From positions 17,812-81,811 of the forward strand of contig JACPGQ010000008.1 of assembly GCA_016188975.1 (NCBI GenBank): 64,000 bases of DNA, read 5' to 3'. The DNA is from Candidatus Levyibacteriota bacterium (GTDB lineage: Bacteria > Patescibacteriota > Microgenomatia > Levybacterales > UBA12049). The position numbers were made by a program, and so were the translations under genes. Numbering within the stretch: position 1 is the stretch's first letter; every line of letters starts with the position of its first letter. Below the pieces are notes generated by a model. That model made no database searches. It was not told where the DNA came from and saw only the letters and a list, made by a program, of their open reading frames with translations. Positions 1 through 64,000 of the stretch are shown in pieces.

Positions 1-134
1 TGGAAGTGTCGTATCAACCTTGAACGATGTTCCGGGAACAGAAAAAGAGATGTGGATTTGTTTTGGAATGTTAATAACAATCCCGAGCACTGCGAGCAGA
101 GTAATAAAAAGCAGTGTTACGGAGAAACGCCTTC
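1..134 (-). CDS. Partial ORF running off the left edge. It is the N-terminus of a membrane or secreted protein (MRRRFSVTLLFITLLAVLGIVINIPK...).
   Basis: The ATG lies at 134-132 on the minus strand and is followed by a hydrophobic signal/TM-like stretch. The ORF continues beyond coordinate 1. Confidence 0.3.
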
Positions 135-713
135 TCATGTGGCCAGCATTGCCTCCTCATCCCCGACAAGCATGACGCGTGATGCGCTCAGAATTGCAGC
201 GAGAAACGGGTCATTTCGCCTCTTGCGGAAGCGAAATTCATCTTCTGTCATTGCTGTGTAGTTTATCTCTCTACCTAATCTCGCTTCTTCATTGCGAACA
301 AGCACTGCCAGTTCCGGAAGGACAATCGTCCCGACAACCATAAAATCGATATCATCTGGGTTGTGCTTAATCCTCCTGATAAAAGCGCCAGAGAACATTG
401 CGAATTTTATCTTGCCGAGTTTTGCACGGTTTTTGAGGAATTCATTGCCAAGACCAATTGTTTTTGACCCAATTTCAAGGAGGTCATAATAGAACGGATA
501 ATTTTTATCAAGTGAGTAATAGACTCTATTTGCACGCTGTTCGCGGTTCAGTACTCCACGTTTCTCCAAAAACTGCAATTCCCGGCGAACTGCATTGATC
601 TCATCGCCTGTTCTGCGGACACATTCTCTCACATGGAGCATGTCTGATGGGTTCATGAGAAAAACCGTCAGTAATTTTATTCTGGACTTGGACGTGATGA
701 GATCTGACAACAT
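135..713 (-). CDS. Winged-helix transcriptional regulator with a C-terminal minimal nucleotidyltransferase-like domain
   Basis: The N-terminus is ArsR/MarR-like wHTH (VRRELQFLEKRGVL). The C-terminus has DIDFMVVG, typical of small nucleotidyltransferase folds. Confidence 0.45.
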   Translation of the reverse strand: MLSDLITSKSRIKLLTVFLMNPSDMLHVRECVRRTGDEINAVRRELQFLEKRGVLNREQRANRVYYSLDKNYPFYYDLLEIGSKTIGLGNEFLKNRAKLGKIKFAMFSGAFIRRIKHNPDDIDFMVVGTIVLPELAVLVRNEEARLGREINYTAMTEDEFRFRKRRNDPFLAAILSASRVMLVGDEEAMLAT

Positions 714-792
714 AAATTTTTCCTATTGTATCGCTTTCTGGTTCGTATATCAATAGTACTCAAAAGAGGAAATTAATCCTTTGGGGGCAGTG

Positions 793-1962
793 TTACTTTG
801 CTTCTACAGTTCCAGTCGTAGGCACAATCTCAAACCAAATTACTCCTCTATCAAACTCGACAGGTGATCCGTTGGGCCCTGTAATAATCGTTCTATCTTC
901 TCGTGATGCTTTTTTCCATTTTCCTTTGATTTCCTTTCCGTCCTGAAAAATAATCGCATCTCCAGTTCCTTTGCTCCTGTAGAGACGGTGCGCATTGCCA
1001 TCATATCCGTCATTGGCAGGACTCTCAATCATCTTGAGGACAACAACATTTTTTGCTGAATACTGTTTATCAGTGTTATTGTCCATATGGGAATCCCCTC
1101 TATTTGACCGAAGGTATGAATTTGTGGTCGGATCGTATGTCCAGTTGACAAAATACTCGCTATATCCGTCCCAAAATTCGATATGAATATCTTTTATAGA
1201 CCCGCGCTCAGATGTAGGAGCATCGTCTTTAAATTTATACTGCTCAAAATTTTCATCCCATATTGCTCCTTCTTTGTCTTTATTTGTGAGACGTCGACTC
1301 TTAGCGACATCCCACAGCTTACTCGTCGTAGAATACATCGTATGCTCTGTAGCGACTTGTCTGCCGAGACGGCTCTCGTCACGTCTAAATGTAGGAAACC
1401 CAATTGAGAATTGGTTGAGGTCATTATATTGATTCCACCCGTAATCTCCGATTTGTCCCAGAGCATTTGCGGGGCCTGGTGTATTTGCGCCTCCGACATG
1501 GGCATAGAGAGGGTAATCACCGTATTCTGAAATCCAGTCGAGAAAATAGGTCCGAGCAGACCGGACAGGACCGACAATCCCTGCATCCTGACAATAATAC
1601 ACCGCCAAAAACCGCGTGATGCCTCCTTCTGCGACTGCCTCATACACTACATCAGCAAACGATACGCCTGATTGGGGACGGGAATCTTCATGATTTTCGA
1701 TCATGATGCCAAGGGGCCGATGTGATTTCCACCACTTTTCCTGCTCTTTAGAGTACTTTGCGCCATTGAGAGGACATTCTTGGGTACGGGGTTTTGACGG
1801 ATCAAAAACAATTGCCTCAAAGTCATTGCCTTTGTCAGGGGTTGATGTCGGCGGCGGAGCGTAGGCTGCCTCTCTCGATGAGGCGAAGAACATATATGAA
1901 CCAGCAGCTGTTGAGATATACACAATGAGAGCGAGGATAACTAAGGTGATCTTATTATTCAT
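793..1962 (-). CDS. Secreted DUF3048 (YerB-like) domain protein
   Basis: 389 aa with an N-terminal signal/TM. The overall pattern resembles DUF3048 lipoproteins; this is recognised by eye only. Confidence 0.4.
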   Translation of the reverse strand: MNNKITLVILALIVYISTAAGSYMFFASSREAAYAPPPTSTPDKGNDFEAIVFDPSKPRTQECPLNGAKYSKEQEKWWKSHRPLGIMIENHEDSRPQSGVSFADVVYEAVAEGGITRFLAVYYCQDAGIVGPVRSARTYFLDWISEYGDYPLYAHVGGANTPGPANALGQIGDYGWNQYNDLNQFSIGFPTFRRDESRLGRQVATEHTMYSTTSKLWDVAKSRRLTNKDKEGAIWDENFEQYKFKDDAPTSERGSIKDIHIEFWDGYSEYFVNWTYDPTTNSYLRSNRGDSHMDNNTDKQYSAKNVVVLKMIESPANDGYDGNAHRLYRSKGTGDAIIFQDGKEIKGKWKKASREDRTIITGPNGSPVEFDRGVIWFEIVPTTGTVEAK

Positions 1963-1977
1963 CGGGTATATCTAACT

Positions 1978-2448
1978 CTACGGTTTTTTATTATTTTTTG
2001 CAAGCTTTATTGCTTTGACTTCCTCTGCAGAAAGTTCATATTCTTCCCCTTTTCCGTGTATCACTTTTTTCGCGTACCATCTCGTCCCAGAACGTGAATA
2101 GAGTGCCGAAACGACGATGCCTGAATCATTGGCATCAGTCAGCGCCAGAACAAAACTCTGATCACCACCAGTGTCACGAAACGGGTTAAAGCGCAGGAGT
2201 CCTACTTTCTGTATGTGAAACATCTCGTCAGTCTCTATTTTTTCAAGCCGTACAGAGTTTTCATGAAGCTGTTTTTTCGTATCAGAAAGACTTCTCACAA
2301 CTCCCTCAAGAAACCCACTCAGAGTCTTTTGGTCAGAACCTTCAACGAACAGCTGATATTGACTCCGGGTCTTCCAGAGGAAAAAAGAGAGTGCAGCTAC
2401 CCAAATAAGCAGGATAAAAATAAAAATCAGCTCGAGTGATAGCTGCAT
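1978..2448 (-). CDS. DUF4446-like small membrane-anchored protein
   Basis: 156 aa with an N-terminal TM helix and an LLRFNPF motif. Confidence 0.35.
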   Translation of the reverse strand: MQLSLELIFIFILLIWVAALSFFLWKTRSQYQLFVEGSDQKTLSGFLEGVVRSLSDTKKQLHENSVRLEKIETDEMFHIQKVGLLRFNPFRDTGGDQSFVLALTDANDSGIVVSALYSRSGTRWYAKKVIHGKGEEYELSAEEVKAIKLAKNNKKP

Positions 2449-2508
2449 ATCGACTCCATACTAGCCTCTTGACAGCCTCGTGTCAATAGTGTAACCTAGG
2501 CTACTATC

Positions 2509-2781
2509 ATGGCTAAACACCGAAAGACTCGGAAAGAAAAAATCCGGTCTGAGCAGCGTCAACAGCACGTGATGACGCCTGCAGAAGTTGCATCACCGGC
2601 TCCGCAGGAAAAAACTCCATTTCAATTTACCTTCTCTGCGCAAACTACGCCTAAGACTACTCCTTCTCCCCTCCTTAAACAGAACGAGCATCATGCATTT
2701 GTTTGGCGTGATTTGCGTAAAATCGGTATTGTTACAACAAGTATCGTGGCTGTTGAATTAGTATTATTTCTTTTGATATAA
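2509..2781 (+). CDS. Hypothetical small protein with a C-terminal TM helix
   Basis: 90-aa ORF. A GC-rich hairpin follows the stop. Confidence 0.3.
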   Translation: MAKHRKTRKEKIRSEQRQQHVMTPAEVASPAPQEKTPFQFTFSAQTTPKTTPSPLLKQNEHHAFVWRDLRKIGIVTTSIVAVELVLFLLI

Positions 2782-2895
2782 AAAGGGGGGCTTGCCCCTC
2801 CGTAGCCCGACCTCATAGGGATGGAAACAAGAAAAAGTGAGGAATGAAACCCGCCTTCGTTAAAACTTCGGCGGGCGAAGGGGGGTGAATATACT

Positions 2896-3039
2896 ATGGC
2901 ACAAATGTATTGTGTAAAATGTCGAGCAAAGAGAGACGATCCAAATGCAACTCCTGTCACGATGAAGAACGGTAAACCAGCAATGAAAGGAAAATGCCCA
3001 GTTTGTGGTACAGGAATGTACAAGATTGGCAAAGCCTAA
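2896..3039 (+). CDS. Small zinc-ribbon protein (DUF5679-like), 47 aa. It is below the 60-aa track cutoff.
   Basis: MAQMYCVKCRAKRDDPNATPVTMKNGKPAMKGKCPVCGTGMYKIGKA has two CxxC pairs. A GGGGGGUG Shine-Dalgarno precedes it by 9 nt, and a clean terminator follows. Confidence 0.45.
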   Translation: MAQMYCVKCRAKRDDPNATPVTMKNGKPAMKGKCPVCGTGMYKIGKA

Positions 3040-3093
3040 TCTTTGAATCTCTCTTCTTGGGAGATCCTCAAAAGACTCTCAAGAAACACCTGA

Positions 3094-3123
3094 AAATCCC
3101 CCGCAAATAGCGGGGGATTTCAT
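3094..3123 (+). terminator. Intrinsic terminator hairpin (AAAATCCCCCGC-aaat-AGCGGGGGATTTCATTT)
   Basis: Perfect 9-bp GC stem followed by a T-rich tract, directly after the small zinc-ribbon ORF. Confidence 0.45.
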
Positions 3124-3124
3124 T

Positions 3125-3229
3125 TGTCATTGCGAGCCCTGAAAGGGCGAAGCAATCTCTTATAATAACTTGCTTCAATTGTATAAGATTGCTTCGTCGG
3201 TCGCCTTAGGCGACCTCCTCGCAATGACA
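3125..3229. mobile_element. MITE-like element, copy A. Terminal inverted repeats are TGTCATTGCGAG and CTCGCAATGACA.
   Basis: Perfect 12-bp terminal inverted repeats enclose an internal palindrome (GCGAAGCAATCT / AGATTGCTTCG). The same architecture recurs at 30306-30397, 57680-57803 and 57917-58024. Confidence 0.6.
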
Positions 3230-3886
3230 CGAGAAGTTCTATATAATACAAACGTGACTAAGGAAGAAAAAGTCAAAGAAATTATTAAACGGCTCCGCAA
3301 GGTATACCCCCACCCAAAAACTGCGCTCAATTTCTCAACCCCCTTAGATCTTCTCGTCGCGACAATCATGTCAGCACAAACCACTGATAAATTAGTCAAT
3401 ACGCTCACACCAGCATTATTTGCAAAATATAAAACTGCCAAAGATTACGCTGATGCTCCCGTGGAAGACATCACAAAACTGATTAGCAAAGTGAACTTTG
3501 CTAATAATAAAGCAAAGAATATTAAAGCAGCAGCACAAATTATCGTTGAGAAGCACGAAGGAAAAGTGCCTGATAACATGGAGGAGCTCGATGCGTTGCC
3601 TGGAGTCGCAAGAAAGACTGCCAATGTTGTCCTTGGCAATGCGTATCACAAAGCAGAGGGAATCGTCGTTGACACGCACGTCATGCGTTTATCCCAAAAG
3701 CTTGGGCTAACTGATAAAAAAGATCCGGAGAAAATCGAGCAGGATCTGATGCAAATAGTTCCAAAAGAAGATTGGATCGACTTCGCCCACATGCTTATCC
3801 TCTTCGGCCGCGAATACTGCCCTGCACGTCCTCACAAATGCGACGATTGCCCCCTCAGCGACCTCTGCCCCGATCAAAAAGTTTAG
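3224..3886 (+). CDS. nth: Endonuclease III (HhH-GPD DNA glycosylase with a C-terminal 4Fe-4S Cys cluster)
   Basis: HhH-GPD motifs (LPGVARKTANVVL) and C-x6-C-x2-C-x5-C at the C-terminus. I prefer the start at MTREVLYN (3224) over the longest-ORF start at 3170, which reads through the MITE. Confidence 0.85.
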   Translation: MTREVLYNTNVTKEEKVKEIIKRLRKVYPHPKTALNFSTPLDLLVATIMSAQTTDKLVNTLTPALFAKYKTAKDYADAPVEDITKLISKVNFANNKAKNIKAAAQIIVEKHEGKVPDNMEELDALPGVARKTANVVLGNAYHKAEGIVVDTHVMRLSQKLGLTDKKDPEKIEQDLMQIVPKEDWIDFAHMLILFGREYCPARPHKCDDCPLSDLCPDQKV

Positions 3887-3975
3887 CCTTCCACCTTCCA
3901 GGTGTAAAGCTAAAAATCCGTCCTCCGTCATTCTTGCTTGTGCAAAACCTCTTGAGTTATAATCCAATAAGAAAC

Positions 3976-4377
3976 ATGGCTGAAAAAGTAAGACTATTGG
4001 GCGAAATCTTTAGAGGACTCGGTTTCAATAGAGCAGGAATTCGTTTGGAAAAAGAGAGTGAGGCACTTTTAGAATCCAAAGACTTACCGTTTGATGACCC
4101 ACGTATCGTAATAGGACTTAGAGAAGGAGAACAAGACGACGCTCAAAGATTACCCGATCAATTGTACCTCGGAAATAGACCTGTTTTTACAGCATTACAA
4201 GCCACCGAAAAATTAGGTATCGATAAAAGCAGTACTAGTAAAGCGATTCAAAGAGGAGCATTAGAAGCATCAAGAATCGGAACGCAAATTTTTGTCGATG
4301 GAGAATCCTTGGGAAACTATCAAAGAAGACTATCCCTAAGCGTAAAACGGGGCCCCAAGCCTAAAGCTAGAAAGTAA
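3976..4377 (+). CDS. Small HTH (excisionase/MerR-like HTH_17) domain protein
   Basis: The start is at MAEKVRLL. The longer track ORF (3772) overlaps the nth 3' end. The HTH-like segment is ALQATEKLGIDKSSTSKAIQRGALEASRIGTQIFV, with a basic tail. Confidence 0.35.
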   Translation: MAEKVRLLGEIFRGLGFNRAGIRLEKESEALLESKDLPFDDPRIVIGLREGEQDDAQRLPDQLYLGNRPVFTALQATEKLGIDKSSTSKAIQRGALEASRIGTQIFVDGESLGNYQRRLSLSVKRGPKPKARK

Positions 4378-4379
4378 AT

Positions 4380-5006
4380 TTACATCAACTCATCCAGTAG
4401 AGGACTAATATCAATATTTTCTAGTGATTGTTTCACAAGCGGCTTTTGCGCAATTTGCGGCGTGCCGTCTTCCCAGGTCGGGCGATCTTCTTTGAAGAAA
4501 ATTCCAGTTGCTACTTTTTCTTTCTCTCCTTCTTTGACTGGTCTCCGGAGTGGCCACTCTTCTGCTCTCTCAAACGCCTGCATCTTATTGGTCATATCAT
4601 GGCCTTGCTCCTGAAGTTTGTAGACTCTCTCATAAAACCAAGCGAATGTGTTGTGGTGATTGAACGTCACACATGGCTGCATGGTGTCTATGATTGAGAA
4701 ACCTTTGTGTTTGATCGCCTCAACGAGTAGCTCCGTCTCCTGTTTGTTATCCCCAGCATACCCCCGAGCGACGAATGTTGCTCCAGCTGAAAGTGCTAGC
4801 TGCATCGCATTGACCGGTGCTTCAACGACCGGCACCGGAGTTGCTTTATTTTTCTCACCAATGTTAGTTGTGGGTGAGAATTGTCCGGTTGTTAATCCAT
4901 ATACCTGATTGTCATGAATAAGAAGTGTCAAATTCACATTTCTCCTGGCTGCATGTAGCCAGTGATTGCCTCCCTCTGCAAATTGATCGCCGTCTCCCCC
5001 AATCAC
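4380..5006 (-). CDS. korB: 2-oxoacid:ferredoxin oxidoreductase beta subunit, C-terminal TPP-binding part. A frameshift separates it from the N-terminal part.
   Basis: GDGD...GGNHWLHAARRNVNLTLLIHDNQVYGLTTGQFSPTT is the canonical TPP-binding region of KorB/PorB. The ORF starts at a GTG embedded in a GTGA overlap with the upstream ORF. Confidence 0.7.
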   Translation of the reverse strand: MIGGDGDQFAEGGNHWLHAARRNVNLTLLIHDNQVYGLTTGQFSPTTNIGEKNKATPVPVVEAPVNAMQLALSAGATFVARGYAGDNKQETELLVEAIKHKGFSIIDTMQPCVTFNHHNTFAWFYERVYKLQEQGHDMTNKMQAFERAEEWPLRRPVKEGEKEKVATGIFFKEDRPTWEDGTPQIAQKPLVKQSLENIDISPLLDELM

Positions 5007-6274
5007 GATAACAGTCCAATCCCCGAGACGAGAACGACCTCCCAGGGCTTCAAATCCAGCTGAACAATAGCGTTCTTCAAAGAAACCCAGATTCCGAAGT
5101 CTCCACAGTTATGGAGGATTGCGTTTTCCGTGACGTATGCGTTTTCTGTATCGACCTCAAGATTGTGTACTGGACCCTTATATCGTTGTTTTTCAATCTT
5201 TCTGATTGGTAAGAATGCAAAGTTTTGGGTAAGTAAGTGCCTTTGCGGTACAAATTCTTGCTCATTATTTACGACCAAACCTAAAATTTCTTTTAACTTA
5301 ATGCAATCTCTAGGGCCATACACCCATATGGAATAGGCCGTCTTGTGCATTCCATGAGCTCCCTGAACAGATACAGTTGGTAGAATTGCCTGTCGTAACA
5401 GTAGCATTTTTACCTGCTCTGTAAGCTTCTTCGAAATAGTCCTCAAGCAAGCACTATGCCTTTTTCTGCTTTTTCCTACCCAGCCGTCACCACGCCACAT
5501 ACCCTTAATAAGTTCTTTCTGCTTTTCTTTGGGCAAAAACATTACAAAATCTGGAATCTTTTTATTTGCAGCCCCTTTTCCAAACCACCCCTCAAACATT
5601 TCTGAGAGATATGATGAATTAAATGAAAGGTCAATCGTCTTTCTCCCTTTTCGGTATCGTTTTATTGAGAAGAGACCAAAAAGCTTCTGCATAATTGCTA
5701 CGACATCCTCTGCATACATTTCTTCTCGGGAATGAAAGGTAAAGTTGATAGATCTTCTATGGACGTACCCCTCCGCTATATAATAGCCTGCCAGCCGGAG
5801 AAATTCCGCTTCCAATGGAACACTTGAGGGTAATCCCTTACTTTTTGTATCTTTCTTCCTTTTTATGAAGGAAATATCTATATGCCCTATATCTTTCTCA
5901 GTTTTCAAAATTGGATATACTAGACGATCGCCTTTTTTAAGTTCTCTTGCCTCGACCCACTGTGATTGGTATTCAAGATTTTTACGTCTTAAATGTTCAT
6001 GTTTTATCGTCAATACAGGATGTTCAGGTGTTAGCGTAGTTTCTCCAAAATATCTTGAAACAAGCCGATACATAATGCCATCATGTATGTGAGATAAAGC
6101 TTCAGTAACTTCATGAGGCATTCCATCGCTACCAATAACTCTATCTCCCGTTTTGAGAGTAGATATCAATGCCGTAGAGGGATTAGTTTGAATATAAGTC
6201 TCTGGTATAGTACATCCTGGGCACCAATTCGGCTTGTCGTAGTCAATTTGTAAATCTTGTAGTGTCGTTGCCAT
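5003..6274 (-). CDS. korB: 2-oxoacid:ferredoxin oxidoreductase beta subunit N-terminal part, carrying a 369-aa LAGLIDADG intein
   Basis: The extein MATTLQDLQIDYDKPNWCPG is followed by an intein (CTIPETY...ENAILHN), then the extein CGDFGIWVSLKNAIVQLDLKPWEVVLVSGIG. Confidence 0.75.
   Translation of the reverse strand: MATTLQDLQIDYDKPNWCPGCTIPETYIQTNPSTALISTLKTGDRVIGSDGMPHEVTEALSHIHDGIMYRLVSRYFGETTLTPEHPVLTIKHEHLRRKNLEYQSQWVEARELKKGDRLVYPILKTEKDIGHIDISFIKRKKDTKSKGLPSSVPLEAEFLRLAGYYIAEGYVHRRSINFTFHSREEMYAEDVVAIMQKLFGLFSIKRYRKGRKTIDLSFNSSYLSEMFEGWFGKGAANKKIPDFVMFLPKEKQKELIKGMWRGDGWVGKSRKRHSACLRTISKKLTEQVKMLLLRQAILPTVSVQGAHGMHKTAYSIWVYGPRDCIKLKEILGLVVNNEQEFVPQRHLLTQNFAFLPIRKIEKQRYKGPVHNLEVDTENAYVTENAILHNCGDFGIWVSLKNAIVQLDLKPWEVVLVSGIGLLS
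5108..6214 (-). other. Intein with a LAGLIDADG homing-endonuclease domain, inserted between WCPG and CGDF of KorB
   Basis: Block A starts with Cys (CTIPETYI). Block B is TPEHPVLT. The two dodecapeptide motifs are LAGYYIAEGYV and MWRGDGWVG. Blocks F/G are VHNLEVDTENAYVTENAILHN, followed by the +1 residue Cys. Confidence 0.8.
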
Positions 6275-6280
6275 AATAAC

Positions 6281-6398
6281 TTTTCCTTGTACCCCTCTCC
6301 TTTTTAGGGGAGGGAATGTCCCGATTAAATCGGGACTAGGGTGAGGTCAACAATAACCTCAGACCGAGCCGATCCTCACTTTCGTGAGGATGACATCA
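6281..6398 (-). repeat. GC-rich multi-hairpin intercistronic element (CCCTCTCC..GGAGAGGG and GTCCCGATT.AATCGGGAC). A second copy is at 8745-8810.
   Basis: About 85% identity to the copy at 8745-8810 over roughly 55 nt. Both lie between cistrons of the same minus-strand operon. Confidence 0.55.
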
Positions 6399-8147
6399 TT
6401 AACCTAACAAAGACCTTACCTTTTCAATTATTTCTTCAGGATAAAATGGCCTCCCATCATATTTTCTTAAGCGATTTTCAAATGTATATCCTGTTTTCTC
6501 TCTGATAAGCCCTTCAAACTGTCCTGTCTTGTTATTTTCAATAACAAGTGTTTTCTTTGCCTTCCCTATCTCCAGCATAAAAGACTCAGCAAGAAACGGC
6601 TCCAGGTACGAAACCTGCAAAAAATTCACTGAGGTATTTTCTTTTTTTAACTGCCGTATTGCATCCAGAATAGCAAATTTTGTTGAGCCGAATGCTACGA
6701 TTGTCAAATTCGCATCAGAATCTCCCAGCAATTTCGGTGCCGAAAACTCGCCTGCAGCAATTGCGACATCGAGTTTTTTAAAACGCTTATCCATCATCTT
6801 GATTCTCATCTCAGATTCTTCATTGTAAAGACCCTTCTCGTCATGCTCATCAGAACCGGAAAGCCCGATTCCTCCTTGTTGTCCAGGCAAACTTCGAGGA
6901 GATATGCCGTCGTCGACAAGTGCATAACGTTTGTAATCTGCTTCTTGAGCCGCTTGCTGATCTGTAAGCAGTTTTCCTCTTTCAATTTTGAATTTTTCAT
7001 TTTGAACTTTGAATTCATCAATCGAAACTGTCGCATGTGATTCATTAATATGCTTATCAACAAGCACAATCACTGGAAGCTGATACTTGTCTGCCAGATT
7101 CAGCGCTTTCATCGTGTCCTCAAATGCTTCGAGCATATCTCCAGGAGCAACAACGATGCGGGGAAAGTCCCCTTGCGCTGCGTGCAGCATAAAACGGAGA
7201 TCTTCTTGCGATGTCCACGTCGGCATTCCCGTCGAAGGTCCCGGCCGCATACCCATGATGATGACAATTGGCGTTTCTGTCTGGGCTGCTAAACCAACAC
7301 CTTCTACCATCAATGAAAATCCTCCTCCCGATGTCGCTACCATGGACCGAGCTCCGGCAAATGACGCCCCAAGTGCCATGTTAATGCCTGCAATCTCATC
7401 CTCTGGTTCTTTAACGACGATATTGTACTTGAGGGCATGAGCAACCAGCGTCGTCATAATGGTATTGATCGGTGTCATCGGGTACATCGCTGCAAACTTA
7501 AGCCCTGCGCGGATTGCACCAAATGCGATTGCCTCTGCACCCCCGATAAGAAGCCTGGTTTGAGAACCAATTGGAATATCCGCGAGAAGTCCCTGTCCGA
7601 AATTCTCAACGACATAATCATATCCCGCTTTTGACGTAGTATTGTTCAATGCAACAACGTCATCCCCTTTTTTGCCAAACGTATCCTCCATAATTTTCTG
7701 GAGAACATCAAACTGTTTGTGGAAAAGCGCCAAAGATGCACCGACTGATACTGTATTAATCATCAGCCGATCAGCACCTACTTTTTTGGTAAGTTCCAGA
7801 AGTGGTACTGGAAACAGTCGAACGGAGACAGGAAACTGCTCAACAGTAAGTTTCAAAGCACTCGGGTCAAAAATGATTGCTGCGCCTTCGGAAAGCTCGT
7901 CTGTATGAAGCTTGACGGTATCAGGGTTCAGTGCAACCAGAATATCGACCGTTTTCTTCTGTGATGTAATTGCTTCATCTGATGCGCGAACGTAATACGC
8001 GTTGTGTCCTCCGCGGATGAGGGACGGGTATTCAACGTAGTCAAAAACGTGCAGGCCAAGACGCGTAAAAATCTTTGACATCATAAAGCCTGTGGTCATG
8101 ATGCCGTACCCTGCCTCACCGCCAATAAGCCACTGCAAGTCAATCAT
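6399..8147 (-). CDS. korA: 2-oxoacid:ferredoxin oxidoreductase alpha subunit with a fused N-terminal gamma domain
   Basis: 582 aa. The N-terminus is gamma-like (GGEAGYGIMTTG) and the alpha domain includes AMYPMTPINTIM and ATSGGGFSLMVEG. Confidence 0.85.
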   Translation of the reverse strand: MIDLQWLIGGEAGYGIMTTGFMMSKIFTRLGLHVFDYVEYPSLIRGGHNAYYVRASDEAITSQKKTVDILVALNPDTVKLHTDELSEGAAIIFDPSALKLTVEQFPVSVRLFPVPLLELTKKVGADRLMINTVSVGASLALFHKQFDVLQKIMEDTFGKKGDDVVALNNTTSKAGYDYVVENFGQGLLADIPIGSQTRLLIGGAEAIAFGAIRAGLKFAAMYPMTPINTIMTTLVAHALKYNIVVKEPEDEIAGINMALGASFAGARSMVATSGGGFSLMVEGVGLAAQTETPIVIIMGMRPGPSTGMPTWTSQEDLRFMLHAAQGDFPRIVVAPGDMLEAFEDTMKALNLADKYQLPVIVLVDKHINESHATVSIDEFKVQNEKFKIERGKLLTDQQAAQEADYKRYALVDDGISPRSLPGQQGGIGLSGSDEHDEKGLYNEESEMRIKMMDKRFKKLDVAIAAGEFSAPKLLGDSDANLTIVAFGSTKFAILDAIRQLKKENTSVNFLQVSYLEPFLAESFMLEIGKAKKTLVIENNKTGQFEGLIREKTGYTFENRLRKYDGRPFYPEEIIEKVRSLLG

Positions 8148-8374
8148 GGTATATACAAAGTATAGAGTGCGTTATGAAAAGAAACAACTCTTTCACTAAT
8201 CGGTAACCTTGCCAAAAATCATTCGAAAAAGTGAAGAGGATATCTATTTATTGCTCTTACTTGCAACAGGGATCTTTGCAGCCACAATTGTGACAAAGGA
8301 GAAATTTCAAATGTTTTTTTCAGTTTTCAATGAAAATTTAAACTTAATAACTGAGATCAGGCGGGCCTGCCCGT

Positions 8375-8465
8375 CCTAAATTGCAGCACGAGGCGTGAAC
8401 GAATAGTTCTGACCTGCCCGCTTCGCCTTGCGAAGCATGGCGGGCGGGAAAGCCGAGTGCTAAAA
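8375..8465. repeat. GC-rich palindromic repeat (CCTTGCGAAGCATGGCGGGCGG). A related inverted copy is at ~36615-36665.
   Basis: Contains a perfect hairpin (GCTTCGC-aag-GCGAAGC) flanked by CCCGCC/GGCGGG blocks. A roughly 20-nt core is shared with the mntH leader in opposite orientation. Confidence 0.4.
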
Positions 8466-8738
8466 TTAGGCGGGCCAAACTTGGCGAATTTCATTGCCCT
8501 GCTCATCAACTTCGATAATGATAATCGCATTGACAGGACAAGATTTTGCCGCATTCATGATGTTTACTTCCTCATCAGCAATATCAGAGTACGCAACAAA
8601 ATCTGATAAGGTACTTCCGTCTTTTTTCTTTACAACTGCCTTCCCCTCATTATCCAAGTCAAACGTATTTGGGGCTACCGCAACGCAAGACGCGGCACCG
8701 ATACAGGTATTTCGATCAACTTTTACTTTATAAGGCAT
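8466..8738 (-). CDS. 4Fe-4S ferredoxin
   Basis: CIGAASCVAVAP...SCPVNAI cysteine motifs. It lies between korAB and the suf genes. Confidence 0.7.
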   Translation of the reverse strand: MPYKVKVDRNTCIGAASCVAVAPNTFDLDNEGKAVVKKKDGSTLSDFVAYSDIADEEVNIMNAAKSCPVNAIIIIEVDEQGNEIRQVWPA

Positions 8739-8744
8739 ACGATG

Positions 8745-8810
8745 TTCTTCCTTTTAACCCTCTCCCTCAGGGAGAGGGAAGGTCCCGATGAATCGGGACC
8801 AGGGTGAGGG
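8745..8810 (-). repeat. Second copy of the GC-rich multi-hairpin intercistronic element
   Basis: An outer stem (ATAACCCTC/GAGGGTTAT) encloses the hairpins GTCCCGATTCATCGGGAC and CCCTCTCCCTGAGGGAGAGGG. Confidence 0.55.
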
Positions 8811-9209
8811 TTATCTCAAGCAGTCTTGCAACACTGCCCAGCCGAGTAAAGCGCACTTTCTTCTCGTCTCTGAAAGATCAATTCCAAGCAAATCTAGCAT
8901 ATTCTCCTGAGAAAATTTTGTCAACTCAGTTTTTTTCTTGTCTCTCACAAACTCTGTCAACATTGAGGTAGCTGCAATACTAATCGCACATCCATGTCCA
9001 ACAAACGTAATAGTATGTATCTTGCGCCCTTGGGGTGGACTCGAGGCTCCACCTGCGGAATTTTTCTCAAACCGTATGAACATTTCAATTTCATCACCAC
9101 AAAGGGGGTTGAGTTGTTTTGAGGAAACGTGATATGTTGCCAGCACCCCAAAATTCTGTGGGTTTTTGTAGTGATCTAGTATTTCTTCTTTATAGAGGTA
9201 GCTATCCAT
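8811..9209 (-). CDS. sufU: SUF-type Fe-S cluster scaffold protein (SufU/NifU-like)
   Basis: Three conserved Cys in the contexts NPLCGDE, GHGCAIS and RRKCA. Confidence 0.8.
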   Translation of the reverse strand: MDSYLYKEEILDHYKNPQNFGVLATYHVSSKQLNPLCGDEIEMFIRFEKNSAGGASSPPQGRKIHTITFVGHGCAISIAATSMLTEFVRDKKKTELTKFSQENMLDLLGIDLSETRRKCALLGWAVLQDCLR

Positions 9210-9213
9210 GACG

Positions 9214-9858
9214 TTATTCTAAGATGGTGATGCCGTTTGTCTCGTGTATAAAAAAATCGACGCCGTCTGACAATAGTTTAAAATACCCTGCATTGCTAAC
9301 GCGTACTTTCCTCGTCCTTGCAAATCCTGCATGAGTGAGAAACGCAGACATGAGACCTCCATGCGTCACGACCAATGCAGTTTTTCCAGCATATACAACA
9401 GCTATTTCCCGAACAAAAGTGATAAAGCGCGAGACGAGCTTCTCGTCACTTTCACCTCCTGGAATCAACGTATACCTAAATTTCTCATCATCTGACAATT
9501 TCTCATACTTCTCAAATATCTCCTTGAGCTCTTTACGAAGATCATCAGCTAGTCTCCCTTCATATTTTCCGTAATTATGCTCCCGAAGCAGCTGGGATGT
9601 ATCAACAGCGATCTTACGCTCAAGAGCAACGATCTCTGCAGTATGTTTGGCACGCAGAAGATCGGATGAAAACACTGCATCAAAATGTATTGCTAGAAGC
9701 GAGCGAGCTAACTGCCTGGCCTGTTCAAGTCCAAGGTCCGTGAGCGGAGAATCTTTATGTCCCTGGACCCTCCTTTGGACATTCCACTCAGTCTCTCCAT
9801 GGCGCGCCACGTACAATACACAATATTTAGTAGTTTGACGTTGGGTATGATTTATCAT
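9214..9858 (-). CDS. Histidine phosphatase family protein (phosphoglycerate mutase-like)
   Basis: RHGETEWN catalytic motif near the N-terminus and VVTHGG later. Confidence 0.65.
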   Translation of the reverse strand: MINHTQRQTTKYCVLYVARHGETEWNVQRRVQGHKDSPLTDLGLEQARQLARSLLAIHFDAVFSSDLLRAKHTAEIVALERKIAVDTSQLLREHNYGKYEGRLADDLRKELKEIFEKYEKLSDDEKFRYTLIPGGESDEKLVSRFITFVREIAVVYAGKTALVVTHGGLMSAFLTHAGFARTRKVRVSNAGYFKLLSDGVDFFIHETNGITILE

Positions 9859-9878
9859 AAATAATATATAAATATGTA

Positions 9879-11123
9879 TTAACGTACTGAAAAAACACGT
9901 TTCACATCTAAAATTCCTTTCAAAAATGCCTCTATATCCTCTTCATCATTATAAATGTTGAGACTTACCCGAACACTCGCTGGGACACCAAGTTTCTTGT
10001 GAAGTGGCAACGCACAATGGTGTCCAGCACGAACACAAATATTACTCTCTGCGAGAACTTGCGCTACATCATGAGCATGAATACCCGCTAAAGAAAACGA
10101 TATTACACCGCTCCGAACCGTCAAGTCAAGAGGCCCAAATACAATAACTCCCGAAATTGCACATAGTCTCTCAAGCAAATACTCAGTCAATCGCTTTTCA
10201 TGGGTACGAATTGTACCCATTCCAATTGCATTGAGGTAGTCTATTGCTGCGCCCAAACCAATGATTCCCTCAAGCGGCAAGGTTCCTGGTTCAAGTTTTT
10301 CCGGCACATTCTGAAGGGATGATTGAGAGAGAGTAACTTCTTTGATCATCTGACTTCCGTACAAAAGTGGATCTATAGTATTGAGTACATTTTCTCTTCC
10401 CCATATTACTCCCACCCCTGTAGGTGCTAACATTTTGTGACCAGAAAAAACCAAAAAATCACCTGCGCTATCCTGAACATCTACTTTCATATGAGGAACC
10501 GATTGAGCTGCATCGATAACAAGTACCGTGTCTTTTCGTTTTGTTACAAACTTGTTTCGTATTTTTTCAATACTGTTAATTGATCCAAGAACATTTGAAA
10601 CATGCGCAATCGAAATTACACTATAATTATTTGTACTAAGTGATTTATTTATGTTTCTTCCTGCCATAACTTTCTCAGTCACTATACCGCTTCTATCAAT
10701 TTCCAGGAAATCAAGTGGAGCGTTTTGTTGCGTTGTATAGTGTTGCCACGGAATAATATTTGAATGATGCTCCATTTCTGTAAGCAAAACGCCGCGGTTC
10801 TTGGAAAACGTTTTTCTGAGCGATGAAGCAAGGATATTAATCCCTTCTGTTGCACCATGGGTAAAGACAATTTCTTTCTCGTTTTTTGCATTGATAAATT
10901 GTGCCACTTTTTTCCGTACTTCTTCTACCCGCTCCGTAGCCTTCTCAGCGATTGCATAAATCCCTCGATGAATATTCGAATTGTATGATTCATAAAACTC
11001 TGAAACCGCATCAATTACGACTTGAGGTTTTTGACTTGTAGCTGCAGAGTCAAGATACACAAGAGGTTTACCATTCCTTTTTTTTCGAAAAATTGGAAAA
11101 TCTTTCTTATAGTTTCTCATCAC
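9879..11123 (-). CDS. sufS: Cysteine desulfurase SufS (class V aminotransferase fold)
   Basis: PLP-lysine context SGHKMLAPTGVG and active-site loop RAGHHCA. Confidence 0.85.
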   Translation of the reverse strand: MMRNYKKDFPIFRKKRNGKPLVYLDSAATSQKPQVVIDAVSEFYESYNSNIHRGIYAIAEKATERVEEVRKKVAQFINAKNEKEIVFTHGATEGINILASSLRKTFSKNRGVLLTEMEHHSNIIPWQHYTTQQNAPLDFLEIDRSGIVTEKVMAGRNINKSLSTNNYSVISIAHVSNVLGSINSIEKIRNKFVTKRKDTVLVIDAAQSVPHMKVDVQDSAGDFLVFSGHKMLAPTGVGVIWGRENVLNTIDPLLYGSQMIKEVTLSQSSLQNVPEKLEPGTLPLEGIIGLGAAIDYLNAIGMGTIRTHEKRLTEYLLERLCAISGVIVFGPLDLTVRSGVISFSLAGIHAHDVAQVLAESNICVRAGHHCALPLHKKLGVPASVRVSLNIYNDEEDIEAFLKGILDVKRVFSVR

Positions 11124-11144
11124 TCAATAAACGTGTCTGCTGTA

Positions 11145-11765
11145 TTATAAGGTACTATATGATACATATCCGCTACGCGATAATCTTTTCCTCATGATTT
11201 TTTGCTCAGCGTTTGATAAGAAAACCATCATTGTCTCAAAAAAACCAGAGACAATAAGCTCTATTGCTTGTTTTTCTGAAAGTCCTCTGCTTTGCAGATA
11301 AAATAGTTGCTCCTCATCAGGTTTCCCCACCGTTGATGCATGACCAGCCTTTAACTCATTCTCATCAATCTCAAGGGACGGCACACTTTTTCCCTTAGCA
11401 TCGTCAAAGAGCAGTACCTTTGAGGTAAAATACCCATCTGATCCCTTTGCTCCTTTCTGAATCGTGACTAATCCATCATTAGAAAAAGCAGATTTATCCC
11501 TAAAAACGCCACGGAGTATAGTAAGGCTTTTTGTTCTTGGAGCTTTATGAGTAATCTTTGTGTTGAATCCCAAAGTATTATTACCAGTTCCTAAAAACAG
11601 TCCTACAACGGTAACGCTTGCGCCTTCTCCCACCAATTCAACATCAACAATTACCTCGTTCTCTTTATCGTCAACCCAAATAAACGGGAGCATTCGTTTT
11701 TCATTTTTTTTGACTATAACTGATACGTGCTTCATCCATTTTCCAGACAAGGAGTATCCTTGCAA
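11145..11765 (-). CDS. sufD: Short SufD-like Fe-S assembly protein (C-terminal beta-helix core only)
   Basis: GHASTVGKPDEEQLFYLQSRGLSEKQAIELIVSGF is the SufB/SufD C-terminal signature. It is translationally coupled to sufB. Confidence 0.6.
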   Translation of the reverse strand: MQGYSLSGKWMKHVSVIVKKNEKRMLPFIWVDDKENEVIVDVELVGEGASVTVVGLFLGTGNNTLGFNTKITHKAPRTKSLTILRGVFRDKSAFSNDGLVTIQKGAKGSDGYFTSKVLLFDDAKGKSVPSLEIDENELKAGHASTVGKPDEEQLFYLQSRGLSEKQAIELIVSGFFETMMVFLSNAEQKIMRKRLSRSGYVSYSTL

Positions 11766-11767
11766 AG

Positions 11768-13159
11768 TTATCCAACAGACCCAGTCATCTCAAGCTGAAT
11801 TAACCTGTTTAGCTCAACCGCGTATTCCATTGGCAACTCCTTGACAATCGGCTCGACAAATCCGTTGACGATCATTACCTCAGCTTGTGTCTGGGGAATT
11901 CCTCGTGACTGAAAGTAAAACAATTGCTCTTCACCAATTTTTGAGACAGACGCTTCGTGCCCAATCGTAACTCTTTCTTCATCAATAAGCATCGTCGGAT
12001 AGGTATCAGAACGGCTTCTCTCATCAAGAATAAGGGCATCACACCTGACAGTTGACTTACTGTTTTTCGCGCCTTTGTGGATTTTTAACAACCCTCTGTA
12101 AGACGTCCTTCCACCATCTTTACTAATAGATTTTGACGTAATAGCAGAGCTTGTCTCTTGAGCCATATGAATTGCTTTTCCTCCTGCATCCTGATGCTGC
12201 CCGGATCCAGCAAAAGCAAGTGATAGAACCTCCCCTTTTGCTTTTCTTCCTTTGAGGTAGACTGAGGGGTACTTCATCGTCAATTGGCTCCCTAAATTTC
12301 CATCAATCCATTCGCCTATTCCTTCCTCCTCAACAAACATTCGTTTGGTGACTAAGTTGTAGACGTTCTTACTCCAGTTTTGAATCGTGGTATATCTGAC
12401 TCTCGCCCCTTTCTTGACAATTATTTCAACAACTGCTGCATGGAGTGAGTCAGTCGTAAAAATCGGAGCAGTACATCCTTCAACATAATGGACATATGAT
12501 CCCTCATCAGCAATGATCAACGTCCGTTCAAACTGCCCCATATTCCGGGCATTTATTCTGAAATATGCTTGAAGTGGAAGGTCAACGCGTACGCCTTTTG
12601 GTACATAAACAAATGACCCACCCGACCAGACCGCAGTATTCAGCGCGGCAAATTTATTATCAGCAGCAGGAATTACCGTCCCAAAGTTTCGTTGTAAAAG
12701 CTCAGGATACTTCTTCACTGCTGTATCTGTATCCACAAAAATGACACCTTTTTTGGCAAGCATTTTTGAGATGCTGTGATAGATGACCTCTGAATCATAT
12801 TGTGCGCCAACACCTGCAAGAAATTTCCTCTCTGCTTCCGGAATGCCGATTTTATCAAATGTCGTCTTTATTTCTGCGGGCACTTCATCCCACGACCGTC
12901 CCTTCTTATCTGTCGGCCTTACGTAGTAGTAGATATCATCAAAGTTAATTCGAGAGAGGTCTCCTCCCCAACTCGGCATTTGTTTACTGAAAAAAAGCTT
13001 CAGCGCTAAAAGCCTTTTTTGCAACATCCATTCAGGCTCCTGTTTTATTCCTGATATCACCCGAACAATTTTTTCATTAATTCCTTTCGGAGTGGAATAT
13101 ACAGGCTTGATGCTGTCGAAAAATCCAAACTTGTACTCTGAGGGATCAAACTGCTGCAT
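11768..13159 (-). CDS. sufB: Fe-S cluster assembly protein SufB
   Basis: 463 aa. [35 protein letters not shown] and other SufB blocks are present. Confidence 0.85.
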
Positions 13160-13880
13160 ACCCCTCCTTTTCGATAAGACGTACCAGCTTCATTCCCCCT
13201 GTCTTCTTGGTTTTCCCATCGATGAGCATGTGGACTTTATTAGGCTTGAGAAAGTGTAATATTCTCTGATAGTGTGTTATCAGCAAAATGCCTGTTTTTT
13301 GTTCTTCCGCTACGTGCTCTATTGCACCCGCAACAAGCTTCAAACTATCAACGTCAAGCCCTGAATCAATTTCATCAAGAATGGCAAATTTCGGTCTCAG
13401 CAGAAGCATCTGCGCTACCTCAGCTCGTTTTCGTTCTCCTCCTGAAAATCCTTCATTGACGGATCTGTGCATAAATGATTCATCAAGTCCGACAATTCCC
13501 AGAGCATCTAGAACTTTTTCTTTAAATGTAGAGAGCGGAATTTTCTCATCAGGTCTAAGTGATTTCGAGGCTGTCCGCAAAAATGCAAGAAACGATACAC
13601 CTGTAATCTCCACCGGATTTTGAAATGATACGAACAAACCTGCTCTTGCTCTCTCCTCAGGGAGTAACGTAAACATGTCATTTGCTCCAATTTTGAATTT
13701 TGAATTTTGAATTTTTACTTTATAACCGGGGTGTCCCATCAGACTCATCACGAGCGATGTTTTTCCGGATCCATTTGGTCCCATAACTACATGAATCTCC
13801 CCGGGTTTAATTGCTAAATCAACACCATGCAAAATTTCTTTTCCTTCAATTCCGGCGACTAAATTTTTAACAATCAGCAT
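13146..13880 (-). CDS. sufC: Fe-S cluster assembly ATPase SufC
   Basis: Walker [10 protein letters not shown] and ABC signature FSGGERKR. Confidence 0.85.
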
Positions 13881-13921
13881 ACATGTAACATTAAAACTAT
13901 TTAAATAGTTTTAAAAGAATA

Positions 13922-14338
13922 CTATCGTTTCTGTTGCATAAAGTCCTCAACTGACATAGCTGCAATTTTTTCTAAAAATTCTCCATTCAGTTTTCGCCAG
14001 ATTTTTCCTGTCTCACAAAACGCAGTCTTCTCACACGTCCCAGTCTTTTCTCCAATTGGACAGCAAGGAAGAAAGGGGTGTGGTGAAAAAACATGAAGAA
14101 TGTGACCAATTTTTACATTCTTGGGGTCTTTTGTGAGAAAGTATCCTCCGCGTTTTCCTTCGACTGCATCAATAACGCCAGCTTTTTTCAACTGACTAGC
14201 AAGATTCCGTAAAAAAAGTAATGAGATGTGATGCTTTTTGGCAACTTCTGAGAGAGGAAGCAAACGCTTTTTGTAGGAGTTTGCAAGAGAATGAATCAGG
14301 ATAAACGCATAGTCTTCACTGCGGGAAAAACGAATCAT
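13922..14338 (-). CDS. Rrf2-family transcriptional regulator (IscR/SufR-like) with a Cys cluster
   Basis: The N-terminal wHTH is typical of Rrf2. The Cys cluster is CCPIGEKTGTCEKTAFCE. It lies at the head of the suf operon. Confidence 0.7.
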   Translation of the reverse strand: MIRFSRSEDYAFILIHSLANSYKKRLLPLSEVAKKHHISLLFLRNLASQLKKAGVIDAVEGKRGGYFLTKDPKNVKIGHILHVFSPHPFLPCCPIGEKTGTCEKTAFCETGKIWRKLNGEFLEKIAAMSVEDFMQQKR

Positions 14339-14414
14339 ACACTAGTTTAGTATGAGTTTAAAGAAATTGCCACCATCTGTCAACGACGGTTTCGAAGACA
14401 ACCCGGAGAGGTTA

Positions 14415-15998
14415 TTATTCGCCAGTATAGCGACTGAGTTTATAGACTTTAACAACTGACACTCTCCACTCATCGACAATTTCTGCTCTACCAAAACCAG
14501 CTACCTCCCACAGTGAATTTCCCAAAGGCTTGCAACTTGTATCCTCACAAATAATAAGCAGTTGATCAGTGACGGTCTTTCGCATAGGGTCAATTGTTTC
14601 GTTTTCAATAGTTACAGGTGGCCTACCGGCAAGCTCAAAAAAATACCGATATGCATGGTCTGAGTTTCCTTTTGTGAGAAGGGCAAAATTAAAAGGCTTC
14701 CCTCCTGCTTTTTCCATGACAAACTCTGCGATCATTTTTACCTGATCTTTCTGCCTATTTGGTGATGATAGAAACGGTGCCCCCTTGAGGTTGAAAAAAA
14801 GAAGCCAAGAAAAAGCAAATAGCCCAAGGACAACTCCAATTATATTTAGTCTCTTACTCTTTACAATTGTTGCAAGTGCGTTACCGAGAAGGAGAAATGG
14901 TGCAGGAAACATAAAACCAAAATAATAATCATGAATCGGCTTCTTATAAAAGCCGAAAAGAATAATTCCGAGAAAAAACCACAGTGCGATAAGTGAATAT
15001 TGCAGTATCTTTTTCTCGTCTTTTTTCGTGTAATACTTGTAGAATTGCCAAGCAAAAATACCAGTGCTCACAATTGCAAGTATTACTGTTGCGTAATACC
15101 ACAGTGCAATACCTTGATTTGTTTGTACCGAAACTTGCTCCGGCGGAGGAAAACGGGTAATAAGCCTCCCAAAAAGCCTGAAAAAAACATTTCCCAAGAC
15201 ATCTTGAAACGCCATCCCAGTCTTATAACTTGATGAAAATGTATTGGTGAAAATAAAATTTAGTATTGTTCGGAAATTTGGAAAACCATGCCTGACCTCA
15301 AATGCTAGAAACGGTGAAAATCCGATGAGGAAACCAATAGACATCCTTGACAGAGGATGGAGCATGCTCGGAAACACTCTCTTCCTGGCTCTCATCCAAT
15401 GAGCTATGAAAAGATAGATCAGGACAATGACTCCCAAAAATGTCGCGAGGTAATGAAGTTGCATCGTGATGCCGAAAAGAACACCAATCAGGATGTATAA
15501 TCTCCGTTTTTCCTCAGCAACAGCTTTGTAAAGAAGGAAGAGCACGACGAGAGAGAAAAATGGCATTGGGTTTGGGTTCCAAGACGATCTTGAATAAGCG
15601 ATAACAACGGGTGAAACGGAGTAAAGTGCTGCAGCAAAAAGTGAAGCGGTTGACCCAAAAAATTGTTTTCCTACAAAATAGATGAGCCACACTGTAACTG
15701 TGCCGATAATCCCGATCATGATTGCTGGGCCAATAGGATCAAAATTCCATAGCCATAAAAAAGGGGCCATGAAATAGTAATAAATAGGACCGAGGAAAAA
15801 ATCACCTGCCGAAGCCCGGGGACCAAGGAGTGTCAAATCACCGAGTAAAATATTTCTGACGACGAGGACGTCTCTCCCTTCATCACCCAAAAACGTGAGG
15901 TAGTCGCCGATTCTATACAACCTCAGAAAGCCTGCACCACAGACGACGAGAAAAACAAAAAGTGACTCAAGTGAAAGCAGTCTGCGGAAAAATTTCAT
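14415..15998 (-). CDS. Polytopic membrane glycosyltransferase, GT39/PMT/ArnT-like
   Basis: More than ten predicted TM helices, with the first loop reading LGDEGRD (the DE-type motif of PMT/ArnT-family transferases). I prefer the start at MKFFRRLL (15998) over the longest-ORF start at 16067. Confidence 0.5.
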   Translation of the reverse strand: MKFFRRLLSLESLFVFLVVCGAGFLRLYRIGDYLTFLGDEGRDVLVVRNILLGDLTLLGPRASAGDFFLGPIYYYFMAPFLWLWNFDPIGPAIMIGIIGTVTVWLIYFVGKQFFGSTASLFAAALYSVSPVVIAYSRSSWNPNPMPFFSLVVLFLLYKAVAEEKRRLYILIGVLFGITMQLHYLATFLGVIVLIYLFIAHWMRARKRVFPSMLHPLSRMSIGFLIGFSPFLAFEVRHGFPNFRTILNFIFTNTFSSSYKTGMAFQDVLGNVFFRLFGRLITRFPPPEQVSVQTNQGIALWYYATVILAIVSTGIFAWQFYKYYTKKDEKKILQYSLIALWFFLGIILFGFYKKPIHDYYFGFMFPAPFLLLGNALATIVKSKRLNIIGVVLGLFAFSWLLFFNLKGAPFLSSPNRQKDQVKMIAEFVMEKAGGKPFNFALLTKGNSDHAYRYFFELAGRPPVTIENETIDPMRKTVTDQLLIICEDTSCKPLGNSLWEVAGFGRAEIVDEWRVSVVKVYKLSRYTGE

Positions 15999-16012
15999 AC
16001 ATACTCTCGGCG

Positions 16013-17149
16013 CTATACTTTTCTCTTCTTCCGCCAGATTATTTTTCGATACATGGTAAAATTCCACATGAGCAGGAAAAATGTACCAGCCAGGAAGTAG
16101 ATTCTGTAATACTGTTCACCATAGAGCATATCACCAATTTGTATCGTTCCTGACTGAATAAAAATCACACCTGTATTTGATGTTGCAAAAAAACCGATCA
16201 TCTTCTTTAAGTAAGAAAAAATACTTGTCGACTTCTGAGCTTTGAACGTCCAAACATTATTGAAGTTAAAGTTTGAGAAAATTGCAGTCTGAGCTGCAAA
16301 AATGTTTGCGAGGGCTATTGGTAAATCCGTATTGCGGACGAGAATCTCGTAGAAAACTGCGTTCAAAATAAAACCAAAACCACCAACAATTAAAAATTTA
16401 GGAAATGAGCTATGTAAAACTTCTCTCGTACGCGCAGTAAAAATATACTTGAGCAAATTAAAAATATACTCTTTAGGAGCTATTTTCGAGTTCCCCAGCG
16501 TTCTGTCTGAGAAATGAAAAGGAACCTCTGCTACAGTATATCCGTCTTGTACCGACTTGTGGAGAAATGAGACCTGGAAGGTATATCCCCGGAATTCCGT
16601 AAGCCTGTCTTTCTCTTTGAGGAAGACGTCTTTTTTTATCGCCCTATAGCCACCTGTCCAATCATGTATTGAAAATCGACCGAGTACTGTTCTTACCAAC
16701 AGATTACCGAAAATCGAGTACGCTTTACGAATGAGCGGCCAGTTAGACGGCACAGAGCCTCCACCACTATAGCGAGTTCCAATCACGACGTCATACCCGT
16801 CATCAATTTTTTTTAAAAATTCAGGAATTTTTTTTGGGTCATGCTGTCCGTCTGCATCAAACTCAAACATGACATCTGCCTGCATTTTCTCAACGGCGTA
16901 CGTCATGCCTCTAATGTATGCAGCACCCAATCCATGTTTCTCTCCCTGCACGATGTCAATATTTTTCCATTCCTTCATCATTTTTTTCACCTCTTCTGCA
17001 GTCCCGTCTGGAGAGTTATCATCAGCAACTAAAATTGCCAGAGAATAATTGGTGATTTGTGGAACTATATCTTTCTCAAGTGTCTTGATAATAGGCTCAA
17101 TATTTCCTTTTTCGTTATAGGTAGGAATGATAATAACTACTTTTTTCAT
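16013..17149 (-). CDS. GT2 polyprenyl-phosphate sugar synthase (Dpm1/GtrB-like) fused to a C-terminal GtrA-like TM domain
   Basis: IIIPTYNEKGNI...VADDNSPDGT is a GT-A fold with DxD. The C-terminal four TM helices are GtrA-like. Confidence 0.65.
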   Translation of the reverse strand: MKKVVIIIPTYNEKGNIEPIIKTLEKDIVPQITNYSLAILVADDNSPDGTAEEVKKMMKEWKNIDIVQGEKHGLGAAYIRGMTYAVEKMQADVMFEFDADGQHDPKKIPEFLKKIDDGYDVVIGTRYSGGGSVPSNWPLIRKAYSIFGNLLVRTVLGRFSIHDWTGGYRAIKKDVFLKEKDRLTEFRGYTFQVSFLHKSVQDGYTVAEVPFHFSDRTLGNSKIAPKEYIFNLLKYIFTARTREVLHSSFPKFLIVGGFGFILNAVFYEILVRNTDLPIALANIFAAQTAIFSNFNFNNVWTFKAQKSTSIFSYLKKMIGFFATSNTGVIFIQSGTIQIGDMLYGEQYYRIYFLAGTFFLLMWNFTMYRKIIWRKKRKV

Positions 17150-18108
17150 ACCGTCTTAAAATATTCGATTGTTTTATCAATACCCTCTTCGACTGACACC
17201 TTAGGACTCCACCCAAGCTGCGTTTTTGCTTTCATAATATCCGGGTTTCGACGCTTTGGATCATCCTCCGGAAGATCCATATTCTCAATGGCAAGAGAAG
17301 GATCAATCTTCTTCTTGATAAGCTCAGCGATGTCTTGTATTGTTCGTTCATCCGTATTTCCTAGGTTAAAAACATGCCCGCTACTTCCAACTGTGAACAT
17401 CGCGCGAACAAGTCCATCTACCATGTCATGAACGTAACAAAAGCTTCTCGTCTGCAACCCATCCCCATAAACGGTAAGCGCTTGATGAGCGAGAGCTTGA
17501 TTAATAAAATTTGAGACTACTCTCCCATCATCTTTTTGCATTGACGGACCATAGGTATTAAAAATTCTAATAACCCTGGCATCGAGTCCATACTTTCGTA
17601 TAAACCCAAACGTCATTGCCTCGCCGAAGCGTTTTCCCTCATCATAGACGGAGCGCGGTCCGTTTGGATTGACGTTTCCAAAATATGTTTCTTTTTGCGG
17701 AGACTGTTCAGGATCCCCATATACTTCTGAAGAAGAGGTATACAGAAATGACGCACCGTGGTCTTTTGCCAAAAGCAGCATATGATACGTACCGACGCTA
17801 TTAACGAGTAGCGTTTCTATAGGATATGCGATGTAGCTTTTTGGGCTGTTTTTGTTTGGAGAAGCTGGGGATGCAAGGTGAAAAATATGATCTATCTTTT
17901 CTTCTCCGTACACGTTTGTATCATATGGAGAAGTGACATCACGTTCTAAAAAACGAAAAGAGGAGTCAGCCTCTAAGTCAGCAATATTTTCTCTTTGGCC
18001 GGTAAGGAGATTATCAACGCAAATCACACTATTGCCATCTTTAAGGAGACGGCGGGATAGATGTGAACCAATAAAACCAGCACCTCCTGTAATAAGGATT
18101 CTTGCCAT
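17146..18108 (-). CDS. uxs: UDP-glucuronate decarboxylase (UDP-xylose synthase)-like SDR
   Basis: ILITGGAGFIGSHL, YDEGKRFGEAMTF and RIFNTYGP match UXS-type extended SDRs. Confidence 0.65.
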   Translation of the reverse strand: MARILITGGAGFIGSHLSRRLLKDGNSVICVDNLLTGQRENIADLEADSSFRFLERDVTSPYDTNVYGEEKIDHIFHLASPASPNKNSPKSYIAYPIETLLVNSVGTYHMLLLAKDHGASFLYTSSSEVYGDPEQSPQKETYFGNVNPNGPRSVYDEGKRFGEAMTFGFIRKYGLDARVIRIFNTYGPSMQKDDGRVVSNFINQALAHQALTVYGDGLQTRSFCYVHDMVDGLVRAMFTVGSSGHVFNLGNTDERTIQDIAELIKKKIDPSLAIENMDLPEDDPKRRNPDIMKAKTQLGWSPKVSVEEGIDKTIEYFKTV

Positions 18109-18167
18109 ATTTCTATCTTATATGAAATCGGTAAAATGAGAAAGTCATGTATGAAGAATACCGAGGA

Positions 18168-19145
18168 CTAGCTGATATTTTTTTGCTCGCTTGCGATATC
18201 TGCCTTAACCATCATTTCTACAAGTTCGGCAAATAAGGTTCGTGGCTTCCATCCAAGAACTTTCTTTGCTTTACTATAGTCACCAATTAGGTAATCGACC
18301 TCAGCAGGACGCATGAACTCATGCTTGTTTGGCACGACGTATTTTTTCCAATCAGAAATACCAACTGTCTTAAAAGCGAGCTGCACAAATTCCTCAACAC
18401 TATGGTTTTCACCTGTTGCGATAACATAATCATCTGGCTCATCTTGTTGCAGCATGAGCCACATTGCTTCGACATAATCACCTGCAAATCCCCAGTCCCG
18501 TTTCGCGTCCAGGTTCCCAAGTTCTATGGTCTTCTGCTTACCCAGATGAATTCTCGCAACTCCATGCGTGATTTTTCTCGTCACAAACTCCAAGCCACGC
18601 CTCGGAGACTCGTGGTTAAAAAGAAGCCCTGAGCTGGCAAAAAGATTATAACTCTCCCGATAGTTAAGCGTAATGTAGTGTCCGTAGACTTTTGCTACCC
18701 CGTAGGGACTTCGGGGATAAAATCTCGTCGTTTCCTTCTGCGGCGTCTCAGTAACTTTACCAAACATTTCAGAAGATGAAGCCTGGTAAAATTTGATCTT
18801 TGGATTCACGCTCCGGATCGCCTCAAGCATTCTGGTAACTCCAATTGCCGTAAATTCTCCTGTCAAAACCGGCTGCGTCCATGACGTTTTAACAAATGAC
18901 TGAGCTGCAAGGTTATATACTTCATCCGGATTTGACTCCCTTATCGCTTCTGTGAGTGAGCTCTGGTCTAAAAGGTCTCCTGAGAGGAGTGTTATTTTAT
19001 CTTGTATCTGTTTTATATTGCCAAAATTTTGCGTGCTTGTTCGTCTTGTGAGGCCGTAAACGGTATAGCCTTTATCAAGTAGCAATTCTGCAAGATACGA
19101 TCCGTCTTGCCCCGTAACACCCGTGATAAGCGCTGTTTTTGCCAT
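18168..19145 (-). CDS. gmd: GDP-mannose 4,6-dehydratase
   Basis: [19 protein letters not shown] and [19 protein letters not shown] are GMD signatures. Confidence 0.85.
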
Positions 19146-19157
19146 CGAGTTCTTATT

Positions 19158-20117
19158 TTAAGCAATCCTTCGCCAATAGTCCAGTACGTCTCGGAGTGAT
19201 CTATCAATTGAAATAGTCGTCTCCCAACCAGTTTGTTTTCGAAGCTTTGTATTATCGGTCCTATTGTCGGGAATATCAACTGGCATGAAGCGGGACTGAT
19301 CTGTCTCAATCGTAATTTTCTCTGTTGAAAAACTGACGAGCTTCTCAAGAATTACCTTCATTTCATAAGACACGCCCGATCCGATATTATAGACATCACC
19401 GGGTGTACCCTTTTCTGCCAGAAGTACATATGCCTTCACAATATCCCGTACATCAGTAAAATCGCGTTTTGCTGAAAGCTTTCCAACTCGAAGGACAGGT
19501 TCTTGCTTCCTTTTTTCAATAAGGGCAATTTGCTGCGCAAACGTCGAGACAGCATAGGCAGTTTTTTGTCCGGGACCAATGTGATTAAAGGGCCGGACAC
19601 GCACAATATGCTGGTCATATGTAAGAAAGTACTGAAGACCAAGATAATCCTGGGTAATTTTTGATACTGCGTACGGGCTTACCGGATTCATTTGTGTTGC
19701 TTCGTCTATCGGTAAATCTGATTCCTTCACGATTCCATAAACCTCAGCTGATGAAACTATGACGATCCTGCTTGCGGACAATCCGGCCTTACGGATCGCT
19801 TCAAGAAGGTGGATTTGCCCAGTCACGTTCGTTGTAAAAGTGAGCGAAGGATCCTTAAAACTCTGCGCAGGAGACGCAAGAGCAGCAAGATGAAAAATGA
19901 CATCGGGCTTTATGGAAGAAATGACAGAATCAATTGCCTGCCCGTCAGTAAGATCAACTTTGTGAAGATGTAATTGTGGGGCGATATCGGCAATATTCTC
20001 AAGGCTCTGCTCAGCGTGATAGGTGCCCGAGACAGCATACACACCCTCGTTGAGAAGCTGCCTCGCAAGAAAATTTCCTGCAAAACCTGAAATGCCTGTG
20101 ATAAAAGCCTTTTTCAT
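19158..20117 (-). CDS. rmd: GDP-4-keto-6-deoxy-D-mannose reductase-like SDR (Rmd-type)
   Basis: Extended SDR (AFITGISGFAGNFLA, YAVSK) immediately downstream of gmd. The assignment to Rmd rests on synteny. Confidence 0.55.
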   Translation of the reverse strand: MKKAFITGISGFAGNFLARQLLNEGVYAVSGTYHAEQSLENIADIAPQLHLHKVDLTDGQAIDSVISSIKPDVIFHLAALASPAQSFKDPSLTFTTNVTGQIHLLEAIRKAGLSASRIVIVSSAEVYGIVKESDLPIDEATQMNPVSPYAVSKITQDYLGLQYFLTYDQHIVRVRPFNHIGPGQKTAYAVSTFAQQIALIEKRKQEPVLRVGKLSAKRDFTDVRDIVKAYVLLAEKGTPGDVYNIGSGVSYEMKVILEKLVSFSTEKITIETDQSRFMPVDIPDNRTDNTKLRKQTGWETTISIDRSLRDVLDYWRRIA

Positions 20118-21412
20118 CGGCCTACTCCAATGTAGGAAAATCCAAGTTCTCGCATTTTTGCAGGGTCGTAGACATTGCGGCCATCTATAACAAGCGGTGA
20201 TTTCATAAGCTTTTTTAATTTCTGGAGATCAATTTCTCGAAACTCATCCCATTCTGTTACAAGTATCATTAGATCAGCATCAGCAACGCATGAGTAGAGA
20301 TCCGAGGCAAAACTCAAGCCACTTCCCGCAAGTATCCGCTTCGCATTTCCCATTGCAATCGGGTCATATGCCTTAATCTTTGCTCCCTTTGCAGTAAGTT
20401 GGTTGATGATGACAAGCGATGGTGCATCACGCATATCATCTGTGTCTGGCTTAAAAGAAAGCCCTAATACTGCAATTGTTTTTCCTTTAACATCGTGTTT
20501 GAGCATTTTCTCCGCTTTCTTAACAAGTGAGAGCATCATGTGCTTGTTAATTGCCTCGACTTCATGAAGGAGAGAAAAATCGTAACCATGTTGTTTTGCG
20601 ATGGCAATAAGCGCTTTCACGTCTTTAGGAAAACAACTACCACCATATCCTGCCCCAGCATTGAGAAATGACTTTCCGATCCGGGCATCATACCCTATAC
20701 CTTCAAGAACTTTTGTCCCGTCTGCTCCGACATTTTCGGACAGATTTGCAATTGCATTGGCGTAGGAGATTTTTGTGGCGAGAAAAGCATTGGATGCGTA
20801 TTTGATCATTTCTGCCGTCTCAATGGTAGTAAGAACCTGCACTGACTCAATTGGTGAGTGGAGAGCAAGCATGACTTCTCTTGCCTTCTCTGAATCTATA
20901 CCTATAACAACTCTGTCTGGATGTCGTGTGTCACTAATTGCCTGACCTTCACGGAGAAACTCAGGAATAGATGCGACGTCAAATGTCGCTTTGAGGGGTT
21001 TTACCTTTGTAATAATCTCAAGAATTTTTTTATTGGTCCCAACGGGGACCGTACTTTTTGTTGCAATGACAGTGTATCCTGAAAGGTGTTTCCCAATTTT
21101 TTCAGCAACGTCAAAAACGACAGACAAATCAGCTTCGCCACTGTCTTTTGGGGGAGTACCAACCGCAATAAAAACGGCATCTGAAGACGGGACTGAAGGT
21201 TTGTAATCAAGCGTAAAGAGGAGTCTTTTTGCTTTGACGTTGCGTTTGACGAGTTCCTCAAGCCCCGGCTCATAGATCGGAATAATTCCCTTCTTGAGGT
21301 TTTCAATTTTTTCTGGCGTGTGTCCTATGACCCAAACAGTATTACCCAGATCAGCAAAAACGGCCGCTGAGACAAGACCAACGTACCCATGACCGACAAA
21401 CGTGATAGTCAT
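20114..21412 (-). CDS. ugd: UDP-glucose 6-dehydrogenase family protein
   Basis: The N-terminal Rossmann fold reads ITFVGHGYVGLVSA. The catalytic Cys context is GGSCFPKD. Confidence 0.75.
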   Translation of the reverse strand: MTITFVGHGYVGLVSAAVFADLGNTVWVIGHTPEKIENLKKGIIPIYEPGLEELVKRNVKAKRLLFTLDYKPSVPSSDAVFIAVGTPPKDSGEADLSVVFDVAEKIGKHLSGYTVIATKSTVPVGTNKKILEIITKVKPLKATFDVASIPEFLREGQAISDTRHPDRVVIGIDSEKAREVMLALHSPIESVQVLTTIETAEMIKYASNAFLATKISYANAIANLSENVGADGTKVLEGIGYDARIGKSFLNAGAGYGGSCFPKDVKALIAIAKQHGYDFSLLHEVEAINKHMMLSLVKKAEKMLKHDVKGKTIAVLGLSFKPDTDDMRDAPSLVIINQLTAKGAKIKAYDPIAMGNAKRILAGSGLSFASDLYSCVADADLMILVTEWDEFREIDLQKLKKLMKSPLVIDGRNVYDPAKMRELGFSYIGVGR

Positions 21413-21464
21413 ATTGTGATTTTCACAGATTGATAGCGGATGATCACGGATCAGTGAAAATCAG

Positions 21465-22349
21465 CTATAAATCAGTGGCAATTTTTTTAAGTCCTTCTTC
21501 AAAAGTCATCATTTGCACACCGAGATGTTTGATTTTATCATTTTTTAGCGTGAGATTGAAAGGCCTTGGCGCACGGCCATGGAAAAATTCAGCTCTTTTT
21601 ACTTTGGTAATGGTTGGATTTTCAAGTAAAAATGCTCTTGCTATAGCAATACACGCATCAAATGGTGAGAGTGACGAGCTCCCAACGACATGGATTATTC
21701 CCTCAAATCGCTTTCGTATGATTGCGTCAATTCCTTTTGCAATATCATCAATATATGTTGGCGTCATGAGATGGTCAGTGACTGCTTTCACTTCTTGCCC
21801 AGCCCTAAGCCGAGAAAGAAGAGCACGAACAAAATCCGATTTTGCATCAAACTTTGCCCGGTATGGATACGAAATTCGCATAATAACATTCGAGGCTGAC
21901 GCAGATTGCGTTCGTTTCTCTCCCTCGTATTTTGTAGTTGCATACCAATTTGTCGGGTTGGGGGCATCCTCCTCACCATATCCGCCTGAAGGCGTATTTG
22001 CACCATCGAAAACAAAATCTGTCGAAACGTAGATCATCCTATGCCCTGCATCTGAGCATGCACGAGCGACATTTTCTGTGCCGAGTACATTTATCCTCCA
22101 TGCGTCGCCATTCTCTCCCATTGATTGATCTTTCTCACACGCATCAACATCTGCTTTTGCCGCAAGATGCAGCAGAGTTGCCCCCGAATTCTCACGGAGT
22201 GGCGAAAGTGTTTCAGGTCTTGTGATATCAACCCCTGTTTCCAAGCTGAAACTAGTGACGTCGTAGGTTACTGAAAGTAATTCTTTGAGCCGTGAACCAA
22301 CAAGCCCAGACCCACCAAGCATGACAAGTTTTTCCCTAGCCGTTCCCAT
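21465..22349 (-). CDS. rfbD: dTDP-4-dehydrorhamnose reductase
   Basis: RmlD-like SDR (LVMLGGSGLVGS, YATTK). Confidence 0.75.
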   Translation of the reverse strand: MGTAREKLVMLGGSGLVGSRLKELLSVTYDVTSFSLETGVDITRPETLSPLRENSGATLLHLAAKADVDACEKDQSMGENGDAWRINVLGTENVARACSDAGHRMIYVSTDFVFDGANTPSGGYGEEDAPNPTNWYATTKYEGEKRTQSASASNVIMRISYPYRAKFDAKSDFVRALLSRLRAGQEVKAVTDHLMTPTYIDDIAKGIDAIIRKRFEGIIHVVGSSSLSPFDACIAIARAFLLENPTITKVKRAEFFHGRAPRPFNLTLKNDKIKHLGVQMMTFEEGLKKIATDL

Positions 22350-23349
22350 ACTGTTTGTTGTAATAGTCCTGGTATGCTCCTGACTTTACGTCTTTCCACC
22401 AGTCTTTGTGATCCTGATACCACGCAACCGTTTTTGAGAGCCACTCATCAAAATCATGCTCTGGTTCCCAATCTAATTCTTCTCGTGTCTTGCTCCAATC
22501 AACCGCATAGCGGCGGTCATGACCAGGACGATCTTTGACAAACTCAATCATTGATTCGTCTTCTCCAAGTATATCCAGGATCTTTTTCACCACAGATAGA
22601 TTGTTTACGTCGCCTCCCATGCCTCCCACGCAATACGTTTCACCACTTTTTCCTTTTTGCAAAACGAGGTCTATTGCCCGACAATGGTCTTCCACATAGA
22701 GCCAGTCACGAACGTATAGGCCATCTCCATACACAGGAACCTTTTTTCCTTCAAGAAGATTCGTAATCGCTAAGGGAATAAATTTTTCTGGAAACTGGTA
22801 GGGACCGAAATTGTTTGAGCAGTTCGTGATCGTAATGGGAAGCCCGTATGTTGTGTAGTAAGCTCTCACCAGATGGTCTGACCCTGCTTTGCTTGCCGCG
22901 TATGGACTTCGTGGATTATATGCTGTCATTTCAGTGAATTTGCTTGTATCTTCAAGAGTTAGCGAGCCAAACACTTCATCTGTCGATATATGGTGAAATC
23001 TCCCCACTCCTTCTTTCAGCGCTGCATCAAGAAGCACCTGAGTCCCGCTGACATTCGTTTCAACAAATGCGGCAGGCTCCATGATGGAACGGTCAACATG
23101 GCTCTCAGCGGCAAAATGAACAACAGTGTCGACACCTTTAAGGGATTGCTCAACCGTTTTTGGATCACGGATATCTCCGCGAATAAATGTATACGAGGAA
23201 GAATCCTCAATGTCTTTCAGGTTTTCTAAATTTCCAGCATACGTGAGTTTATCAAAGTTGATAATGTGGTCCTCTGGATGGTTTTTTATCCAGTACAAAA
23301 TAAAATTTGATCCGATAAACCCGGCGCCGCCCGTAACAAACAACTTCAT
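22336..23349 (-). CDS. rfbB: dTDP-glucose 4,6-dehydratase
   Basis: MKLFVTGGAGFIGSNF and YAASKAGSDHLVRAY, at RmlB-typical length. Confidence 0.85.
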   Translation of the reverse strand: MKLFVTGGAGFIGSNFILYWIKNHPEDHIINFDKLTYAGNLENLKDIEDSSSYTFIRGDIRDPKTVEQSLKGVDTVVHFAAESHVDRSIMEPAAFVETNVSGTQVLLDAALKEGVGRFHHISTDEVFGSLTLEDTSKFTEMTAYNPRSPYAASKAGSDHLVRAYYTTYGLPITITNCSNNFGPYQFPEKFIPLAITNLLEGKKVPVYGDGLYVRDWLYVEDHCRAIDLVLQKGKSGETYCVGGMGGDVNNLSVVKKILDILGEDESMIEFVKDRPGHDRRYAVDWSKTREELDWEPEHDFDEWLSKTVAWYQDHKDWWKDVKSGAYQDYYNKQYGNG

Positions 23350-23888
23350 AGCCCACCTTTCTGCCTTAAGGCATGCAGCATTAGTATACCAAGAGATGCA
23401 ATCGAATTTTTTATCTGCCCACGAAGTACACGCTTGACAGCTTCTTCTAACGGCATTTTGACGAGTGTTATTTCCTCATCCTCTTCAGGAGACGCTGCTC
23501 CTCCTACTCTCAAATCAGTTGCGAGAAAAAGGTAGATTTTCGTCTTAATAACACTACTGGTCCCCGAAAACGCAGCAAACTCTGTCCATTTACCTGCTGT
23601 TATCCCAACCTCTTCCCGCAACTCTCGTTTTGCTTCAAAGAGGGGTGATTCATCCTTTTCGACATGTCCAGCAACTTCTTCCAGAAACGTCTGGCCATGG
23701 AGATACCGATACTGCTTAATAAGATATATTTCTCCGTCGTCTGCTATGGGAAAAACGGATGCTATTGAGGGACGATAGACATTCAGATGAGTACGCTTCG
23801 TCCCTTTTATGTCAAGTTGCGTCTCAACGACTGTGAACAAATCAGCATGTAGAATAGGCCGTTGGGAGAGAATTTTTGTTGGGATCAT
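23346..23888 (-). CDS. NUDIX hydrolase
   Basis: Nudix box GHVEKDESPLFEAKRELREEVGI. Confidence 0.7.
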   Translation of the reverse strand: MIPTKILSQRPILHADLFTVVETQLDIKGTKRTHLNVYRPSIASVFPIADDGEIYLIKQYRYLHGQTFLEEVAGHVEKDESPLFEAKRELREEVGITAGKWTEFAAFSGTSSVIKTKIYLFLATDLRVGGAASPEEDEEITLVKMPLEEAVKRVLRGQIKNSIASLGILMLHALRQKGGL

Positions 23889-24328
23889 TTGACGATACCA
23901 CTCTCAAGTTCTTCTTGAGAATACTCTACCTGCTCATCCTTAAGCTTAGGATCGTACGGGGGATCAGGATAATTGACGAGCCATCCCTCTTCTGCACTGA
24001 TGTTTTCAAGCCCTGTTGCAACGTTTTTTGGGATAAAAAGCCGAGACGGCTCTTGTGCGTCAAGTATATGCTCTGTTCTGACCCATCGATCTCCTTCACG
24101 TTCGTACGTAATAATCTTCATCTTTCCCCTGAGGCATACATATCGTGCCGCTCTCACTCGGTGTAAATGATACCCTTTAAATGCTCCTTTATAGGCAACA
24201 GACATATACACTTCTGTCTTTTGATTTGTATCCTTGTCCTTAAACATCTCCAAAAGCCAACCGTTTTCTTTCTTACCATGGTCAAATGTTTGTACTTTTT
24301 TCACGGGTTCTACAAAAACATTATTCAT
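23885..24328 (-). CDS. Cupin-fold sugar epimerase/isomerase (RmlC- or FdtA/WxcM-like) in the position normally held by rmlC
   Basis: HLHRVRAARYVCLRGKMKII resembles the RmlC/FdtA HxH...K core. At 147 aa it is short for RmlC. The call rests on synteny plus this motif. Confidence 0.4.
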   Translation of the reverse strand: MNNVFVEPVKKVQTFDHGKKENGWLLEMFKDKDTNQKTEVYMSVAYKGAFKGYHLHRVRAARYVCLRGKMKIITYEREGDRWVRTEHILDAQEPSRLFIPKNVATGLENISAEEGWLVNYPDPPYDPKLKDEQVEYSQEELESGIVK

Positions 24329-25065
24329 TTCAGCTCTCCTTCCTGGACTTTTTTGGCAACCATCATATTTGCCCTAAGTAACTCATCATATGATGTACCT
24401 GCATCGATCCACCAATCAATGATCTTACACTCCAATGTCCCTTCCTGTAAATAAAAATTATTTAAATCCGTAACCTCTAACTGCTTTCTTGCTGAGGGCT
24501 TTAGCTTTCTAATAAAGTCAAATACGCGATGATCATACATATATATTCCTGTCTGTGCGATCCGGGATTTCGGCTTCTCAGGTTTTTCCTCAATCGACAG
24601 CACTTTTCCATCATCATTTATTTCGACAACTCCATACTGTTTAGAATCGGTATCCATCTCTATACCAAAAACTACTGCTCCCTTTTCTTTCTTCTCAAAC
24701 TCAGACACTGTGTTGCGGAGGTTGAAGTTAAAAATATTATCTCCAAGAAGAACGAGGAGCTTCTCACCTCCGGCAAACTCCTCAGCGAGCGCAATGCCAT
24801 CGGCAATCCCACCTGTTGGATTCTGTTGAACCGCATAGTAAAGACGGAGACCAAACTCATCACCAGTTTTCAGCAGATTCGCGAAATCACCGTTATGATC
24901 TGGCGATGAGGTCAATAATACCTGTTTAATACCAGCACGCTGCATTGCTTCAAGTACATAAAAGATCATCGGCTTATTATAAACAGGGAGGAGATGTTTG
25001 TTGGTTACTGATGTAAGAGGACGTAATCTTGTTGCGAGTCCACCCGCCAATATTGTTCCCTTCAT
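24325..25065 (-). CDS. rfbA: Sugar-1-phosphate nucleotidyltransferase (RmlA-like, short form)
   Basis: The N-terminal G-rich loop is KGTILAGGLATRLRPLT, with further RmlA family motifs downstream. Confidence 0.75.
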   Translation of the reverse strand: MKGTILAGGLATRLRPLTSVTNKHLLPVYNKPMIFYVLEAMQRAGIKQVLLTSSPDHNGDFANLLKTGDEFGLRLYYAVQQNPTGGIADGIALAEEFAGGEKLLVLLGDNIFNFNLRNTVSEFEKKEKGAVVFGIEMDTDSKQYGVVEINDDGKVLSIEEKPEKPKSRIAQTGIYMYDHRVFDFIRKLKPSARKQLEVTDLNNFYLQEGTLECKIIDWWIDAGTSYDELLRANMMVAKKVQEGELK

Positions 25066-25068
25066 ACG

Positions 25069-25338
25069 CTATTTAAGAAGAAAAAGCGTGAAATAAACAG
25101 CACTTATTCCAAGCATTCCGATTAGGACATATTCTACCACAATTTTCGCGTGAATGTCATGGTGGATGAAGTGATGCAAAAGCGCCCATCCGACATAAAA
25201 TGCCGACATAAAAATTGTAACTCCCATCACGAGATTCAGATCGTGGAGCGTTTGTGAAATGAGCAATACACCCGCAAGCAAAACGATAACAAGCCCGAGG
25301 TAGTAGCCAAGATGCCTCTTTGTCTTATAATCCATCAT
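25069..25338 (-). CDS. Small integral membrane protein, function unknown
   Basis: 89 aa with two or three TM helices. Confidence 0.3.
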   Translation of the reverse strand: MMDYKTKRHLGYYLGLVIVLLAGVLLISQTLHDLNLVMGVTIFMSAFYVGWALLHHFIHHDIHAKIVVEYVLIGMLGISAVYFTLFLLK

Positions 25339-26336
25339 ATTATGACACCATTCCCAATCATGATTATGGTTGTAATAATAACGAAAACAAATAACATTGT
25401 ATCAATATTATGTGCAACAATACGTACAATTTTTCTCCTCTGAAAAATAACCAGATCGATGAGAAGCGTTGAAAAAAGCACCAAGAGAATGGTGAGAGAG
25501 ATGCCTTTTGTCACTTGTTTCATGTCCAAAAGAGGCTGCGTGGTAAAGGATGCAACTGAAGCAAGCTCCCCAGCCGTTTCTGCCTTTTGCGGTTGCACCT
25601 GAGGTACGCCTGCTTGCTGCACGGCTTCGGATCTCGAATCGGCAATTTCAGATGGGGTTTCACGTCGTTGTCCAAACATCTCGACAACAAGAACTGTTTC
25701 ATCACCCGTAAGCGTGCCTGGAACAACTGCAAAGCCAATATCTTGATAATTTGTTGAGAGCATATTCTCTCTGTGGCCCGGGCTGTCCATCCAGGCTTGA
25801 ATAACATCAGGTGATGTTGTGAAGCCTCGTGCCAAATTTTCTCCTGCGTAAAGGTAATCATAACCGGCTGATTTGATAAATACCCAAGGAGTAGAACCAA
25901 TAGGGCTATTGTGTGCCCAATAATTTTTCGTAAACATATCAGCCGCTTTCTGGGCAGCGGCATTTGAAAGAGCATCATTAAACTTCAGAGGTGTCAATCC
26001 ATTTTCTACCCGTTTCTTGTTCGTCATCTCCAGTAATTCCGCAACGGTAATACTTGTACGGACGCCTAGGATATCTCCCCGCTTTGTATGAAGAACCGAG
26101 AAAGAAAACTCCAAAACGAATAACAAGACGATGACGACAAGAAGGCTTGAATGATGGAGAAGTCGTGCACGGTGATTATTGGACTCACGGGGAAAAAAGA
26201 GATGATGCAGGAAGTCTCTCATTGTATCTGAAATAAATTCAAGTGAAACGTTAGTCGGTAAACGGTTATGAGGCCCGTATCGATATTCGTCTTTCGTTTT
26301 TCGTAACCGACCAACGAAACGGGCATCGTTACCCAA
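25335..26336 (-). CDS. CAP/SCP (PR-1-like) domain protein with flanking TM helices
   Basis: YWAHNSPIGSTPWVFIKSAGYDYLYAGENLARG...SPGHRENML is a CAP domain. The start is uncertain because the first ~70 nt overlap a repeated intergenic-type element (26268-26335). Confidence 0.55.
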   Translation of the reverse strand: MGNDARFVGRLRKTKDEYRYGPHNRLPTNVSLEFISDTMRDFLHHLFFPRESNNHRARLLHHSSLLVVIVLLFVLEFSFSVLHTKRGDILGVRTSITVAELLEMTNKKRVENGLTPLKFNDALSNAAAQKAADMFTKNYWAHNSPIGSTPWVFIKSAGYDYLYAGENLARGFTTSPDVIQAWMDSPGHRENMLSTNYQDIGFAVVPGTLTGDETVLVVEMFGQRRETPSEIADSRSEAVQQAGVPQVQPQKAETAGELASVASFTTQPLLDMKQVTKGISLTILLVLFSTLLIDLVIFQRRKIVRIVAHNIDTMLFVFVIITTIIMIGNGVII

Positions 26337-26370
26337 TACCGCTTAACAGGGTTGTATTTCTGTAAGTATA

Positions 26371-26685
26371 TTAACTATACACTGGTTCAATCAACTCGCC
26401 AAGGGGTTTCCCGTTTATCGGGACATTGAGGAGAAAACCTAAAGCGTTCGCGACCGAAGCGCCCACACGAAGTCCAGTAAATGAACCCGGACCTTCGCTT
26501 ACATGTATAGCTGCAATATCCTTCAGCTGCAATGTGTGTTTCCGCAGAAGCTGATCCACAAGCGATAACACCTCTTGTGGATTTTCTTTTCCTCTATTTC
26601 CCCTTGCTGCGTACTTTCTTCCTTCAATCGTAATCCCAACGATAATCTCATCGCTTCTTGCTGTATCAATGGATAGGACTACCAT
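26371..26685 (-). CDS. tsaB: tRNA t6A biosynthesis protein TsaB (YeaZ), short N-terminal-domain-only form
   Basis: GPGSFTGLRVGASVANALGF is the YeaZ signature. At 104 aa it is far shorter than the ~230 aa typical of TsaB. Confidence 0.55.
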   Translation of the reverse strand: MVVLSIDTARSDEIIVGITIEGRKYAARGNRGKENPQEVLSLVDQLLRKHTLQLKDIAAIHVSEGPGSFTGLRVGASVANALGFLLNVPINGKPLGELIEPVYS

Positions 26686-26862
26686 ACAGGATATTGTATT
26701 GGTGGCAAAGGGAGAAGTAAAGCTTTTGGTTTTTCATAGCCCTCTTACTTGCTACCTGTATACCGTGCAGGTCTATGTTCCTGATCTACCTCTTCCGAAA
26801 CTTCAATCGTATATTCTCTATCTCCAGTCGGGACCAGATTGTTGTACGAATGACCTGTGGAG

Positions 26863-27579
26863 CTAAACTCCACCCATCAACTCTTCTTCTAATTTTGTCA
26901 TATCCTTAATAATAAGTGTGCTCTTATTCAGATCCACAAGACCCCTCTCTTTGAGAATCTTCATTTCACGGCTTACGGTTTCTCGCGTCATACCTGACTG
27001 CGATGCAAGTTCTGTCTCTGAAATACTCAGCGAGACGTGTGGCCCTTCTTTTTTTCCAAAACGTTTTGCCTGGATGAGAATTTCTGTCGCAAGACGACTA
27101 AAGGCGCTACCAGCCATGAGATACGTCATCCTGGTAAGGAGTCCATCCACCCCCTTGTAAACTCTGCTCATCAAGTCAAAAAGCACGTCAGGATTTCCCC
27201 TGATAAATGCTACTGTTTCAGCCTTTGGAGCTCGGAATACTACAAGATCAGTTACAGCTTCGTAGTAATATGGGTTCGTCGTACTGTTGAGAGCCCATGA
27301 CATTGGAAAAAATGACTGCGGTTTAAAAATATTTATCACCAGTTCATCACCCTTTTTGGAGATCGCGTAGACTTTTACTATTCCCTCTCTCAGGAAGTAA
27401 ATCCCCTGCGGATCATCATCTGCCCTAATAAAAATCTCTCCCTTGCTATATCGCTGCAATTTAAATTGACCAAAAAAAAGCTCTATTTTTTCTTCGACAC
27501 CAGGCATGGAGGTATTGTACAAAATTTTTATCAGTTTCTTAAAGTACTCCATTTGATCAATGCGTTGATACTCATCCAA
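26863..27579 (-). CDS. Crp/Fnr-family transcriptional regulator
   Basis: A cNMP-binding beta-barrel followed by a C-terminal HTH (RETVSREMKILKERGLV). Confidence 0.7.
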   Translation of the reverse strand: MDEYQRIDQMEYFKKLIKILYNTSMPGVEEKIELFFGQFKLQRYSKGEIFIRADDDPQGIYFLREGIVKVYAISKKGDELVINIFKPQSFFPMSWALNSTTNPYYYEAVTDLVVFRAPKAETVAFIRGNPDVLFDLMSRVYKGVDGLLTRMTYLMAGSAFSRLATEILIQAKRFGKKEGPHVSLSISETELASQSGMTRETVSREMKILKERGLVDLNKSTLIIKDMTKLEEELMGGV

Positions 27580-27585
27580 ACCCTG

Positions 27586-28203
27586 CTATGGTCGGATAAA
27601 CCTCGATGCTGAGACGACCAGAAATATTCCAGTCGCGTTGAGAAGAAATGAGATGAGGATAAACTGGTATGTTTTCATCTTCGAAATTCCCATGAGGCTT
27701 ATTCCAATTTCATCGGGAAAAGGAGACGCGATAATAAGTGCGCCAATAACAGGAAGCGTCCAACTAAAATATTTTGAATGAAGAATACGCCTAAAATGGT
27801 GGTCTCCATCAATATGCTCATAAAGTGACGCAATCTCCTGCGTGAGGTTATTTTTGATGATGTGAAAAATCGTCACATCTCCCACGACTCCTCCAAGGCC
27901 TGCAATAATGCCTATTTCAACTGGTGATAACCTCTCGGCAAGAATGAGTAAAATGATAGCTCCAGTCGCGACAGTAAAGGTGGAGACGAAAAGCATGCCT
28001 GCGATAAAAGCCCCTATGTAGCCTAACTCTCCTAATCCAAGCAGATAGGAATGGAGCGACTCATTCCGAAAGACAAAAAAAGCGAGAAGGAGTGAGAGGA
28101 AGAAAAACGAAAGATTTTTATATCTCCATGATCTCCAGTAGCTCATACTTTCAGTATAACAGAGACATTCGCTTGTCGATTGTACCCACACAGAAGCTCC
28201 CAA
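27586..28203 (-). CDS. Integral membrane protein, function unknown
   Basis: Multiple TM helices. The real start is possibly at the internal MSYWRSW. Confidence 0.3.
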   Translation of the reverse strand: MGASVWVQSTSECLCYTESMSYWRSWRYKNLSFFFLSLLLAFFVFRNESLHSYLLGLGELGYIGAFIAGMLFVSTFTVATGAIILLILAERLSPVEIGIIAGLGGVVGDVTIFHIIKNNLTQEIASLYEHIDGDHHFRRILHSKYFSWTLPVIGALIIASPFPDEIGISLMGISKMKTYQFILISFLLNATGIFLVVSASRFIRP

Positions 28204-29670
28204 TGTATTTTTCCTAACAGGAGCAGTATAATCCTCTCAGTGGAACAGGCAGTCTGGGATCTCAAATCGCAATGCGAGAACTATCGTAACTCTGAAGTAT
28301 TTGACTGTATGGTTGCAGAGTTTCTGCTGTCATATGGGAAATACTCTCCTGAGCTATGGGACGTTCTTAATCGGTACAAAGTTGAAACACTTGAGGAACT
28401 CAAGAAAAAACAAAGGGGGAAACTTTCTGCACTTCCTAAGCTTCACAGTCTTTTTTCTGATATCGAGATGCCACTTATTCGAGTGCTATGGGAGATGGAG
28501 CGGGAGGGAATACTTCTGGACAGTGACTGCCTGAAAAAAGTTGGACATGGATTGGATGCTGCAATTATGTCTGTTGCGGATGAGATTAAAAAAGAAGTCG
28601 GATTTGACATCAATCTCAACTCTTCTGTGCAAATAGGTAATTTTTTGGCAGAAAAAGTGGGGGTACCTCTTACAAGAACCAAAACCGGCCGCTTTGCGAC
28701 CAATGAAAACGAGATAGCACAGTACGCAGAACAATTTCCCATCATCAAACAACTTTTGACATACCGTGAACTGAGCAAGCTTCGCTCAACCTACGTTGAT
28801 AGCCTGATAACAAAAGTTGACAGGATGGGGCGTGTCCATACGACGTACCATCAAGTAGCGGTAAATACAGGAAGGCTTGCCTCTTCAAATCCAAACATGC
28901 AAAATATCCCTGTCACTTCCGAGTTTGGGCTCAAGATCAAATCCTGTTTTGTTGCAGGACCTCAAAAAAAACTTCTCTCGTTTGACTATTCCCAACAAGA
29001 ATTGCGCATCCTGGCGCATCTGACCGGAGAGGAAAAATTAATCGAGGCATTTCGCGCTGGTAGAGACGTCCATAGAACCACAGCGAGTCAGCTGTTTAAG
29101 GTCGACTATATGGATGTCACAAAGGAGCAACGGATTATTGCCAAGACAATAAATTTTGGCATTATTTATGGCATGAGTAGCTTCGGGATGAGTCAGGGAC
29201 TACACATTCCGGTAGAGGAGGCGCACATGTTTATTGACACGTTTTACCAAACGTATCCGAAAATCAAGACGTATTTCGACAATTATATTAATCGCGGGAA
29301 AATTGATGGGTTTGTCGAAACGCTTTTAGGGAGAAGACGGTATGTTTTTGAGTATCCAGGACAGAAGTTTATCGACAACAACATGCGCCGAGTACTTCTG
29401 AACTTCCCAATCCAAGGATCAGCAGCTGATCTTATGAAAAAAGCGATGGTGCAAATATATTATGATCTTCTTCAAAAAAATCACTCCATCAAATTGCTGC
29501 TGCAAATACATGATGATTTGGTTTTTGAAGTCCAAGACGATAAAGAGAAGATAACATCCATCATTGATCAGATAAAAGAAATAATGTGCAATATCTATCC
29601 ACTCGCAGTTCCGGTTGAGGTTGATGTGAAAATTGGAAAAAATTGGGGAGATATGGAGAAAATTTTATAG
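28180..29670 (+). CDS. polA: DNA polymerase I, polymerase (palm/fingers/thumb) domain only
   Basis: Motif A is DYSQQELRILAH, motif B is RIIAKTINFGIIYGMS, and motif C is QIHDDLVFE. The ORF begins within the tail of the 3'-5' exonuclease domain, with a TTG start at 28180 or ATG at 28309. No 5'-3' exonuclease region is nearby. Confidence 0.8.
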   Translation: MYPHRSSQCIFPNRSSIILSVEQAVWDLKSQCENYRNSEVFDCMVAEFLLSYGKYSPELWDVLNRYKVETLEELKKKQRGKLSALPKLHSLFSDIEMPLIRVLWEMEREGILLDSDCLKKVGHGLDAAIMSVADEIKKEVGFDINLNSSVQIGNFLAEKVGVPLTRTKTGRFATNENEIAQYAEQFPIIKQLLTYRELSKLRSTYVDSLITKVDRMGRVHTTYHQVAVNTGRLASSNPNMQNIPVTSEFGLKIKSCFVAGPQKKLLSFDYSQQELRILAHLTGEEKLIEAFRAGRDVHRTTASQLFKVDYMDVTKEQRIIAKTINFGIIYGMSSFGMSQGLHIPVEEAHMFIDTFYQTYPKIKTYFDNYINRGKIDGFVETLLGRRRYVFEYPGQKFIDNNMRRVLLNFPIQGSAADLMKKAMVQIYYDLLQKNHSIKLLLQIHDDLVFEVQDDKEKITSIIDQIKEIMCNIYPLAVPVEVDVKIGKNWGDMEKIL

Positions 29671-29702
29671 CTACGGCTTGAGAACCAAGCCTTCCTCTTA
29701 CA

Positions 29703-30296
29703 TTATTGATTGCTGCTTATTTCCACATTTACTGCTCCCTGGCGGAGGATTTTCCAGGGAGACACTGAGCAATCAATGACTGAAGAAGCCCGTCGCAGAG
29801 TACATTCGCCTTCTATAACAAAGTCTACCTGCTCGATAAGTTCAGGATTGAGGTCACTAAACGAATACGGCGTTTTGTCTCCGTGGAAATTTGCCGATGG
29901 TCCTAGAATCGGCTTGCCAAATTCCCTAATAATGGCACGGGTAATGGGATGGTTGGGAATTCTCACTCCCAATGTACTGCTCCCTCCCCGTACAAGTGAA
30001 GGGGCTTTCTCAATTTTTGCAGGCAAAACAATCGTCAATGCACCCGGCCAGTAAGGCTCAATAAGCTTATCGATGACTTCTTTGGGAATCGGCTGCAGAT
30101 AATCCTGTGCCATTTTCACTGTATCGACAAGCACAGGTGTGGCTTGGAATTCCGGACGTTTGCGAATACGAAATAATCGCTCAATTGCCTTCTCATTATC
30201 AATTGCGCAACCGATACCGAATGCAGTGTCTGTAGGATAAACGATTATTCCACCTTTTTTCAGAATCTCAATCGCTTGTTGAATTTGTGTTTCCAT
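29703..30296 (-). CDS. tsaC: L-threonylcarbamoyladenylate synthase TsaC (YrdC/Sua5 domain)
   Basis: YrdC-fold motifs (IIVYPTDTAFGIG, LGVRIPNHP). Confidence 0.75.
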   Translation of the reverse strand: METQIQQAIEILKKGGIIVYPTDTAFGIGCAIDNEKAIERLFRIRKRPEFQATPVLVDTVKMAQDYLQPIPKEVIDKLIEPYWPGALTIVLPAKIEKAPSLVRGGSSTLGVRIPNHPITRAIIREFGKPILGPSANFHGDKTPYSFSDLNPELIEQVDFVIEGECTLRRASSVIDCSVSPWKILRQGAVNVEISSNQ

Positions 30297-30305
30297 AGTT
30301 TATTG

Positions 30306-30397
30306 TGTCATCGCGAACGAATGAAATGAGTATGGCGATCTCACATAAATAAATCCATTTTAAGAGATTGCTTAGTCGCAAGCTCCTCGCAATGACA
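30306..30397. mobile_element. MITE-like element, copy B, with slightly degenerate terminal inverted repeats
   Basis: TGTCATCGCGAA ... CTCGCAATGACA. The internal segment GGCGATCTCA is inverted relative to copy D. Confidence 0.5.
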
Positions 30398-30405
30398 GAG
30401 GAAGG

Positions 30406-30846
30406 TTATACTTGGATAATACTTATCTTCCTCTTCTCCTCGTCTACATACTCAAACCTCACATCGATCCGTTTCTCGGGCAAATACTCACCCATCTTCT
30501 CAGCCCATTCTATGATCACAAGATTTTCGGGATTCCTGATGAAATCAAGTATACCTACGTCAATGATTTCATCTGGGAAACCTATTCTGTAGAGATCGAC
30601 ATGGAACAAATTTGCAATGTTTTTATTCTTCATACTCTGTACCTCATACTTTCGAAGTATAACGAACGTCGGGGAAATCATGCGCTTTTGTATGCCAAGT
30701 GCTTCACCAATTCCTTGAGAGAATGTCGTTTTTCCACTTCCTAGATCTCCATAGAGACAGAGTAAATTTCTTCCTTCAAGAAAGGTAAGAAGGTCAGCTG
30801 CTAATTTTTTTGTTTCTTTGGCTGAAAGAGTAACTTTTGTATTCAT
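30406..30846 (-). CDS. tsaE: tRNA t6A biosynthesis ATPase TsaE (YjeE)
   Basis: Walker A LYGDLGSGKTTF and 146 aa length. Confidence 0.75.
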   Translation of the reverse strand: MNTKVTLSAKETKKLAADLLTFLEGRNLLCLYGDLGSGKTTFSQGIGEALGIQKRMISPTFVILRKYEVQSMKNKNIANLFHVDLYRIGFPDEIIDVGILDFIRNPENLVIIEWAEKMGEYLPEKRIDVRFEYVDEEKRKISIIQV

Positions 30847-30898
30847 TTTTAATTTATTAACGTAACAAAATTTCTCGTGAAGTTAGCCTGTAATGATA

Positions 30899-31774
30899 TT
30901 ATACAGTATCTGAGGCTTCTTTTCGTTTTTTGAGGAAATAAAATACTCCCCCTCCAATGAGGGTAATTCCGGCTACAGGTAACAACAAAAACGGAGATAA
31001 TCCGTCACTTTGCTCTTGCTCCTCCTCATGATCGTCCTTTTCAGAAACAGGTGTGAGTGTCAATTCAGCTGCACTTACACCTAAGACAGCAGTTGGATAC
31101 TGTTTGGTCACCTGAGGAAGTGAGGTGACGTTTCGTACAAGAAACGCCTGAGCAGATGAGGAAGTTGGTTTTGGCGTAGGAGATTTGGTTGGAGCAGCAG
31201 AGGATTTTATCGATGTCGGAGTTTTTATAGGCGTCGGTGTCCTTGTCGGCGTCGGAGACTTTACTGGTGTTGGAGTACGTGTCGGAGTAGGCGTTTTGGT
31301 TGGAGTCGGAACATCTGTAGGAGTTTCCGTCGGCAGATGAACGATTGATGACCCGTTGTTATCACCATCTCTACTGGATGTTGAAAGGATTGCAAAAGCA
31401 CCTGTTCCGTTTGGGAGTCTTCCAGCCGATTGATTTACAGATGGCGCACTGACATCGCTTCCTTTATCTCCGTACCCAACCTGGTCAATAACATTAGTAT
31501 CATCGTCTTTCGCGACAATTTTTATAATGTCACCACCATTATTTAAATTATTACCCCAACCGAATGAAACGTATGTATGGGGAATAAGCGTACCCGTTAA
31601 ATCTATCTTATTGGTCGCGGATGAATCGCGAAGTTTATATAGCAATAAATCAATTGATGCGCTCTCGCTATTGTTGTAGAGCTCCACCCAATCATTTGAG
31701 CCGTTTGAATAAAACTCATTAATAACAAGATCCCCTGCAGTGACTATCGATGCATTGCTGAAGAGAAAAACCAA
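30899..31774 (-). CDS. Surface protein with an N-terminal lamin-tail domain (LTD), a Pro/Thr-rich linker and a C-terminal LPVAG sortase-type sorting signal
   Basis: LVINEFYSNGSNDWVELYN is an LTD. The linker is PTPTKTPTPTRTPTPVK repeats. The C-terminus is LPVAG, a hydrophobic helix, then KKRK. Confidence 0.55.
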   Translation of the reverse strand: MVFLFSNASIVTAGDLVINEFYSNGSNDWVELYNNSESASIDLLLYKLRDSSATNKIDLTGTLIPHTYVSFGWGNNLNNGGDIIKIVAKDDDTNVIDQVGYGDKGSDVSAPSVNQSAGRLPNGTGAFAILSTSSRDGDNNGSSIVHLPTETPTDVPTPTKTPTPTRTPTPVKSPTPTRTPTPIKTPTSIKSSAAPTKSPTPKPTSSSAQAFLVRNVTSLPQVTKQYPTAVLGVSAAELTLTPVSEKDDHEEEQEQSDGLSPFLLLPVAGITLIGGGVFYFLKKRKEASDTV

Positions 31775-31882
31775 TACGAAAACAGGAATGAAAAATACTT
31801 TCGTTACCGTATCTTTCCTTAGAGTAGGTATTCAAAAACAATTTTGCAAGAGTCAAACTGTTATCAAAGTAGTGAAGGTCAA

Positions 31883-32749
31883 TTATTTGAGATATCGAAG
31901 AACTGCTAGGAATGAGGAAAACGTACCAAGAATAATTGCAACGATAAACTCAGCTCCGAGAAGGCCAAGTAAGAAAAACATCGGTACAGGAAGAAGTGGA
32001 ATTGACCCCAGGAATGATTGCAAGTACGGCGTTGCATAGACAAGTCCCACTGCTGCAATAAGCCAGCCAAAAAACGCTCCCACAAGTCCATAAAAAATCC
32101 CCTCCAGCAGAAATGGCCAGCGGATGTACCAATTTGTAGCCGAAAGAAGTTTCATAATCTCAATTTCCTCACGTTTTTGTGAGATTTTAAAGCCAATGAT
32201 TGTCGCCATGATAAAAACAGAAACGACAGACAAGAGAACAATGACCCCAATACCTATTTTTCGAAGTGCACTCGTCCATGATGTAAGCGTTTGGACGACA
32301 TCTTTCTGGAAAATCACTTCAGAAACAATCGGAGACTTCTTGAGTGCGTCAGCAATAGGAGACAGATCTTCGATTCTGTTTGCAGAAACCTCCAAGGATG
32401 CCGGGAGAATGTCAGACGTTACGAGGTCTAAAAGTAATGGGTCATTTTTGTTTTGTTCACGATAAATTTTTAACGCTTCTTGTTTTGAGACAAACCTCAC
32501 ATTTGCAACCTCTTGGCTTTGCTCCATCTGTTCAGACAGGGTGTCTATATCTTCTTGATTTGCTTCATTTTTGAAAAATGCTGTAACTTGGGGTTTTGAT
32601 TCAAAATACGCGATAATCTTTGTCGAGCCAATTGTCATTATCGAAAAAATGGAAATAGCCAGAAACGTCAGCGTCATGATCGTGATTGCGGCAAGCGCCT
32701 GATAAGGAGACCTTCTGATATGATTCCAGCTGGTTCGAAATGTTTTCAT
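31883..32749 (-). CDS. ftsX: Cell-division ABC-transporter-like permease FtsX
   Basis: Four-TM FtsX topology with a large first periplasmic loop. It is coupled to ftsE. Confidence 0.8.
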   Translation of the reverse strand: MKTFRTSWNHIRRSPYQALAAITIMTLTFLAISIFSIMTIGSTKIIAYFESKPQVTAFFKNEANQEDIDTLSEQMEQSQEVANVRFVSKQEALKIYREQNKNDPLLLDLVTSDILPASLEVSANRIEDLSPIADALKKSPIVSEVIFQKDVVQTLTSWTSALRKIGIGVIVLLSVVSVFIMATIIGFKISQKREEIEIMKLLSATNWYIRWPFLLEGIFYGLVGAFFGWLIAAVGLVYATPYLQSFLGSIPLLPVPMFFLLGLLGAEFIVAIILGTFSSFLAVLRYLK

Positions 32750-33498
32750 TTTTCTGTTTTTTGCTCTGCCTTTTCGGATGACTCTTTCTTTTCATGATGT
32801 GATTTCTCAGCCAAAGGCTGATCGGCCTTTGGCCGAGGTTTTTCATCTTTCAGCAGCGATCCTTTACTCAGGGTAACAACTCGTTTGAGAAGGTTATTGA
32901 CTATGTCAGTATTATGCGTCGCCATGATAACTGTCGTTCCCAACGCATTGATGTCCTGAAGGAGTTTCACAATTTCCCACGAAGTTGTAGCGTCCAAATT
33001 GCCAGTCGGCTCATCAGCCAGAAGAATTTCCGGGGAAAAAACAAGAGCCCTCGCAATTGCGACTCTTTGTAACTCTCCTCCTGAAAGCTGGACAGGGAAT
33101 TTGTCTTTATGCTCCAAAATCCCAGCCTGGGAGAGAATGTCTTCTACTTTTTTCAAGGCAGTTTTCGAATCGATGTTGGTCATCTCAAGGGGAAGAATGA
33201 TATTCTCAAGAATTGTTCTATCTGTGAGTAGCTTGAGATCTTGAAAAACAACGCCAATGCGTTTTCGGAGATGGGGAATTTTACTGTTGGGGAGTTTGGT
33301 AAGGTCCCAATCACCTACTATAATCGTACCTTTTGAGGGTAACATATCCCTTATAAGAAGGCGTAAAAACGTCGTCTTTCCTGAACCAGACGGACCAACA
33401 AGAAAGACGAATTCTCCTTTTTCAATTGCAACGGTTACATCAATGAGAGCAGATGCTCCGGTGCCAAAGGTCTTTGTGACGTTTTCGAGTCGAATCAT
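32746..33498 (-). CDS. ftsE: Cell-division ATPase FtsE, with a Lys/Glu-rich C-terminal tail
   Basis: Walker [10 protein letters not shown], signature LSGGELQR and Walker [10 protein letters not shown]. Confidence 0.85.
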
Positions 33499-33634
33499 AT
33501 GAGCAGAGATTGAATTTTAGAAGTGGGAAGTGAGATAATTTCGAACGTGACTCTTTGACGTCTTGAACTCTGAAAATCAAGAATTCAGGTTCAAGAACAT
33601 CTCATTTCCCATTTCAAAAAATCAGAACTCTTTG

Positions 33635-34108
33635 CTAGAGGACCTGTACTCGGCCAACATCCATGAGCCATCCAGCTTTTTGGGCAGCCATTGTCTCTCC
33701 CCATACTTTAATTTTTTTTCCTTTAAACTCTGATAAATCAACAATTGAGGATGTAAGGTAGACGTTTTGACTTGGTCCCCCGGGGCGCTCTAAGTGAAAT
33801 TGTCCTTCTCCTTCAATGCCGCCTTCTTTGAGCACTCCTTCTGCAGTGTCTTTAAATGTTTTTGTGTCTTTTGAACCGTATATCGTGCCTTTTTGGATGC
33901 CCCCTGCTGTTGTAGATGATGTGCCTCCTGGAAGAATCCCTGATCCAGTACCTGTTCGAGCCAAAATAAACCCTGTTCCAACACCCAAAAAGGCAACGAT
34001 GACAAGAATAATGAGCGTTTTCTTCATACTGACTTCCTGTTTTGGCTGCAACTCATGTACTATCTGCTCTTCGGGCTGAGTGTCTTTTGGATTTGTCTTC
34101 TTATCCAC
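33635..34108 (-). CDS. Hypothetical membrane-anchored protein
   Basis: 157 aa with a single TM helix. Confidence 0.3.
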   Translation of the reverse strand: MDKKTNPKDTQPEEQIVHELQPKQEVSMKKTLIILVIVAFLGVGTGFILARTGTGSGILPGGTSSTTAGGIQKGTIYGSKDTKTFKDTAEGVLKEGGIEGEGQFHLERPGGPSQNVYLTSSIVDLSEFKGKKIKVWGETMAAQKAGWLMDVGRVQVL

Positions 34109-34237
34109 AATATATCACTCGCCTCGCCACTTGCGACGGGACCGTTCTAGTTAACCATATTTTCCATTCTTTCGCAACCCCGGATGGAAGTTAGGAGAGA
34201 TGCGAAAAGGAAACCATTTGTCTCTTTTAACCTTCAG

Positions 34238-35245
34238 TTATGAGAGCTTGCGGAGTTCTTCCTCAATAAAGCCATCCAAGTCTCCATCCAAAACAGCTTG
34301 GGTATTTCCCGTTTCATAGTCGGTCCGAAGATCTTTGACCATTTGATAAGGATGCAACACGTATGATCTAATTTGATTACCCCAGCCGGGTGTTTTGTAC
34401 CCGCCTTTGAGCTTGGCTTCTTCTTTTCTTCGCTCTTCCTCACGAAGTAGCCATAATTTCGCCCGTAGATGCTTCATGGCATACTCTCTGTTTTGGTTCT
34501 GATACCGCTCTGTTGAGGCTGTTACAACAATGCCTGTCGGTTTATGACGCAAGCGAACTGCTGTTGAGACCTTATTGACATTCTGTCCCCCATGCCCTCC
34601 TGCTCTGAACGCTTCAAACTCGATGTCTTCATATTTAATCTCAATATCCGGGTCTTGATCGATCTGTGGAAGTACCTCGACTAGTGCAAATGATGTTTGT
34701 CTCAAATTGTCAGCGTTGAAGGGCGATTGCCGAACGAGTCGATGTGTCCCTGCTTCGAATTTGAGAAACCCATACGCAAACTTCCCATTGACACTTATCA
34801 CAACACTCTTCAGCCCTGCCTCATCGCCCGGTGTCTGCTCTATGACCTCAAACTCCCAACCCTTTCTTTCAAAATACCGTGTATACATGCGAAAAAGCAT
34901 CTCTGCCCAATCCATTGCCTCAGTTCCCCCTTGGCCGGAATGAATCGAAAGGATAGCAGATGATTCGTCGTACTGGCCTGAGAAAAACAAAAAGTGCTCA
35001 AGCTTATTCAGGAGCTCCTCTGCCTCTTTTTCATTGCCTTCATCAATATACAGCTGAAGTAACTCAATCTCTTCTATTTCCTTCTGCAAATCAGAAAGCG
35101 TTTTCATTTTCTCACCAGCTGATTTGTGATCCTGCCAAAAATCAGGCTTAATCGACTCTGCCTGAAGCTCGTGGATGCGTTTTCGTACAGAATCAAGGTC
35201 AATTTTCTCAAGTAGCCTCTTTGTTCTTTCCTTTATGTTTTCCAT
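34238..35245 (-). CDS. prfB: Peptide chain release factor 2
   Basis: SPF tripeptide and GGQ motif ([13 protein letters not shown]). The start is at MENIKERT. No internal in-frame stop or programmed frameshift is present. Confidence 0.85.
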
Positions 35246-35261
35246 AGGAGTGTATTGTAGC

Positions 35262-36485
35262 TTATCTGACAAAATCCACCAAGAGGGCCAGTGCTGCGGC
35301 AGACATGACGAAGATCGTGACGACAGCGAAGATGTTTTGCAGAAAACCATTAACCTTTCCTCTCATCACAATTTTGTCATTGGCAATAAGGAGAATCATG
35401 ATAAGCAAAGGGGGCGCAATAAGGCCGTTGAGAATTGCCGTGTAATAGAGTGCCTGAATGGGATTGAGACCGATGAAATTAATAAGTAAGCCGATGAGCG
35501 TTGCGATTGTTATGACACCGTAAAATCCATGAGCTTTACGAAGCTTCAGATAAAGTCCTGCACTCCAATTGAAAGATTCGGCAACCGCGTAAGACGCGGA
35601 TCCTGAAAGGATGGGAACTGCCAAAAAACCAGTACCAATAATACCTGCAGCAAAAAGAACAAATGCAAAATCACCTGCAAGAGGCCGAAGCGCCTCTGCT
35701 GCCTGCTGTGCTGATTCAATAAGGATGATAAACCACATCGTTACATTGGAAAAAAACATCCCCATCGCAGTATCGAAGCTTAGGTGCGTGAGGTCTTTGG
35801 GTGTAACTTTCGGTATGCCTTTTCCAAATCGCCGGAGCTTATGGTGCGCTATTTCCTCCTCTACTTCCTCATTGGCCTGCCAAAAAAACAAATACGGAGA
35901 TATCGTCGTTCCAAAAACAGCAACAATATTCATCAGATATAACTTAGAAAACTCGAGATGAGGAATCAGCGTTGATCTGAGAGCCTGCACCCAGTCGACT
36001 TTTATAACAAAAGCAGTTGCGATATAGGCCAGAAGCGACATGGCAAGGTACTTGAGGAATTTGACGTACGTTTTGTAGGTAATAAATATCTCAAGAACCA
36101 AAATGATAACAGTCATGATGATGAGCCAAAAAACAAACGGCAAATCGATAAGAAGCGACGCCGATGCCGCCATCGCACCGAGGTTTGCGCCGATATTGAT
36201 GGTGTTGGCGATGAGAAGCAGCGTAACCGCAGTATAGAGCATTGATTTTGAGTAGTGCCGTTTGATAACGCCAGCAAGCCCGTGTCCTGTGACAAGTCCG
36301 ATGCGACCGCACATCTCCTGTACGCTTGTCATAAGAGGAAAGGTGAACAGGGCGGTCCACAGCTGGGTGAAGCCAAAAATCGCGCCGGTCTGTGCATACG
36401 TCGCAATTCCCGAGGGGTCATCGTCAGAGGCGCCTGTGATAAAACCTGGGCCTAATATTTTTAGGAATTTTTTAATGCGATTCAC
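35262..36485 (-). CDS. mntH: NRAMP-family divalent metal (Mn2+/Fe2+) transporter
   Basis: [19 protein letters not shown] is the Nramp consensus; 11-12 TM helices. Confidence 0.8.
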
Positions 36486-36614
36486 GATAAGTATGCTTAT
36501 CTGTTTTTATGAGATGTTTTTCAAATCCGAAATACTAAATTCGAAACCCTAAACAATATCAAATGATCCAAATACCAATTACGAAAACATTTTGAGCATT
36601 AGGAAAAAGTTTTT

Positions 36615-36665
36615 GGATTTGTTTCGCCCGCCTGCTTCGCAAGCGAATGCTTTGGCGTAGCCCTA
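36615..36665. repeat. GC-rich palindromic repeat in the mntH leader, related to 8375-8465
   Basis: CGCCCGCCTGCTTCGCAAGCGAATGC...GGCGGGCAGGG shares a ~20-nt core with the element upstream of korA, in inverted orientation. Confidence 0.4.
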
Positions 36666-36708
36666 TTGGCGGGCAGGGATTTCAGTATTCGAGTTTCGGA
36701 TTTATAAG

Positions 36709-37086
36709 CTATAGCTGTTTACAAATATTCTCACAGACATTCTTCAATTCGTCTTTCGGAACTCCCTGGAGATTTTTTAAATCATCAATAATTTTCTGTA
36801 TTTGTGGCGACGAGTGCACGACGTCTTCCGGATCAAGGCTTACTACTTGCTTTTTAATCTCATTGAGCTGTTCCTCGACTGTCCCCTGTAAGCGCTCTTT
36901 CGCAGCTTCTACCTTGTTACTCTCTCCCTGCACCTCTTTTTTTGTCTGTGCTCCTTTCACAAATCCTTGTCTGGTAAGTGAGAATTGCACGAGGACCAGA
37001 ACAATAACAAGCGCTATGAGGGCAAAAACTCCTTTCGATAATGAAGAGGACTCTGCAGTTTTTTTCGAATGGGCAGCATCTTTCAT
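36709..37086 (-). CDS. Hypothetical membrane-anchored coiled-coil protein
   Basis: An N-terminal TM followed by a K/E-rich helical region. Confidence 0.3.
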   Translation of the reverse strand: MKDAAHSKKTAESSSLSKGVFALIALVIVLVLVQFSLTRQGFVKGAQTKKEVQGESNKVEAAKERLQGTVEEQLNEIKKQVVSLDPEDVVHSSPQIQKIIDDLKNLQGVPKDELKNVCENICKQL

Positions 37087-37126
37087 GAGTTTATTGTAGG
37101 CAATTGGGGGCTGTTTTGCAATAAAA

Positions 37127-37847
37127 CTACGAGAGGTATGGGGAAATCTCCGTTGTTATCTTTCCGTTTGTTAGGAGAAAATCAGAGGAAAAGACGTTCC
37201 ATGAGTCACCAGTCAGACTTTGGATTGTTGCACCGGCTTTTTCTGCAATCAGAAGAGCAGCGCCAATAGCTACCGCGGCTTTCAATTGCACGAACGTTCG
37301 GCAAGACTTTTTCAAGGATCCTGAGTGTCTGCATTCTTTTTTGAATATCCCATGACCAATCGCAACACAGGAGTGCTTGCTTGAGTGTCTCAGTTGACGA
37401 AACATGAATCGGAGTATAGTTGAGATAGGCTTGGCTCTCGTCTTGTTGAGCCCAATACAATTTCTTCTCAAGGGGAAGGTATACAACTCCTACTTTAGGT
37501 TTTCCTAAACTGACAAGCCCAACTGAAATTGCAAAATGCTTGCTTCCTCGCGAAAAATTTGTTGTCCCATCAATCGGGTCAATAACCCACAGGTTTTCTT
37601 TCTCAATAAAAGTCGTATATTCAGATGGTGCGGTCTCCTCAGTCAAAAACTCAGTTGTAGGGAATTTTCGGAAAAGTTCCTCCCGAAGAAATGCGTCGAT
37701 GGCATCATCTGCCTCTGTTGCGAAATCAACCCCTCCTTTACTGTGTGTTTTGAATCCTTGTTTGAGAAAGCTATAAATACGCTCACCCGCAGCGGTAACG
37801 ACAGCGACAACTTGCTCTCTTATCGAAGTGAGTTCTCCATCCATCAC
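37127..37847 (-). pseudogene. Inositol monophosphatase-family (SuhB/CysQ-like) gene split by a +1 frameshift
   Basis: Frame 1 carries DPIDGTTNF and ends just after ...RAIESRGS. The WD-AAG / EAGG region (AIGAALLIAEKAGATIQSLTGD) continues in the +1 frame (ORF 37127..37486). The ~23-aa AALDL.YVAAGR segment normally between them is absent. Confidence 0.5.
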
Positions 37848-39724
37848 GCAAGTAACTTTTCAACCGTTTTTACAATATTCTCTGCATCAATGCCTGCGTC
37901 CTTTAAGAGCAATTCCGGTTTTCCAGACCGGGAAAACTTTTTGACGGCAAGCTTCTCTACTCTTGCATCACTCTGAGAGACGGCAGAAAGAACAAAATCC
38001 CCTAACCCTCCATGCTCATAATGGTCTTCAACGGTAACGATAATTTTTTGCTTAGTCTCATCGAGACATGAAAGGAGCGTAGGTTTATCGATAGGTTTTA
38101 TGCTGTAACAATCAACGATACGGACATGTATTCTTTTTTTCTTTAGCTCCTCATACGCTTTCAACGCTTCGTGAACAGTGATACCTGCTGCGACAATCGT
38201 TAATATGTCATCCTGAGCGAAGCGAAGGATCTTGGACCCACCAATGGTAAATGTAGCGTCATTTTTATAGAGAACCGGAGTTTTGGGGCGGAGGGTTCGA
38301 AGGTATGAGATACCTTTATGCACTGCAAGAAGCGGGAGAAGTTTTGCTGTAGACACTGCGTCTGATGGATGGAGAACAACTGCCTCAGGAATCGTCCCAA
38401 ACATCGCGATATCCTCAAGTCCCATTTGCGATGAACCATCCTCGCCTATCGAAACGCCCGAATGAGACCCGACAAAAGTGATATTTGCATGACCGATCGC
38501 TCCCATTCTGATTTGATCAAACGCCCGAGTTAGAAACGCTGCAAATGTTGAGACGAATGGCTTTTTCCCGATTCGAGACATGCCAACCGCAACACCAACC
38601 ATATTTTGCTCAGCAATAAAGCACTCGACGAACCGATCAGGAATTGCTTTCATAAAGTCTAAGCTATACGTTGAATTCTTTACTTCTGCATCAAGCGCAT
38701 AGATACGGGAATCTTCTTTGGCAATGTCTGCCAAGATTTTGCCATACACCTCACGCGTCGCTACTTCGTCACCAATGGCATAGGAACTGTCATTCTGAAC
38801 TTGTTCGCCAAAGGCGAACCTACTCGGTTTCAGCATCTTCTTTGGATCCCGAATCAAGTTCGGGATGACAACGCTCTGAGGCTCCTTTAATTGAAATCGT
38901 AATGATTCATCTACCTCTCCAAGCTCCTTGAGCGCTTTTTCAAGATCATCTTTTTTCAGAGGTTTCCCGTGCCATCCATTCGTGTCTTCTAGAAAACTCA
39001 CTCCTTTTCCTTTGAGCGTTTTCGCAACAACAACATATGGCTTTCCTGTTGTATTCTGCGTTGCATCTAAAAGCGCTTTGTCTATTTGCACTACGTCGTG
39101 CCCATCAATTGCGATAACCTCTGCTCCGAATGCTCGGAATCTTCCCACATACTCATCAATGTGATGCTCAAACATTGTCGGCTGACTCTGGCCGAGACGA
39201 TTAATATCTGAAAGAATGATGAGGTTATCAAGTTTATAATATGATGCAAAATTCAACGCTTCCCACACCTGTCCTTCTGCTAGTTCTCCATCACCAGTCA
39301 AAACATATGTTTTGTACGGAAGTTTCTCGTTTTTAGCAACATACGCTAACCCTGCACCAATTGATACTCCCTGCCCTAAAGAACCAGTCGCTGCATCGCT
39401 ATAGGCAAAATTTGGTGTTGGGTGTCCTTCAAGAGGGCTGTTGAATTGTCGAAGCGTGAGAAGATCCTCAACCGGAAACGCACCGCTGAGAGCAAAAAGG
39501 GTATAGAGAAGCGGCGCAGCATGACCCTTTGAGAGAATGAATCGGTCATTTCCAGGGAAGAGTGGGTTTTTGAGGTCATAGCGGAAGTATTTGTCAAAAA
39601 GGACTGTTGCTAGATCAGCAGCTGACATACAGGTTGTCGGATGACCAGAACCAGCAGCAGTTGTTGACTTGAGGGACCAGGCGCGAACTAACGTTGCTTT
39701 TTGAGCAAGGTGATTGGTTTGCAT
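37844..39724 (-). CDS. tkt: Transketolase
   Basis: TPP motif GDGELAEGQVWEA, N-terminal GHPTTCMSAADL, and the pyrimidine-binding and C-terminal domains are intact. Confidence 0.85.
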   Translation of the reverse strand: MQTNHLAQKATLVRAWSLKSTTAAGSGHPTTCMSAADLATVLFDKYFRYDLKNPLFPGNDRFILSKGHAAPLLYTLFALSGAFPVEDLLTLRQFNSPLEGHPTPNFAYSDAATGSLGQGVSIGAGLAYVAKNEKLPYKTYVLTGDGELAEGQVWEALNFASYYKLDNLIILSDINRLGQSQPTMFEHHIDEYVGRFRAFGAEVIAIDGHDVVQIDKALLDATQNTTGKPYVVVAKTLKGKGVSFLEDTNGWHGKPLKKDDLEKALKELGEVDESLRFQLKEPQSVVIPNLIRDPKKMLKPSRFAFGEQVQNDSSYAIGDEVATREVYGKILADIAKEDSRIYALDAEVKNSTYSLDFMKAIPDRFVECFIAEQNMVGVAVGMSRIGKKPFVSTFAAFLTRAFDQIRMGAIGHANITFVGSHSGVSIGEDGSSQMGLEDIAMFGTIPEAVVLHPSDAVSTAKLLPLLAVHKGISYLRTLRPKTPVLYKNDATFTIGGSKILRFAQDDILTIVAAGITVHEALKAYEELKKKRIHVRIVDCYSIKPIDKPTLLSCLDETKQKIIVTVEDHYEHGGLGDFVLSAVSQSDARVEKLAVKKFSRSGKPELLLKDAGIDAENIVKTVEKLLA

Positions 39725-39732
39725 GAGACGTA

Positions 39733-40746
39733 TTATACCGTATTTTGTGGACGGTGCGAAAGAAATGCCGTAATGTTTTCGATTGTAATATTGACAATGC
39801 GCTGGAGCGCCTCAGTGCTATTAAACGCATTATGGGGTGTGATAATCACATTTGGTTTGGTGAGAAGGACGTGATTAAGAAGTTGCGTTTTTAAGTTACA
39901 CTCCTTTAAAAATTCTTCAGTTAGAAGCTGTACCTCATCCCTGATATAACATTCTTCCTCAAGTACATCCAAACCGGCTGCAAAGAGAATGCCTGTATCA
40001 AGACCCTTCAAAATTGCCTCAGTATCCACGACGCCACCACGTGCTGTATTTATCAGGATGCTCCCTTTCTTACATTTCATGATATTGTTTTTGTTTATTA
40101 AGTGATGTGTCTCTTTATTGTATGGCACATGGAGTGAGACAATATCTGACTTTGCAAGAAGTGTGTCCAAATCTACATAGGTAAACCCTAATTTCTTTGC
40201 TAATGCTGCATCAGTGTGTCGGGAGAACGCGAGTACTTCCATACCGAAACACCTCGCAAGCCGTATGACGGATCTTCCTATACTACCTGTCCCAACAACG
40301 CCTAGTGTTTTTCCATAAAGCTCAAACCCCCGAAGCCCTTTGAGCCTAAAATCTCCTTTCTTAGTCCTTTCAACTGATTGAATAAGCTGCCTGCTTATAG
40401 CCAACATGAGGGCTAGTGTATGCTCGGCAACAGTATAAGAGCCATAATCAGGAACATTGCAGACGATAATATTGTTTTTCCTGCAGTAGGCAAGGTCAAT
40501 GTGGTCAAATCCTGTGGTTCTTGTCGAAACGAGTTTAAGGTTTGTAAACTGTTTGAGGAGCTCCTCGGTGAGATTTGGATAGCTTCGTGATGAGAGGATA
40601 TCGATATCACGATATTGAACAATCACCTCTGGTGAAAGCGCATGCTGTTCAAAAAGAAGCGTATATGAACCAAGCTTCTCCTCGATAAGTGGCTTTTCCC
40701 AACCTTCGATTTCGAAAAATGCTATCTTCACGAAGAGACGTGTCAT
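39733..40746 (-). CDS. D-isomer-specific 2-hydroxyacid dehydrogenase (NAD-binding)
   Basis: GKTLGVVGTGSIGRSVIRLAR Rossmann motif and catalytic R/E/H pattern. The start is probably at MTRLFVKI. Confidence 0.75.
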   Translation of the reverse strand: MTRLFVKIAFFEIEGWEKPLIEEKLGSYTLLFEQHALSPEVIVQYRDIDILSSRSYPNLTEELLKQFTNLKLVSTRTTGFDHIDLAYCRKNNIIVCNVPDYGSYTVAEHTLALMLAISRQLIQSVERTKKGDFRLKGLRGFELYGKTLGVVGTGSIGRSVIRLARCFGMEVLAFSRHTDAALAKKLGFTYVDLDTLLAKSDIVSLHVPYNKETHHLINKNNIMKCKKGSILINTARGGVVDTEAILKGLDTGILFAAGLDVLEEECYIRDEVQLLTEEFLKECNLKTQLLNHVLLTKPNVIITPHNAFNSTEALQRIVNITIENITAFLSHRPQNTV

Positions 40747-40860
40747 TTCGATCCGCCTTTGGCCCACTTCGCCAATCTATTCTCAGCGAGGCGAGAGAGA
40801 AATCTCCGATTGAGATCTCTCCTCACGCAGTTCGTCGAGATGACAACATGTACGATAATA

Positions 40861-41472
40861 TCACATCTCCAGGCTTTTCCATAAGTATCTGCACCCAAGT
40901 GTCCGGTAGGGTTTCCACTTATTAGCAATAGTTAACGCAGTTTTCTCTGATGGTTCTTTTCGCAACCTATACAGTTTTTGCATCGCTCTCTTGAGCCCCA
41001 AATCACCATATGAAAAAACATCAAGTCTCCCCATGCTAAACATCAAAAACATCTCTGCTGTCCATCTGCCGATTCCTTTAACCTTAATCAGTTCCTGAAT
41101 AATTTCTTCATCTGTCATAATTTCAAACTGCTCAAAGAGAATTGCACTCTCCATCGTCTTTTTTGCCAGATCCTTGATGTAGGAGATTTTCTGCCAAGAG
41201 ATACCAACATCTCTAATCTTCTGATCAGGAATATCAAGCGTCAGTGCGGGGTCAACTTGCTCTTTCGGAAAAAGGGCAATAAATCTTTTCCAGATAGTAT
41301 CCGCTGCTTTTATTGAGAGTTGCTGAGAAACGACTGATTCGACAAGCTCAATGAAATAATTCCCTCCCTTGCGAGGGTCAATTGGCCCGACTTGTCCAAT
41401 AACCGATTTAAGGATAGGGTCTTTTTTGGCAAGGTATGTTGCAATCTCTTTTCCTGTAGGGCTTTTTTTCAT
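40861..41472 (-). CDS. HhH-GPD DNA glycosylase (AlkA / 3-methyladenine glycosylase II-like)
   Basis: The helix-hairpin-helix reads IKVKGIGRWTAEMFLMF, followed by the catalytic Asp region (FSYGDLG). Confidence 0.65.
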   Translation of the reverse strand: MKKSPTGKEIATYLAKKDPILKSVIGQVGPIDPRKGGNYFIELVESVVSQQLSIKAADTIWKRFIALFPKEQVDPALTLDIPDQKIRDVGISWQKISYIKDLAKKTMESAILFEQFEIMTDEEIIQELIKVKGIGRWTAEMFLMFSMGRLDVFSYGDLGLKRAMQKLYRLRKEPSEKTALTIANKWKPYRTLGCRYLWKSLEM

Positions 41473-41554
41473 TACTCTATTGTACGGGTCCTCACAGAAG
41501 CATTCAAGAGTGAGGTGTATTTGAAAATATAATGGTATATATTATTTGATTTAG

Positions 41555-41938
41555 GTGCTCTATCAATACATATGGTATACTCAAGAGGCTATGAACATAA
41601 AAGCGCTGCAAGAAAAGATAAAACGATTCAATGAAAAAACACGACCAAAATATAAACTCTACTCACAGACTGAGAAAGAAATATTAACAAAAACGATAAA
41701 ACTCAATGAGGAAGTTGGAGAACTCTGCAATGATATTCTTTCTGTTCTTAAGCTACAACGGAGGTCAAAACTCGCAAAATTTGACAAGCGGAATTTTTAT
41801 GAAGAATTTGCCGATGTCATTATCACTACCTTCCAACTCGGTAGCGTCGCGGGCGTCGACATTGAACGCGCGATTAATGATAAACTGAAAAAAATTGAAA
41901 AGCGATATCACTTGGAGAAAGATCGAATAGAAAGCTAA
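41555..41938 (+). CDS. MazG-like nucleoside-triphosphate pyrophosphohydrolase (small form)
   Basis: EEVGELCNDIL and EEFADVIITTFQL are EExxE/D MazG motifs. The start may instead be at MNIKALQ (41591), which has an AAGAGG Shine-Dalgarno. Confidence 0.6.
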   Translation: MLYQYIWYTQEAMNIKALQEKIKRFNEKTRPKYKLYSQTEKEILTKTIKLNEEVGELCNDILSVLKLQRRSKLAKFDKRNFYEEFADVIITTFQLGSVAGVDIERAINDKLKKIEKRYHLEKDRIES

Positions 41939-42236
41939 TGACCCTCTATCCTTTCTGACCAATAAAAAACACATCCATCACTCCCAACGACTGCTTCATG
42001 GACAGTATTTCCGGGGATAATCATTTTGTCACCAGGCTTACAATGATATATCTTACCAACGACAGTAACATCCATTGATCCCAGAGAAAAACAAGAAGTT
42101 TCGTTTCTGGATGCTGATGCTTAGGATAGACGTATCCTACACTATTGGAAATTTGTATCGGATCAAATCCCCCCTGACGAATATCAGCTGCTATCTTGTC
42201 TTCATGGATCTGTTTATAGTATCCTTTTTTATACAT
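41935..42236 (-). pseudogene. Cupin-domain protein interrupted by a 1-nt frameshift at a G run
   Basis: Cupin motif 1 (YPKHQHPETKLLVFL) lies in one frame and motif 2 (KPGDKMIIPGNTVHEAV) in the -1 frame. One extra G in TGGG near 42051-42053 would restore a single ~100-aa cupin ORF. Confidence 0.45.
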
Positions 42237-42264
42237 GGGGTAAGTTTACCATATAGTTATAGCA

Positions 42265-43467
42265 ATGCCGAAAATGCCTAAACTACCATATCTCCATGCT
42301 CTCAATCTAAAAACGCTCGTGCTTCTTGTCGCCATCGTTGCTGTTGTTGCTGGTGGCATCGCTTTCTACAGTCTCACTATGCAAACGAGACAGCAGGGTC
42401 AAATCACGATGCTCTCTTCTGAAAAAACAACGCTTCAAGGACAACTCGCCTCAACATCAGCACAACTTCAAGACCTTCTGGATGACGATCAGTACAAAAT
42501 CAATCAAGACCTCAAAACAGAAATTGCGAATATCCAGAAAACGTATAAGAAAGCTGTGACGACGTATGAGAGCTTGGTGAAAGTAAAAGATGTATCAAAA
42601 AATATCAAAGGATTTGATGCGCAATTTGCAAAATCCCTGACACTCTTATCGGATAAAAACTACGCATCAGCTGATGCCGAGCTTTCTGATCTTACGAAGA
42701 AGATACAGGCAGAAAATGACAAAGTGAGCTCCTCCTTCTCAATCCCTGCCAACGTCCCTGAAAAAAATACTCCACCTGGCAGCGGGTTCAGCAGGCAACA
42801 AGTCAATGCAGGTATCGGAACATATCTCGTCGATATCGTCTCAGCTGATCTTGGTTCAACCCGAGTGATTGTTGACACTGCATCTGACGGCACCTGCACC
42901 AATAGCTGTCCTGTCCTTTCACTCGGAGCGTATGTCTCACGAAGCGGAGGTTATGCTGGGATTAACGGTTCATATTTCTGCCCTGAGTCATACCCAAGTT
43001 GTGCCGGGAAAACGAACTCTTTTGACACGCTTCTCATGAACAAAAATAAGGTCTACTTCAACTCAGACAATAACAAATTCAGTACAGTGCCGGCAGTTGT
43101 CTTTTTAGGCGGCTCTATACGCTTTGTCGGGCAAAGTGTGGAGTGGGGAAGGGATACCGGAATTGACGGAATGATTGCCAACCAACCGTTACTGTTATCA
43201 GGAGGCAATATTACCTTTGGCGGTGATGGTGATCCGAAGAAGGGAAGTAAAGGCTCAAGAAGTTTTGTGGGCAATAAAGGCAATACTGTTTATATCGGCG
43301 TCGTTCATAATGTCACGGTAGCTGAAGCAGCCCATGTGCTCAAGGCGATGGGACTTGAAAACGCACTGAATCTTGACAGTGGCGGCTCAACTGCACTTTG
43401 GTACAGCGGATACAAAGTAGGCCCCGGCCGCAATATCCCCAACGCGATTGTGTTTGTGAGGAAATAA
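42265..43467 (+). CDS. Membrane-anchored phosphodiester glycosidase family protein (NAGPA/DUF2233-like)
   Basis: An N-terminal TM and coiled coil, with INGSYF and LDSGGSTAL motifs in the C-terminal domain. Confidence 0.5.
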   Translation: MPKMPKLPYLHALNLKTLVLLVAIVAVVAGGIAFYSLTMQTRQQGQITMLSSEKTTLQGQLASTSAQLQDLLDDDQYKINQDLKTEIANIQKTYKKAVTTYESLVKVKDVSKNIKGFDAQFAKSLTLLSDKNYASADAELSDLTKKIQAENDKVSSSFSIPANVPEKNTPPGSGFSRQQVNAGIGTYLVDIVSADLGSTRVIVDTASDGTCTNSCPVLSLGAYVSRSGGYAGINGSYFCPESYPSCAGKTNSFDTLLMNKNKVYFNSDNNKFSTVPAVVFLGGSIRFVGQSVEWGRDTGIDGMIANQPLLLSGGNITFGGDGDPKKGSKGSRSFVGNKGNTVYIGVVHNVTVAEAAHVLKAMGLENALNLDSGGSTALWYSGYKVGPGRNIPNAIVFVRK

Positions 43468-43468
43468 C

Positions 43469-44266
43469 TCAATCTGCTGCCAAAGAACTCTCCTCAAGAG
43501 GAGCACAAAACGTTTTTGCAATTTCCTCTCTGTACTTTTGGATAAGCTCATCACGCGCTTTAGCAGCATCCTTATTCCAGCTAAAACGGTGCGCAGCATT
43601 TAAAGCATATTGAAGGTCAATATCACTTAAGAACCGCTCTGTAATATACGGTTCCATTGCATCAGGAGCTTGTTTTTCAGAATCCCAAACGAGCTCAAGG
43701 ACGGCCTTTCGTTCTAGCAGGTCTCTTTTCCCCTTTCCATTAGAAGTACTGTAGATTTGTTCATAGTACAGCGGTAACGGCGGTACATAGATATTTGCTC
43801 GTTTTGCTAAATTGACAGGAGAATCATAATATGTCTGTTCTACCGGATCTTCGTCGCAGGCAAGTTGACACTGCAGAAATATTCCGCGAATCTGTCTTGT
43901 TCCCATAAACGTTTCAATACCAACATAAAGATCGATCAGGTTTGAGTTATCAACCAAGACCGGGAAAAACGGCATCCCTTCTGCAAAACGGCTCCGAACC
44001 AAGGTATCATCGCCTTCAAGATACACTAACCCCTTACTAAACATTCTATCTATAACTAGCAACTCTTGCTCTCGTTTACCCAAACGAGAAAACTGATCAG
44101 GTGCTACAGCATGACCATCAGGAGAAATATTTGCTACTTGCTCAGGAGAGAGTATGCGCTCATTCTGAAGTGTTACTCCACCAATCGAGGGTTTTACCGC
44201 AGGCGGTATAATTCTCTGACGCGTCCTTATATCAGTAATAATAGCACCAGGTGCCTCTGTAATCAT
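43469..44266 (-). CDS. Hypothetical protein, family unrecognised
   Basis: 265-aa ORF convergent with the preceding gene. No motif that I can name. Confidence 0.3.
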   Translation of the reverse strand: MITEAPGAIITDIRTRQRIIPPAVKPSIGGVTLQNERILSPEQVANISPDGHAVAPDQFSRLGKREQELLVIDRMFSKGLVYLEGDDTLVRSRFAEGMPFFPVLVDNSNLIDLYVGIETFMGTRQIRGIFLQCQLACDEDPVEQTYYDSPVNLAKRANIYVPPLPLYYEQIYSTSNGKGKRDLLERKAVLELVWDSEKQAPDAMEPYITERFLSDIDLQYALNAAHRFSWNKDAAKARDELIQKYREEIAKTFCAPLEESSLAAD

Positions 44267-44398
44267 ATGACTATAGGTTAATTATAAGTCTTCTACTCCT
44301 CACAACTTGACAGTTCTTGGACAATTTAAGCCTCAGATGGCGACATAAAGAGAGATGACACACCTATCTTATGTCACCAAAATTGTTATAATGCAAGA

Positions 44399-45190
44399 GT
44401 GAAACTAACTTTTTTCGGCACTGGTTCGAGTACCCCCACGTCCCACAAACCGTTTCGATCCTATGCAGCTTTTTCAGTTACAACCGTAAGTGATTTTTTG
44501 CTGTTTGATATTGGCCCAGGGACAGTTGCAAAAATGATTCAGCATGGGATTGATGTCATAAAAAATCCAACACATCTTTTCATCTCCCATTTTCACCTTG
44601 ATCATTGCCTCGACTACATCACACTTACCAAAGCACGAGCATTAAAAAGAAAACAAACGGGCGAAGAAACATCGCTTCAGGTTTTTGGCCCTGAAGGATT
44701 AAGAGAGTTAAGTGATGACCTTTTTGCTAAAGTAAAAAAGTGGGATTACATGGCAAACGAATTAAAAGCTTTCGAAATTCTCAAACAGAAAGAAACGATG
44801 GAGGGAGTTGTCGCTAATTCTGGAAGTTGGAAAGTTACTTGTGCGCCGATTAAGCACTATAACGGCGTGTGTTATCGGCTCGATACAGATGGAAAATCTA
44901 TCGTCTATTCAGGAGATATGGGTTATGATGAAACCATTGCAGAACTTGGCAGAAATGCTGATGTTGCAATTCTTGAATGCTCATATCCAAGTAAAGCAGA
45001 AAATAAAGGACTGCATCTCTGTCCGGAAGAAATTGGAGAACTCGCGAGAATCGGAAATTTTAAGTATGTCATTTTGACACATATGTATCCGGCATGTGAG
45101 GGACGCGAAGAAGAGATGGTAGCAACGATACAAAAACGAGCAAACTGTGAAGTGACTGTTGCACAAGATTTTTTGGAGATGGAGTTGTAG
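44399..45190 (+). CDS. MBL-fold metallo-hydrolase (RNase Z/ElaC-like)
   Basis: HFHLDHC is the HxHxDH motif, with further metal-ligand His/Asp residues downstream. Confidence 0.7.
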   Translation: MKLTFFGTGSSTPTSHKPFRSYAAFSVTTVSDFLLFDIGPGTVAKMIQHGIDVIKNPTHLFISHFHLDHCLDYITLTKARALKRKQTGEETSLQVFGPEGLRELSDDLFAKVKKWDYMANELKAFEILKQKETMEGVVANSGSWKVTCAPIKHYNGVCYRLDTDGKSIVYSGDMGYDETIAELGRNADVAILECSYPSKAENKGLHLCPEEIGELARIGNFKYVILTHMYPACEGREEEMVATIQKRANCEVTVAQDFLEMEL

Positions 45191-45194
45191 CTTT

Positions 45195-45230
45195 AAGGCC
45201 ACGCCTTGCAGTCTCGCAAGGCGTGGCCTT
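45195..45230 (+). repeat. Perfect 15-bp GC-rich intercistronic hairpin (AAGGCCACGCCTTGC-agtctc-GCAAGGCGTGGCCTT)
   Basis: It lies between the MBL hydrolase stop (45190) and the next ATG (45238). No U-tract follows. Confidence 0.5.
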
Positions 45231-45237
45231 GTAAAAA

Positions 45238-45642
45238 ATGAAACCTGATATCTTAAAACAAGCAAAAACAATCGCAATTGTTGGTCTTTCTGATAAAAAG
45301 GATAGGCCAAGCTATGATGTCGCGTCATACTTACAGTCACAAGGCTTTCGTATTATTCCAATAAACCCTGGCATTCATGATGTCCTTGGAGAAACGGCGT
45401 ATCCGGATTTATTGTCAGTGCCGAAAGATATACAGATTGATATTGTCGATATTTTCCGAAGATCAGAACTCGTGATGCCACATGTAGAGGAGGCGGTCAA
45501 AAGAGGGGATGCTAAAATGATCTGGATGCAAGAAGGAGTCATCAATGAGGAGGCAGCAGAGCTTGCAAGGTCACATGGCATAGAGGTTATTATGAATTTC
45601 TGCCTAATGAAGACGCATAAGAAACAAACAGGTAAGGTCTAA
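45238..45642 (+). CDS. CoA-binding domain protein (YccU/YneT-like)
   Basis: IAIVGLSDKKDRPSYDVASYLQSQGFRIIPINP is a CoA-binding Rossmann-like motif. Confidence 0.7.
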   Translation: MKPDILKQAKTIAIVGLSDKKDRPSYDVASYLQSQGFRIIPINPGIHDVLGETAYPDLLSVPKDIQIDIVDIFRRSELVMPHVEEAVKRGDAKMIWMQEGVINEEAAELARSHGIEVIMNFCLMKTHKKQTGKV

Positions 45643-45983
45643 TACTTATTTTTGCTTTTATTTTTTGACTCCTCAATATCCACATGTAATTCATCAATGA
45701 CATCCTGTGCAACTTGCTTTATCTTCTGTTCTACTTTATCAACTTTCTTATTCAAAAACCGCCAAAGGCTTGCATGATCGTTCATGGTCATTTGACGTAA
45801 GAATATCTTCTTGTCCTCTTCAGATAACTCAGAAAGAACAGCATTAATAATGACGTAGTGCAACCTGTCATGGGCGAGGTTTACCAGTTCAGTTTTTTCT
45901 TCATCAGTCAAATCAAGTTCCTGAAGCTTCAGGTGGACTGATTGGATATCGACAAGGTGGCTAAAAAAATATCGTTGCTTCAT
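45639..45983 (-). CDS. Hypothetical protein
   Basis: 114 aa, helical, no recognisable motif. Confidence 0.3.
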   Translation of the reverse strand: MKQRYFFSHLVDIQSVHLKLQELDLTDEEKTELVNLAHDRLHYVIINAVLSELSEEDKKIFLRQMTMNDHASLWRFLNKKVDKVEQKIKQVAQDVIDELHVDIEESKNKSKNKY

Positions 45984-45985
45984 AG

Positions 45986-46867
45986 CTACTTCATCTCCAC
46001 TGGACCTAGGGGAATTGTATCATTAGGATCATCAATGAAAAAGTACAAAACAGGCCCAACAGCCTTCCCGTCAACCCGCTCTAAATACTTCATCACCTCA
46101 GGCGATCCACCAAGGCCTTTTCCCGTCCATTCGGCAGGTCCTGCATCTCCTATCACCACAACCATCGCTTTTCCATTGTGCGGGTTAACAACAAGCATTT
46201 TTCTGAATTTAAAAAACTCTGAGTACTCACGAACGCTATCATGAAACCCTGGAGCAAGAAACGTCTGCACTGCGATATAATATTTCTCTCTGTCAGATTC
46301 TTTTTGGGTCATTTCCGAACGAGAAGGTGCAAAATACCGCCACGCCCCAAGGCCTGGCGCCATACCAGACGAGTAGTATTTTGTTGCATCCTCATTAGTC
46401 GCAAAATGTGTCGCCATCGTATCTCCTGGATATCGTGCCAAATGCTGCTCAGCTCCGATTCTGCCGTAGCTTAGATTTAGGCGTTTACCATAAATCTCAG
46501 CTTTTACAGGAAAACCGAAACGCTCAGAGAGCATGGCTGTAATACGGTCCTCTTCTTCAGTTGTGAGCGGCCGGATCTCCTTAGGGATAGTGTTGAAAAG
46601 ATCATGTACAAGAAACGTAGTTTTATCAATACCTTTCTCACGCTCTTCCTGGACAGAAGTGGTGGAATTTCTCGCTCCTATGGAAGGCTGCTGCACAGAA
46701 AGGAGGAGTACTCCAACAGCACCAACTGAGAAATTACGCAAGTGGTGTGTCAGCCAGTGAAACGCTTCTCCATGCTTTTCTAAGATCTCTTTCTGTATCT
46801 CCCTATGCCGGTCTTGCCATTTATTTTTAAGATGTTCGTAGTGAGGTTTGTAATTTCTTTGTGACAT
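45986..46867 (-). CDS. Secreted or membrane-anchored protein with a C-terminal 3D/DPBB (RlpA-like) domain
   Basis: MLVVNPHNGKAMVVVIGDAGPAEWTGKGLGGSPEVMKYL resembles the double-psi beta-barrel of RlpA/3D-domain proteins. An N-terminal TM is present. Confidence 0.4.
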   Translation of the reverse strand: MSQRNYKPHYEHLKNKWQDRHREIQKEILEKHGEAFHWLTHHLRNFSVGAVGVLLLSVQQPSIGARNSTTSVQEEREKGIDKTTFLVHDLFNTIPKEIRPLTTEEEDRITAMLSERFGFPVKAEIYGKRLNLSYGRIGAEQHLARYPGDTMATHFATNEDATKYYSSGMAPGLGAWRYFAPSRSEMTQKESDREKYYIAVQTFLAPGFHDSVREYSEFFKFRKMLVVNPHNGKAMVVVIGDAGPAEWTGKGLGGSPEVMKYLERVDGKAVGPVLYFFIDDPNDTIPLGPVEMK

Positions 46868-46990
46868 CCCATCTATAGTGACACGAATAGGGATGACAGG
46901 TCAAATCGCAAGAAAATTTTTGTCAAGTGAGGCGCGTTAATTAATCCACACTTTTTGAAATGCTAGTCAAATAGGGAACTGCATGATTAA

Positions 46991-48079
46991 CTAAAACGTA
47001 GCTGGGTAGCCTATCATTAACATATTATCATCAAGTTTTTTAAGAGTAAAATTTTTTAGATGCACTGCCTCTTTAATATATTTTGCTCCACTGCCTCCAA
47101 TAGCACTAACTCCTTTTTCTCCACCAACAACAATTGGCGCATAAAATGCATAAACTTTGTCAAATAACCTTTCATCAACAAAATACCCCAAGGTTTTACC
47201 TCCGCCTTCCACCAAAAGACTAATAATCCCCTTTTCTTTTAAGTAGGTTTGTAGTTTATCTAAAGATATTTCATTATCGGAAAATTTGAGAATAGTTATA
47301 TTTTTCTTTTTCAATAAGGCAAGCTTTTTATCAGAAACCCTTAAGTTAGTCACTATTAAAACATTACTATCTCGTAACACTTGACTATTCGGAGGTAATC
47401 TTAAGTTAGGATCAAGAATTATTCTAAGTGGATCCTTTTTTCCTCTAATTCTTACTCCTAAATGAGGATCGTCCTTAAGAACAGTATTAATTCCTACTAA
47501 AACTGCTTGATATTGACCTCTTAAGCCTCTTGCAAATTCTCTAGCCTTTTCATTAGTAATCCATTTTGAGTCGCCTGTTTTGGTCGCTATTTTTCCATCC
47601 AAGCTTGAGGCGAATTTAATTGCAATAAAAGGCCTGTTTTTTTCATGAAATGTAAAAAAAGCTTCATTTAATATTCTTGCCTGATCTTCCAAAATCCCAA
47701 CAGATACATCAATACCTGCTTTTTTTAATTTAGCTACCCCTTTTCCGCAAACTTTTGGATTAGGATCTAAAGTAGAACAAACGACACGAGATATTTTTGC
47801 CTTAATTATTTCATCTACACAAGGTGGGGTTCTTCCAAAATGACTACAAGGTTCCAAGTTAATATATAAGGTGGTTCCCTGGATACTTCCTTTGACAGAT
47901 CCGAACGCTTCAATCTCTGCATGAGGAAGTCCCACCTTTTTGTGGTATCCTTTCCCTATTATCTTGCCGTTTCTAACAATCACCGCTCCTACCATAGGAT
48001 TTGGATTTGTCCATCCTATTCCTTTTTTGGCAAGTTTGAGCGTTTCTTTCAGGAAAAAATGATCCTGAGTCTGATTCAT
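46991..48079 (-). CDS. ribD: Bifunctional riboflavin biosynthesis deaminase/reductase RibD
   Basis: CMP/dCMP-type deaminase zinc motif HAEIEAF...PCSHFGRTPPC, plus a C-terminal reductase domain. Confidence 0.85.
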   Translation of the reverse strand: MNQTQDHFFLKETLKLAKKGIGWTNPNPMVGAVIVRNGKIIGKGYHKKVGLPHAEIEAFGSVKGSIQGTTLYINLEPCSHFGRTPPCVDEIIKAKISRVVCSTLDPNPKVCGKGVAKLKKAGIDVSVGILEDQARILNEAFFTFHEKNRPFIAIKFASSLDGKIATKTGDSKWITNEKAREFARGLRGQYQAVLVGINTVLKDDPHLGVRIRGKKDPLRIILDPNLRLPPNSQVLRDSNVLIVTNLRVSDKKLALLKKKNITILKFSDNEISLDKLQTYLKEKGIISLLVEGGGKTLGYFVDERLFDKVYAFYAPIVVGGEKGVSAIGGSGAKYIKEAVHLKNFTLKKLDDNMLMIGYPATF

Positions 48080-48085
48080 TTTGAT

Positions 48086-49312
48086 TTAAACAAATTTTAG
48101 GCGGTGAGATAACTTTTGCTTTTTAGTAGAAAGGTATCTCTTATTAATTTTGTTTGGTCTTATCTCCAGAGGGATAGTTTTTATAATCTCTATACCAAAG
48201 CTAGTAAGCTGTTTCTCTTTATCTGGATTATTGGTTAACAGATTTATCTTCGTAATCCCTAAATCGTTTAAAATATCTACTGCAATTTTATATTGGCGTG
48301 CATCAACAGGAAAGCCTAGTGATTCATTGGCCTTAACTGTATCATGGCCTTTATCCTGCAGGGCATACGCTCTGATTTTATTAGTCAAACCAATCCCTCT
48401 TCCTTCTTGACTAAGATACAGAATAACGCCGCTACCTTTTTTATTTATCAATTTCGTACTTTGGCGCAATTGCTCTCCACAATCACACCGTAAAGAGGAA
48501 AGTGTATCTCCGGTTAAACACTGGGAATGAATTCTTAAGAGCATAGTATCTTTGAGTTCACCTTTTACTAAAGCTATATGCTCTCTATTATCAATTACTG
48601 ATTTATAAACTATTAACTGAAAATTCCCATAGTTAGTCGGAAGTATAGAAGTAGCAGTTTTAATTATTTCCTTACCCTCTTCAAGTTTGCCTAAAGGATT
48701 CTTCTTCATGTATTTAATCAAATCCTTAATTGAGATTATTTTTATCTTTAGTTTTTGAGATAGTGTAATAAGTTCTGGCAATTTAGCCATATTTCCATCA
48801 CTGCCAACAATTTCACACAAAACCCCTGCTGGTGTAAAATATGCCAGCCTCGCAAGATCAACTGCAGCCTCAGTATGACCATCTCTTTCTAAAACACCAC
48901 CATTTTTTGCCACCAACCCAAAGACGTGGCCTGGACGAGAAAGATCAGAAGGAGTAGATTTAGAATCTGCTAATATATTAATGGTTTTAAACCGATCAAA
49001 GGCAGATACTCCAGTCGTAATACCAATTTTGGCATTAACTGAGACAGTAAAATTAACTTTAGTTTTTTCACTGTTTTCAAAAGGAGCAACCATTAATGGA
49101 AGCTGTAAATTGACTGCTTGCTGTCTAGTGATCGCTGCACAAAGTAAACCCCCTCCAAATTTAATCATTGTTAGAATATATTCAGGAGTTGTTTTATCTA
49201 CAGGGACATAAAAGTCTCCTTCGTTCTCCCTACGAGGGCTATCAACGATGATAAGCATCTTGCCTTGTTTTATATCTTCTATTGCTTCCGTAATGGTGGC
49301 AAAATAATTCAT
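48086..49312 (-). CDS. ribBA: Bifunctional DHBP synthase / GTP cyclohydrolase II RibBA
   Basis: RRENEGDFY (RibB) and the CDCGEQL zinc motif (RibA). Confidence 0.85.
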   Translation of the reverse strand: MNYFATITEAIEDIKQGKMLIIVDSPRRENEGDFYVPVDKTTPEYILTMIKFGGGLLCAAITRQQAVNLQLPLMVAPFENSEKTKVNFTVSVNAKIGITTGVSAFDRFKTINILADSKSTPSDLSRPGHVFGLVAKNGGVLERDGHTEAAVDLARLAYFTPAGVLCEIVGSDGNMAKLPELITLSQKLKIKIISIKDLIKYMKKNPLGKLEEGKEIIKTATSILPTNYGNFQLIVYKSVIDNREHIALVKGELKDTMLLRIHSQCLTGDTLSSLRCDCGEQLRQSTKLINKKGSGVILYLSQEGRGIGLTNKIRAYALQDKGHDTVKANESLGFPVDARQYKIAVDILNDLGITKINLLTNNPDKEKQLTSFGIEIIKTIPLEIRPNKINKRYLSTKKQKLSHRLKFV

Positions 49313-49752
49313 ATCTTTGATAAAATTTTAATCATCGCTAAGGCTGTTAAGGCTGCCTCAACTCCTTTATTTTCTTCATCTCTTGTAGCTCGCTCTATTG
49401 CATCTTTAATGTCATATACAGCCAAAACCTCAAAGATTACTGGAACTTCATATTGCCAAGAAGCATCCATACAGCCTCTGATACACTCATCGGCAATTTG
49501 TTCAAAATGATACGTTTTTCCCTTAAGGATAGCTCCAAAAGTAATAATTGCATCATAAATACCTTTCTTAGCCAACTTTTTTACCACAAGCGGAATTTCC
49601 AAAGAACCTGGCACTCTAAAAATCTCTATCTGACTTATCTTTACGTCTCTACTTTTAAGAGTCTGAATACAATGTTTTTCTAAGTTATCAGCTACTTCTC
49701 TTCTAAAAGAGCTGCTAACTATGGCAATTCTAATATCCTTAGTTTGTTTCAT
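49309..49752 (-). CDS. ribH: 6,7-dimethyl-8-ribityllumazine synthase
   Basis: 147 aa lumazine synthase fold (RIAIVSSSFRREV, GAILKGKTYHFEQ). Confidence 0.85.
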   Translation of the reverse strand: MKQTKDIRIAIVSSSFRREVADNLEKHCIQTLKSRDVKISQIEIFRVPGSLEIPLVVKKLAKKGIYDAIITFGAILKGKTYHFEQIADECIRGCMDASWQYEVPVIFEVLAVYDIKDAIERATRDEENKGVEAALTALAMIKILSKI

Positions 49753-50333
49753 GCTTTTATCAGTTTTTCTATATATTTTGCTAAAATATCAACTTCAATA
49801 TTGAAATAATCACCCGGTTTGATTGTGCATAACATAGTTTTGTCCCAAGTATGAGGGATTATTCCAACGGTAAAAAAGTTTTTTTGAACTTCTATAACGG
49901 TTAAGGAGATACCATTAATAGCGATAGATCCTTTTTCAACAATATATTTAGACAACTCTTTCGGTATTAAAAATTTTAGAATAGTACTATTACCTTTTTG
50001 AGTAATAGTTGCTAACTTTGCTACTCCGTCAATATGACCTTGCACAATATGACCTGATAACAAAGAATTTACCGTTGCAGGCAGCTCTAAATTAACCAAG
50101 CTGTTAGTTTGAAGATACTTAATCATTGTTTTCTTTTCAGTTTCAGGCATAAAATCTACACGAAAACTAGCTTCTGTTACATTGACTACTGTTAAACAAA
50201 TTCCATTTACTGCAATGCTTGCACCTTTAGACAAGCTATTGATTAATCCCTTATCCGCTTTGATTATCAGACTATTTTCTGATTTATCAACTACTTTTCC
50301 TAAATGTGTAATAATTCCTGTAAACATAAGCAT
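49749..50333 (-). CDS. ribE: Riboflavin synthase alpha subunit
   Basis: MFTGIITHLGKV and the internal duplicated lumazine-binding repeat. The start is at 50333 (MLMFTGI) or 50327. The longest ORF (to 50369) would read through the riboswitch terminator. Confidence 0.8.
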   Translation of the reverse strand: MLMFTGIITHLGKVVDKSENSLIIKADKGLINSLSKGASIAVNGICLTVVNVTEASFRVDFMPETEKKTMIKYLQTNSLVNLELPATVNSLLSGHIVQGHIDGVAKLATITQKGNSTILKFLIPKELSKYIVEKGSIAINGISLTVIEVQKNFFTVGIIPHTWDKTMLCTIKPGDYFNIEVDILAKYIEKLIKA

Positions 50334-50334
50334 T

Positions 50335-50530
50335 AAAAAACCCCGATTTCTCGGGGTGCAAAACTCCACATAAACAATCTGCAGACTTTCCCTTCTTTCA
50401 TCCCGACTATACGGTCGACGCTGGGATATACCAGACTCGTGTCCAACACTTAGGTCAGACTCGTGGGTTTAGAACGTTAAAGCGAAGCTTTTTACGTTCC
50501 TATACCACCGATTAGGATTTCCACCTTGCC
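50335..50530 (-). promoter_or_regulatory. FMN riboswitch (RFN element) with an intrinsic terminator/sequestrator abutting the ribE start
   Basis: On the minus strand: CCUUCGGGGCAAGGUGGAAAUCCUAAUCGGUGGUAUA...GUCUGGUAUAUCCCAGCGUCGACCGUAUAGUCGGGAUGAAAGAAGG. This matches the conserved RFN P1-P6 core (UUCGGGGCAGGGUGAAAUUCCC...GCCGACGGUAUAGUCCGGAUG.GAGAG). It is followed by CACCCCGAGAAAUCGGGGUUUUUU. Confidence 0.8.
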
Positions 50531-50644
50531 CCGAAGGAATGTGCGTTAATTGTACCATAAAAATTCCAGGATTTCTTAAGATTTAATTTTATGCATGCGG
50601 TAGCAAAAATGGATGTTTGATTGATAAATCAATCTTAAAGGTTA

Positions 50645-50790
50645 GGGTAATAATGGCCCCGCACCTTGTTCGGGATCATTGTTATACCGCTGCGCTATGC
50701 TAATGCAGGATAATGGCCCTGCGATTTGCTCAGGACCATTCGTCTATCAAATTCCATTAAGCCAATTGTGGATAATGGCATTTTTTGAAA
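50645..50790. repeat. Cluster of related hairpin repeats carrying a GGATAATGGC core (2-3 copies)
   Basis: Copies at ~50651-50697 and ~50701-50745 form hairpins (AATGGCCCCG..CGGGATCATT and AATGGCCCTG..CAGGACCATT). A third GGATAATGGCA lies at 50772. Similar sequence occurs at the 3' coding end of secA (53190-53246). Confidence 0.4.
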
Positions 50791-50822
50791 TGCTATCATA
50801 ATAGGGCGCCTCATACAATTCA

Positions 50823-51644
50823 CTATTTAACCTCTTCCCATGTATCAGTTGCGGTATCCTGCCGATATACTTTTCCAGTTTTATTTTCAACCTTATACCA
50901 GTTAAAGGTTGTCATATGGTCTGGAAAGGACTCAAAAACTTTAACAATTGAATATACATCTTCCTTATGATCAACTGTAATTCCAAACTTTGATCTTCCA
51001 CTTTCTTCAACTGCTTTTTTAAACTCCGTAACTTCAGAGAGTCCAGAAACTAAACTCACGCCCTCTTGCCCGTTGTTTTTCTGAGGTCTTAAAAGAAATA
51101 AGACAGAAATGATAAGTATAGTAATTCCGGTAAAAATAAGAACTTTATTCAGCTGAATAGCTTTATTTTTCTGTCCTCTATCCCTTAGCTGAAGCTGCTG
51201 CCAGAGAAGCAAAACCACGACATCAGCAATAAGTAAAATCAAAGAGGCAATAATCGGCGCAATATCGTAAAGAGTTAGCATAAAAGCTCCGGGTCGAAGA
51301 GTATACGCAGTGACAAAAAGAAGAATTGTGTTCGCGATAGTTGCAATAGAGGCAAGTTTTAGCGCTTCTGCATCTTTTGCAAAAAATAAAACTGTCGAGA
51401 CAATAAGAAGAATAAGAAATAATAAAACAAGCAAATTTCCTTCTAGCGCAAGATTTAAACCAGTTATTCCGCCAAATTTTAAAGATGTCCAGGGAAGAAG
51501 CGTTAGTGTCAAAACAGAAATAGTTAGCCCAAGCGCGGTTTTTCGAAGTCTTTCCAGTTTTTCTTTTGAGAAAGAATAATAAAATGTCTTAAGCGCCCAA
51601 AATGAAATAAGCCCCCAAGCAACCCAAAAAAAGGCAGTTTCCAT
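50823..51644 (-). CDS. Integral membrane protein, function unknown
   Basis: 273 aa with multiple TM helices. Confidence 0.35.
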   Translation of the reverse strand: METAFFWVAWGLISFWALKTFYYSFSKEKLERLRKTALGLTISVLTLTLLPWTSLKFGGITGLNLALEGNLLVLLFLILLIVSTVLFFAKDAEALKLASIATIANTILLFVTAYTLRPGAFMLTLYDIAPIIASLILLIADVVVLLLWQQLQLRDRGQKNKAIQLNKVLIFTGITILIISVLFLLRPQKNNGQEGVSLVSGLSEVTEFKKAVEESGRSKFGITVDHKEDVYSIVKVFESFPDHMTTFNWYKVENKTGKVYRQDTATDTWEEVK

Positions 51645-51646
51645 TT

Positions 51647-51955
51647 TTATTTCCCTGCACTAAAGAGTACAAGAATTGTAAATGTGGCAAATAGTGAAAC
51701 TGCAATACTAAAAACATTTAGGCCAATGGCAATAAATGATAGGTAGCGAGTAGTCATAAATGGTACAGCTGTAAAATTTTTCCTTCCAACTTTTCCTTGA
51801 TAACCAAGAGGAATAGTAACTTTTTTCTCCGGCATTTTAAGTGACAAAACACTCAAAACTAGTCCGGGAATTGACAAGAACAAACTAAAAATCCCTGTTA
51901 TTGCGAGAACAAATGATGCTATTCCAAGAATATATGAGGTCAATAATTTGTTCAT
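51647..51955 (-). CDS. Small integral membrane protein
   Basis: 102 aa with three TM helices. Confidence 0.3.
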   Translation of the reverse strand: MNKLLTSYILGIASFVLAITGIFSLFLSIPGLVLSVLSLKMPEKKVTIPLGYQGKVGRKNFTAVPFMTTRYLSFIAIGLNVFSIAVSLFATFTILVLFSAGK

Positions 51956-53124
51956 TTCCTGCGATAGGATTTAGCCTTTTTTCTTTTGAGAAAGAAGAAG
52001 ACAACTACAGCCAGAGCTCCTATTCCGACAATAAAAATCCATATTGGTAAGCTTATATTCGCTTGAGATTTAGGTATTACTGTTTTTTCAATCATTGAGC
52101 CATCTTTGCCAATCGTTAGACGCTTAATTTCTGAACCATAAACTGTTGCAATAGTTTTCTTTTCGCCGGTGCTTGTACTTTCGATTTCAATCGAACCATC
52201 ATAGATTTCCCAAATTGAGGTTCCACTGTCTTTATCATAAGAGACTCCAAAATCTGTTCCCACAATTGAGGCGGTAGTGTTTAGAGTATGTACTTTCATG
52301 TCTGTTTTAATAGGAGTTTCTAAAACCTTAAATCTCAAAGCACCATTATCTAGCTTTAGTTCTTTCCTATACGCTCCCGGGTTTGTTTGAAAAACTTCCA
52401 CACTGAATTCCTCAAGAGAATCCAAAATAATCGGAATGCCACTTATCCAAACCTCCATTCGCACGTCAAATCCTGTGAAAGCTTTCGCACCGGCTGGGAT
52501 AATATCTCCAACCTTTAACTCAACCCATGTTCCGTCAGCAAGCCGCATGTCTGCAGGGCCATTAAGTTTTCTAACCACACCTGTCAAGGGTTCGCTGGAT
52601 GGTTCTTGCGGAGGAGAATCTGGTTGTAAATCGTTATCAGAAGGAGGCTTATCTAAAAGTGCACTTTCGCCGTATATGAGTGTTGTTGCTGTTTTACCAA
52701 TTGTTGTCAAAGCCCGCATAGGCAAATATCTCATTGAATTACCTCCGGTAGTCAGATTTTGATCCTGTTCTTTTTCTTCTGGAGCTGGAGAAACATTAGT
52801 TTCTGGAGAAGGTTCCTTATTTTCTGGGACAGCTCCCTCTCCTTTCATACACCTTTCATATTCTTCATCATTACAATTTTTCGCTTTTTCATAACAACCA
52901 TCCTGACACGCAGCCCCTGCTGCATAGCCCGCTCCTTTAAGTGGCGGGCAGGAATCACTACATGCTTGGTTAATTTTCCCACACTCTTTATAGGCCTTGT
53001 ATGTGCAGCTATCATGAGTGGGTTGCGCCAAGACGGTCAACGGAAATAGAAATAAAACAATAGCAATTATTGAAGAACAGATGCCTGCCTGCCAAAACTT
53101 TGGTGGGGAAGGAAAATTTTTCAT
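51952..53124 (-). CDS. Secreted/anchored protein with an N-terminal Cys-rich module, a FecR-like beta domain and a C-terminal TM
   Basis: A signal peptide, ~14 Cys in the first 100 aa, a FecR-like region (TASIVGTDFGVSYD) and a C-terminal TM plus KRKKAK tail. Confidence 0.4.
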   Translation of the reverse strand: MKNFPSPPKFWQAGICSSIIAIVLFLFPLTVLAQPTHDSCTYKAYKECGKINQACSDSCPPLKGAGYAAGAACQDGCYEKAKNCNDEEYERCMKGEGAVPENKEPSPETNVSPAPEEKEQDQNLTTGGNSMRYLPMRALTTIGKTATTLIYGESALLDKPPSDNDLQPDSPPQEPSSEPLTGVVRKLNGPADMRLADGTWVELKVGDIIPAGAKAFTGFDVRMEVWISGIPIILDSLEEFSVEVFQTNPGAYRKELKLDNGALRFKVLETPIKTDMKVHTLNTTASIVGTDFGVSYDKDSGTSIWEIYDGSIEIESTSTGEKKTIATVYGSEIKRLTIGKDGSMIEKTVIPKSQANISLPIWIFIVGIGALAVVVFFFLKRKKAKSYRRK

Positions 53125-53182
53125 GTCTCTTGCCTATTAAATAAAGTAAGGCACATGCAAAGTGATTTGTCAAATTTCGCTG

Positions 53183-56002
53183 TTAGTTTGGATAATGGCA
53201 CCGCTTCCACTTTTTTCCTGATCCACACCAACAGGGATCATTTCGACCGAGTTTCTTCTTTGAAGAAACGAGGGAGTCCGCCGAAGCCTTTGGCGTAGAT
53301 GGACGGCCAACTCCTTTTGCGTCTTCGCTCACTTCACTTTCAGGTGTATTTTCAACAGCATTCTGGTTTCCAGATGGTTGCGAATTATCGTGGACGTGAA
53401 TTCTATAAATCTGATGCGCTGCTTCATCATCTATTGCCGCTAACAATCGCTCAAACATGCGGTATGCTTCATTTTTATACTCAACGAGCGGATCTTTCTG
53501 CGCGTACGCTTGCAATCGTATTCCCTCTCGAAGGTGATCGATTGCATCCAGATGATTCATCCAGACATTATCAATAACAGACAACATAACAAACCTCTCA
53601 ATTTGTCGCATAGTTTCCTTGCCCATCGATTCTTCACGCTTGCTATAAATGTCATGCGCGAGCCTTACGAGAAAATCAGTTTTTTCATCAGGGGTTTTGT
53701 GTTGTTCTAACTGATTGACAAGCTGTCTCTGAGATGCATCATCGAAAGGAATGATTGTCGCAAAGCTCTGAACAATTTTCACATTACTTTCACCTATCTC
53801 GCCTGTTGCATTTTGAACATTTGCCTCCATTGCAACAAGCATACTAATACTCTTATCGACACGTTCAAGAACCTGCTCACGAAGCGCTATCTCCTTATGA
53901 TCACTCTTTTCATTTTCTGCTGTGCTTTTTTTGTTTTTCTCTCCCCTTTCAGCCATAGGCTGATCGGCCTTTGGACGAGATACCTCAGATACTTCTCCCA
54001 CCGAACCAGTTTCTAAAATTTCTCTTCGCAACCTATAGATAATCTCCCGTTGCTTATTGAGGACATCATCGTACTCGACTAGATGCTTTCTGCTGTCAAA
54101 ATTGAACTTCTCTACCTTTACTTGTGCGTTCTCTATTGCTCGTGAGACAAGCGAATGTTCAAGCGGTACGTCTTCCGGCATATTAAATCTCGTCATAATA
54201 CCGGCGATTTTGTCACCGCCAAAAATACGCATAATATCATCATCAAGCCCAACAAAAAACCTCGATGCTCCAGGATCTCCCTGCCTGCCCGATCGTCCAC
54301 GAAGCTGATTATCAATACGTCGTGATTCATGTCTCTCAGTACCTATGACATATAATCCCCCAAGTTTTACCACTTCATCATGTGCTTTCTGCCACGCTTT
54401 CCATTCGGCAGTCCCGAGTTTTGGTCTGCCGTCTTCAAGCTTTGGCGTCTCGCCACCAAGGATAATATCAACACCACGACCTGCCATATTTGTTGCCACA
54501 GTTACTGCACCTTTCTTGCCAGCCTCAGCAATAATTTCTGCTTCCCGCAGGTGGTTTTTTGCATTGAGAACTGCATGCCTTATCCCCTTCCTCGTCAAAA
54601 GTTGGGAAATAATTTCATTTTTATCAATTGAGGTCGTGCCGACGAGTACCGGTTGCCCTTTTTTATACGCTTCTTCTATTGACTTAGCAACAGCAGTGAG
54701 TTTTGCACGGGCTGTCTTGTAAACTGCATCAGGAAAATCCTGCCTAACGACAGGGTTATTTGTAGGAATTGCAATGACATCGAGTTTGTAAATTTTCTTA
54801 AATTCTTCAGCTTCTGTCAGCGCAGTCCCTGTCATCCCTGCGAGCTTCTCATACATCCTGAAGTAATTTTGGAGGGAAACTGTTGCAAGTGTTTTTGATT
54901 CCCGCTGGATGGGAACATTTTCTTTTGCTTCAATCGCTTGGTGAATCCCATCTGAAAGACGACGTCCAGGAAGAAGTCTTCCCGTAAATTCATCAACAAG
55001 AATCACTTCTTCGTCCCGAACGATATACTCTTTCTCTCTATGAAAAAGCGTCCGCGCTTTGAGCGCTGCTTCTAAGTGATACACTGTATCAAAATCTTTC
55101 TCGTAGATATTTGCGATACCGTAGAGTTTTTCAATTTTTCCTATGCCATGATCAGTAAGATGTGCAGTACGCAACTTCTCATCAATTTTATAGTCTGTTT
55201 CGGAAGATAATTTATTGACAAGTTTTGCATATTCATAGTACCGTTCCGATGGTGATTCATCTGGCTGAGAAATAATGTGCGGTGTACGGGCTTCATCGAT
55301 GAGGACTGAATCAACTTCATCAACAATCGCAAAATAAAAGTCGCGCTGGACGACATTTGCAATATTTCCTGCCATATTATCTCTGAGGTAATCAAATCCA
55401 TATTCTGAATTGATACCATAGACGACATCCGCCTGATATGCCTCTTTTCTCGTAATAGGTTTCAAATGAGCAAGTCTGTAATCTGTTGCTTCTGTGTCGA
55501 CAAATGATGGGTCATACAAAAATGACCGCTCGCTAATCATCGATGCAACAGAAACTCCAAGGAGGTGAAAAATAGGACCCATCCATCCAGCATCACGGCG
55601 TGCAAGGTAATCATTGACAGTAACAAGATGAACACTTCGTCCCGTCAGACTATTCAGGTACAGTGCAGGGACTGCGGAGAGCGTTTTTCCTTCACCTGTT
55701 TTCTGCTCTGCATTTTTTCCTTCTGAAAGAGCAATTGCAGCCATCAGTTGTACGTCATAGTGACGAAGTCCAGTGACCCGTCGGGATGCTTCGCGGACGA
55801 GTGCAAACGCTTCGGGCAACAGTAATTCTATTTTTTCACTTTTTTTTATCCGTGTGCGAAATTCTTCTGTCTTTTTTGCAAAATCTTTGTCTTTTAGTTT
55901 TTTCGCTTGCTCCTCAAGTACATTGATTTGATCAATGATCGGTGTAAACCGCCTGATTTCGCCCTCGTTTGTACTGAAGAATCGTTGAAGAATCTGAAGC
56001 AT
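53183..56002 (-). CDS. secA: Preprotein translocase ATPase SecA
   Basis: 939 aa with the DEAD-like motor motifs and a C-terminal zinc finger (CWCGSGKKWKRCHYPN). Confidence 0.9.
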   Translation of the reverse strand: MLQILQRFFSTNEGEIRRFTPIIDQINVLEEQAKKLKDKDFAKKTEEFRTRIKKSEKIELLLPEAFALVREASRRVTGLRHYDVQLMAAIALSEGKNAEQKTGEGKTLSAVPALYLNSLTGRSVHLVTVNDYLARRDAGWMGPIFHLLGVSVASMISERSFLYDPSFVDTEATDYRLAHLKPITRKEAYQADVVYGINSEYGFDYLRDNMAGNIANVVQRDFYFAIVDEVDSVLIDEARTPHIISQPDESPSERYYEYAKLVNKLSSETDYKIDEKLRTAHLTDHGIGKIEKLYGIANIYEKDFDTVYHLEAALKARTLFHREKEYIVRDEEVILVDEFTGRLLPGRRLSDGIHQAIEAKENVPIQRESKTLATVSLQNYFRMYEKLAGMTGTALTEAEEFKKIYKLDVIAIPTNNPVVRQDFPDAVYKTARAKLTAVAKSIEEAYKKGQPVLVGTTSIDKNEIISQLLTRKGIRHAVLNAKNHLREAEIIAEAGKKGAVTVATNMAGRGVDIILGGETPKLEDGRPKLGTAEWKAWQKAHDEVVKLGGLYVIGTERHESRRIDNQLRGRSGRQGDPGASRFFVGLDDDIMRIFGGDKIAGIMTRFNMPEDVPLEHSLVSRAIENAQVKVEKFNFDSRKHLVEYDDVLNKQREIIYRLRREILETGSVGEVSEVSRPKADQPMAERGEKNKKSTAENEKSDHKEIALREQVLERVDKSISMLVAMEANVQNATGEIGESNVKIVQSFATIIPFDDASQRQLVNQLEQHKTPDEKTDFLVRLAHDIYSKREESMGKETMRQIERFVMLSVIDNVWMNHLDAIDHLREGIRLQAYAQKDPLVEYKNEAYRMFERLLAAIDDEAAHQIYRIHVHDNSQPSGNQNAVENTPESEVSEDAKGVGRPSTPKASADSLVSSKKKLGRNDPCWCGSGKKWKRCHYPN

Positions 56003-56052
56003 AGTGGGAGTATTTTATCACATTTACGCTCCGAGTGCTGAAACATTGTCCG

Positions 56053-56096
56053 AAAAAAACCCCCTACAAATTCGCCAACTGGCGAAGGGCAGGGGG
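56053..56096 (-). terminator. Intrinsic terminator in the secA leader (nested hairpin plus a 7-U tract)
   Basis: Minus strand: CCCCCUGCCCUUCGCCAGUUGGCGAAUUUGUAGGGGG followed by UUUUUUU. It lies between the poly-Lys mini-ORF and the secA ATG. Confidence 0.55.
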
Positions 56097-56149
56097 TTTT
56101 ACCAACTGATCAATTGGTAATCAAGTCCGCTCTTGCGGACAGATACCAA

Positions 56150-56182
56150 TTATTTCTTCTTCTTCTTTTTCTTCTTTGCCAT
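56150..56182 (-). CDS. Mini-ORF MAKKKKKKKK (10 codons) with a very strong Shine-Dalgarno, in the secA 5' leader
   Basis: AAAGGAAAAAAGAGGAGGTGAATCCACC-ATG GCA AAG AAG AAA AAG AAG AAG AAG AAA TAA. The Shine-Dalgarno GGAGGUGA(A)UCC is almost the full complement of the 16S 3' tail. A plausible TTGACA -35 box lies ~90 nt upstream. Confidence 0.4.
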   Translation of the reverse strand: MAKKKKKKKK

Positions 56183-56489
56183 GGTGGATTCACCTCCTCT
56201 TTTTTCCTTTGTCATTTCCGCAAGGAATCACAAAGTAAATGATGAATAAATTATTGAGATATTTACTATGGTTTGTCAAGGAAATTTCGTAGCTTCAAAA
56301 CACTGCGATTTTATTGACTTGAAGGGATAAAATATGAAGGAAAATATTACGATTTTTTAATGAAAAATCGATAAAAATTGTTACATTGTTACCATTGTTT
56401 CATTGTTAAACTAAAAACATAAAGAAATCTTCAATAAACATTTTCTGAAAATATAGCGTGTCCAGCAATGGAACAGTGAAACAAGAGGA

Positions 56490-57672
56490 TTATTTTTTAG
56501 AAGTAATGATATCTTTTCCAATATATTTTCTTAAAACTTCAGGAATAATAACGCTACCATCTTTCTGTTGGTAATTTTCTACAATAGCAACAAGTGTACG
56601 TCCAATGGCAAATGCAGTGCCGTTTAAAATATTCACAATTTTTTTTTCATTGCCGTCTTGATACTTGATATTCAACCTCCGCGATTGAAAATCTGTAATT
56701 GTTGATGCAGATACACATTTTGACAACCTGGTACGGAATATCCAACGACTGGAAAAATTTTTCTTCCAAAGAAACAAAATACTCATGCTCTTTGTCATCC
56801 TCTCCTTGTGGGACATAGGATACCATCTCTACTTTGTCAAACTGATGGACTCTGATAATGCCTTTTGTGTCTTTTCCATAACTTCCCGCTTCACGACGAA
56901 ATGCTGTTGAGAATCCGACATAACGACGGGGCAAATCTTTTTTGAGAAAAACTTCATTCTTATGCATGGGTACAATGCTATGCTCTGCTGTCCCGACCAA
57001 CACGAGGTCATCTTTGGGAATCTGAAACATATCTTCATCTCCTCCGTGTTCCATATATCCCATTGCACGCATCGAATCTGTCTTGATGAGGACTGGCGGC
57101 ACAACCGGAATAAATCCTTCTTTTATCAGCGTTTCGAATGCAAATTGTACAAGCGCAAATTCCAGGAGCGCTGCTTCGTTTTTGAGATATGCAAACCGGG
57201 CCCCTGAGACTTTTGCGGCTCGGTCGATATCAATAATGTCTAGTATCTGTCCGAGCTCAACATGGTCTTTTGGAGTAAATGAAAGTTTTGTTGGCTCTTT
57301 ATGTTTGCGGACAACTTCGTTTTCTTTATCGTTTTTCCCAACCTTTACATCGGGCTTTGCGGGATTGGCCACTTGGCGAAGCAGCATATCCAACTCTTCT
57401 TTGAGAGCAGCCAATACATGTTCTTCTTTCTCAAGCTTGTCTTTTAACTCTCTTCCTTTTTCTCTATATGAATTTCTTTCCTCTTCAACCGCGTTTGACG
57501 CGGCTTTCGTAAATGCATTTCGCTCTTCACGAAGACCCTGCACTTTTTGCAAAACGCCAAAATACGCCCTCTCTATCTCTAAAAGGTGGTTGATATCAAC
57601 AGGATAATTCTTGTCTTTCGCAGACTTTGAGACAAGCGATGGGTTCTCGCGGATATACTTTATATCGATCAT
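56490..57672 (-). pseudogene. serS: Seryl-tRNA synthetase interrupted by an internal ~75-nt deletion plus a +1 frameshift
   Basis: ORF 56647..57672 encodes SerS up to ...DIPYQVVKMC. ORF 56490..56816, in the +1 frame, encodes TDFQSRRLNIKY...LNGTAFAIGRTLVAIVENYQQKDGSVIIPEVLRKYIG. The canonical TGDLGFSAAKTYDLEVW.P.Q..YREISSCSN block between these is not encoded in any frame. Confidence 0.6.
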
Positions 57673-57679
57673 ACTTCTC

Positions 57680-57803
57680 TGTCATTGCGAGGAGCCATGC
57701 AGGGCTGCGCTGAAACGACGAAGCAATCTAATACAAAACTTTCGTCTTGTAGAGAATTGTTTCTAAGAGATTGCTCTCCGCCAACTGGCGAATCACAATG
57801 ACA
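57680..57803. mobile_element. MITE-like element, copy C, starting 8 nt upstream of the serS start codon
   Basis: Terminal inverted repeats TGTCATTGCGAG ... (T)CACAATGACA, with internal GACGAAGCAATCT / AGAGATTGCTC inverted repeats. Confidence 0.55.
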
Positions 57804-57916
57804 ATCTTAGGTGATTATACTGCGAATTCGCAGGGGAAGCAATTTTCTATCTACTCTCTGCTCCACGCTCTTAGCCCTTTGCCACAACGTAACTATTCAG
57901 TTCTTTCCAATGAACT

Positions 57917-58024
57917 TGTCATTGCGAGCCCCGATTGAATCGGGGCGAAGCCACGTACCGTACGGTACATGGCGAAGCAATCTCATGAGATCGCCACAGC
58001 TACATCAATAGCTTCGCGATGACA
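57917..58024. mobile_element. MITE-like element, copy D
   Basis: Terminal inverted repeats TGTCATTGCGAG ... CTTCGCGATGACA. Internal hairpins are CCCGATTGAATCGGG and CGTACCGTACGGTACATG. Confidence 0.55.
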
Positions 58025-58114
58025 ACCTGTCGGAGAAAACTGAATAGGTGCTCCTAAACGTTATACGCTTTTCGCTAAACGCTAGATCTTGCATTGGCAT
58101 GATAAAATATATGC

Positions 58115-58618
58115 ATGATTCTTTCAGGCAGAAAAGGCATCATCTGGCTCTTTCCTCTCATCCTATCTTTTTTACCTCTGATAGCTGTTTCTCCAATGAC
58201 GAAGTCAGTTGTCAAAGTTGAGTCTACGGACGGCTCGTCCAATGTACGCGTGGAGAACGATACTTCTTCATCAAATACAACGACGACCACGACCACGACT
58301 GGCAGAACCGATATCGTCATCGAATGCAACGGCGTCAAAAAAGAATACCATTCAGACAAAGCAGAGAATGTGACACTCAATTGCGATGACAGCACTACAG
58401 GAACTGTCAAAAGCGAAGTAAAGATCAGTAACAATACGTCATCAGCAACGACCTCACCAAACCCGACGATTGAAGAAGCCAAGAAAAAAATTGCAGAGAA
58501 AAAAGAGGAAATAAAAAAAGAAGTCAAAGCTGCGAAAGAAAAAATCAAAGAGCGCAATGATTTATTTGAAGAAATCACCCACATGATCCGCGAATTCTTC
58601 AAAAACTTCCACTTTTAA
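58115..58618 (+). CDS. Small secreted Ser/Thr-rich protein (signal peptide, poly-Thr run, Lys/Glu-rich C-terminus)
   Basis: The signal peptide is IIWLFPLILSFLPLIAVSP. An antisense ORF of similar length (58075..58602) exists, so the strand assignment is uncertain. Confidence 0.4.
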   Translation: MILSGRKGIIWLFPLILSFLPLIAVSPMTKSVVKVESTDGSSNVRVENDTSSSNTTTTTTTTGRTDIVIECNGVKKEYHSDKAENVTLNCDDSTTGTVKSEVKISNNTSSATTSPNPTIEEAKKKIAEKKEEIKKEVKAAKEKIKERNDLFEEITHMIREFFKNFHF

Positions 58619-59253
58619 CTTGCAGAATAAGTCTGAGTTGGTTGTGCAGTGGATCTTCTCAATTGATCCTTAACTTCATTCAAACCACTCCACATTGCTA
58701 CCGCACCTTTTTTAAATGCGTCTGTAGAAAGCAATCCACTTGGAGATAATTGTGGAGCCATTTCGTTAATAAGCTTGGCTATGTTTGCATTTTCGGGAAA
58801 CTGGGCATTTCGCAATAACCCTTCACTAAATGCGTCTAGATCATCGCCTACTAATGACTCCAAAAGAACCTTACTAATGGTACTATCAAAAGCTAACATC
58901 ACTGCTGCGACACCTTGTAGTGCTGAAATAGAATCCCCACTCATCTTATCAGCATCTTCATAAGGATAGAGCTCATAAACAGCATCAGCAACAGCAGAAT
59001 AAACAGGAGACTCCTGTTCCCCTTTCATTGGCTGAATCCAGGATAAAGTACTTTGAATTCTAAACCCGATAACAAAACTGGGTTTTCCCACTTTCTTAAG
59101 TTGCTCTGGAGAAAGAGATAAATGTAAGTCTCGTCTCAATGACTCAAGTTCAGAATCAGAGATATCAAGATACCCACCTTTCACTACTTCTTCTTCAATC
59201 TTATTTCTTGTCATATTGACCGATAGTATAGCAAGTCTCCTTGCCAAAATCAA
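58615..59253 (-). CDS. Hypothetical protein
   Basis: 212 aa, helical, no recognisable motif. Confidence 0.35.
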   Translation of the reverse strand: MILARRLAILSVNMTRNKIEEEVVKGGYLDISDSELESLRRDLHLSLSPEQLKKVGKPSFVIGFRIQSTLSWIQPMKGEQESPVYSAVADAVYELYPYEDADKMSGDSISALQGVAAVMLAFDSTISKVLLESLVGDDLDAFSEGLLRNAQFPENANIAKLINEMAPQLSPSGLLSTDAFKKGAVAMWSGLNEVKDQLRRSTAQPTQTYSAS

Positions 59254-59631
59254 TGTATGTCTTCCTCGCCAAAATCTGCTTCCTATTCAGGACACAGAAC
59301 CAAGCTGAACTTCTAGGTCAATTTTCCGCTGAACAACGCAGAAAAAATTCTTATGTATCATAAGTTAATATATGATACATATTTGCTACCCCAACAAGGA
59401 TGAAAATCAGTTAAGCACTTCTCACACTTCTCTTCGCTTCTTCATTCACAGTCCTTACTTCAAACTTCTCTACTGAATACATGGTCTTTTCTTTTACATC
59501 GCTCAGTCCTTTAGTCTCACTCGTGTTTGGTATCCTCATCTTCATCTTCCCAAAATTCCTTAACTACTTAATAGCAATCTACCTCATCATCAATGGACTT
59601 CTGGGGCTTGGGATAATTCGATAAGAGAAAC

Positions 59632-59952
59632 TTATTTCGAGGCTTTTTTGGTGGTCTTTGCAGCAGACTTCTTAGGAGCTGCTTTTTTTGTTGCTGGTTT
59701 TGCTTCTTTCTTCGTTGTTGACGGTACTAACTTCGCAAGAGATGACTTGAGTCGTGCGGCTTTGTTTTGATGGATAATATTTTGCTTTGCTGCTTTATCA
59801 ATCGCTTGATAGGCTTTTGCTAAGGCCTGTGGGGTTTTAGTCTTCACAGCAGCCTTAAAAAGCTTCTTGTAGGCGTCTTTTACCTTTCTGTTGGCAAGTG
59901 TCCGCTTCTTGTCCTGTCGAAGCTTCTTTTTTGCATGTTTCAGAACTGGCAT
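59632..59952 (-). CDS. rpsT: 30S ribosomal protein S20 with a Lys/Ala-rich C-terminal extension
   Basis: The N-terminus KHAKKKLRQDKKRTLANRKVKDAYKK matches bS20. Confidence 0.8.
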   Translation of the reverse strand: MPVLKHAKKKLRQDKKRTLANRKVKDAYKKLFKAAVKTKTPQALAKAYQAIDKAAKQNIIHQNKAARLKSSLAKLVPSTTKKEAKPATKKAAPKKSAAKTTKKASK

Positions 59953-60000
59953 AGATGTATTTTAGCATGCTATACTTGAAAATACAACTAATTCAAAGCT

Positions 60001-61665
60001 ATGAACGACTTCCTCAAAAAAAGCTTCTCCGTACTCCTAAGACAGCAAACCAATATCCTCTCTGCTGCCTACATCATCATGGCAACCGTCATCTTCTCTC
60101 AGCTCTTAGGGCTTGTTAGAAACCGCCTCCTTGTCTCGATTTTTGGCGCTTCAAATACTCTTGGCATCTACAATTATTCACTCATCCTTCCTGATACGAT
60201 CTTCCAACTCGTCGTAGCATCGGCGCTCGCGTCAGCCTTTATTCCAGTGTTTGTTGACTACATTAAATCAAACAAAGAAAAAGAGGGCTACAAGATGGCT
60301 TCAAATCTCCTGATTCTTGGACTTGGTATTTTTGGAATCCTCTCAGCAATCCTCGCACTGTTTGCACCATTCATCCTTAGTCTTTTTAACCTTGGCTCAA
60401 ACTTTACAGCTGACCAAATTACACTTATGGCAAGTCTCATGCGTCTTGTCATAATTGGCCAACTTCTCTTTATTATCGCGAGCTTACTTACTGCTATTTT
60501 ACAGTCCTATAACCATTTCTTTATCCCGGGCTTTGCTGCAGCACTGTATAATCTTGGAACAATCAGCGGGATATTTCTCCTTCACTCAAGCTTCGGCATA
60601 TACTCGGCACCACTCGGTGGAATCTTGGGAGGACTCCTCTATATTGTATTCCAACTTCCTCTTGCTTTTAAATTCGGCTTTCGGTTACGACCTGTTTTCT
60701 CACAGCTTTTGGACGCAGGGGTAAAAAAAATTATCCACCTCATGTGGCCTCGGGCATTACAAAATGGCGTACAGCAATTTGGCACAGTTGCGCTAGGAAT
60801 CATCATTGCCTTCCTCACTGATCCTGGGCGTATGTTTCTGCTTTTTGACTATGCAAAAGTATTGATGTTTGCACCAGTGTCCCTTGTCGGGTTTAGTATT
60901 GCGCAAGCAGCGTTTCCCATTCTTTCTCGGGAAAACAGCAACATGGAGGAATTTAAGTCTACGTTCCTCAATAGCGCATATCAAATGCTCTACCTCATTC
61001 TCCCCATCTCGGCCCTCCTCTTAGTGCTACGTATCCCTATTGTTCGCCTCATTTATGGAGCTGATCTTTTCGACTGGGACGCAACAGTTTTGACCGGGAG
61101 GACACTTGCTTTCTTCTCATTCTCCATCTTCGCCCAAGCTCTCATCGGCCTTTTTTATAGAGCATTTTATGCGCTTCACAACACCAAGATTCCTCTTCTT
61201 ACCAGTATCATCGGCACACTCTCTCTCATCTTCCTCGCATACTTTTTTGTCAACGGAAAACAGATGGGAATAGAAAGTATCGCTTTTGCATTTACGTTGG
61301 CAAATATCTTGCAGCTTCTTGTCCTGTTTGTTATTTTAGACAAAAAGACGGGGAAGTTTAATCGCAAGAACGTCATCCTCTCTTTGAGCAAGTTGTTTTT
61401 TGCAACAATTATTATGGCTTTTGCCCTGTACGTACCAATCAAACTTTTGGATCAACTTGTCTTCGATACGACCCGAACGGTAAATCTTCTTATGTTAACT
61501 GGTATTTCGAGCGCAGCCGGAATAAGTCTCTATTTTTTCTGCACCTGGCTTCTCAGTATCAGAGAAGCAAATACTTACCTCATGCTCCTCAAAAAAGTCG
61601 GAAACTGGAGAGAGATTTTGTACAAGAACGAGGAGGTTATCGAGGCGACACGGATCAATCCATAA
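60001..61665 (+). CDS. murJ: Lipid II flippase MurJ (MviN)
   Basis: 554 aa with 14 TM helices and an N-terminal region typical of MurJ/MOP-superfamily flippases. Confidence 0.8.
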   Translation: MNDFLKKSFSVLLRQQTNILSAAYIIMATVIFSQLLGLVRNRLLVSIFGASNTLGIYNYSLILPDTIFQLVVASALASAFIPVFVDYIKSNKEKEGYKMASNLLILGLGIFGILSAILALFAPFILSLFNLGSNFTADQITLMASLMRLVIIGQLLFIIASLLTAILQSYNHFFIPGFAAALYNLGTISGIFLLHSSFGIYSAPLGGILGGLLYIVFQLPLAFKFGFRLRPVFSQLLDAGVKKIIHLMWPRALQNGVQQFGTVALGIIIAFLTDPGRMFLLFDYAKVLMFAPVSLVGFSIAQAAFPILSRENSNMEEFKSTFLNSAYQMLYLILPISALLLVLRIPIVRLIYGADLFDWDATVLTGRTLAFFSFSIFAQALIGLFYRAFYALHNTKIPLLTSIIGTLSLIFLAYFFVNGKQMGIESIAFAFTLANILQLLVLFVILDKKTGKFNRKNVILSLSKLFFATIIMAFALYVPIKLLDQLVFDTTRTVNLLMLTGISSAAGISLYFFCTWLLSIREANTYLMLLKKVGNWREILYKNEEVIEATRINP

Positions 61666-61683
61666 AAATCCGCTCTATGCTAA

Positions 61684-63345
61684 CTAATAATCCATCCCTC
61701 CCATACCTCCTGGCATGCCACCAGCTGCTGGCGATTCCTTCTTCTCTGGAATCTCTACGACGAGCGCTTCGGTAGTAAGGATCATTGTAGCAACGGAAAT
61801 AGCATTTTGGACTGCTGTACGAACTACTTTAAGTGGATCAATAATACCCTCTTTGATCATATCGACAGGCTCCGCGCTCTCCACTGACTCAAGCTTTAGG
61901 ACGTTAAAACCTTGCCCTGTTGCACTCGCTGCCCTAGCCTTTGCGATAAGTTGCCCTGCGTCAATCCCAGCGTTTTGGATGAGTTTCACAAATGGTGCCT
62001 CAAGAGACCTCTGAACAATTTCAAATCCAAATTGCTCATCTCTACTTGCCTTGGCATCTTGCAAGTCTTTAATATTCATCCTTGTTGCAATATCAAGAAG
62101 TGCTACTGATCCACCAGGAACAATACCCTCTTCAAGTGCCGCCTTGGTCGCCGCAACTGCATCATTTACCCGCTCCTTCTTATCCTTCAACTCAACTTCT
62201 GTTGCTGCACCTACGTTTATGATTGCGACTCCGCCTGAGAGCTTTGCAAGCCGCTCCTGCAATTTCTCGCGGTCAAAATCAGATGTCGTTTCATCAATTG
62301 CCCGTCTGATCTGTGCAATCCGTGCTTTAAGCTTACTTGGGTCACCTTTACCACCTATTATTCGGGCATTTTCTTTATCTGCCCACACCTTATCAGCCCG
62401 ACCACAATCTTCAAGTGTAACGCTTTCGAGTTTGCGACCCGTGTCCTCCGAGATGACAGTGCCACCAGTGAGGATTGCAATATCCTCAAGCATCTCTTTT
62501 CTCCTATCACCAAACCCAGGCGCTTTGATAGCAAGCGTATTAAACGTTCCTCTGAGTTTATTGACGACGAGTGTCGCGAGCGCTTCACCTTCGATATCGT
62601 CTGCGATGATAACGAGGTTTTTTGAGACTTTTACCAAGCTCTCGAGAAATGGAAGCAACTCATTGAGCGCAGCGATTTTTTTGTCGGTAATAAGGATATA
62701 TGGATCATCAATATCAGCTTCCATTTTGTCTGCATTGGTGACGAAATAAGCAGAGGCATAGCCTTTATCAAACTCCATTCCTTCTTTATATTCGATCTCT
62801 GTGGAGAGACCTCTTCCCTCTTCAACAGTCACTACTCCGTCTTTACCAACCTTCTTTAGCGCTTCTGCGATAAGTTGCCCTAGCTGAGGATCTCCAGCTG
62901 AAATTGTGGCAACATTGGCAATGTCAGATTGCTTAATATCCTTCCCCATCTTTTTCAACTCGTTCACTACATATTCTCCTGCTTTCTCAAGGCCACGACG
63001 CATTACCATAGGATTGGAGCCAGCAGTGATCATCTTAATCCCCTCATCGACTATTGCCCGAGCGAGGACAGTAGAAGTTGTGGTGCCATCTCCGGCGACA
63101 TCGGCTGTCTTACTTGCTGCTTCTTTGACAAGCTGTGCACCCATGTTCTCAAATGGATCCTCAAGCTCAATCTCTTTTGCAACGGAAACACCATCATGAA
63201 TAACGCTTGGAGCGCCCCACTTCTTATCAATCGCTACATTTCGTCCTTTTGGACCAAGCGTCGTTGCAACTGCATCCGCAAGCTTTGCCACGCCTTTCTG
63301 AAGCTTTTCTCGAACCTCTTCTTTATAAATAATTTTCTTTGCCAT
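61684..63345 (-). CDS. groL: Chaperonin GroEL
   Basis: The start is at [25 protein letters not shown] is present, with a C-terminal GGM repeat tail. Confidence 0.9.
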
Positions 63346-63407
63346 ACTTTGATTATCACGGATTATAACTGATTTCGCGGATCCGTGGATATCCGCTATC
63401 ATCTATG

Positions 63408-63725
63408 TTAATCTACTACCGCCAAAATATCCTTCTGCTCAACGAGCATCCATTCTTCATTGTTTACCTTTACTTCGTTGCCGCCCCATTTCTTGTACAT
63501 GACTTTTTGCCCTACTTTAACGACCATAGGCAACGTCTTTCCCTCTGGAGTCATGTGTCCAGTGCCAATTGCCATAATAATACCGATTTGAGGTTTTTCT
63601 TTTGCTGTATCGGGTAGGATAATCCCGCTTGCCGTTTTTGCTTCGGCCTCAAGCGGCCTGACAAGAACATTGTCAAAAAGTGGTTTAATATTTGTTTTGC
63701 CTGTCTTATCAGTACTTTTTGCCAT
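63408..63725 (-). CDS. groS: Co-chaperonin GroES
   Basis: 105 aa (IKPLFDNVLVRPLEAEAKTASGIILPDTAKEKPQIG) and the mobile-loop region. Confidence 0.85.
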   Translation of the reverse strand: MAKSTDKTGKTNIKPLFDNVLVRPLEAEAKTASGIILPDTAKEKPQIGIIMAIGTGHMTPEGKTLPMVVKVGQKVMYKKWGGNEVKVNNEEWMLVEQKDILAVVD

Positions 63726-63727
63726 AT

Positions 63728-63756
63728 TTAATCACTCGGCAGTAATCACTGCTAAT
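63728..63756 (-). promoter_or_regulatory. CIRCE-like inverted repeat (HrcA operator) immediately upstream of groES
   Basis: Minus strand ATTAGCAGTG-N9-GAGTGATTAA, against the CIRCE consensus TTAGCACTC-N9-GAGTGCTAA. Confidence 0.55.
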
Positions 63757-63837
63757 TTATACAATACGCCGATTTTCTTGTCAATACCCTATAGCAAATT
63801 ACGTTAGGGGTTATGCGGTTACGAAACCCGTATCGTA

Positions 63838-63905
63838 ATTCGTCTATCTTTTCCGTTCCAAACAACGTTACCGATTATCGAAACGGGCCCCGTATAAACT
63901 GTGTT
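63838..63905. repeat. ~68-nt repeat also present at 26268-26335, with a partial third copy at 63975-64000
   Basis: CCCGTATCG(TA)ATTCGTCT.TC.TTT..C....CAACG(AAACGGGC) is conserved between 26268-26335 and 63838-63905. CGGGCATCGTTACC recurs at 26319 and 63987. Confidence 0.4.
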
Positions 63906-64000
63906 GTATCGTCAGAAATGGTTTATAAAGTATTCAGCAACTTGCAAACAACTACTGATTGCAAGCCAAAGTTTGTACGGGGCGGGCATCGTTACCGATA

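Follow-up and report, generated by a model that had tools for sequence, protein, structure and literature searches.

The gene block analysed here, which lies in a Candidatus Levybacteria genome in agreement with the CPR origin suggested by the original prediction, probably supplies nucleotide sugars and a lipid-phosphate-sugar relay that would build an envelope glycoconjugate on the outside of the membrane, a reading that we hold with somewhat better than even confidence. Every component of the block is a known kind of enzyme, and the family E-values rule out chance matches. In the window, i.e., the whole analysed stretch of 64,000 nucleotides, the following features were assigned:

25335..26336, minus strand: membrane-anchored protein with a CAP/YkwD domain (PF00188, 76 bits)
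25069..25338, minus strand: protein of 89 aa, predicted to have three TM helices, with the His-rich stretch HHFIHHDIH, overlapping the CAP gene by 4 nt
24325..25065, minus strand: RmlA, short-form glucose-1-phosphate thymidylyltransferase (PF00483, 190 bits)
23885..24328, minus strand: cupin of 147 aa in the usual RmlC position (weak Pfam matches, FdtA 24 bits and RmlC 20 bits)
23346..23888, minus strand: NUDIX hydrolase of the ADP-ribose/NDP-sugar pyrophosphatase type (PF00293, 47 bits)
22336..23349, minus strand: RmlB, dTDP-glucose 4,6-dehydratase (TIGR01181, 479 bits, cutoff 365)
21465..22349, minus strand: RmlD-type dTDP-4-keto-6-deoxyhexose reductase (PF04321, 182 bits)
20114..21412, minus strand: Ugd, UDP-glucose 6-dehydrogenase (TIGR03026, 458 bits, cutoff 190)
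19158..20117, minus strand: Rmd, GDP-4-keto-6-deoxy-D-mannose reductase (A. thermoaerophilus Rmd, 2pk3, 250 bits)
18168..19145, minus strand: Gmd, GDP-mannose 4,6-dehydratase (TIGR01472, 436 bits, cutoff 415)
17146..18108, minus strand: Uxs, UDP-glucuronate decarboxylase/UDP-xylose synthase (human UXS1, 318 bits)
16013..17149, minus strand: GT2-GtrA polyprenyl-phosphate glycosyltransferase (PF00535 and PF04138; GT2 plus GtrA_DPMS_TM)
14415..15998, minus strand: GT-C-fold glycosyltransferase of 527 aa (Pfam PMT_2; ORF as called 14415-16067)
14370..14389, minus strand: terminator-like hairpin 3' of the GT-C gene (weak, consensus scan only)
14383-14355: promoter-like site ahead of the rrf2-suf genes, overlapping the hairpin (weak, consensus scan only)

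Positions 14415-25065 are filled by 11 co-directional ORFs which overlap by 4-14 nt or are separated by at most 59 nt, and the family assignments bore out both the coordinates and the enzyme classes originally predicted for them. Together with the two upstream membrane genes they probably form a single operon of 13 genes (approximately 14415-26336, minus strand), as supported by the tight packing with 4-nt overlaps and the terminator-like site after the GT-C gene; the operon limits are based on consensus scans only, and the hairpin probably marks the 3' end. The CAP gene, the true start of which is probably internal to the ORF, codes for a protein whose extracytoplasmic CAP domain lies between an N-terminal TM helix and C-terminal TM helices (TIGR02909 YkwD, 113 bits, under the cutoff), while the 89-aa protein had no match in Pfam or NCBIfam. 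Synteny of the CAP gene with the block was seen in 43 of 61 loci, where locus edges restrict the count, an orthologue of the 89-aa protein was likewise found in 43 of 61, and in L087 and L093 a CAP gene and a gene for about 91 aa again lie beside GT2-GtrA and GT-C genes. Besides the CAP gene, the upstream neighbours of the block are a TsaD-like fragment and a Crp-like gene, and rrf2-sufCB lies downstream.

Synteny of the block extends over about 80 species-level genomes of the candidate phylum Levybacteria, and the following gene counts refer to the 61 species-level loci that reach far enough upstream. There, ugd, rmlB and the GT2 gene were each present in all 61 loci; gmd and rmd occurred in 59 of these, rmlA and rmlD were present in 57, and uxs in 55. 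Its GC content (0.41-0.45) equals that of the flanks, and due to this composition and the synteny the earlier view of the block as an island was dropped: it is a vertically inherited core of Levybacteria. Rhamnose, D-rhamnose and xylose are typical of O-antigens and S-layer glycans, and the best match of Rmd stems from an S-layer glycan pathway, which would suit a standard O-antigen, capsule or teichoic acid locus, or else a glycosylation island gained by horizontal transfer. Such an origin is nevertheless highly improbable, being contradicted by the synteny and the gene content: Wzx, Wzy, Wzm/Wzt, TagGH, a polysaccharide ABC exporter and an initiating phosphotransferase were sought in and beside the block and none was found, and SufC and FtsE are the only ABC proteins nearby.

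The enzyme identities confirm the three nucleotide-sugar routes proposed initially. For the dTDP-sugar route, the best PDB match of RmlA was the short RfbA from B. anthracis (3hl3, 220 bits; TIGR01207 235 bits, under the cutoff of 361), and RmlD matched RmlD proteins best (3sc6, 102 bits; TIGR01214 196 bits, under the cutoff of 224). The cupin had been regarded as an unusual replacement of canonical RmlC, and its comparison with the RmlC and FdtA families had been suggested. It does sit in the place of RmlC, with weak Pfam scores for both families, but it is not unusual, since the family recurs in CPR genomes generally: members are 66-85% identical across Patescibacteria and Chloroflexota, come mostly from CPR genomes, and in Doudnabacteria the cupin sits within rmlB-x-cupin-rmlD-rmlA. 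A sequence search of the PDB gave no match for the cupin; the top fold match of its AF2 model (pLDDT 93) was the cupin domain of S. aureus CapF (TM 0.70), as compared to about 0.53 for RmlC. We regard it as a putative dTDP-4-keto-6-deoxyhexose epimerase, with C3 and C5 as candidate carbons. Since the epimerase cupin of CapF is the nearest structure, L-rhamnose as the product is only presumptive, and because the cupin is absent from 42 of 60 Levybacteria blocks the end product may differ from L-rhamnose. The NUDIX protein, with an intact Nudix box (G-x5-E-x7-RELREEVGI) and ADPR pyrophosphatases as best PDB matches (1mk1, 74 bits), probably controls or cleans the nucleotide-sugar pool. Its gene within the rml set, also thought unusual before, is usual in the phylum (41 of 60 loci, with at least two NUDIX subtypes).

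For the other two routes, Ugd has three of three UDPG_MGDP_dh domains and matched TuaD with 548 bits, Rmd scored 175 bits against the GDP-6-deoxy-D-mannose reductase of PDB 6x3b, and Uxs scored only 72-74 bits against the ArnA decarboxylase domain as compared to its score with human UXS1. The genes ugd and uxs are not adjacent, being separated by rmd and gmd.

In the GT2-GtrA protein, the catalytic GT2 domain is accompanied by interface helices and a GtrA-like domain of 4 TM helices, and the architecture and binding residues of the protein match type-III dolichyl-phosphate-mannose synthase (DPMS). Among the three solved polyprenyl-phosphate GT2 enzymes matched, P. furiosus DPMS (5mlz) was by far the nearest, namely 145 bits over residues 3-331 as compared to 59 for ArnC and 40 for GtrB, which is in line with the Dpm1-like nature predicted earlier and with the JGI annotation of the orthologues as dolichol-phosphate mannosyltransferase. 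Comparison with the DPMS residues described in PMC5526996 revealed that 79/79 orthologues conserve the residues that bind donor and acceptor; the protein keeps Y10, E12, D39, G68-L69, DxDxQH, R117, R131, S135, R202 and K208, all invariant or nearly so in this set. As DxDxQ and the phosphate-binding arginines are common to all polyprenyl-phosphate GT2 enzymes irrespective of the sugar (PMC10821137), the mannose assignment rests on Leu74, His103 and the overall similarity. The three pathways had been proposed to feed the GT2/GT-C pair, but one GT2 would make one lipid-linked sugar, its residues are GDP-mannose-like, and none of the three routes makes mannose; Gmd in the block implies a GDP-mannose pool. 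GDP-mannose is the leading candidate donor at slightly under even confidence, UDP-xylose would be a possible but much weaker candidate, and GDP-D-rhamnose or some other donor would each be rather improbable.

The gene order around GT2 could also indicate that the enzyme makes polyprenyl-phosphate-xylose or -D-rhamnose from the product of its neighbours, which the GT-C enzyme would then add outside. In the window the stop of uxs and the start of GT2 share the letters ATGA, and the two also overlap in L003 and L005; uxs lies directly 5' of the GT2 gene in 55 of 61 species (about 90%), gmd or rmd takes this place where uxs is missing, and the median gap to the upstream neighbour, whichever it is, is 12 nt. 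In L093, a distant relative, a GalE-like SDR gene lies directly 5' of the homologous GT2-GtrA gene, and both arrangements make the product of the upstream SDR a possible GT2 donor. Moreover, GDP-D-rhamnose, being 6-deoxy-mannose, would suit a pocket of the DPMS type, in which Lys178 of PfDPMS, a contact of mannose O4/O6, is replaced by Thr, Ile or Ala in the orthologues. Against this, 6 of 61 species keep GT2 and GT-C genes in the absence of uxs, active-site motif variants of GT2 do not follow uxs presence over all loci, and the invariant, DPMS-like guanine-contacting residues D44 and G73-L74 argue against a UDP donor. Adjacency in a long operon is a weak sign of substrate channelling, and our literature search found no polyprenyl-phosphate-xylose. 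We consider a pentose or deoxyhexose relay conceivable but doubtful.

The large membrane transferase was confidently assigned a GT-C fold. Its true start is ATG 15998, with GAGAG 5 nt upstream, and the resulting length agrees with the NCBI protein and the homologues. As predicted, the first loop carries an acidic motif, F-L-G-D-[EQ]-G-R-D, which is invariant, D39 being invariant and position 40 being E or Q across 82 homologues; a C-terminal extracytoplasmic domain has a conserved Cys pair. The fold and the first-loop Asp stand, whereas the proposed membership in GT39 could not be demonstrated. This bears on protein O-mannosylation, in which GT2-GtrA would make polyprenyl-phosphate-mannose for a PMT-like GT-C enzyme that mannosylates Ser/Thr in Pro/Thr-rich linkers, e.g., of the LTD protein (30899-31774). 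The DPMS-type residues, the first-loop Asp-Glu and the long TPTP(K/R)-type linker and C-terminal membrane anchor of the LTD protein are consistent with such a role, and Ppm1 and Pmt of Actinobacteria work exactly so, according to PMC5882110. Contrarily, the Pfam search detected no PF02366, PMT_4TMC or MIR domain in the GT-C protein, which scored the same against Pmt4 as against ALG12, AglB, STT3B and ArnT (11-12% identity) and is about equally distant from the PMT, ALG12, STT3/AglB and ArnT groups; Foldseek ranked ArnT first and gave Pmt1/2 a TM of only 0.35. Furthermore, the LTD gene is unlinked, 6 kb from the block past unrelated genes, and related genomes have separate true PF02366 PMT genes in addition to the GT-C family. 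Overall, O-mannosylation by this pair appears unlikely, and the originally suggested glycosylation of the LTD protein and the role in episymbiotic attachment are speculative.

That all block genes share one product is an assumption, since no rhamnosyl-, xylosyl- or glucuronosyltransferase or other Leloir glycosyltransferase, polymerase or exporter was found within the window. The block might instead unite co-transcribed housekeeping nucleotide-sugar genes with a GT2/GT-C pair serving an unrelated process, e.g., general polyprenyl-phosphate-mannose supply to many GT-C enzymes encoded elsewhere in the genome; relatives indeed carry further GT-C genes (GT87, MptA_B, PMT, YfhO, PTPS-related) that also need a lipid-linked donor, and the presence of uxs, rmd, gmd, cupin and NUDIX differs between species. 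However, gene order is kept phylum-wide despite protein divergence to 46-67% identity, which implies selection for co-expression, and the GT-C gene directly follows the GT2 gene in every case. Six GT-C homologues carry an N-terminal fused GT2 domain; such fusions in other lineages point to two enzymes dedicated to each other and not to a general supply, and they strengthen the predicted scheme of lipid-linked glycosylation outside the membrane. For other homologues the gene lies immediately 3' of a GT2 gene. A lack of any common product is decidedly unlikely in our view.

Returning to the envelope glycoconjugate, we propose from the sequence assignments that RmlA, RmlB, the CPR-type cupin epimerase and the RmlD-type reductase would yield a dTDP-6-deoxyhexose, most likely L-rhamnose provided that the cupin acts as an epimerase at C3 as well as at C5, that Gmd and Rmd would yield GDP-D-rhamnose, and that Ugd and Uxs would yield UDP-glucuronate and UDP-xylose, with the NUDIX pyrophosphatase probably trimming or cleaning the pools. 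The three sugar types would presumably be consumed by Leloir glycosyltransferases encoded elsewhere, as the window holds none. The DPMS-type GT2-GtrA would move one sugar from a nucleotide sugar onto polyprenyl phosphate, and the lipid-linked sugar would cross the membrane, possibly via the enzyme's own GtrA-like domain; PMC12992685 proposes that DPMS may flip its own product. Subsequently, the GT-C enzyme, in which D39 is probably the catalytic acidic residue, would pass the sugar to an acceptor on the outer face. The glycoconjugate would most likely be decorated with mannose, and as acceptor we favour a wall or lipid-anchored glycopolymer for which the donors of rhamnose, xylose and glucuronate would supply the sugars. 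This model would resemble the GT2/flippase/GT-C decoration of rhamnose polysaccharides in Gram-positive bacteria, where an analogous system decorates rhamnans (PMC10821137), or alternatively the Ppm1/GT-C pathways of actinobacteria.

The region from 14415 to 25065 is filled by eleven minus-strand genes, all running in one direction and separated in the ORF list by overlaps of 4-14 nt or gaps of at most 59 nt, and this arrangement together with the family assignments obtained by Pfam, NCBIfam and PDB sequence searches confirmed the eleven-gene block of the original prediction. With two further genes of the same strand it forms a probable operon of 13 genes (about 14415-26336).

Genes of the block, with the matches on which their assignment is based
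25335-26336, minus strand: membrane-anchored CAP/YkwD-domain protein
25069-25338, minus strand: 89-aa His-rich protein with three transmembrane (TM) segments
24325-25065, minus strand: short-form RmlA (PF00483; 220 bits to B. anthracis RfbA)
23885-24328, minus strand: 147-aa cupin (weak FdtA/RmlC Pfam matches)
23346-23888, minus strand: NUDIX hydrolase of the ADP-ribose/NDP-sugar pyrophosphatase type (intact Nudix box)
22336-23349, minus strand: RmlB (TIGR01181, 479 bits; cutoff 365)
21465-22349, minus strand: RmlD-type reductase (TIGR01214, 196 bits, below the cutoff of 224; top PDB matches are RmlD)
20114-21412, minus strand: UDP-glucose 6-dehydrogenase, Ugd (TIGR03026, 458 bits)
19158-20117, minus strand: Rmd (250 bits to A. 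thermoaerophilus Rmd, PDB 2pk3)
18168-19145, minus strand: Gmd (TIGR01472, 436 bits; cutoff 415)
17146-18108, minus strand: Uxs (318 bits to human UXS1 as compared to 72-74 bits to ArnA)
16013-17149, minus strand: GT2 domain fused to GtrA_DPMS_TM (Pfam domains)
14415-15998, minus strand: PMT_2 membrane protein of the GT-C type (PF13231)

The HMM searches matched the predicted classes for RmlA/B/D, Ugd, Uxs, Gmd, Rmd and GT2-GtrA; RmlA scored 235 bits, below the NCBIfam cutoff of 361, and its top PDB match is nonetheless an RmlA. Judged by homology, the block encodes RmlA, RmlB and RmlD of the dTDP-L-rhamnose route, Ugd and the UDP-glucuronate decarboxylase Uxs for UDP-xylose, and GMD and RMD for GDP-D-rhamnose. 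The GT-C gene was assigned a start at the ATG at 15998, preceded 5 nt upstream by GAGAG, which yields a protein of 527 aa.

The prediction that a cupin replaces a canonical RmlC held: the 147-aa protein reached 19.9 bits with PF00908 (cutoff 27) and had no match to TIGR01221 or to PDB sequences, and it appears to be a CapF-like cupin in the position of RmlC. Since the PDB sequence searches were empty for both the cupin and the GT-C protein, structure prediction and fold search were used for these two. The cupin model, predicted from an alignment of database homologues only, had a pLDDT of 93, and its nearest structure was the cupin domain of S. aureus CapF (TM-score 0.70), as compared to about 0.53 for RmlC structures. 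The CapF cupin domain is a C3-epimerase of a UDP-4-keto-sugar. The H-x-H motif is invariant in the window's cupin family, and the alignment column that presumably corresponds to the catalytic Tyr of RmlC holds Asn-Tyr. Based on the model, the protein is probably a 4-keto-6-deoxyhexose epimerase; it may catalyse 3,5-epimerisation, in which case L-rhamnose would be the product. Members of this 147-aa family are 66-85% identical across Patescibacteria and Chloroflexota, where they are annotated as 'WxcM-like' or 'RmlC-like', and in Doudnabacteria the cupin lies within the order rmlB-x-cupin-rmlD-rmlA, i.e., in the usual place of RmlC. A cupin of any type occurs in just 18 of the 60 blocks from Levybacteria; 11 of these cupins belong to the window type, 4 are RmlC-like and 3 FdtA-like. 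The NUDIX gene, which had been considered unusual within an rml set, turned out to recur there in 41 of the 60 blocks, with at least two sequence-unrelated subtypes, and its presence is presumably selected. NDP-sugar hydrolases of other polysaccharide clusters follow a similar logic, for example the GDP-mannose mannosyl hydrolase of E. coli.

The gene order was compared by tblastn of the window proteins against 80 loci of 20 kb, one genome per GTDB species, carrying a relative of the GT-C gene at 46-67% identity; most of these are named Levybacteria/Levyibacteriota or Patescibacteria, and some titles are evidently wrong. The conserved order is CAP - 89-aa - rmlA - (cupin) - (NUDIX) - rmlB - rmlD - ugd - rmd - gmd - uxs - GT2-GtrA - GT-C. 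In 61 loci the sequence extends 9.9 kb or more beyond the GT-C gene on its upstream side; of these, all contained ugd, rmlB and GT2, with gmd and rmd in 59, rmlA and rmlD in 57, uxs in 55, and the CAP and 89-aa genes in 43, a count limited by the locus edges. As the synteny includes these last two genes, the functional unit reaches upstream of the eleven genes originally delimited. Moreover, two lineages that are more distant (loci L087 and L093) also have the pair formed by CAP and a gene of about 91 aa adjoining their GT2-GtrA and GT-C genes. A pair of this kind, with the His-rich three-TM protein, is also listed for locus L088, and in CPR lineages other than Levybacteria it is linked to GT-C and GT2-GtrA genes; in Doudnabacteria a CAP gene lies near rml genes. 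The block is thus a core syntenic unit of the phylum. Its GC content of 0.41-0.45 is the same as that of the flanks, and in view of this composition and of the synteny across Levybacteria the original description as an island, in the sense of an acquired one, has to be abandoned.

Downstream, a consensus scan detected a terminator-like hairpin and a promoter-like site between the GT-C gene and rrf2-suf. The genes DUF5679 - DUF4446 - DUF3048 come directly after the GT-C gene in about 58 of 68 Levybacteria; in the window these genes lie at 793-3032, 11 kb further on. This displacement indicates that the separating segment (about 3100-14340; Rrf2-SufCB(S/U)-phosphatase-ferredoxin-POR), which is also present in L005, L009, L014, L026, L034 and L082, is a lineage-specific insertion or rearrangement.

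Several variants were observed among the relatives. In a comparison of the window with L007-L086, the rmlA slot holds, depending on the species, one of two NTP-transferase subtypes, about 70% or about 47% identical to the window protein, both scoring best to RfbA and below the cutoff; the 47% type is present even in L007, to which the window is most closely related. The sequences point to xenologous replacement or to a difference in specificity. A gmd gene of a different type (47-51% identical) lies on the opposite strand in L035, L036, L038, L046, L053, L058, L062-L064, L069, L078, L079, L083 and L084, and L027, L085 and L086 possess one SDR intermediate between Gmd and Rmd. The rmd gene is absent from L020 and L029, and uxs from L010, L027, L034, L063, L080, L081, L085 and L086. 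In L020 (2650-4824), RmlB is a 724-aa ORF whose ends match RmlB (578 bits) around an insert of about 1 kb, which is probably an intein. An apparent interruption is seen in the window in the minus-strand gene for the pyruvate:ferredoxin oxidoreductase beta subunit (4380-6274): the ORF at 5003-6274 carries Intein_splicing and LAGLIDADG_3 domains, and the C-terminal TPP_enzyme_C and PFO_beta_C domains are encoded in another frame at 4380-5006 with an overlap of 4 nt. In L005 the same subunit is a single ORF of 302 aa, and the window sequence probably contains an intein or a degraded intein. For the 104-aa minus-strand ORF at 26371-26685, the match to TsaD/TsaB is confined to a short stretch of the N-terminal region (PF00814 positions 32-84), and the ORF may represent either a fragment or a minimal protein of the TsaB type; a similar gene of 109 aa is present in L090, and L005 has a 307-aa Sua5-TsaD fusion.

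The GT-C protein matched only PF13231 (PMT_2, 58.8 bits) and, below threshold, STT3; the Pfam search returned none of PF02366, PF16192 and MIR, and the search against PDB sequences gave no match at E<=1. PF02366 is the model for the catalytic region of PMTs, and PMT_4TMC is found in bacterial Pmt proteins as well. Its scores to known enzymes were alike (Pmt4 23.2, ALG12 23.0, AglB 22.6, Pmt2 22.0, STT3B 22.0, ArnT 21.5), all at 11-12% identity, and a Foldseek search with the predicted model ranked ArnT first (TM-score 0.61-0.63) and Pmt1/2 low (0.35). 'GT39', the family given in the original prediction and in the label of an identical (100%) deposited protein ('glycosyltransferase family 39 protein [Candidatus Levybacteria bacterium]'), therefore has to be read as an annotation label rather than as tested membership. 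The protein does belong to the GT-C fold, being polytopic with an acidic residue in the first loop and an extracytoplasmic C-terminal domain. Across 82 homologues, down to 25% identity, R26, D39, G41, R42, D43, G59, S63, P71, H182 and L480 are invariant, whereas position 40 is occupied by E in 54 and by Q in 28 of them, so that the predicted acidic loop motif is indeed present. Such a motif is common to GT-C enzymes and not specific for GT39. Further characteristics are the motifs F-L-G-D-[EQ]-G-R-D, S-R-S-S-W-N-P-N and Q-L-H-Y; in addition, the C-terminal domain contains a pair of conserved cysteines (C484, C489). The family is large, with 6613 cluster representatives (50% identity) at E<=1e-3, and with the stricter threshold of E<=1e-30 the number is 493. 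Six N-terminally extended members are GT2::GT-C fusions, and in other lineages the GT-C gene directly follows a short GT2 gene; these 'Rosetta-stone' arrangements support a dedicated relay from GT2 to GT-C. Batteries of additional GT-C genes (GT87, MptA_B, PMT_2, PMT, YfhO, PTPS-related) were seen in some Levybacteria and CPR relatives, namely in L003/L004 (11.6-21.5 kb), L087, L092 and L093; the extra genes are often each paired with a short GT2 gene, and there is also a Polysacc_synt (Wzx-like) gene. Given a genome size of about 1 Mb, the outlay on glycosylation from lipid-linked sugars is unusually large.

The partner enzyme was predicted to be a Dpm1-like synthase fused to a GtrA domain, which agrees with our results. 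Of the three solved polyprenyl-phosphate GT2 enzymes that it matched, it is by far closest to the first of the following: it scored 145 bits to the dolichyl-phosphate mannose synthase (DPMS) of P. furiosus (PfDPMS, PDB 5mlz; residues 3-331), 59 to ArnC and 40 to GtrB. The 5mlz alignment extends into the TM region, and PF04138 (49 bits, residues 251-372) covers the C-terminal four-helix GtrA/DPMS TM domain, i.e., the fusion has the type-III DPMS architecture. The binding residues described for PfDPMS (PMC5526996) were mapped onto the window protein.

Binding residues of PfDPMS and their counterparts in GT2-GtrA
Y10: Y11
E12: E13
D39 (guanine contact): D44
G68-L69: G73-L74
89-DADLQH-94: 98-DADGQH-103
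R117, R131 and S135 (acceptor phosphate): R126, R141 and S145
K178: T190, not conserved
R202 and K208 (A-loop): R216 and K222

The conserved positions are invariant or nearly so across 79 Levybacteria orthologues, labelled 'dolichol-phosphate mannosyltransferase' by the JGI pipeline, and R126, R141 and S145 are strictly invariant. The DxDxQ motif and the arginines that bind phosphate characterise every polyprenyl-phosphate GT2 enzyme irrespective of its sugar, WpsA and GacI, which use UDP-GlcNAc, among them (PMC10821137). Of the residues in contact with guanine and mannose, D44, G73-L74 and H103 are retained, which is consistent with GDP-mannose as a putative donor; Lys178 is replaced. The genetic context points to other donors, as the end of uxs overlaps the beginning of GT2, the gene immediately upstream of GT2 is uxs in 55 of 61 species, and in the distant relative L093 the corresponding slot holds an SDR gene that was examined as a second UXS and proved to be GalE-like (24% identical). 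On the other hand, GT2 and GT-C are kept without uxs in the other 6 species (eight among all retrieved loci), and variants of the GT2 active-site motifs did not track the presence or absence of uxs, so that gene adjacency gave no donor assignment. GDP-mannose is a distinctly possible donor, which we name first and tentatively; UDP-xylose is less likely, and GDP-D-rhamnose or some other donor would each be quite unlikely.

We propose that three cytoplasmic routes, assigned by homology, provide activated sugars, that the DPMS-type enzyme would load a single sugar, most likely mannose, onto polyprenyl phosphate, and that the GT-C protein would move the lipid-linked sugar at the outer face to an acceptor of the envelope. 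The title of a 2026 crystallographic paper raises the possibility that enzymes of this type flip their own product (PMC12992685). The favoured acceptor is a glycopolymer, i.e., a rhamnose-rich wall polysaccharide or a lipoglycan, by analogy with the GacIJKL, Csd and Wps systems (PMC10821137) and the actinobacterial Ppm1/GT-C pathways. Protein O-mannosylation by GT2-GtrA and GT-C is a live rival: the lamin-tail-domain (LTD) protein at 30899-31774, suggested earlier as the target, has a TPTP-rich linker and a membrane anchor, but nothing links its gene to the block. This minus-strand gene encodes a (T/S)P(T/K/R)-repeat linker of roughly 70 residues and a C-terminal TM anchor, and its product would in principle be a plausible O-glycosylation substrate. 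A further reading, which we regard as unlikely, is that GT2-GtrA charges polyprenyl phosphate with xylose or D-rhamnose and that the D-[EQ]-G-R-D GT-C proteins are a new family adding this sugar to a mainly-CPR wall glycopolymer or protein, with CAP and the 89-aa protein as accessory or acceptor. The family is abundant in Microgenomates, with some members fused to their own GT2; in the literature searched, neither a polyprenyl-phosphate-xylose donor of bacteria nor lipid-linked xylose was found. A standard O-antigen or teichoic acid locus, named as the competing explanation in the original prediction, was dismissed on gene content: among the window ORFs scanned with Pfam there was no Wzx or Wzy and no ABC exporter for polysaccharides, and neither a Leloir glycosyltransferase nor an initiating transferase, and the lipid II flippase MurJ (60001-61665) is 35 kb away from the block.

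All components are of known kinds and already annotated automatically, and in other respects the block combines known types of pathway in a way that could be expected. The CPR papers searched mention rml genes and abundant glycosyltransferases in general terms only (PMC5220378, PMC11809585). The literature search found nothing describing the block, the GT-C subfamily or the cupin family, and nothing on GT-C enzymes or mannosylation in Levybacteria/Patescibacteria. Experiments have so far revealed next to nothing about the chemistry of the cell surface in CPR bacteria, through which these cells contact hosts and phages. The block is the most conserved sugar-related locus of the whole candidate phylum, and it defines two widespread uncharacterised families, namely the D-[EQ]-G-R-D GT-C proteins and the CapF-like 147-aa cupins which take the place of RmlC in many CPR genomes. 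It thereby offers a concrete, testable handle on CPR surface chemistry: GT2-GtrA, GT-C, cupin and NUDIX are a small, heterologously expressible gene set whose activities would reveal surface sugars of Levybacteria.

In comparison with known systems, RmlA, RmlB, RmlD, Gmd, Rmd, Ugd and Uxs are clear homologues of the characterised enzymes for dTDP-L-rhamnose, GDP-D-rhamnose and UDP-xylose; unlike in the standard RmlABCD set, RmlC is replaced by the cupin nearest to the CapF C3-epimerase domain and a NUDIX hydrolase gene lies inside the rml genes. The sequence Ugd, UDP-GlcA decarboxylase, GT2 and GT-C follows the logic of the ArnC/ArnT pathway, and in the Foldseek search the GT-C model matched ArnT best. 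However, the block lacks the aminotransferase ArnB, formyltransferase, deformylase ArnD and ArnE/F, its decarboxylase is by score a true UXS, and its GT2 has 59 bits to ArnC, which led us to reject an Arn-like aminoarabinose pathway. Lipid A is not expected in the Levybacterium host, and a related CPR genome is without lipid A genes (PMC5220378). A galacturonate relay of the RgtE/RgtA-D type was ranked low, as no UDP-GlcA 4-epimerase is present and the GT2 is DPMS-like and not ArnC-like. The multicomponent transmembrane glycosylation systems GacI/J/K/L of S. pyogenes, lactococcal CsdAB/CflA and WpsA/B/G/J, CsbB/YfhO of B. subtilis and phage GtrA/B/C share with the block a GT2 polyprenyl-phosphate glycosyltransferase with DxDxQ, a GtrA-type membrane module and a polytopic GT-C transferring a single sugar outside the membrane. 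The streptococcal and lactococcal acceptor is a rhamnose polymer (PMC10821137), and in the block rhamnose-synthesis genes are co-located. Unlike in the multicomponent systems named, the GtrA-like module is fused to the GT2, a separate flippase and a small activator are absent, the GT-C belongs to the uncharacterised D-[EQ]-G-R-D subfamily, and no rhamnosyltransferase or ABC exporter gene lies within the locus; moreover, the GT2 resembles DPMS, whose donor is GDP-mannose, more than it resembles GacI and GtrB, which use UDP-GlcNAc or UDP-Glc. It differs from DPMS in its bacterial (CPR) host, in the carrier, presumably polyprenyl rather than dolichyl phosphate, in the replaced Lys178 and in a gene position among deoxy-sugar and pentose genes instead of mannose-metabolism genes. 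With type-III DPMS (5mlz) it shares the GT2 domain, interface helices and four TM helices, the described nucleotide-, metal- and phosphate-binding residues and a similarity of 145 bits, and the product of DPMS or actinobacterial Ppm1 is used by outer-face GT-C enzymes (Pmt, MptA-type), as would be the case in the model proposed here.

What the first reader, a model, noticed from the sequence alone, without database searches (positions are those of the whole stretch)
28180..29670. DNA polymerase I reduced to its polymerase domain; no 5'-3' or 3'-5' exonuclease modules upstream
The ORF aligns to Pol I from the very end of the 3'-5' exonuclease domain (…VFDCMVAEFLLSYGKYS, equivalent to the E. coli YAAEDADVTLQL region) through motifs A, B and C to the C-terminus, about 460-496 aa. 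Upstream is a divergently oriented membrane protein gene, so the N-terminal ~450 aa of a normal polA are not encoded here.

It is either a split polA with the exonuclease half elsewhere, or a naturally minimal Klentaq-like polymerase. Either is notable, because the Pol I 5'-3' exonuclease (FEN) is needed for Okazaki fragment processing and must then be supplied separately.
Basis: partly seen in the sequence, partly recalled or inferred. Interest (0 to 1): 0.5.

Follow-up and report, generated by a model that had tools for sequence, protein, structure and literature searches.

The report
Pol I stripped to polymerase domain
In this Candidatus Levybacteria genome, DNA polymerase I is a conserved stand-alone 476-residue polymerase that has lost both of its exonuclease modules; this is a lineage-specific variant of a well-known enzyme rather than an artefact, and I could not find where the flap-removing nuclease is encoded.

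Summary
The gene at 28240-29670 (+) encodes a 476-aa family-A polymerase (Pfam DNA_pol_A, E 2e-125). It has no 5'-3' exonuclease (FEN) domain and keeps only about 65 residues of the 3'-5' exonuclease domain.

The true start is GTG 28240.

It is not a frameshift or an assembly break:
- The 120 best-scoring homologue clusters (60-73% identical), all that the search listed, are nearly all about 475 aa and carry only the polymerase domain.
- 14 of the 15 related loci whose upstream frame could be read have an in-frame stop 5-45 codons upstream, in varied gene neighbourhoods.
- The identical 476-aa product is called on 7 other contigs.

Every polymerase active-site residue I checked is kept, except E883 changed to D (HDD instead of HDE), a family-specific change. 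The structural model superposes on KlenTaq and Bst large fragment.

All other sampled bacteria whose polA lay clear of a contig end, including other candidate-phyla-radiation (CPR) phyla, have an 800-1000 aa polA carrying a FEN domain; the one exception is a 557-aa polA on a Bacteroidales chromosome (L043). A different CPR lineage has adjacent FEN and polymerase genes, and others have a stand-alone FEN.

No FEN was found in the window or in 291 kb of Levybacteria-type DNA, so its location remains open. I rate this a new variant of a known kind, of modest interest.

The parts
28240..29670 (+). Polymerase-only polA gene: GTG start, 476 codons, TAG stop.
   Evidence: Pfam PF00476, E 2e-125. The family alignment fixes the N-terminus at this GTG. 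The identical 476-aa product P0243 is called on 7 other contigs. Codons were checked.
28240..28434 (+). Residues 1-65: the remnant of the C-terminal third of the 3'-5' exonuclease domain. It holds an Exo II-like VWDLKSQ, then FDCMVAEFLL, then a shortened Exo III-region helix. No catalytic residues remain.
   Evidence: Alignment with E. coli Klenow and full-length CPR polA genes. An exonuclease-domain profile matches only its positions 121-170 of 180. W6, K9, D22, L30 and G33 are invariant in 50 relatives. The region is modelled with pLDDT 86-97 as two short strands plus helices.
28435..29667 (+). Polymerase domain (thumb, palm, fingers), equivalent to about residues 521-928 of E. coli Pol I.
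   Evidence: tblastn with E. coli Pol I: residues 495-924 match at 39% identity, E 2e-92. phmmer against KlenTaq gives E 1e-97. Foldseek against KlenTaq and Bst large fragment gives query-normalised TM-scores of 0.87-0.92.
28978..29019 (+). Motif A, SFDYSQQELRILAH. D249 corresponds to E. coli D705 and E254 to E710.
29131..29172 (+). Motif B, RIIAKTINFGIIYG. R298, K302, F306 and Y310 correspond to E. coli R754, K758, F762 and Y766.
29497..29529 (+). Motif C, LLQIHDDLVFE. H424 and D425 correspond to E. coli H881 and D882. D426 replaces E883, so the motif reads HDD instead of the usual HDE.
   Evidence: HDD occurs in 17 of 17 Levybacteria-type loci. HDE occurs in 134 of the 135 other polA loci where the motif was found. 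Only 2 of 149 library representatives carry HDD.
28180..28239 (+). In-frame upstream extension of the mechanical ORF (TTG 28180). It is not conserved and is most likely untranslated leader. It contains AGGAG at 28220-28224 and TATAAT at 28229-28234.
   Evidence: Relatives start at the position of GTG 28240. Sequence read.
27586..28146 (-). Divergently transcribed 186-aa multi-pass membrane protein with no Pfam or PHROG match. It occupies the place where the N-terminal half of a canonical polA would lie.
29675..29691 (.). GC-rich hairpin GGCTTGAGAACCAAGCC, 5 nt after the polA stop, between the convergent polA and Sua5/TsaC genes. It may be a shared terminator.
   Evidence: Terminator-like scan. 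This is a consensus match only.
30406..30846 (-). TsaE-like gene lying close to polA. In other CPR lineages TsaE sits immediately upstream of FEN and polA.
   Evidence: 35-42% identity to the genes annotated PF02367 TsaE in L165-L171 and L173.

Best explanation
This gene is the Pol I ortholog of a Candidatus Levybacteria-type lineage of the candidate phyla radiation. In the lineage's ancestor it lost the whole 5'-3' exonuclease (FEN) domain and about two thirds of an already inactive 3'-5' exonuclease domain.

What remains is a 476-aa enzyme made of two parts. One is a 65-residue structural remnant that packs on the polymerase domain. The other is a complete thumb-palm-fingers polymerase.

I infer that it acts as a non-proofreading, Klenow-exo-minus or KlenTaq-like gap-filling and strand-displacing DNA polymerase. 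Its likely jobs are Okazaki-fragment maturation and base- or nucleotide-excision repair. The 5' flaps or RNA primers would be removed in trans by a separately encoded nuclease, most likely a stand-alone FEN located elsewhere in the genome.

Shown here: the domain architecture, its conservation across the clade, the intact polymerase active site, and the absence of nuclease modules nearby.

Inferred: catalytic activity, the cellular role, and the existence of a trans-acting FEN.
For: **Architecture.** Pfam finds DNA_pol_A only. The NCBIfam Pol I model is matched only over positions 462-888.

**Conservation.**
- The 120 best homologue clusters, all that the search listed, are nearly all about 475 aa with PF00476 only, at 60-73% identity.
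- The Levybacteria-type loci from genome and metagenome collections have 476-510 aa ORFs. In 14 of the 15 whose upstream frame lay clear of a contig end, an in-frame stop lies 5-45 codons upstream of the conserved N-terminus (5-17 in 11 of them); L004 stays open for 97 codons.
- The neighbouring genes differ between loci.
- The identical protein is called on 7 other contigs.

**Contrast with other bacteria.** Every other sampled polA that lay clear of a contig end is 798-1011 aa with a FEN domain directly upstream, except the 557-aa gene in L043. This includes Dojkabacteria, Saccharibacteria, Uhrbacteria and Ryanbacteria.

**A distinct clade.** The family is monophyletic on a long stem in a neighbour-joining tree. 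It collapses to one cluster, plus two distant polymerase-only relatives, among 13,208 representatives at 50% identity.

**Active site.** R668, D705, E710, H734, R754, K758, F762, Y766, R841, N845, Q849, H881 and D882 (E. coli numbering) are all conserved. E883 is changed to D.

**Structure.** AlphaFold2 gives mean pLDDT 89.5. The model superposes on KlenTaq and Bst large fragment over about 470 of 476 residues.

**Plausibility of a trans-acting FEN.** Stand-alone 290-300 aa FEN genes are common in other CPR lineages. In one lineage FEN and a polymerase-only polA are adjacent, translationally coupled genes. The window also encodes two HhH-GPD glycosylases, so base-excision repair needs a gap-filler.
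Against: **No FEN found.** No FEN gene was found in the 64-kb window or in 291 kb of Levybacteria-type DNA. No Levybacteria-type FEN surfaced in two profile searches of the protein database. The trans partner is therefore assumed, not shown.

**A second polA is not excluded.** I could not exclude that these genomes also carry a canonical full-length polA elsewhere. In that case this gene would be an extra paralogue rather than the sole Pol I.

**Untested activity.** The E883D change in motif C is untested and could alter activity.

**No clear sister group.** The long stem branch, with about 40% identity to every other polA, gives no clear sister group. Vertical descent with accelerated evolution is therefore inferred, not proven.
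Confidence: 0.75

Rival explanations
1. The gene is an extra paralogue or xenologue. Under this reading, Levybacteria-type genomes keep a canonical full-length polA with a FEN domain elsewhere. This 476-aa protein would then be an additional, specialised family-A polymerase, for example for repair or lesion bypass, comparable to the accessory PolA2 and PolA3 groups.
For: The family sits on a long stem and is only about 40% identical to all other polA genes, with no clear sister group. It has an unusual HDD motif C. Its genomic position varies between relatives. Accessory family-A groups without a FEN domain are known in bacteria (PMC12926913).
Against: CPR genomes are small. No second family-A gene appears in 291 kb of Levybacteria-type DNA. 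None of the 73 full-length polA loci returned by the genome scan comes from the same assemblies as the 7 Levybacteria-type loci.

The protein's closest matches are bona fide Pol I orthologs, with NCBIfam Pol I as the best model. It keeps all Pol I motifs, including F762.
Confidence: 0.12
2. The FEN has truly been lost. Under this reading the lineage has no bacterial FEN domain at all, and Okazaki primers are removed by other nucleases, such as RNase H plus an unrelated 5' nuclease, or with help from the host cell.
For: No FEN was found at either ancestral neighbour, TsaE or DUF3048, in the window. None was found anywhere in 291 kb of Levybacteria-type DNA. No Levybacteria-named FEN or matching contig length appeared among 240 listed FEN hits.
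Against: The sample is about a third of one genome's worth of DNA and clusters around polA, so absence there says little. The database listings show only the best 120 hits and are dominated by Parcubacteria. FEN domains were found in 99.8% of complete bacterial genomes, and only five tiny endosymbionts lacked them (PMC12926913). Other CPR lineages that lost the polymerase from the locus still keep the FEN.
Confidence: 0.07
3. The apparent truncation is an artefact or a pseudogene: a frameshifted, mis-assembled or decaying full-length polA.
For: Some apparent split polA genes elsewhere are clearly products of frameshift-ridden assemblies, as in L172 and L173. The NCBI record annotates the gene only as a hypothetical protein with a different start.
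Against: The same architecture is seen in the 120 best-scoring clusters and in 19 loci from independent assemblies. The identical protein is found on 7 other contigs. An opposite-strand gene lies 93 nt upstream. No exonuclease remnant exists in any frame. The N-terminal remnant and the active site are under strong conservation.
Confidence: 0.02
4. The polymerase is derived from a phage or another mobile element.
For: PHROG family 17 (DNA polymerase) matches with E 2e-101. Polymerase-only family-A enzymes are known in T7-like phages (PMC10201439).
Against: The best phage-collection matches are only 38-42% identical, no closer than cellular Pol I, and several of those top records look like bacterial contigs. 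The neighbours are housekeeping genes, including Sua5, TsaE, FtsEX, RF2 and a Crp-type regulator. There are no phage genes nearby.
Confidence: 0.03

Closest known systems
Bacterial DNA polymerase I (the PolA1 group; E. coli PolA, Taq, Bst)
   Same: The polymerase domain is orthologous, at 39% identity to E. coli residues 495-924. All the motif A, B and C and template- or dNTP-contact residues I checked are kept. The fold is the same, with a query-normalised TM-score of 0.87-0.92.
   Different: It lacks the FEN domain that defines the PolA1 architecture in PMC12926913. It also lacks about two thirds of the 3'-5' exonuclease domain. It is 476 aa instead of about 830-930. Motif C reads HDD instead of HDE. 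It scores below the NCBIfam full-length cut-off.
KlenTaq, the Stoffel fragment and Bst large fragment (laboratory truncations of Pol I)
   Same: Each is a FEN-less, non-proofreading polymerase with a vestigial exonuclease domain. They are the best structural matches.
   Different: Those are engineered fragments of about 540-580 aa that keep the whole vestigial exonuclease domain. This is a natural gene about 65-100 aa shorter, keeping only the C-terminal third of that domain.
Split or reduced polA genes in other CPR lineages
   Same: They belong to the same superphylum and show the same trend of separating or shedding the nuclease modules. The forms seen are: a 294-aa FEN gene followed by a 449-454 aa polymerase-only gene; a stand-alone FEN; and a fused FEN-plus-polymerase of about 715 aa with no exonuclease domain.
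   Different: Their polymerase halves are only 37-39% identical to this one, carry no exonuclease remnant and keep HDE, so the events were independent. In those lineages the FEN is next to the polymerase or stays at the TsaE-DUF3048 locus. Here no FEN is nearby.
T7-like phage family-A polymerases with the exonuclease and polymerase halves split into two genes (Czernecki et al. 2023, PMC10201439)
   Same: Each is a natural family-A polymerase gene that encodes only the polymerase domain.
   Different: The phage subfamily differs, with a tyrosine at the third conserved position of motif B. Its split partner is an active proofreading exonuclease encoded next door. Here the gene is cellular, of Pol I type, and has no adjacent partner.
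Bacteria with a stand-alone FEN and no Pol I (Tenericutes and Verrucomicrobia), and the FEN-less PolA1-like, PolA2 and PolA3 groups (PMC12926913)
   Same: They show that the polymerase and FEN functions of Pol I can be uncoupled, and that the 3'-5' exonuclease is often dispensable.
   Different: Those cases keep the FEN and lose the polymerase, or are accessory polymerases that retain a full-size, active or eclipsed, exonuclease domain. No CPR genomes are mentioned in that survey.

Membership tests
Family A DNA polymerases (Pfam PF00476) | A significant match to the DNA_pol_A profile over its full length. | tested here: met
   E 2e-125, 419 bits against a 34.3-bit cut-off, covering profile positions 3-381 of 381.
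Family A DNA polymerases (Pfam PF00476) | Catalytic carboxylates in motifs A and C, and the motif B residues R, K, F/Y and Y. | tested here: met
   D249, E254, R298, K302, F306, Y310, H424 and D425 align with E. coli D705, E710, R754, K758, F762, Y766, H881 and D882. E883 is replaced by D426.
Family A DNA polymerases (Pfam PF00476) | The Klenow-type thumb-palm-fingers fold. | tested here: met
   AlphaFold2 pLDDT 89.5 and pTM 0.87. Foldseek against KlenTaq gives E 5e-38 and a query-normalised TM-score of 0.87; against Bst large fragment it gives 0.92.
Canonical bacterial Pol I (NCBIfam PRK05755 and TIGR00593 equivalogs; PolA1 architecture) | An N-terminal FEN-type 5'-3' exonuclease domain (PF02739 plus PF01367). 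| tested here: not met
   There is no Pfam hit in the ORF. There is no tblastn or hmmsearch hit anywhere in the window.
Canonical bacterial Pol I (NCBIfam PRK05755 and TIGR00593 equivalogs; PolA1 architecture) | A full-size DnaQ-like 3'-5' exonuclease domain (PF01612), whether active or inactive. | tested here: not met
   Only about 65 residues remain, corresponding to E. coli ~416-450 plus a degenerate Exo III helix. D355, E357, D424, Y497 and D501 are all absent or substituted.
Canonical bacterial Pol I (NCBIfam PRK05755 and TIGR00593 equivalogs; PolA1 architecture) | A score above the curated equivalog cut-off. | tested here: not met
   515.9 bits against a cut-off of 720, and 493.1 bits against 600.
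Canonical bacterial Pol I (NCBIfam PRK05755 and TIGR00593 equivalogs; PolA1 architecture) | It is the organism's single Pol I ortholog, with no second polA in the genome. | not testable with these tools
   Only 64 kb of this genome and 21-kb pieces of related genomes could be read.
Split polA (two-gene Pol I with the FEN encoded separately) | A separately encoded FEN gene in the same genome. | tested here: inconclusive
   None was found in the window or in 291 kb of Levybacteria-type DNA. None was recognisable among 240 listed FEN hits.
Split polA (two-gene Pol I with the FEN encoded separately) | FEN and polymerase genes that are adjacent or co-transcribed, as in the CPR loci L165-L168. | tested here: not met
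   In the window the upstream gene is a divergent membrane protein. In relatives the upstream genes are an ABC2 permease, an M10 peptidase, a rubrerythrin and an integrase.

The most novel reading that the evidence does not exclude
Levybacteria-type CPR bacteria may have no bacterial FEN domain at all. In that case this polymerase-only enzyme matures Okazaki fragments together with an unrelated, still unrecognised 5' nuclease, or with a host-supplied function. That would make them the first non-endosymbiont bacterial lineage without any Pol I-type 5' nuclease.
Probability: 0.07. Interest if true: 0.7.

Novelty: new variant of a known kind. Interest (0 to 1): 0.35.

Why it matters
This lineage shows how far bacterial Pol I can be pared down in nature. 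The result is a 476-aa enzyme, smaller than any of the classical laboratory fragments, that stays under strong purifying selection across a whole CPR lineage.

Together with the adjacent FEN/polymerase split genes and the stand-alone FEN genes seen in other CPR lineages, it indicates that the three modules of Pol I have been uncoupled repeatedly in this superphylum. That bears on three questions:
- how small-genome episymbionts mature Okazaki fragments;
- how polA is used as a completeness or marker gene for CPR genome bins;
- whether such natural minimal, mesophilic KlenTaq-like polymerases, with an HDD motif C, could serve as enzyme scaffolds.

It does not change any general principle. Loss of proofreading and separate FEN genes are already documented in other bacteria.

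Tried and rejected
**Frameshift or remnant upstream: rejected.** I ran tblastn with the E. coli FEN and exonuclease domains and with 18 N-terminal halves of full-length polA genes. I also ran hmmsearch --max with FEN and exonuclease profiles on six-frame ORFs. None gave a hit.

**FEN next to polA in relatives: not found.** I looked in the 19 Levybacteria-type loci and in the more distant polymerase-only locus L175.

**Locating the lineage's FEN in the protein database: failed.** I used two profile searches, one with a 275-aa FEN profile and one with a 389-aa profile of the FEN plus the N-terminal half of the exonuclease domain. I then tried to link hits to Levybacteria-type contigs by organism name and by matching contig length. 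No match was found. The listings show only 120 hits and are dominated by Parcubacteria.

**FEN proteins of 372-374 aa as the missing partner half: rejected.** P0135 and P0168 end just before Exo II, which made them look like partners. Their loci, however, are full of broken genes and are frameshift-ridden assemblies.

**Stand-alone FEN loci L165-L171 as Levybacteria-type genomes: rejected.** Their TsaE and DUF3048 orthologs are only 30-42% identical to those in the window.

**HDD motif as a marker for a full-length sister group: rejected.** The two full-length HDD representatives are only 44% identical to each other. The closest polymerase-only sister, P0244, has HDE.

**Looking up the exact NCBI product on its contig: failed.** P0001 is not indexed.

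**Neighbour-joining tree: uninformative.** It gave no informative sister group.

**Literature searches: nothing found.** Searches combining CPR, Patescibacteria, Levybacteria or Candidate Phyla Radiation with Pol I, polA or flap endonuclease terms found no description of this architecture. One search was rejected for syntax.
Full report
**What is in the sequence**

The window comes from a Candidatus Levybacteria metagenome-assembled genome. The NCBI product of this gene is MBI2442504.1 (HYV40_01185), annotated as a 453-aa hypothetical protein on an 84,659-bp contig. The mechanical ORF runs from 28180 to 29670 on the + strand and is 496 aa long.

Its only Pfam domain is DNA_pol_A, at residues 117-491, with E 2e-125. 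The NCBIfam Pol I equivalog models align only over their C-terminal halves (positions 462-888 of 889). The scores fall below the full-length cut-offs, at 516 against 720 bits.

Ninety-three nucleotides upstream of the real start, a 186-aa membrane-protein gene runs the other way, at 27586-28146 on the - strand. There is therefore no room for an N-terminal half.

**Start codon**

An alignment with 17 relatives shows that the conserved N-terminus (M-x-K-A-V-W-D-L-K-S-Q) coincides with GTG 28240. The TTG at 28180 adds 20 non-conserved residues. The NCBI start, ATG 28309, removes the invariant residues W6, K9 and D22.

The 476-aa version with a Met start is identical to P0243, a product called on 7 contigs from independent assemblies. 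The gene is therefore 28240-29670.

**Not an artefact**

Three lines of evidence rule out a frameshift or assembly break.
- The 120 best database homologues, at 60-73% identity and all that the search listed, are almost all 453-497 aa and carry PF00476 only.
- Nineteen Levybacteria-type loci came from genome collections, JGI metagenomes and contig look-ups (L002-L011, L085-L092, L174). In 14 of the 15 whose upstream frame lay clear of a contig end, an in-frame stop lies 5-45 codons upstream of the conserved N-terminus (5-17 in 11 of them); L004 stays open for 97 codons.
- The upstream genes differ between loci: an ABC2 permease, an M10 peptidase, a rubrerythrin, and a membrane protein in the window.

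Three kinds of search found neither nuclease domain in the window or in 291 kb of Levybacteria-type DNA. They were tblastn with the E. coli FEN domain (residues 1-323) and 3'-5' exonuclease domain (residues 324-520), tblastn with 18 N-terminal halves of full-length polA genes, and hmmsearch --max with FEN and exonuclease-domain profiles.

**What the N-terminus is**

I aligned the protein with E. coli Klenow and with full-length CPR polA genes. The correspondences are:
- VWDLKSQ matches the Exo II stretch (E. coli NLKYD, residues 420-424).
- VFDCMVAEFLL matches E. coli AFDTMLESYIL (residues 439-449).
- E. coli residues 455-490 are deleted.
- A degenerate equivalent of the Exo III helix leads into the thumb (IEMPL, E. 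coli 529-533).

All five DEDDy residues are absent or substituted, so proofreading is impossible.

The 65-residue remnant has several invariant positions. It is modelled confidently, with pLDDT 86-97, as two short strands and four helices. This argues that it is retained for structural reasons.

**The polymerase**

All the active-site and substrate-contact residues I checked are conserved: R668, D705, E710, H734, R754, K758, F762, Y766, R841, N845, Q849, H881 and D882 in E. coli numbering. The single exception is E883, which is D here.

The HDD form of motif C occurs in 17 of 17 Levybacteria-type loci. It occurs in only 1 of 135 other polA loci where the motif was found, and in 2 of 149 library representatives.

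The AlphaFold2 model has mean pLDDT 89.5 and pTM 0.87. It superposes on KlenTaq and on Bst large fragment over about 470 of its 476 residues, with query-normalised TM-scores of 0.87-0.92. From established knowledge of Klenow fragment, D705 and D882 are the essential metal ligands and E883 is auxiliary. A Glu-to-Asp change keeps the carboxylate, so I expect an active enzyme, but this is inference.

**Distribution**

In the genome scan, 7 species-representative genomes carry the 476-510 aa form. They are labelled Levyibacteriota, Patescibacteria group or Parcubacteria, and some are evidently mislabelled.

All the other loci in that scan whose polA lay clear of a contig end have a 798-998 aa polA with a FEN domain directly upstream, with one exception noted below under "Seen in passing". 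They are 36-44% identical to this gene and include four Dojkabacteria, four Saccharibacteria, one Uhrbacteria and one Ryanbacteria locus.

In a library of 1.84 billion representatives clustered at 50% identity, the family is a single cluster (P0076). There are two more distant polymerase-only relatives: P0244 (478 aa, 45% identical, same N-terminus, HDE) and P0296 (461 aa, 40% identical). Neither has a FEN next to it. Nearly all the other top representatives are 800-1000 aa.

A neighbour-joining tree gives a tight Levybacteria-type clade on a long stem with no clear sister. Phage collections hold nothing closer than 38-42% identity.

**Context from other CPR lineages (found while hunting for the FEN)**

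A FEN-domain profile search returned many stand-alone FEN proteins of 290-302 aa. Some are named Portnoybacteria, Parcubacteria or Patescibacteria. Reading their contigs showed a conserved neighbourhood of T2SSE, TsaE, FEN, then a polymerase or nothing, then DUF3048, holA and S20.

- In L165-L168 (three JGI samples), a 294-aa FEN gene is followed by a separate 449-454 aa polymerase-only gene. The two overlap by 4 nt or are 19 nt apart. That polymerase has no exonuclease remnant, keeps HDE, and is only 37-39% identical to the Levybacteria-type enzyme. It is therefore an independent split.
- In L169 and L170 the FEN stands alone, with no polymerase beside it.
- Fused FEN-plus-polymerase proteins of about 715 aa with no exonuclease domain also exist (P0435, P0463).
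- Deferribacteres-type polA genes of 800 aa have a strongly shortened exonuclease domain.
- Two apparent splits, L172 and L173, come from assemblies riddled with broken genes, and I discount them.

Reduction and uncoupling of Pol I modules is thus recurrent in CPR. The Levybacteria-type form is one distinct outcome. In the window, TsaE lies near polA (30406-30846, -) but in convergent orientation, with Sua5 between them.

**What remains open**

I could not find the FEN of this lineage. Both FEN-profile searches list only the best 120 hits.

A survey of more than 3000 complete bacterial genomes found a FEN domain in 99.8% of them. Only five tiny endosymbionts lacked it (PMC12926913). That survey does not mention CPR.

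My best estimate is therefore that a stand-alone FEN exists elsewhere in the genome. The alternatives are that a second full-length polA exists (about 0.12) or that the lineage truly lacks a FEN (about 0.07). Neither is excluded.

**Mechanism proposed**

- Shown: a complete, conserved polymerase module with no nuclease modules.
- Inferred: it fills gaps and displaces strands at Okazaki-fragment junctions and after base or nucleotide excision. The window itself encodes two HhH-GPD glycosylases. It does so without proofreading, as KlenTaq or exonuclease-deficient Klenow fragment do. The displaced RNA or DNA flap would be cut by a nuclease acting in trans, and ligase would seal the nick.

**Novelty and score**

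I found no paper describing this architecture in CPR. The family-A reclassification paper reports exonuclease/polymerase splitting only in T7-like phages and calls it the first such case in family-A polymerases (PMC10201439).

The individual ingredients are all known: FEN-less family-A enzymes, inactive exonuclease domains and stand-alone FEN genes. The sequences are already in public databases, labelled DNA polymerase or hypothetical protein. I therefore rate this a new variant of a known kind, with interest 0.35.

**Seen in passing**

An intein sits in the PFOR beta subunit, with a break downstream. The NCBI start for this gene is wrong. A 557-aa FEN-less polA occurs on a Bacteroidales chromosome.

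Noticed in passing
window 4380-6274 (-): The pyruvate:ferredoxin oxidoreductase beta subunit is interrupted by an intein with a LAGLIDADG homing-endonuclease domain, inserted after NWCPGC and ending in HN followed by C. After 34 residues of C-extein the frame stops (...VSGIGLLS*), and the rest of the subunit (VIGGDGD...) continues in another frame. About 50 positions of the TPP_enzyme_C domain appear to be missing. This could be a deletion with frameshift, a pseudogene or an assembly error.
   Followed up: partly
window 28309 versus 28240: The NCBI record for this gene (HYV40_01185, MBI2442504.1, 453 aa, 'hypothetical protein') starts at ATG 28309. That cuts off 23 conserved residues. GTG 28240 is supported by the family alignment and by an identical 476-aa product called on 7 other contigs.
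   Followed up: yes
window 29497-29529; loci L002-L011 and L085-L092: Motif C of this polymerase family reads HDD instead of the near-universal HDE (E. coli E883 changed to D). It occurs in 17 of 17 family loci, against 1 of 135 other polA loci and 2 of 149 library representatives. The closest polymerase-only sister, P0244, keeps HDE.
   Followed up: partly
L165:10001-12269, L166:10001-12231, L167, L168: In another, AT-rich CPR lineage, polA is split into two adjacent genes. A 294-aa FEN gene and a 449-454 aa polymerase-only gene overlap by 4 nt or lie 19 nt apart, within a conserved TsaE-FEN-Pol-DUF3048-holA block. The arrangement was seen in three different JGI samples.
   Followed up: partly
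L169:1123-3082; L170:4399-6495: In these CPR loci a stand-alone FEN sits at the same TsaE and DUF3048 neighbourhood, but with no polymerase gene beside it. In L170 the next gene is an Exo_endo_phos (AP endonuclease-like) gene followed by two glycosylases, which looks like a small repair cluster.
   Followed up: no
P0435, P0441, P0444, P0463, P0469; L027, L062, L069, L078: Compact fused polA forms exist. One is about 711-720 aa with FEN and polymerase Pfam domains and no exonuclease-domain hit. Another is the 798-800 aa Deferribacteres-type polA, whose 3'-5' exonuclease domain is cut down to roughly 100 residues.
   Followed up: no
L043 (CP070654.1, Bacteroidales MAG chromosome), ORF 9554-11227: This polA ORF is only 557 aa. 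It has just a partial 3'-5' exonuclease match and no FEN within 10 kb on either side, on a record labelled as a complete chromosome. It may be another natural FEN-less polA or a broken gene.
   Followed up: no
window 3170-3886 (+), 40861-41472 (-), 41555-41938 (+): The window encodes two HhH-GPD base-excision glycosylases and a MazG-like nucleotide pyrophosphohydrolase. Base-excision repair is therefore present and needs a gap-filling polymerase.
   Followed up: no
window 43469-44266 (-), 45986-46867 (-), 50823-51644 (-), 135-713 (-), 3772-4377 (+), 36647-37099 (+): Six ORFs of 150-293 aa have no Pfam match at E<=0.001. Three of them are FEN-sized, but none matched the FEN profile.
   Followed up: partly
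window 1-64000: Nearly all genes are on the - strand, and cumulative GC skew falls steadily. polA is one of the few + strand genes, convergent with Sua5 and TsaE.
   Followed up: no
L172, L173 (and L169, from the same ERZ25039515 assembly as L173): These public assemblies carry many genes broken into pieces, including T2SSE, DUF3048, FemAB, holA and polA. Apparent split genes from them should not be trusted.
   Followed up: yes

What the first reader, a model, noticed from the sequence alone, without database searches (positions are those of the whole stretch)
56041..56220. Poly-lysine mini-ORF (MAKKKKKKKK) with a near-perfect anti-16S Shine-Dalgarno and a downstream intrinsic terminator in the secA leader
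On the minus strand, the ~50 nt upstream of secA end with a classic rho-independent terminator (nested GC hairpin plus UUUUUUU, 56053-56096). Immediately 5' of it is a 33-nt ORF:
- ATG GCA (AAG)2 AAA (AAG)4 AAA TAA;
- preceded at 8-nt spacing by AAGAGGAGGTGAATCC.

This Shine-Dalgarno is complementary to about 11 nt of the 16S 3' tail. It is far stronger than the ribosome-binding site of any annotated gene in the window (groES, groEL, secA and prfB have essentially none). A short stem-loop (GTCCGC-AAGA-GCGGAC) follows the stop codon.

Leader peptide, then hairpins, then terminator, then gene is the architecture of a ribosome-mediated attenuator. Runs of Lys codons are known ribosome-pausing sequences. 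If so, this would be a lysine/charged-tRNA-Lys- or translation-status-sensing attenuator controlling secA. I know of no described leader of this kind for secA.

The alternative reading is a (CTT)n microsatellite that happens to lie behind an SD-like box.
Basis: partly seen in the sequence, partly recalled or inferred. Interest (0 to 1): 0.7.

Follow-up and report, generated by a model that had tools for sequence, protein, structure and literature searches.

The report
Conserved oligolysine micro-gene upstream of secA
A ten-codon gene spelling Met-Ala-Lys8, with its own promoter, an almost perfect ribosome-binding site and its own terminator, is conserved as 9-36-codon lysine-rich versions between serS and secA in more than a hundred uncultured Microgenomates (CPR) bacteria, so it is a real, unannotated translated mini-gene rather than a repeat artefact, but it does not look like a switch that controls secA.

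Summary
On the minus strand, a strong Shine-Dalgarno box precedes ATG GCA (AAR)8 TAA (56182-56150). Hairpins and a strong intrinsic terminator (56096-53) follow, then secA (ATG 56002).

The mini-ORF is not a chance microsatellite. I recovered 108 related loci, mostly by a scan for a nearby palindrome that ignored the ORF, plus 6 found through SecA alone. All carry an SD-led ORF of 9-36 codons. Of 827 internal codons, 77% are Lys and the rest Ala, Arg, Thr, Val or Gly. None is Asp or Glu, and there is clear codon periodicity.

The attenuator reading is not supported:
- No antiterminator competes with the terminator in any modelled ribosome position.
- A conserved extended -10 box (TGnTAnAAT) lies downstream of the terminator, 6-9 nt before the secA ATG. 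Relatives that lack the unit have it too.
- Lys is often replaced by Arg.
- AAG is preferred over the slippery AAA.

Best reading: an autonomous, probably highly expressed micro-gene for a polycationic peptide, inherited in the serS-secA spacer of one clade and lost several times. Its 3' UTR holds a hairpin that covers the stop codon and an unexplained, near-invariant palindrome. What the peptide does is unknown. No database or paper searched describes it.

The parts
56280..56354 (-). Conserved A/T-tract block upstream of the -35 box, including TTTTGAAGC at 56300-56292. It is probably an upstream promoter element or curved DNA.
   Evidence: About 100 unique family sequences, lined up at the -35 box, share the blocks TGATTTTTGC, CAATCTAAA and TTTTGAAGC. 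Function is inferred.
56250..56279 (-). Sigma-70-type promoter of the micro-gene: TTGACA at 56279-56274, then a 17-nt spacer and CAATAA (or an 18-nt spacer and AATAAT).
   Evidence: It matches 11 of 12 consensus positions. TTGACA followed by 17 nt and CAnnAT is seen in nearly every member whose upstream DNA is held. The transcription start has not been mapped.
56207..56235 (-). Hairpin in the 5' UTR (CTTTGTGATTCC...GGAAATGACAAAG). It is not conserved in the family.
   Evidence: Seen (I1). 5' UTRs in the family vary from about 25 to 150 nt with differing hairpins.
56187..56202 (-). Shine-Dalgarno box AAGAGGAGGTGAATCC. The core AGGAGGTGA lies at 56198-56190, 7 nt before the ATG.
   Evidence: Seen. 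In the family, the longest contiguous match to TAAGGAGGTGATC has a median of 10 nt and a maximum of 13, and the spacing is 6-10 nt.
56150..56182 (-). Micro-ORF ATG GCA (AAG)2 AAA (AAG)4 AAA TAA, encoding MAKKKKKKKK.
   Evidence: Seen. There are 108 family members, 80 distinct ORF DNAs and 54 distinct peptides of 9-34 aa. No acidic residue occurs and codon periodicity is clear. A 36-aa version appears in L279.
56112..56151 (-). P1 hairpin. Its base, AATTGGTA (56151-56144), pairs with TACCAATT (56119-56112) and includes the last two bases of the stop codon. Its tip is GTCCGC-AAGA-GCGGAC (56140-56125).
   Evidence: Seen (I6). Compensatory changes occur at three pairs, including stop-codon base 3 against palindrome position 6 (A-U 23, G-C 4, G-U 4, no mismatch). 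The tip is variable in the family. P1 is more stable than the palindrome hairpin in 59 of 63 unique sequences.
56099..56120 (-). 22-nt palindrome TTACCAATTGATCAGTTGGTAA. Its 5' half is the 3' arm of P1, and its 3' half (CAGTTGGTA, 56108-56100) repeats the 5' arm of P1.
   Evidence: Seen (I3). It is a single copy in the window. It is present in 8 of the 10 units found through SecA alone and absent in L282 and L283. Its role is unknown.
56053..56100 (-). Intrinsic terminator: A-tract 56100-56097, interrupted GC stem 56096-56060, and T7 at 56059-56053.
   Evidence: Seen (I2, I9). A hairpin plus T-run is present in 94 of 98 unique family sequences, with a median free energy of -16.4 kcal/mol. Stem sequences differ while pairing is kept.
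56012..56022 (-). Extended -10 promoter box of secA (TGTGATAAAAT; hexamer TAAAAT at 56017-56012), 9 nt before the secA ATG. This would make the mRNA leaderless or nearly so.
   Evidence: TGnTAnnAT is conserved in 95 unique family sequences. It ends 6 nt (36 sequences), 7 nt (10) or 9 nt (21) before the first ATG or GTG. It is also present in relatives without the unit. The same layout precedes other genes in the window.
53183..56002 (-). secA (939 aa), the downstream neighbour.
   Evidence: All SecA Pfam domains are present.
56490..57672 (-). serS, the upstream neighbour. In the window it is split into ORFs of 341 and 108 aa.
   Evidence: Seen. serS lies upstream of the unit in 91 of 92 loci. 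The window lacks 83 nt that are present in an otherwise identical assembly.

Best explanation
This is an autonomous micro-gene, not a leader of secA.

Its layout on the minus strand is:
- a strong sigma-70-type promoter: a consensus -35 box, a 17-nt spacer, and conserved A/T-rich DNA upstream;
- a short transcript with an unusually long Shine-Dalgarno sequence;
- a 9-36-codon lysine-rich ORF (MAKKKKKKKK in the window);
- a P1 hairpin that covers the stop codon;
- an intrinsic terminator.

The selected product is a small polycationic peptide. I infer that it acts as a polycation that binds RNA, ribosomes, DNA or acidic lipids.

secA is transcribed separately, as a leaderless mRNA, from an extended -10 promoter just downstream of the terminator. 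The terminator therefore ends the micro-gene, and probably any read-through from serS, and shields the secA promoter.

The unit arose once in the serS-secA spacer of a Microgenomates clade that includes Levybacteria. It has been inherited vertically there and lost several times.

Shown:
- conservation of the start codon, reading frame, stop codon, basic composition, SD and terminator;
- absence of an antiterminator;
- conservation of the downstream -10 box.

Inferred:
- the transcription starts;
- high expression;
- what the peptide does.
For: Coding:
- A metagenome scan with the palindrome alone returned 120 loci, about 105 of them family members. With three genome loci and the window this makes 108 members, each with an SD-led ORF.
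- Six further units found through SecA alone all carry the ORF.
- Of 827 internal codons: K 637, A 65, R 56, T 28, V 25, G 7, and no D or E.
- In purine-only codons, G occurs at position 1 in 6 of 694 (all Gly), at position 2 in 57 (Arg) and at position 3 in 426.
- The same peptide is encoded by up to 9 different DNA sequences.
- The start is ATG in 79 of 80 unique ORFs and GTG once. The stop is always TAA or TAG.
- AAG:AAA is 424:213 in the mini-ORFs, against AAA 311: AAG 164 in the window's genes.

Separate transcription unit:
- The promoter TTGACA-17-CAnnAT and a 75-nt upstream block are conserved.
- A terminator is present in 94 of 98 unique sequences.
- The terminator folds regardless of modelled ribosome position.
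- The extended -10 box ends mostly 6-9 nt before the secA ATG. It is also there in relatives that lack the unit.
- A leaderless layout is common in the window: 19 of 66 ORFs have a -10-like hexamer ending 4-11 nt before the start, and only 11 of 66 have anything SD-like.
- In L144 the unit and the secA promoter lie about 400 nt apart.

Inheritance:
- All unit-bearing SecA sequences form one clade, with L002, L004 and L005 nested inside it as losses.
- L002 and L275-L277 keep only the post-terminator part.
- serS lies upstream in 91 of 92 loci.
Against: - No expression data exist. The promoters are consensus matches supported by conservation only.
- The unit sits 45-103 nt before secA in 78 of the 79 loci that extend far enough; in L144 the gap is 442 nt. 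This would also fit a cis function.
- The 3' UTR looks like a translation-sensitive switch whose output is unknown. P1 overlaps the stop codon, and the 3' half of the palindrome repeats the 5' arm of P1.
- The near-invariant palindrome is not explained by a plain peptide-gene model.
- A free 10-residue peptide may be short-lived, and no partner or phenotype is known.
Confidence: 0.55

Rival explanations
1. One reading: the mini-ORF is a leader peptide of a ribosome-mediated transcription attenuator. Pausing on Lys codons, or general translation status, decides whether the terminator forms, and so sets read-through into secA.
For: - The order is leader ORF, hairpins, terminator, gene.
- The unit is always directly upstream of secA.
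- The ORF is 77% Lys.
- Alternative pairings exist: the 5' arm of P1 and the 3' half of the palindrome have the same sequence and compete for the same partner.
Against: - The alternative pairings do not touch the terminator stem. The terminator stays in the minimum-energy fold under every modelled ribosome position.
- The stop codon lies 40-70 nt upstream of the terminator.
- A conserved extended -10 box lies between the terminator and secA, and secA has no SD that would serve translation from a read-through RNA.
- Relatives without the unit keep the same secA promoter.
- Lys-to-Arg replacements are common and AAG is preferred over AAA.
- secA has no link to lysine metabolism.
Confidence: 0.1
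2. The unit is coupled to secA in cis at the DNA level. Either transcription that ends at a terminator overlapping the -35 region of the secA promoter modulates that promoter (by occlusion or by RNA-polymerase hand-over). Or the 18-22-bp palindrome is the operator of a dimeric regulator that acts on secA or blocks transcription from the upstream promoter.
For: - In the compact versions, the T-run of the terminator abuts the extended -10 box of secA.
- The palindrome is almost invariant in sequence although SecA is only 60-75% identical across the clade.
- It persists in members that lack P1 (L279, L136).
- Distances from the palindrome centre to the -10 box cluster near 46, 56 and 68 bp.
Against: - The palindrome is absent or replaced in L282 and L283, which keep the ORF and the terminator.
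- Its distance to the promoter varies continuously from 42 to 108 bp, and the clustering may be phylogenetic.
- It is a single copy in the window, and no regulon is visible.
- P1 shows RNA-level covariation that involves the 5' half of the palindrome.
- No regulator gene is linked to it.
Confidence: 0.15
3. The act of translation or the RNA itself, rather than the peptide, is the function. The transcript would be a dual-function small RNA or ribosome sensor. A ribosome that ends translation melts P1 and lets the palindrome hairpin form. This would expose or hide the conserved stretch GAUCARUUGGUA for a partner RNA, a protein or an RNase. The very long SD would capture free 30S subunits.
For: - P1 includes the stop codon and has covariation.
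- P1 is more stable than the palindrome hairpin in 59 of 63 unique sequences. The 3' half of the palindrome is predicted to be single-stranded in 47 of 63 and lies next to a terminator hairpin, as in many small RNAs.
- The SD reaches 13 nt of complementarity in a genome where SDs are rare.
Against: - Selection acts on the encoded charge: there is no Glu or Asp although a single A-to-G change at the first position of a Lys codon would create Glu.
- Long versions (MPAAKKKTAAKKPAVKK...) look like ordinary Ala/Lys-rich protein tails.
- P1 and the palindrome are missing in some members that keep the ORF.
- No target complementarity was found.
Confidence: 0.15
4. It is a chance (CTT)n/(AAG)n microsatellite lying behind an SD-like box, with no function.
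For: Tandem Repeats Finder reports (TTC)7.7 at 56154-56176. ORF length varies in whole codons, as slippage of a 3-nt unit would also produce.
Against: - The start codon, Ala or Pro at codon 2, the in-frame stop, the SD and its spacing are conserved in all members.
- Substitutions follow the codon phase and never give an acidic residue.
- The long versions are non-repetitive.
- No such micro-ORF occurs elsewhere in 614 kb of control loci.
- The unit is identical in independent assemblies.
Confidence: 0.01

Closest known systems
Leader-peptide transcription attenuators (trp, his, phe, thr, leu operons of Proteobacteria; my own knowledge)
   Same: A very short ORF enriched in one amino acid, followed by hairpins with alternative pairings and an intrinsic terminator, upstream of a gene.
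   Different: - No antiterminator overlaps the terminator.
- The downstream gene has its own conserved promoter after the terminator.
- The downstream gene is unrelated to the enriched amino acid.
- Lys is freely replaced by Arg, Ala, Thr or Val.
Arrest-peptide monitors upstream of secretion genes: SecM-secA, MifM-yidC2, VemP-secDF2 (my own knowledge) and the RAPP-type arrest peptides (abstract of PMC12992588)
   Same: A small translated ORF directly upstream of a protein-export gene, secA itself in the SecM case.
   Different: - There is no signal or membrane segment and no arrest motif. The peptides are 9-36 residues, made only of Lys, Arg, Ala, Thr, Val, Gly and a few others.
- A terminator separates the ORF from secA.
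- secA has no SD to be unmasked.
Lineage-specific tiny basic ribosomal peptides: bTHX (Thermus), bS22 and bL37 (mycobacteria), eL41 (archaea and eukaryotes) (my own knowledge). Also the Ala/Lys-rich tail of uS19 in Parcubacteria (PMC9297842).
   Same: Very short and extremely Lys/Arg-rich, restricted to one lineage, with strong expression signals. CPR ribosomal proteins do carry Ala/Lys-rich extensions.
   Different: There is no sequence homology: the long versions hit no NCBIfam family. There is no evidence that the peptide is in the ribosome. At 9-12 residues, most members are shorter than any known ribosomal protein.
rpsU (bS21) of Flavobacteria, one of the few genes with a strong SD in an organism that rarely uses SDs, which serves autoregulation (my own knowledge)
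   Same: It is the one outstanding SD in a genome region where most genes have none, and it encodes a small basic product.
   Different: The analogy is only conceptual. Nothing here tests binding of the peptide near the anti-SD.
Very small bacterial genes and minigenes: mccA (7 codons) and the lambda bar minigenes (my own knowledge)
   Same: An ORF of about 10 codons with a strong SD. It would be among the shortest conserved coding sequences.
   Different: There are no linked modification or export genes (unlike mccA), and the unit is not phage-borne. A viral-contig scan for the SD-plus-MAKKKK pattern found only ordinary phage genes, mostly long, and no family member.

Membership tests
Ribosome-mediated transcription attenuator (leader-peptide type) | A short translated leader ORF enriched in the sensed amino acid's codons | tested here: met
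   The ORF is SD-led, 9-36 codons long and 77% Lys, and it is conserved in all members.
Ribosome-mediated transcription attenuator (leader-peptide type) | An intrinsic terminator between the leader ORF and the regulated gene | tested here: met
   A hairpin plus T-run is present in 94 of 98 unique sequences. In the window it lies at 56096-56053.
Ribosome-mediated transcription attenuator (leader-peptide type) | An antiterminator structure that excludes the terminator and is chosen by ribosome position | tested here: not met
   With the RNA masked for five ribosome positions, the terminator stays in the minimum-energy fold in essentially all of the 97 members modelled. The few cases with zero pairs arose because my T-run finder cut the sequence short. 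The P1/palindrome alternatives do not involve the terminator stem.
Ribosome-mediated transcription attenuator (leader-peptide type) | The regulated gene depends on read-through from the leader promoter and is functionally tied to the sensed amino acid | tested here: not met
   A conserved extended -10 box ends mostly 6-9 nt before the secA ATG, downstream of the terminator, and it is also present in relatives without the unit. secA is not a lysine gene. Transcription itself was not measured.
SecM/MifM/VemP-type translation-arrest monitors | An N-terminal export signal plus a C-terminal arrest motif | tested here: not met
   All 54 peptides are short and basic, with no hydrophobic segment and no Pro-rich or RAPP-like end.
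SecM/MifM/VemP-type translation-arrest monitors | The stalled ribosome unmasks the SD of the downstream gene on the same mRNA | tested here: not met
   secA has no SD, and a terminator lies between the ORF and secA.
Tiny basic ribosomal proteins (bTHX, bS22, bL37, eL41) | A very short Lys/Arg-rich polypeptide with strong expression signals | tested here: met
   For composition. For the promoter and SD. High expression is inferred from sequence only.
Tiny basic ribosomal proteins (bTHX, bS22, bL37, eL41) | Sequence homology to a known family | tested here: not met
   The 23-34-aa versions have no NCBIfam hit at E <= 1. Five exact peptide sequences of 23-34 aa are absent from the 15-billion-protein collection.
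Tiny basic ribosomal proteins (bTHX, bS22, bL37, eL41) | Physical presence in purified ribosomes | not testable with these tools
   This needs cryo-EM or top-down mass spectrometry of Microgenomates ribosomes.
Non-coding simple-sequence repeat | Length and sequence vary without respect to reading frame or encoded residues | tested here: not met
   Only one of 108 members (L102) has a frameshift, and it still reads as Arg-rich. Constraint follows the codon phase, and no acidic codon occurs.
Any described RNA family (Rfam 15) | A match to a covariance model | tested here: not met
   Nothing relevant appears at E <= 10 in 55700-56800. The only gathering-level hit in the window is an FMN riboswitch at 50386-50542.

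The most novel reading that the evidence does not exclude
The oligolysine peptide is a new, clade-specific component or regulator of the translation apparatus. It would be a free-standing counterpart of the Ala/Lys-rich tails seen on CPR ribosomal proteins. Its synthesis would be tied to free ribosomes through the longest possible SD, in a genome that otherwise starts most first genes without a leader. Its 3' UTR would switch structure when a ribosome reaches the stop codon. At 9-10 codons it would be among the shortest conserved protein-coding genes known.
Probability: 0.2. Interest if true: 0.85.

Novelty: new variant of a known kind. Interest (0 to 1): 0.62.

Why it matters
Gene callers do not annotate this ORF. 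Five exact peptide sequences of 23-34 aa are absent from a 15-billion-protein collection, and only one 36-aa version was seen called, with no domain assigned. Yet the ORF is conserved across a whole clade of uncultured CPR bacteria, and it has the strongest translation signal in its neighbourhood.

If the peptide is functional, it would be one of the shortest conserved genes known. It would also be a genetically encoded polycation in organisms with minimal ribosomes and metabolism.

The locus also gives a clear comparative case for two wider points:
- Leaderless mRNAs from extended -10 promoters are common in Microgenomates.
- The layout "mini-ORF, then terminator, then gene" cannot be read as an attenuator without checking for a downstream promoter.

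The near-invariant palindrome and the hairpin over the stop codon are concrete, testable RNA or DNA elements with no known counterpart.

Tried and rejected
- **Rfam.** The region at E <= 10 and the whole window at gathering level gave nothing relevant.
- **Simple terminator scan.** It missed the terminator because the stem is interrupted, so I used folding and the repeat finder instead.
- **Viral-contig scan** for SD + ATGGCAAAGAARAARAARAA. It returned 72 hits, mostly long phage proteins starting MAKKKK and none a family member. This serves as a negative control.
- **Exact look-up** of five long peptide versions in the protein collection found none. A first attempt failed on the 20-aa minimum length.
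- **NCBIfam scan** of the long versions gave no hit.
- **Literature.** Four full-text searches found no description. The nearest material was on CPR ribosome features and arrest peptides.
- **Helical phasing** between the palindrome and the secA -10 box. Peaks near 46, 56 and 68 bp are suggestive, but related sequences share spacings, so I did not rely on this.
- **Covariation of the palindrome hairpin.** This cannot be tested on the scanned set, because the search pattern fixed those bases. In the SecA-anchored sample, the sub-clade with C at position 6 keeps A at position 13. That is a mismatch in the palindrome hairpin, while position 6 pairs with the G of TAG in P1.
- **Pairings considered by eye and dropped as unconserved or too weak:**
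  - SD against the 5' arm of the terminator;
  - the loop of P1 against the terminator;
  - the 5' half of the palindrome against the secA -10 region in a read-through RNA (the G of TGGTAA is present in fewer than half of the members);
  - resemblance of the 3' half of the palindrome to the 16S 3' end;
  - an 8-nt complementarity between the 5' UTR loop and the tip of P1 in the window, which is within chance expectation (I7).
- **A plus-strand ORF (56114-56242, 42 aa)** overlapping the unit was ignored. It is only the complement of the repeat.
Full report
**Observation**

On the minus strand the window reads, in order:
- a promoter-like TTGACA-17/18-(C)AATAAT at 56279-56250, matching 11 of 12 consensus positions;
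- a 5' UTR with a hairpin at 56235-56207;
- AAGAGGAGGTGAATCC at 56202-56187;
- ATG GCA (AAG)2 AAA (AAG)4 AAA TAA at 56182-56150, encoding MAKKKKKKKK;
- a 22-nt palindrome, TTACCAATTGATCAGTTGGTAA, at 56120-56099;
- an interrupted GC-rich hairpin with T7 at 56096-56053;
- TGTGATAAAAT at 56022-56012;
- nine bases later, the secA ATG at 56002.

The gene at 53183-56002 is a full-length SecA, and the upstream gene is serS. The 291-nt stretch 56000-56290 folds better than all 200 shuffles (z = -3.35), and the minimum-energy fold shows P1 and the terminator. The repeat finder recovers the same arms independently. The contiguous match to the canonical 16S tail is 9 nt in the window rather than about 11.

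**Is the mini-ORF real?**

Among the best SecA relatives from one genome per species, three (L001, L003, L007) carry the same arrangement upstream of secA. Their peptides are MAKKKKKKKK (with a different AAA/AAG pattern), MAKKRKKRK and MAKKKKKKRR.

To avoid selecting on the ORF, I scanned the metagenome collection with the palindrome alone (ACCAATTGATCARTTGGTA). About a dozen are unrelated coding DNA. The rest, together with the three genome loci and the window, make 108 family members. Every member has the following:
- an SD with a median of 10 and a maximum of 13 contiguous bases complementary to the 16S tail, 6-10 nt before the start;
- an ATG (GTG once);
- Ala or Pro at codon 2;
- a lysine-rich frame;
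- TAA or TAG.

Peptides run from 9 to 34 residues. Examples are MAKKKKRKK, MAAKKKVKAKKKK, MAAKAKKKVVKKTTTKKTAKKKK and MPVKKKVAAKKPAAKKTVKKAVKKTVKKTAAKKK.

Codon counts settle the coding question:
- The 827 internal codons comprise K 637, A 65, R 56, T 28, V 25 and G 7. There are a few S, H, P, N and W, and no D or E.
- Among purine-only codons, G is almost never at position 1 (6 of 694, all Gly). It is common at position 2 (57, giving Arg) and very common at position 3 (426, synonymous).
- The peptide MAKKKKKKKK is encoded by nine different DNA sequences.

This pattern points to selection on a basic translation product, not on a purine-rich RNA or a free-running repeat. The single frameshifted member (L102) still reads as Arg-rich.

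Two controls support this. No other SD-led K/R-rich micro-ORF exists in the 1.48 Mb of loci from the first two scans (L001-L200) plus the window, including the 614 kb of the 77 other secA loci in the first scan. A viral-contig scan for the SD-plus-MAKKKK pattern found only ordinary phage genes, mostly long, and no family member. The unit is identical in two independent assemblies of the same organism.

**Is it an attenuator of secA?**

The unit always lies next to secA. In 78 of the 79 loci with enough downstream DNA, secA starts 45-103 nt after the palindrome. In L144 the gap is 442 nt. Four results argue against attenuation.

1. *No antiterminator.* I folded each family RNA with the ribosome absent, at the start codon, in mid-ORF, at the stop codon and just past it. 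The terminator hairpin stays in the minimum-energy structure in essentially every member. The few cases with zero pairs came from my T-run finder cutting the sequence short inside the loop. The alternative pairings that exist do not include the terminator stem.

2. *secA has its own promoter.* The DNA between the terminator and secA always holds TGnTAnnAT. In 95 unique sequences it ends 6 nt (36), 7 nt (10) or 9 nt (21) before the first ATG or GTG. This is an extended -10 promoter placed for a leaderless mRNA.
   - The same box precedes secA in relatives without the unit, even where only 40 nt separate serS from secA.
   - The same layout precedes many other first genes in the window: 19 of 66 ORFs, against 11 of 66 with any SD-like box.
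   - secA has no SD that would serve an internal start on a read-through RNA.

3. *The unit can be lost.* A neighbour-joining tree of SecA places all unit-bearing loci in one clade, with L002, L004 and L005 nested inside as losses. L002 and L275-L277 keep only the post-terminator T-run, a GAGGCTG motif and the -10 box.

4. *Codon choice does not fit a sensor.* Lys is often replaced by Arg. AAG outnumbers AAA 424:213, although the window's long genes prefer AAA 311:164. That is the reverse of what a Lys-tRNA sensor or a slippery poly(A) pause site would need. (That AAA runs make ribosomes slide is my own knowledge.)

serS is the upstream gene in 91 of 92 loci, and serS-secA synteny extends beyond the clade. 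The constant position is therefore explained by vertical inheritance in a conserved spacer.

**Anatomy of the unit**

*Promoter.* TTGACA, a 17-nt spacer and CAnnAT are present in nearly every member. They are preceded by about 75 nt of conserved A/T-tract blocks: TGATTTTTGC, CAATCTAAA and TTTTGAAGC. The 5' UTR is then variable, at 25-150 nt.

*Hairpin over the stop codon (P1).* After the stop, the commonest form is TAA TTGGTAAGC TATTTGGA GCATTACCAATT GATCA(A/G)TTGGTA.
- P1 pairs the stop codon's last bases plus TTGGTAAGC with GCATTACCAATT.
- It pairs in 88% of cells and has compensatory changes at three pairs. One of these is stop-codon base 3 against palindrome position 6 (A-U 23, G-C 4, G-U 4, no mismatch).
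- In other members its tip is replaced by unrelated GC-rich stems.

*Palindrome.* Its 3' half repeats the 5' arm of P1, so its 5' half can pair with either.
- P1 is the more stable of the two in 59 of 63 unique sequences (median -11.1 against -6.8 kcal/mol). This leaves the 3' half single-stranded next to the terminator.
- A ribosome at the stop codon would melt P1 and allow the palindrome hairpin to form. What that changes is unknown.

*Sample that did not select on the palindrome.* I searched with the SecA of L151 and looked up nine homologues, then read the sequences.
- Three lack the unit and six have it.
- All six have the SD and a Lys-rich ORF. L279 has a 36-aa version that JGI had called as a gene with no domain.
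- L282 has no palindrome. L283 has only a terminator whose loop is TGATCA.
- Adding the window and L001, L003 and L007, the ORF is intact in 10 of 10 units found through SecA alone. The palindrome is present in 8 of those 10.
- The constant core is therefore the promoter, SD, Lys-rich ORF and terminator. P1 and the palindrome are frequent accessories.

**Interpretation**

The best-supported reading is an autonomous, probably highly expressed micro-gene. Its selected product is a small polycation, and its terminator shields the leaderless secA promoter. I put this at about 0.55.

What the peptide does is inference only. CPR ribosomal proteins are reported to carry Ala/Lys-rich extensions, for example uS19 in Parcubacteria (PMC9297842). 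Tiny basic lineage-specific ribosomal peptides exist elsewhere, such as bTHX, bS22, bL37 and eL41 (my own knowledge). A ribosome- or RNA-associated role is therefore the most attractive guess.

Rivals that remain open:
- a DNA-level coupling with the secA promoter, or an operator role for the palindrome (0.15);
- a function of the RNA or of the act of translation rather than of the peptide (0.15);

The microsatellite reading is refuted.

**Comparison with known systems, and novelty**

The unit shares its layout with leader-peptide attenuators. It fails their defining features: an antiterminator, dependence of the gene on read-through, and a link to the amino acid. It shares its position with SecM-type monitors but has none of their features.

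It matches no Rfam family and no NCBIfam family. Five exact peptide sequences of 23-34 aa are not in the protein collection. Four literature searches found no description.

I rate it a new variant of a known kind, a micro-protein gene or translated mini-ORF. It has unusual features: a near-homopolymeric lysine product of 9-12 residues in most members, the longest possible SD in a largely leaderless genome, and a near-invariant palindrome of unknown role.

Noticed in passing
window 56490-57672 (-), break between 56713 and 56712: serS is split into ORFs of 341 and 108 aa. The window lacks 83 nt inside the class II catalytic core that are present in an otherwise identical Logan assembly (L273), where serS is called intact at 421 aa. 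This is an assembly error or a strain-level deletion.
   Followed up: yes
window, many gene starts, e.g. 59952 (rpsT), 40861-41472, 44399, 8811-9209, 37844-39724: Many first genes have a TAnnAT box, often with TGn before it, ending 6-9 nt before the start codon, and no SD. 19 of 66 ORFs show this, against 11 of 66 with anything SD-like. This suggests widespread leaderless mRNAs from extended -10 promoters in this Microgenomates genome.
   Followed up: partly
window 50386-50542 (-): An FMN riboswitch (RF00050, 79.5 bits) is the only Rfam hit at gathering level in the window.
   Followed up: no
window 56377-56408: An 8-nt tandem repeat (ATTGTTAC on the plus strand, AACAATG-like on the minus strand, 3.9 copies) lies in the window-specific part of the spacer between serS and the unit.
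   Followed up: no
L002:2940-3003; L275, L276, L277 around 1160-1200: Clade members without the unit keep the T-run, a GAGGCTG motif and the extended -10 box that follow the unit's terminator elsewhere. This looks like deletion of the unit rather than primary absence.
   Followed up: partly
L102 (oriented locus, mini-ORF about 60 nt before position 543): The only frameshifted member has one A fewer in an A-run and reads MAKKRRRRNSW. The shifted frame is still basic, because (AAG)n read one base on is (AGA)n, which encodes Arg.
   Followed up: partly
family loci, e.g. L093, L109, L186 (P1 tip), L107, L125, L150 (5' UTR), L174, L180 (after the terminator); window 56140-56125: GC-rich hairpin modules of the type TCCGCC-N4-GGCGGA or GCCTGCC...GGCAGGC sit at different places in different members. 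They may be small mobile palindromic insertions.
   Followed up: no
family loci, region between the palindrome and the secA -10 box: Distances from the palindrome centre to the -10 hexamer cluster near 46, 56 and 68 bp, roughly one helical turn apart. The clustering may simply reflect related sequences sharing spacings.
   Followed up: partly
family loci and window 56292-56300; downstream of terminators in e.g. L083, L167, L194: The motif TTTTGA(A/G)GC occurs both about 12 nt upstream of the unit's -35 box and, in many members and in unit-less relatives, between the terminator T-run and the secA -10 box.
   Followed up: no
L283:1000-1200: A segment of about 130 nt with terminal inverted repeats (GTCATTCTGATCC...GGATGAC) lies between the secA -10 box and the called secA start. 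A similar short piece occurs in L276. It may be a miniature mobile element.
   Followed up: no
L201 and about 40 other IMG/VR loci (L201-L272): A family of phage proteins of about 1000 aa starts with MAKKKKKSAAPSGLSISRDGLKF. It is unrelated to the finding and turned up only as a pattern match.
   Followed up: no
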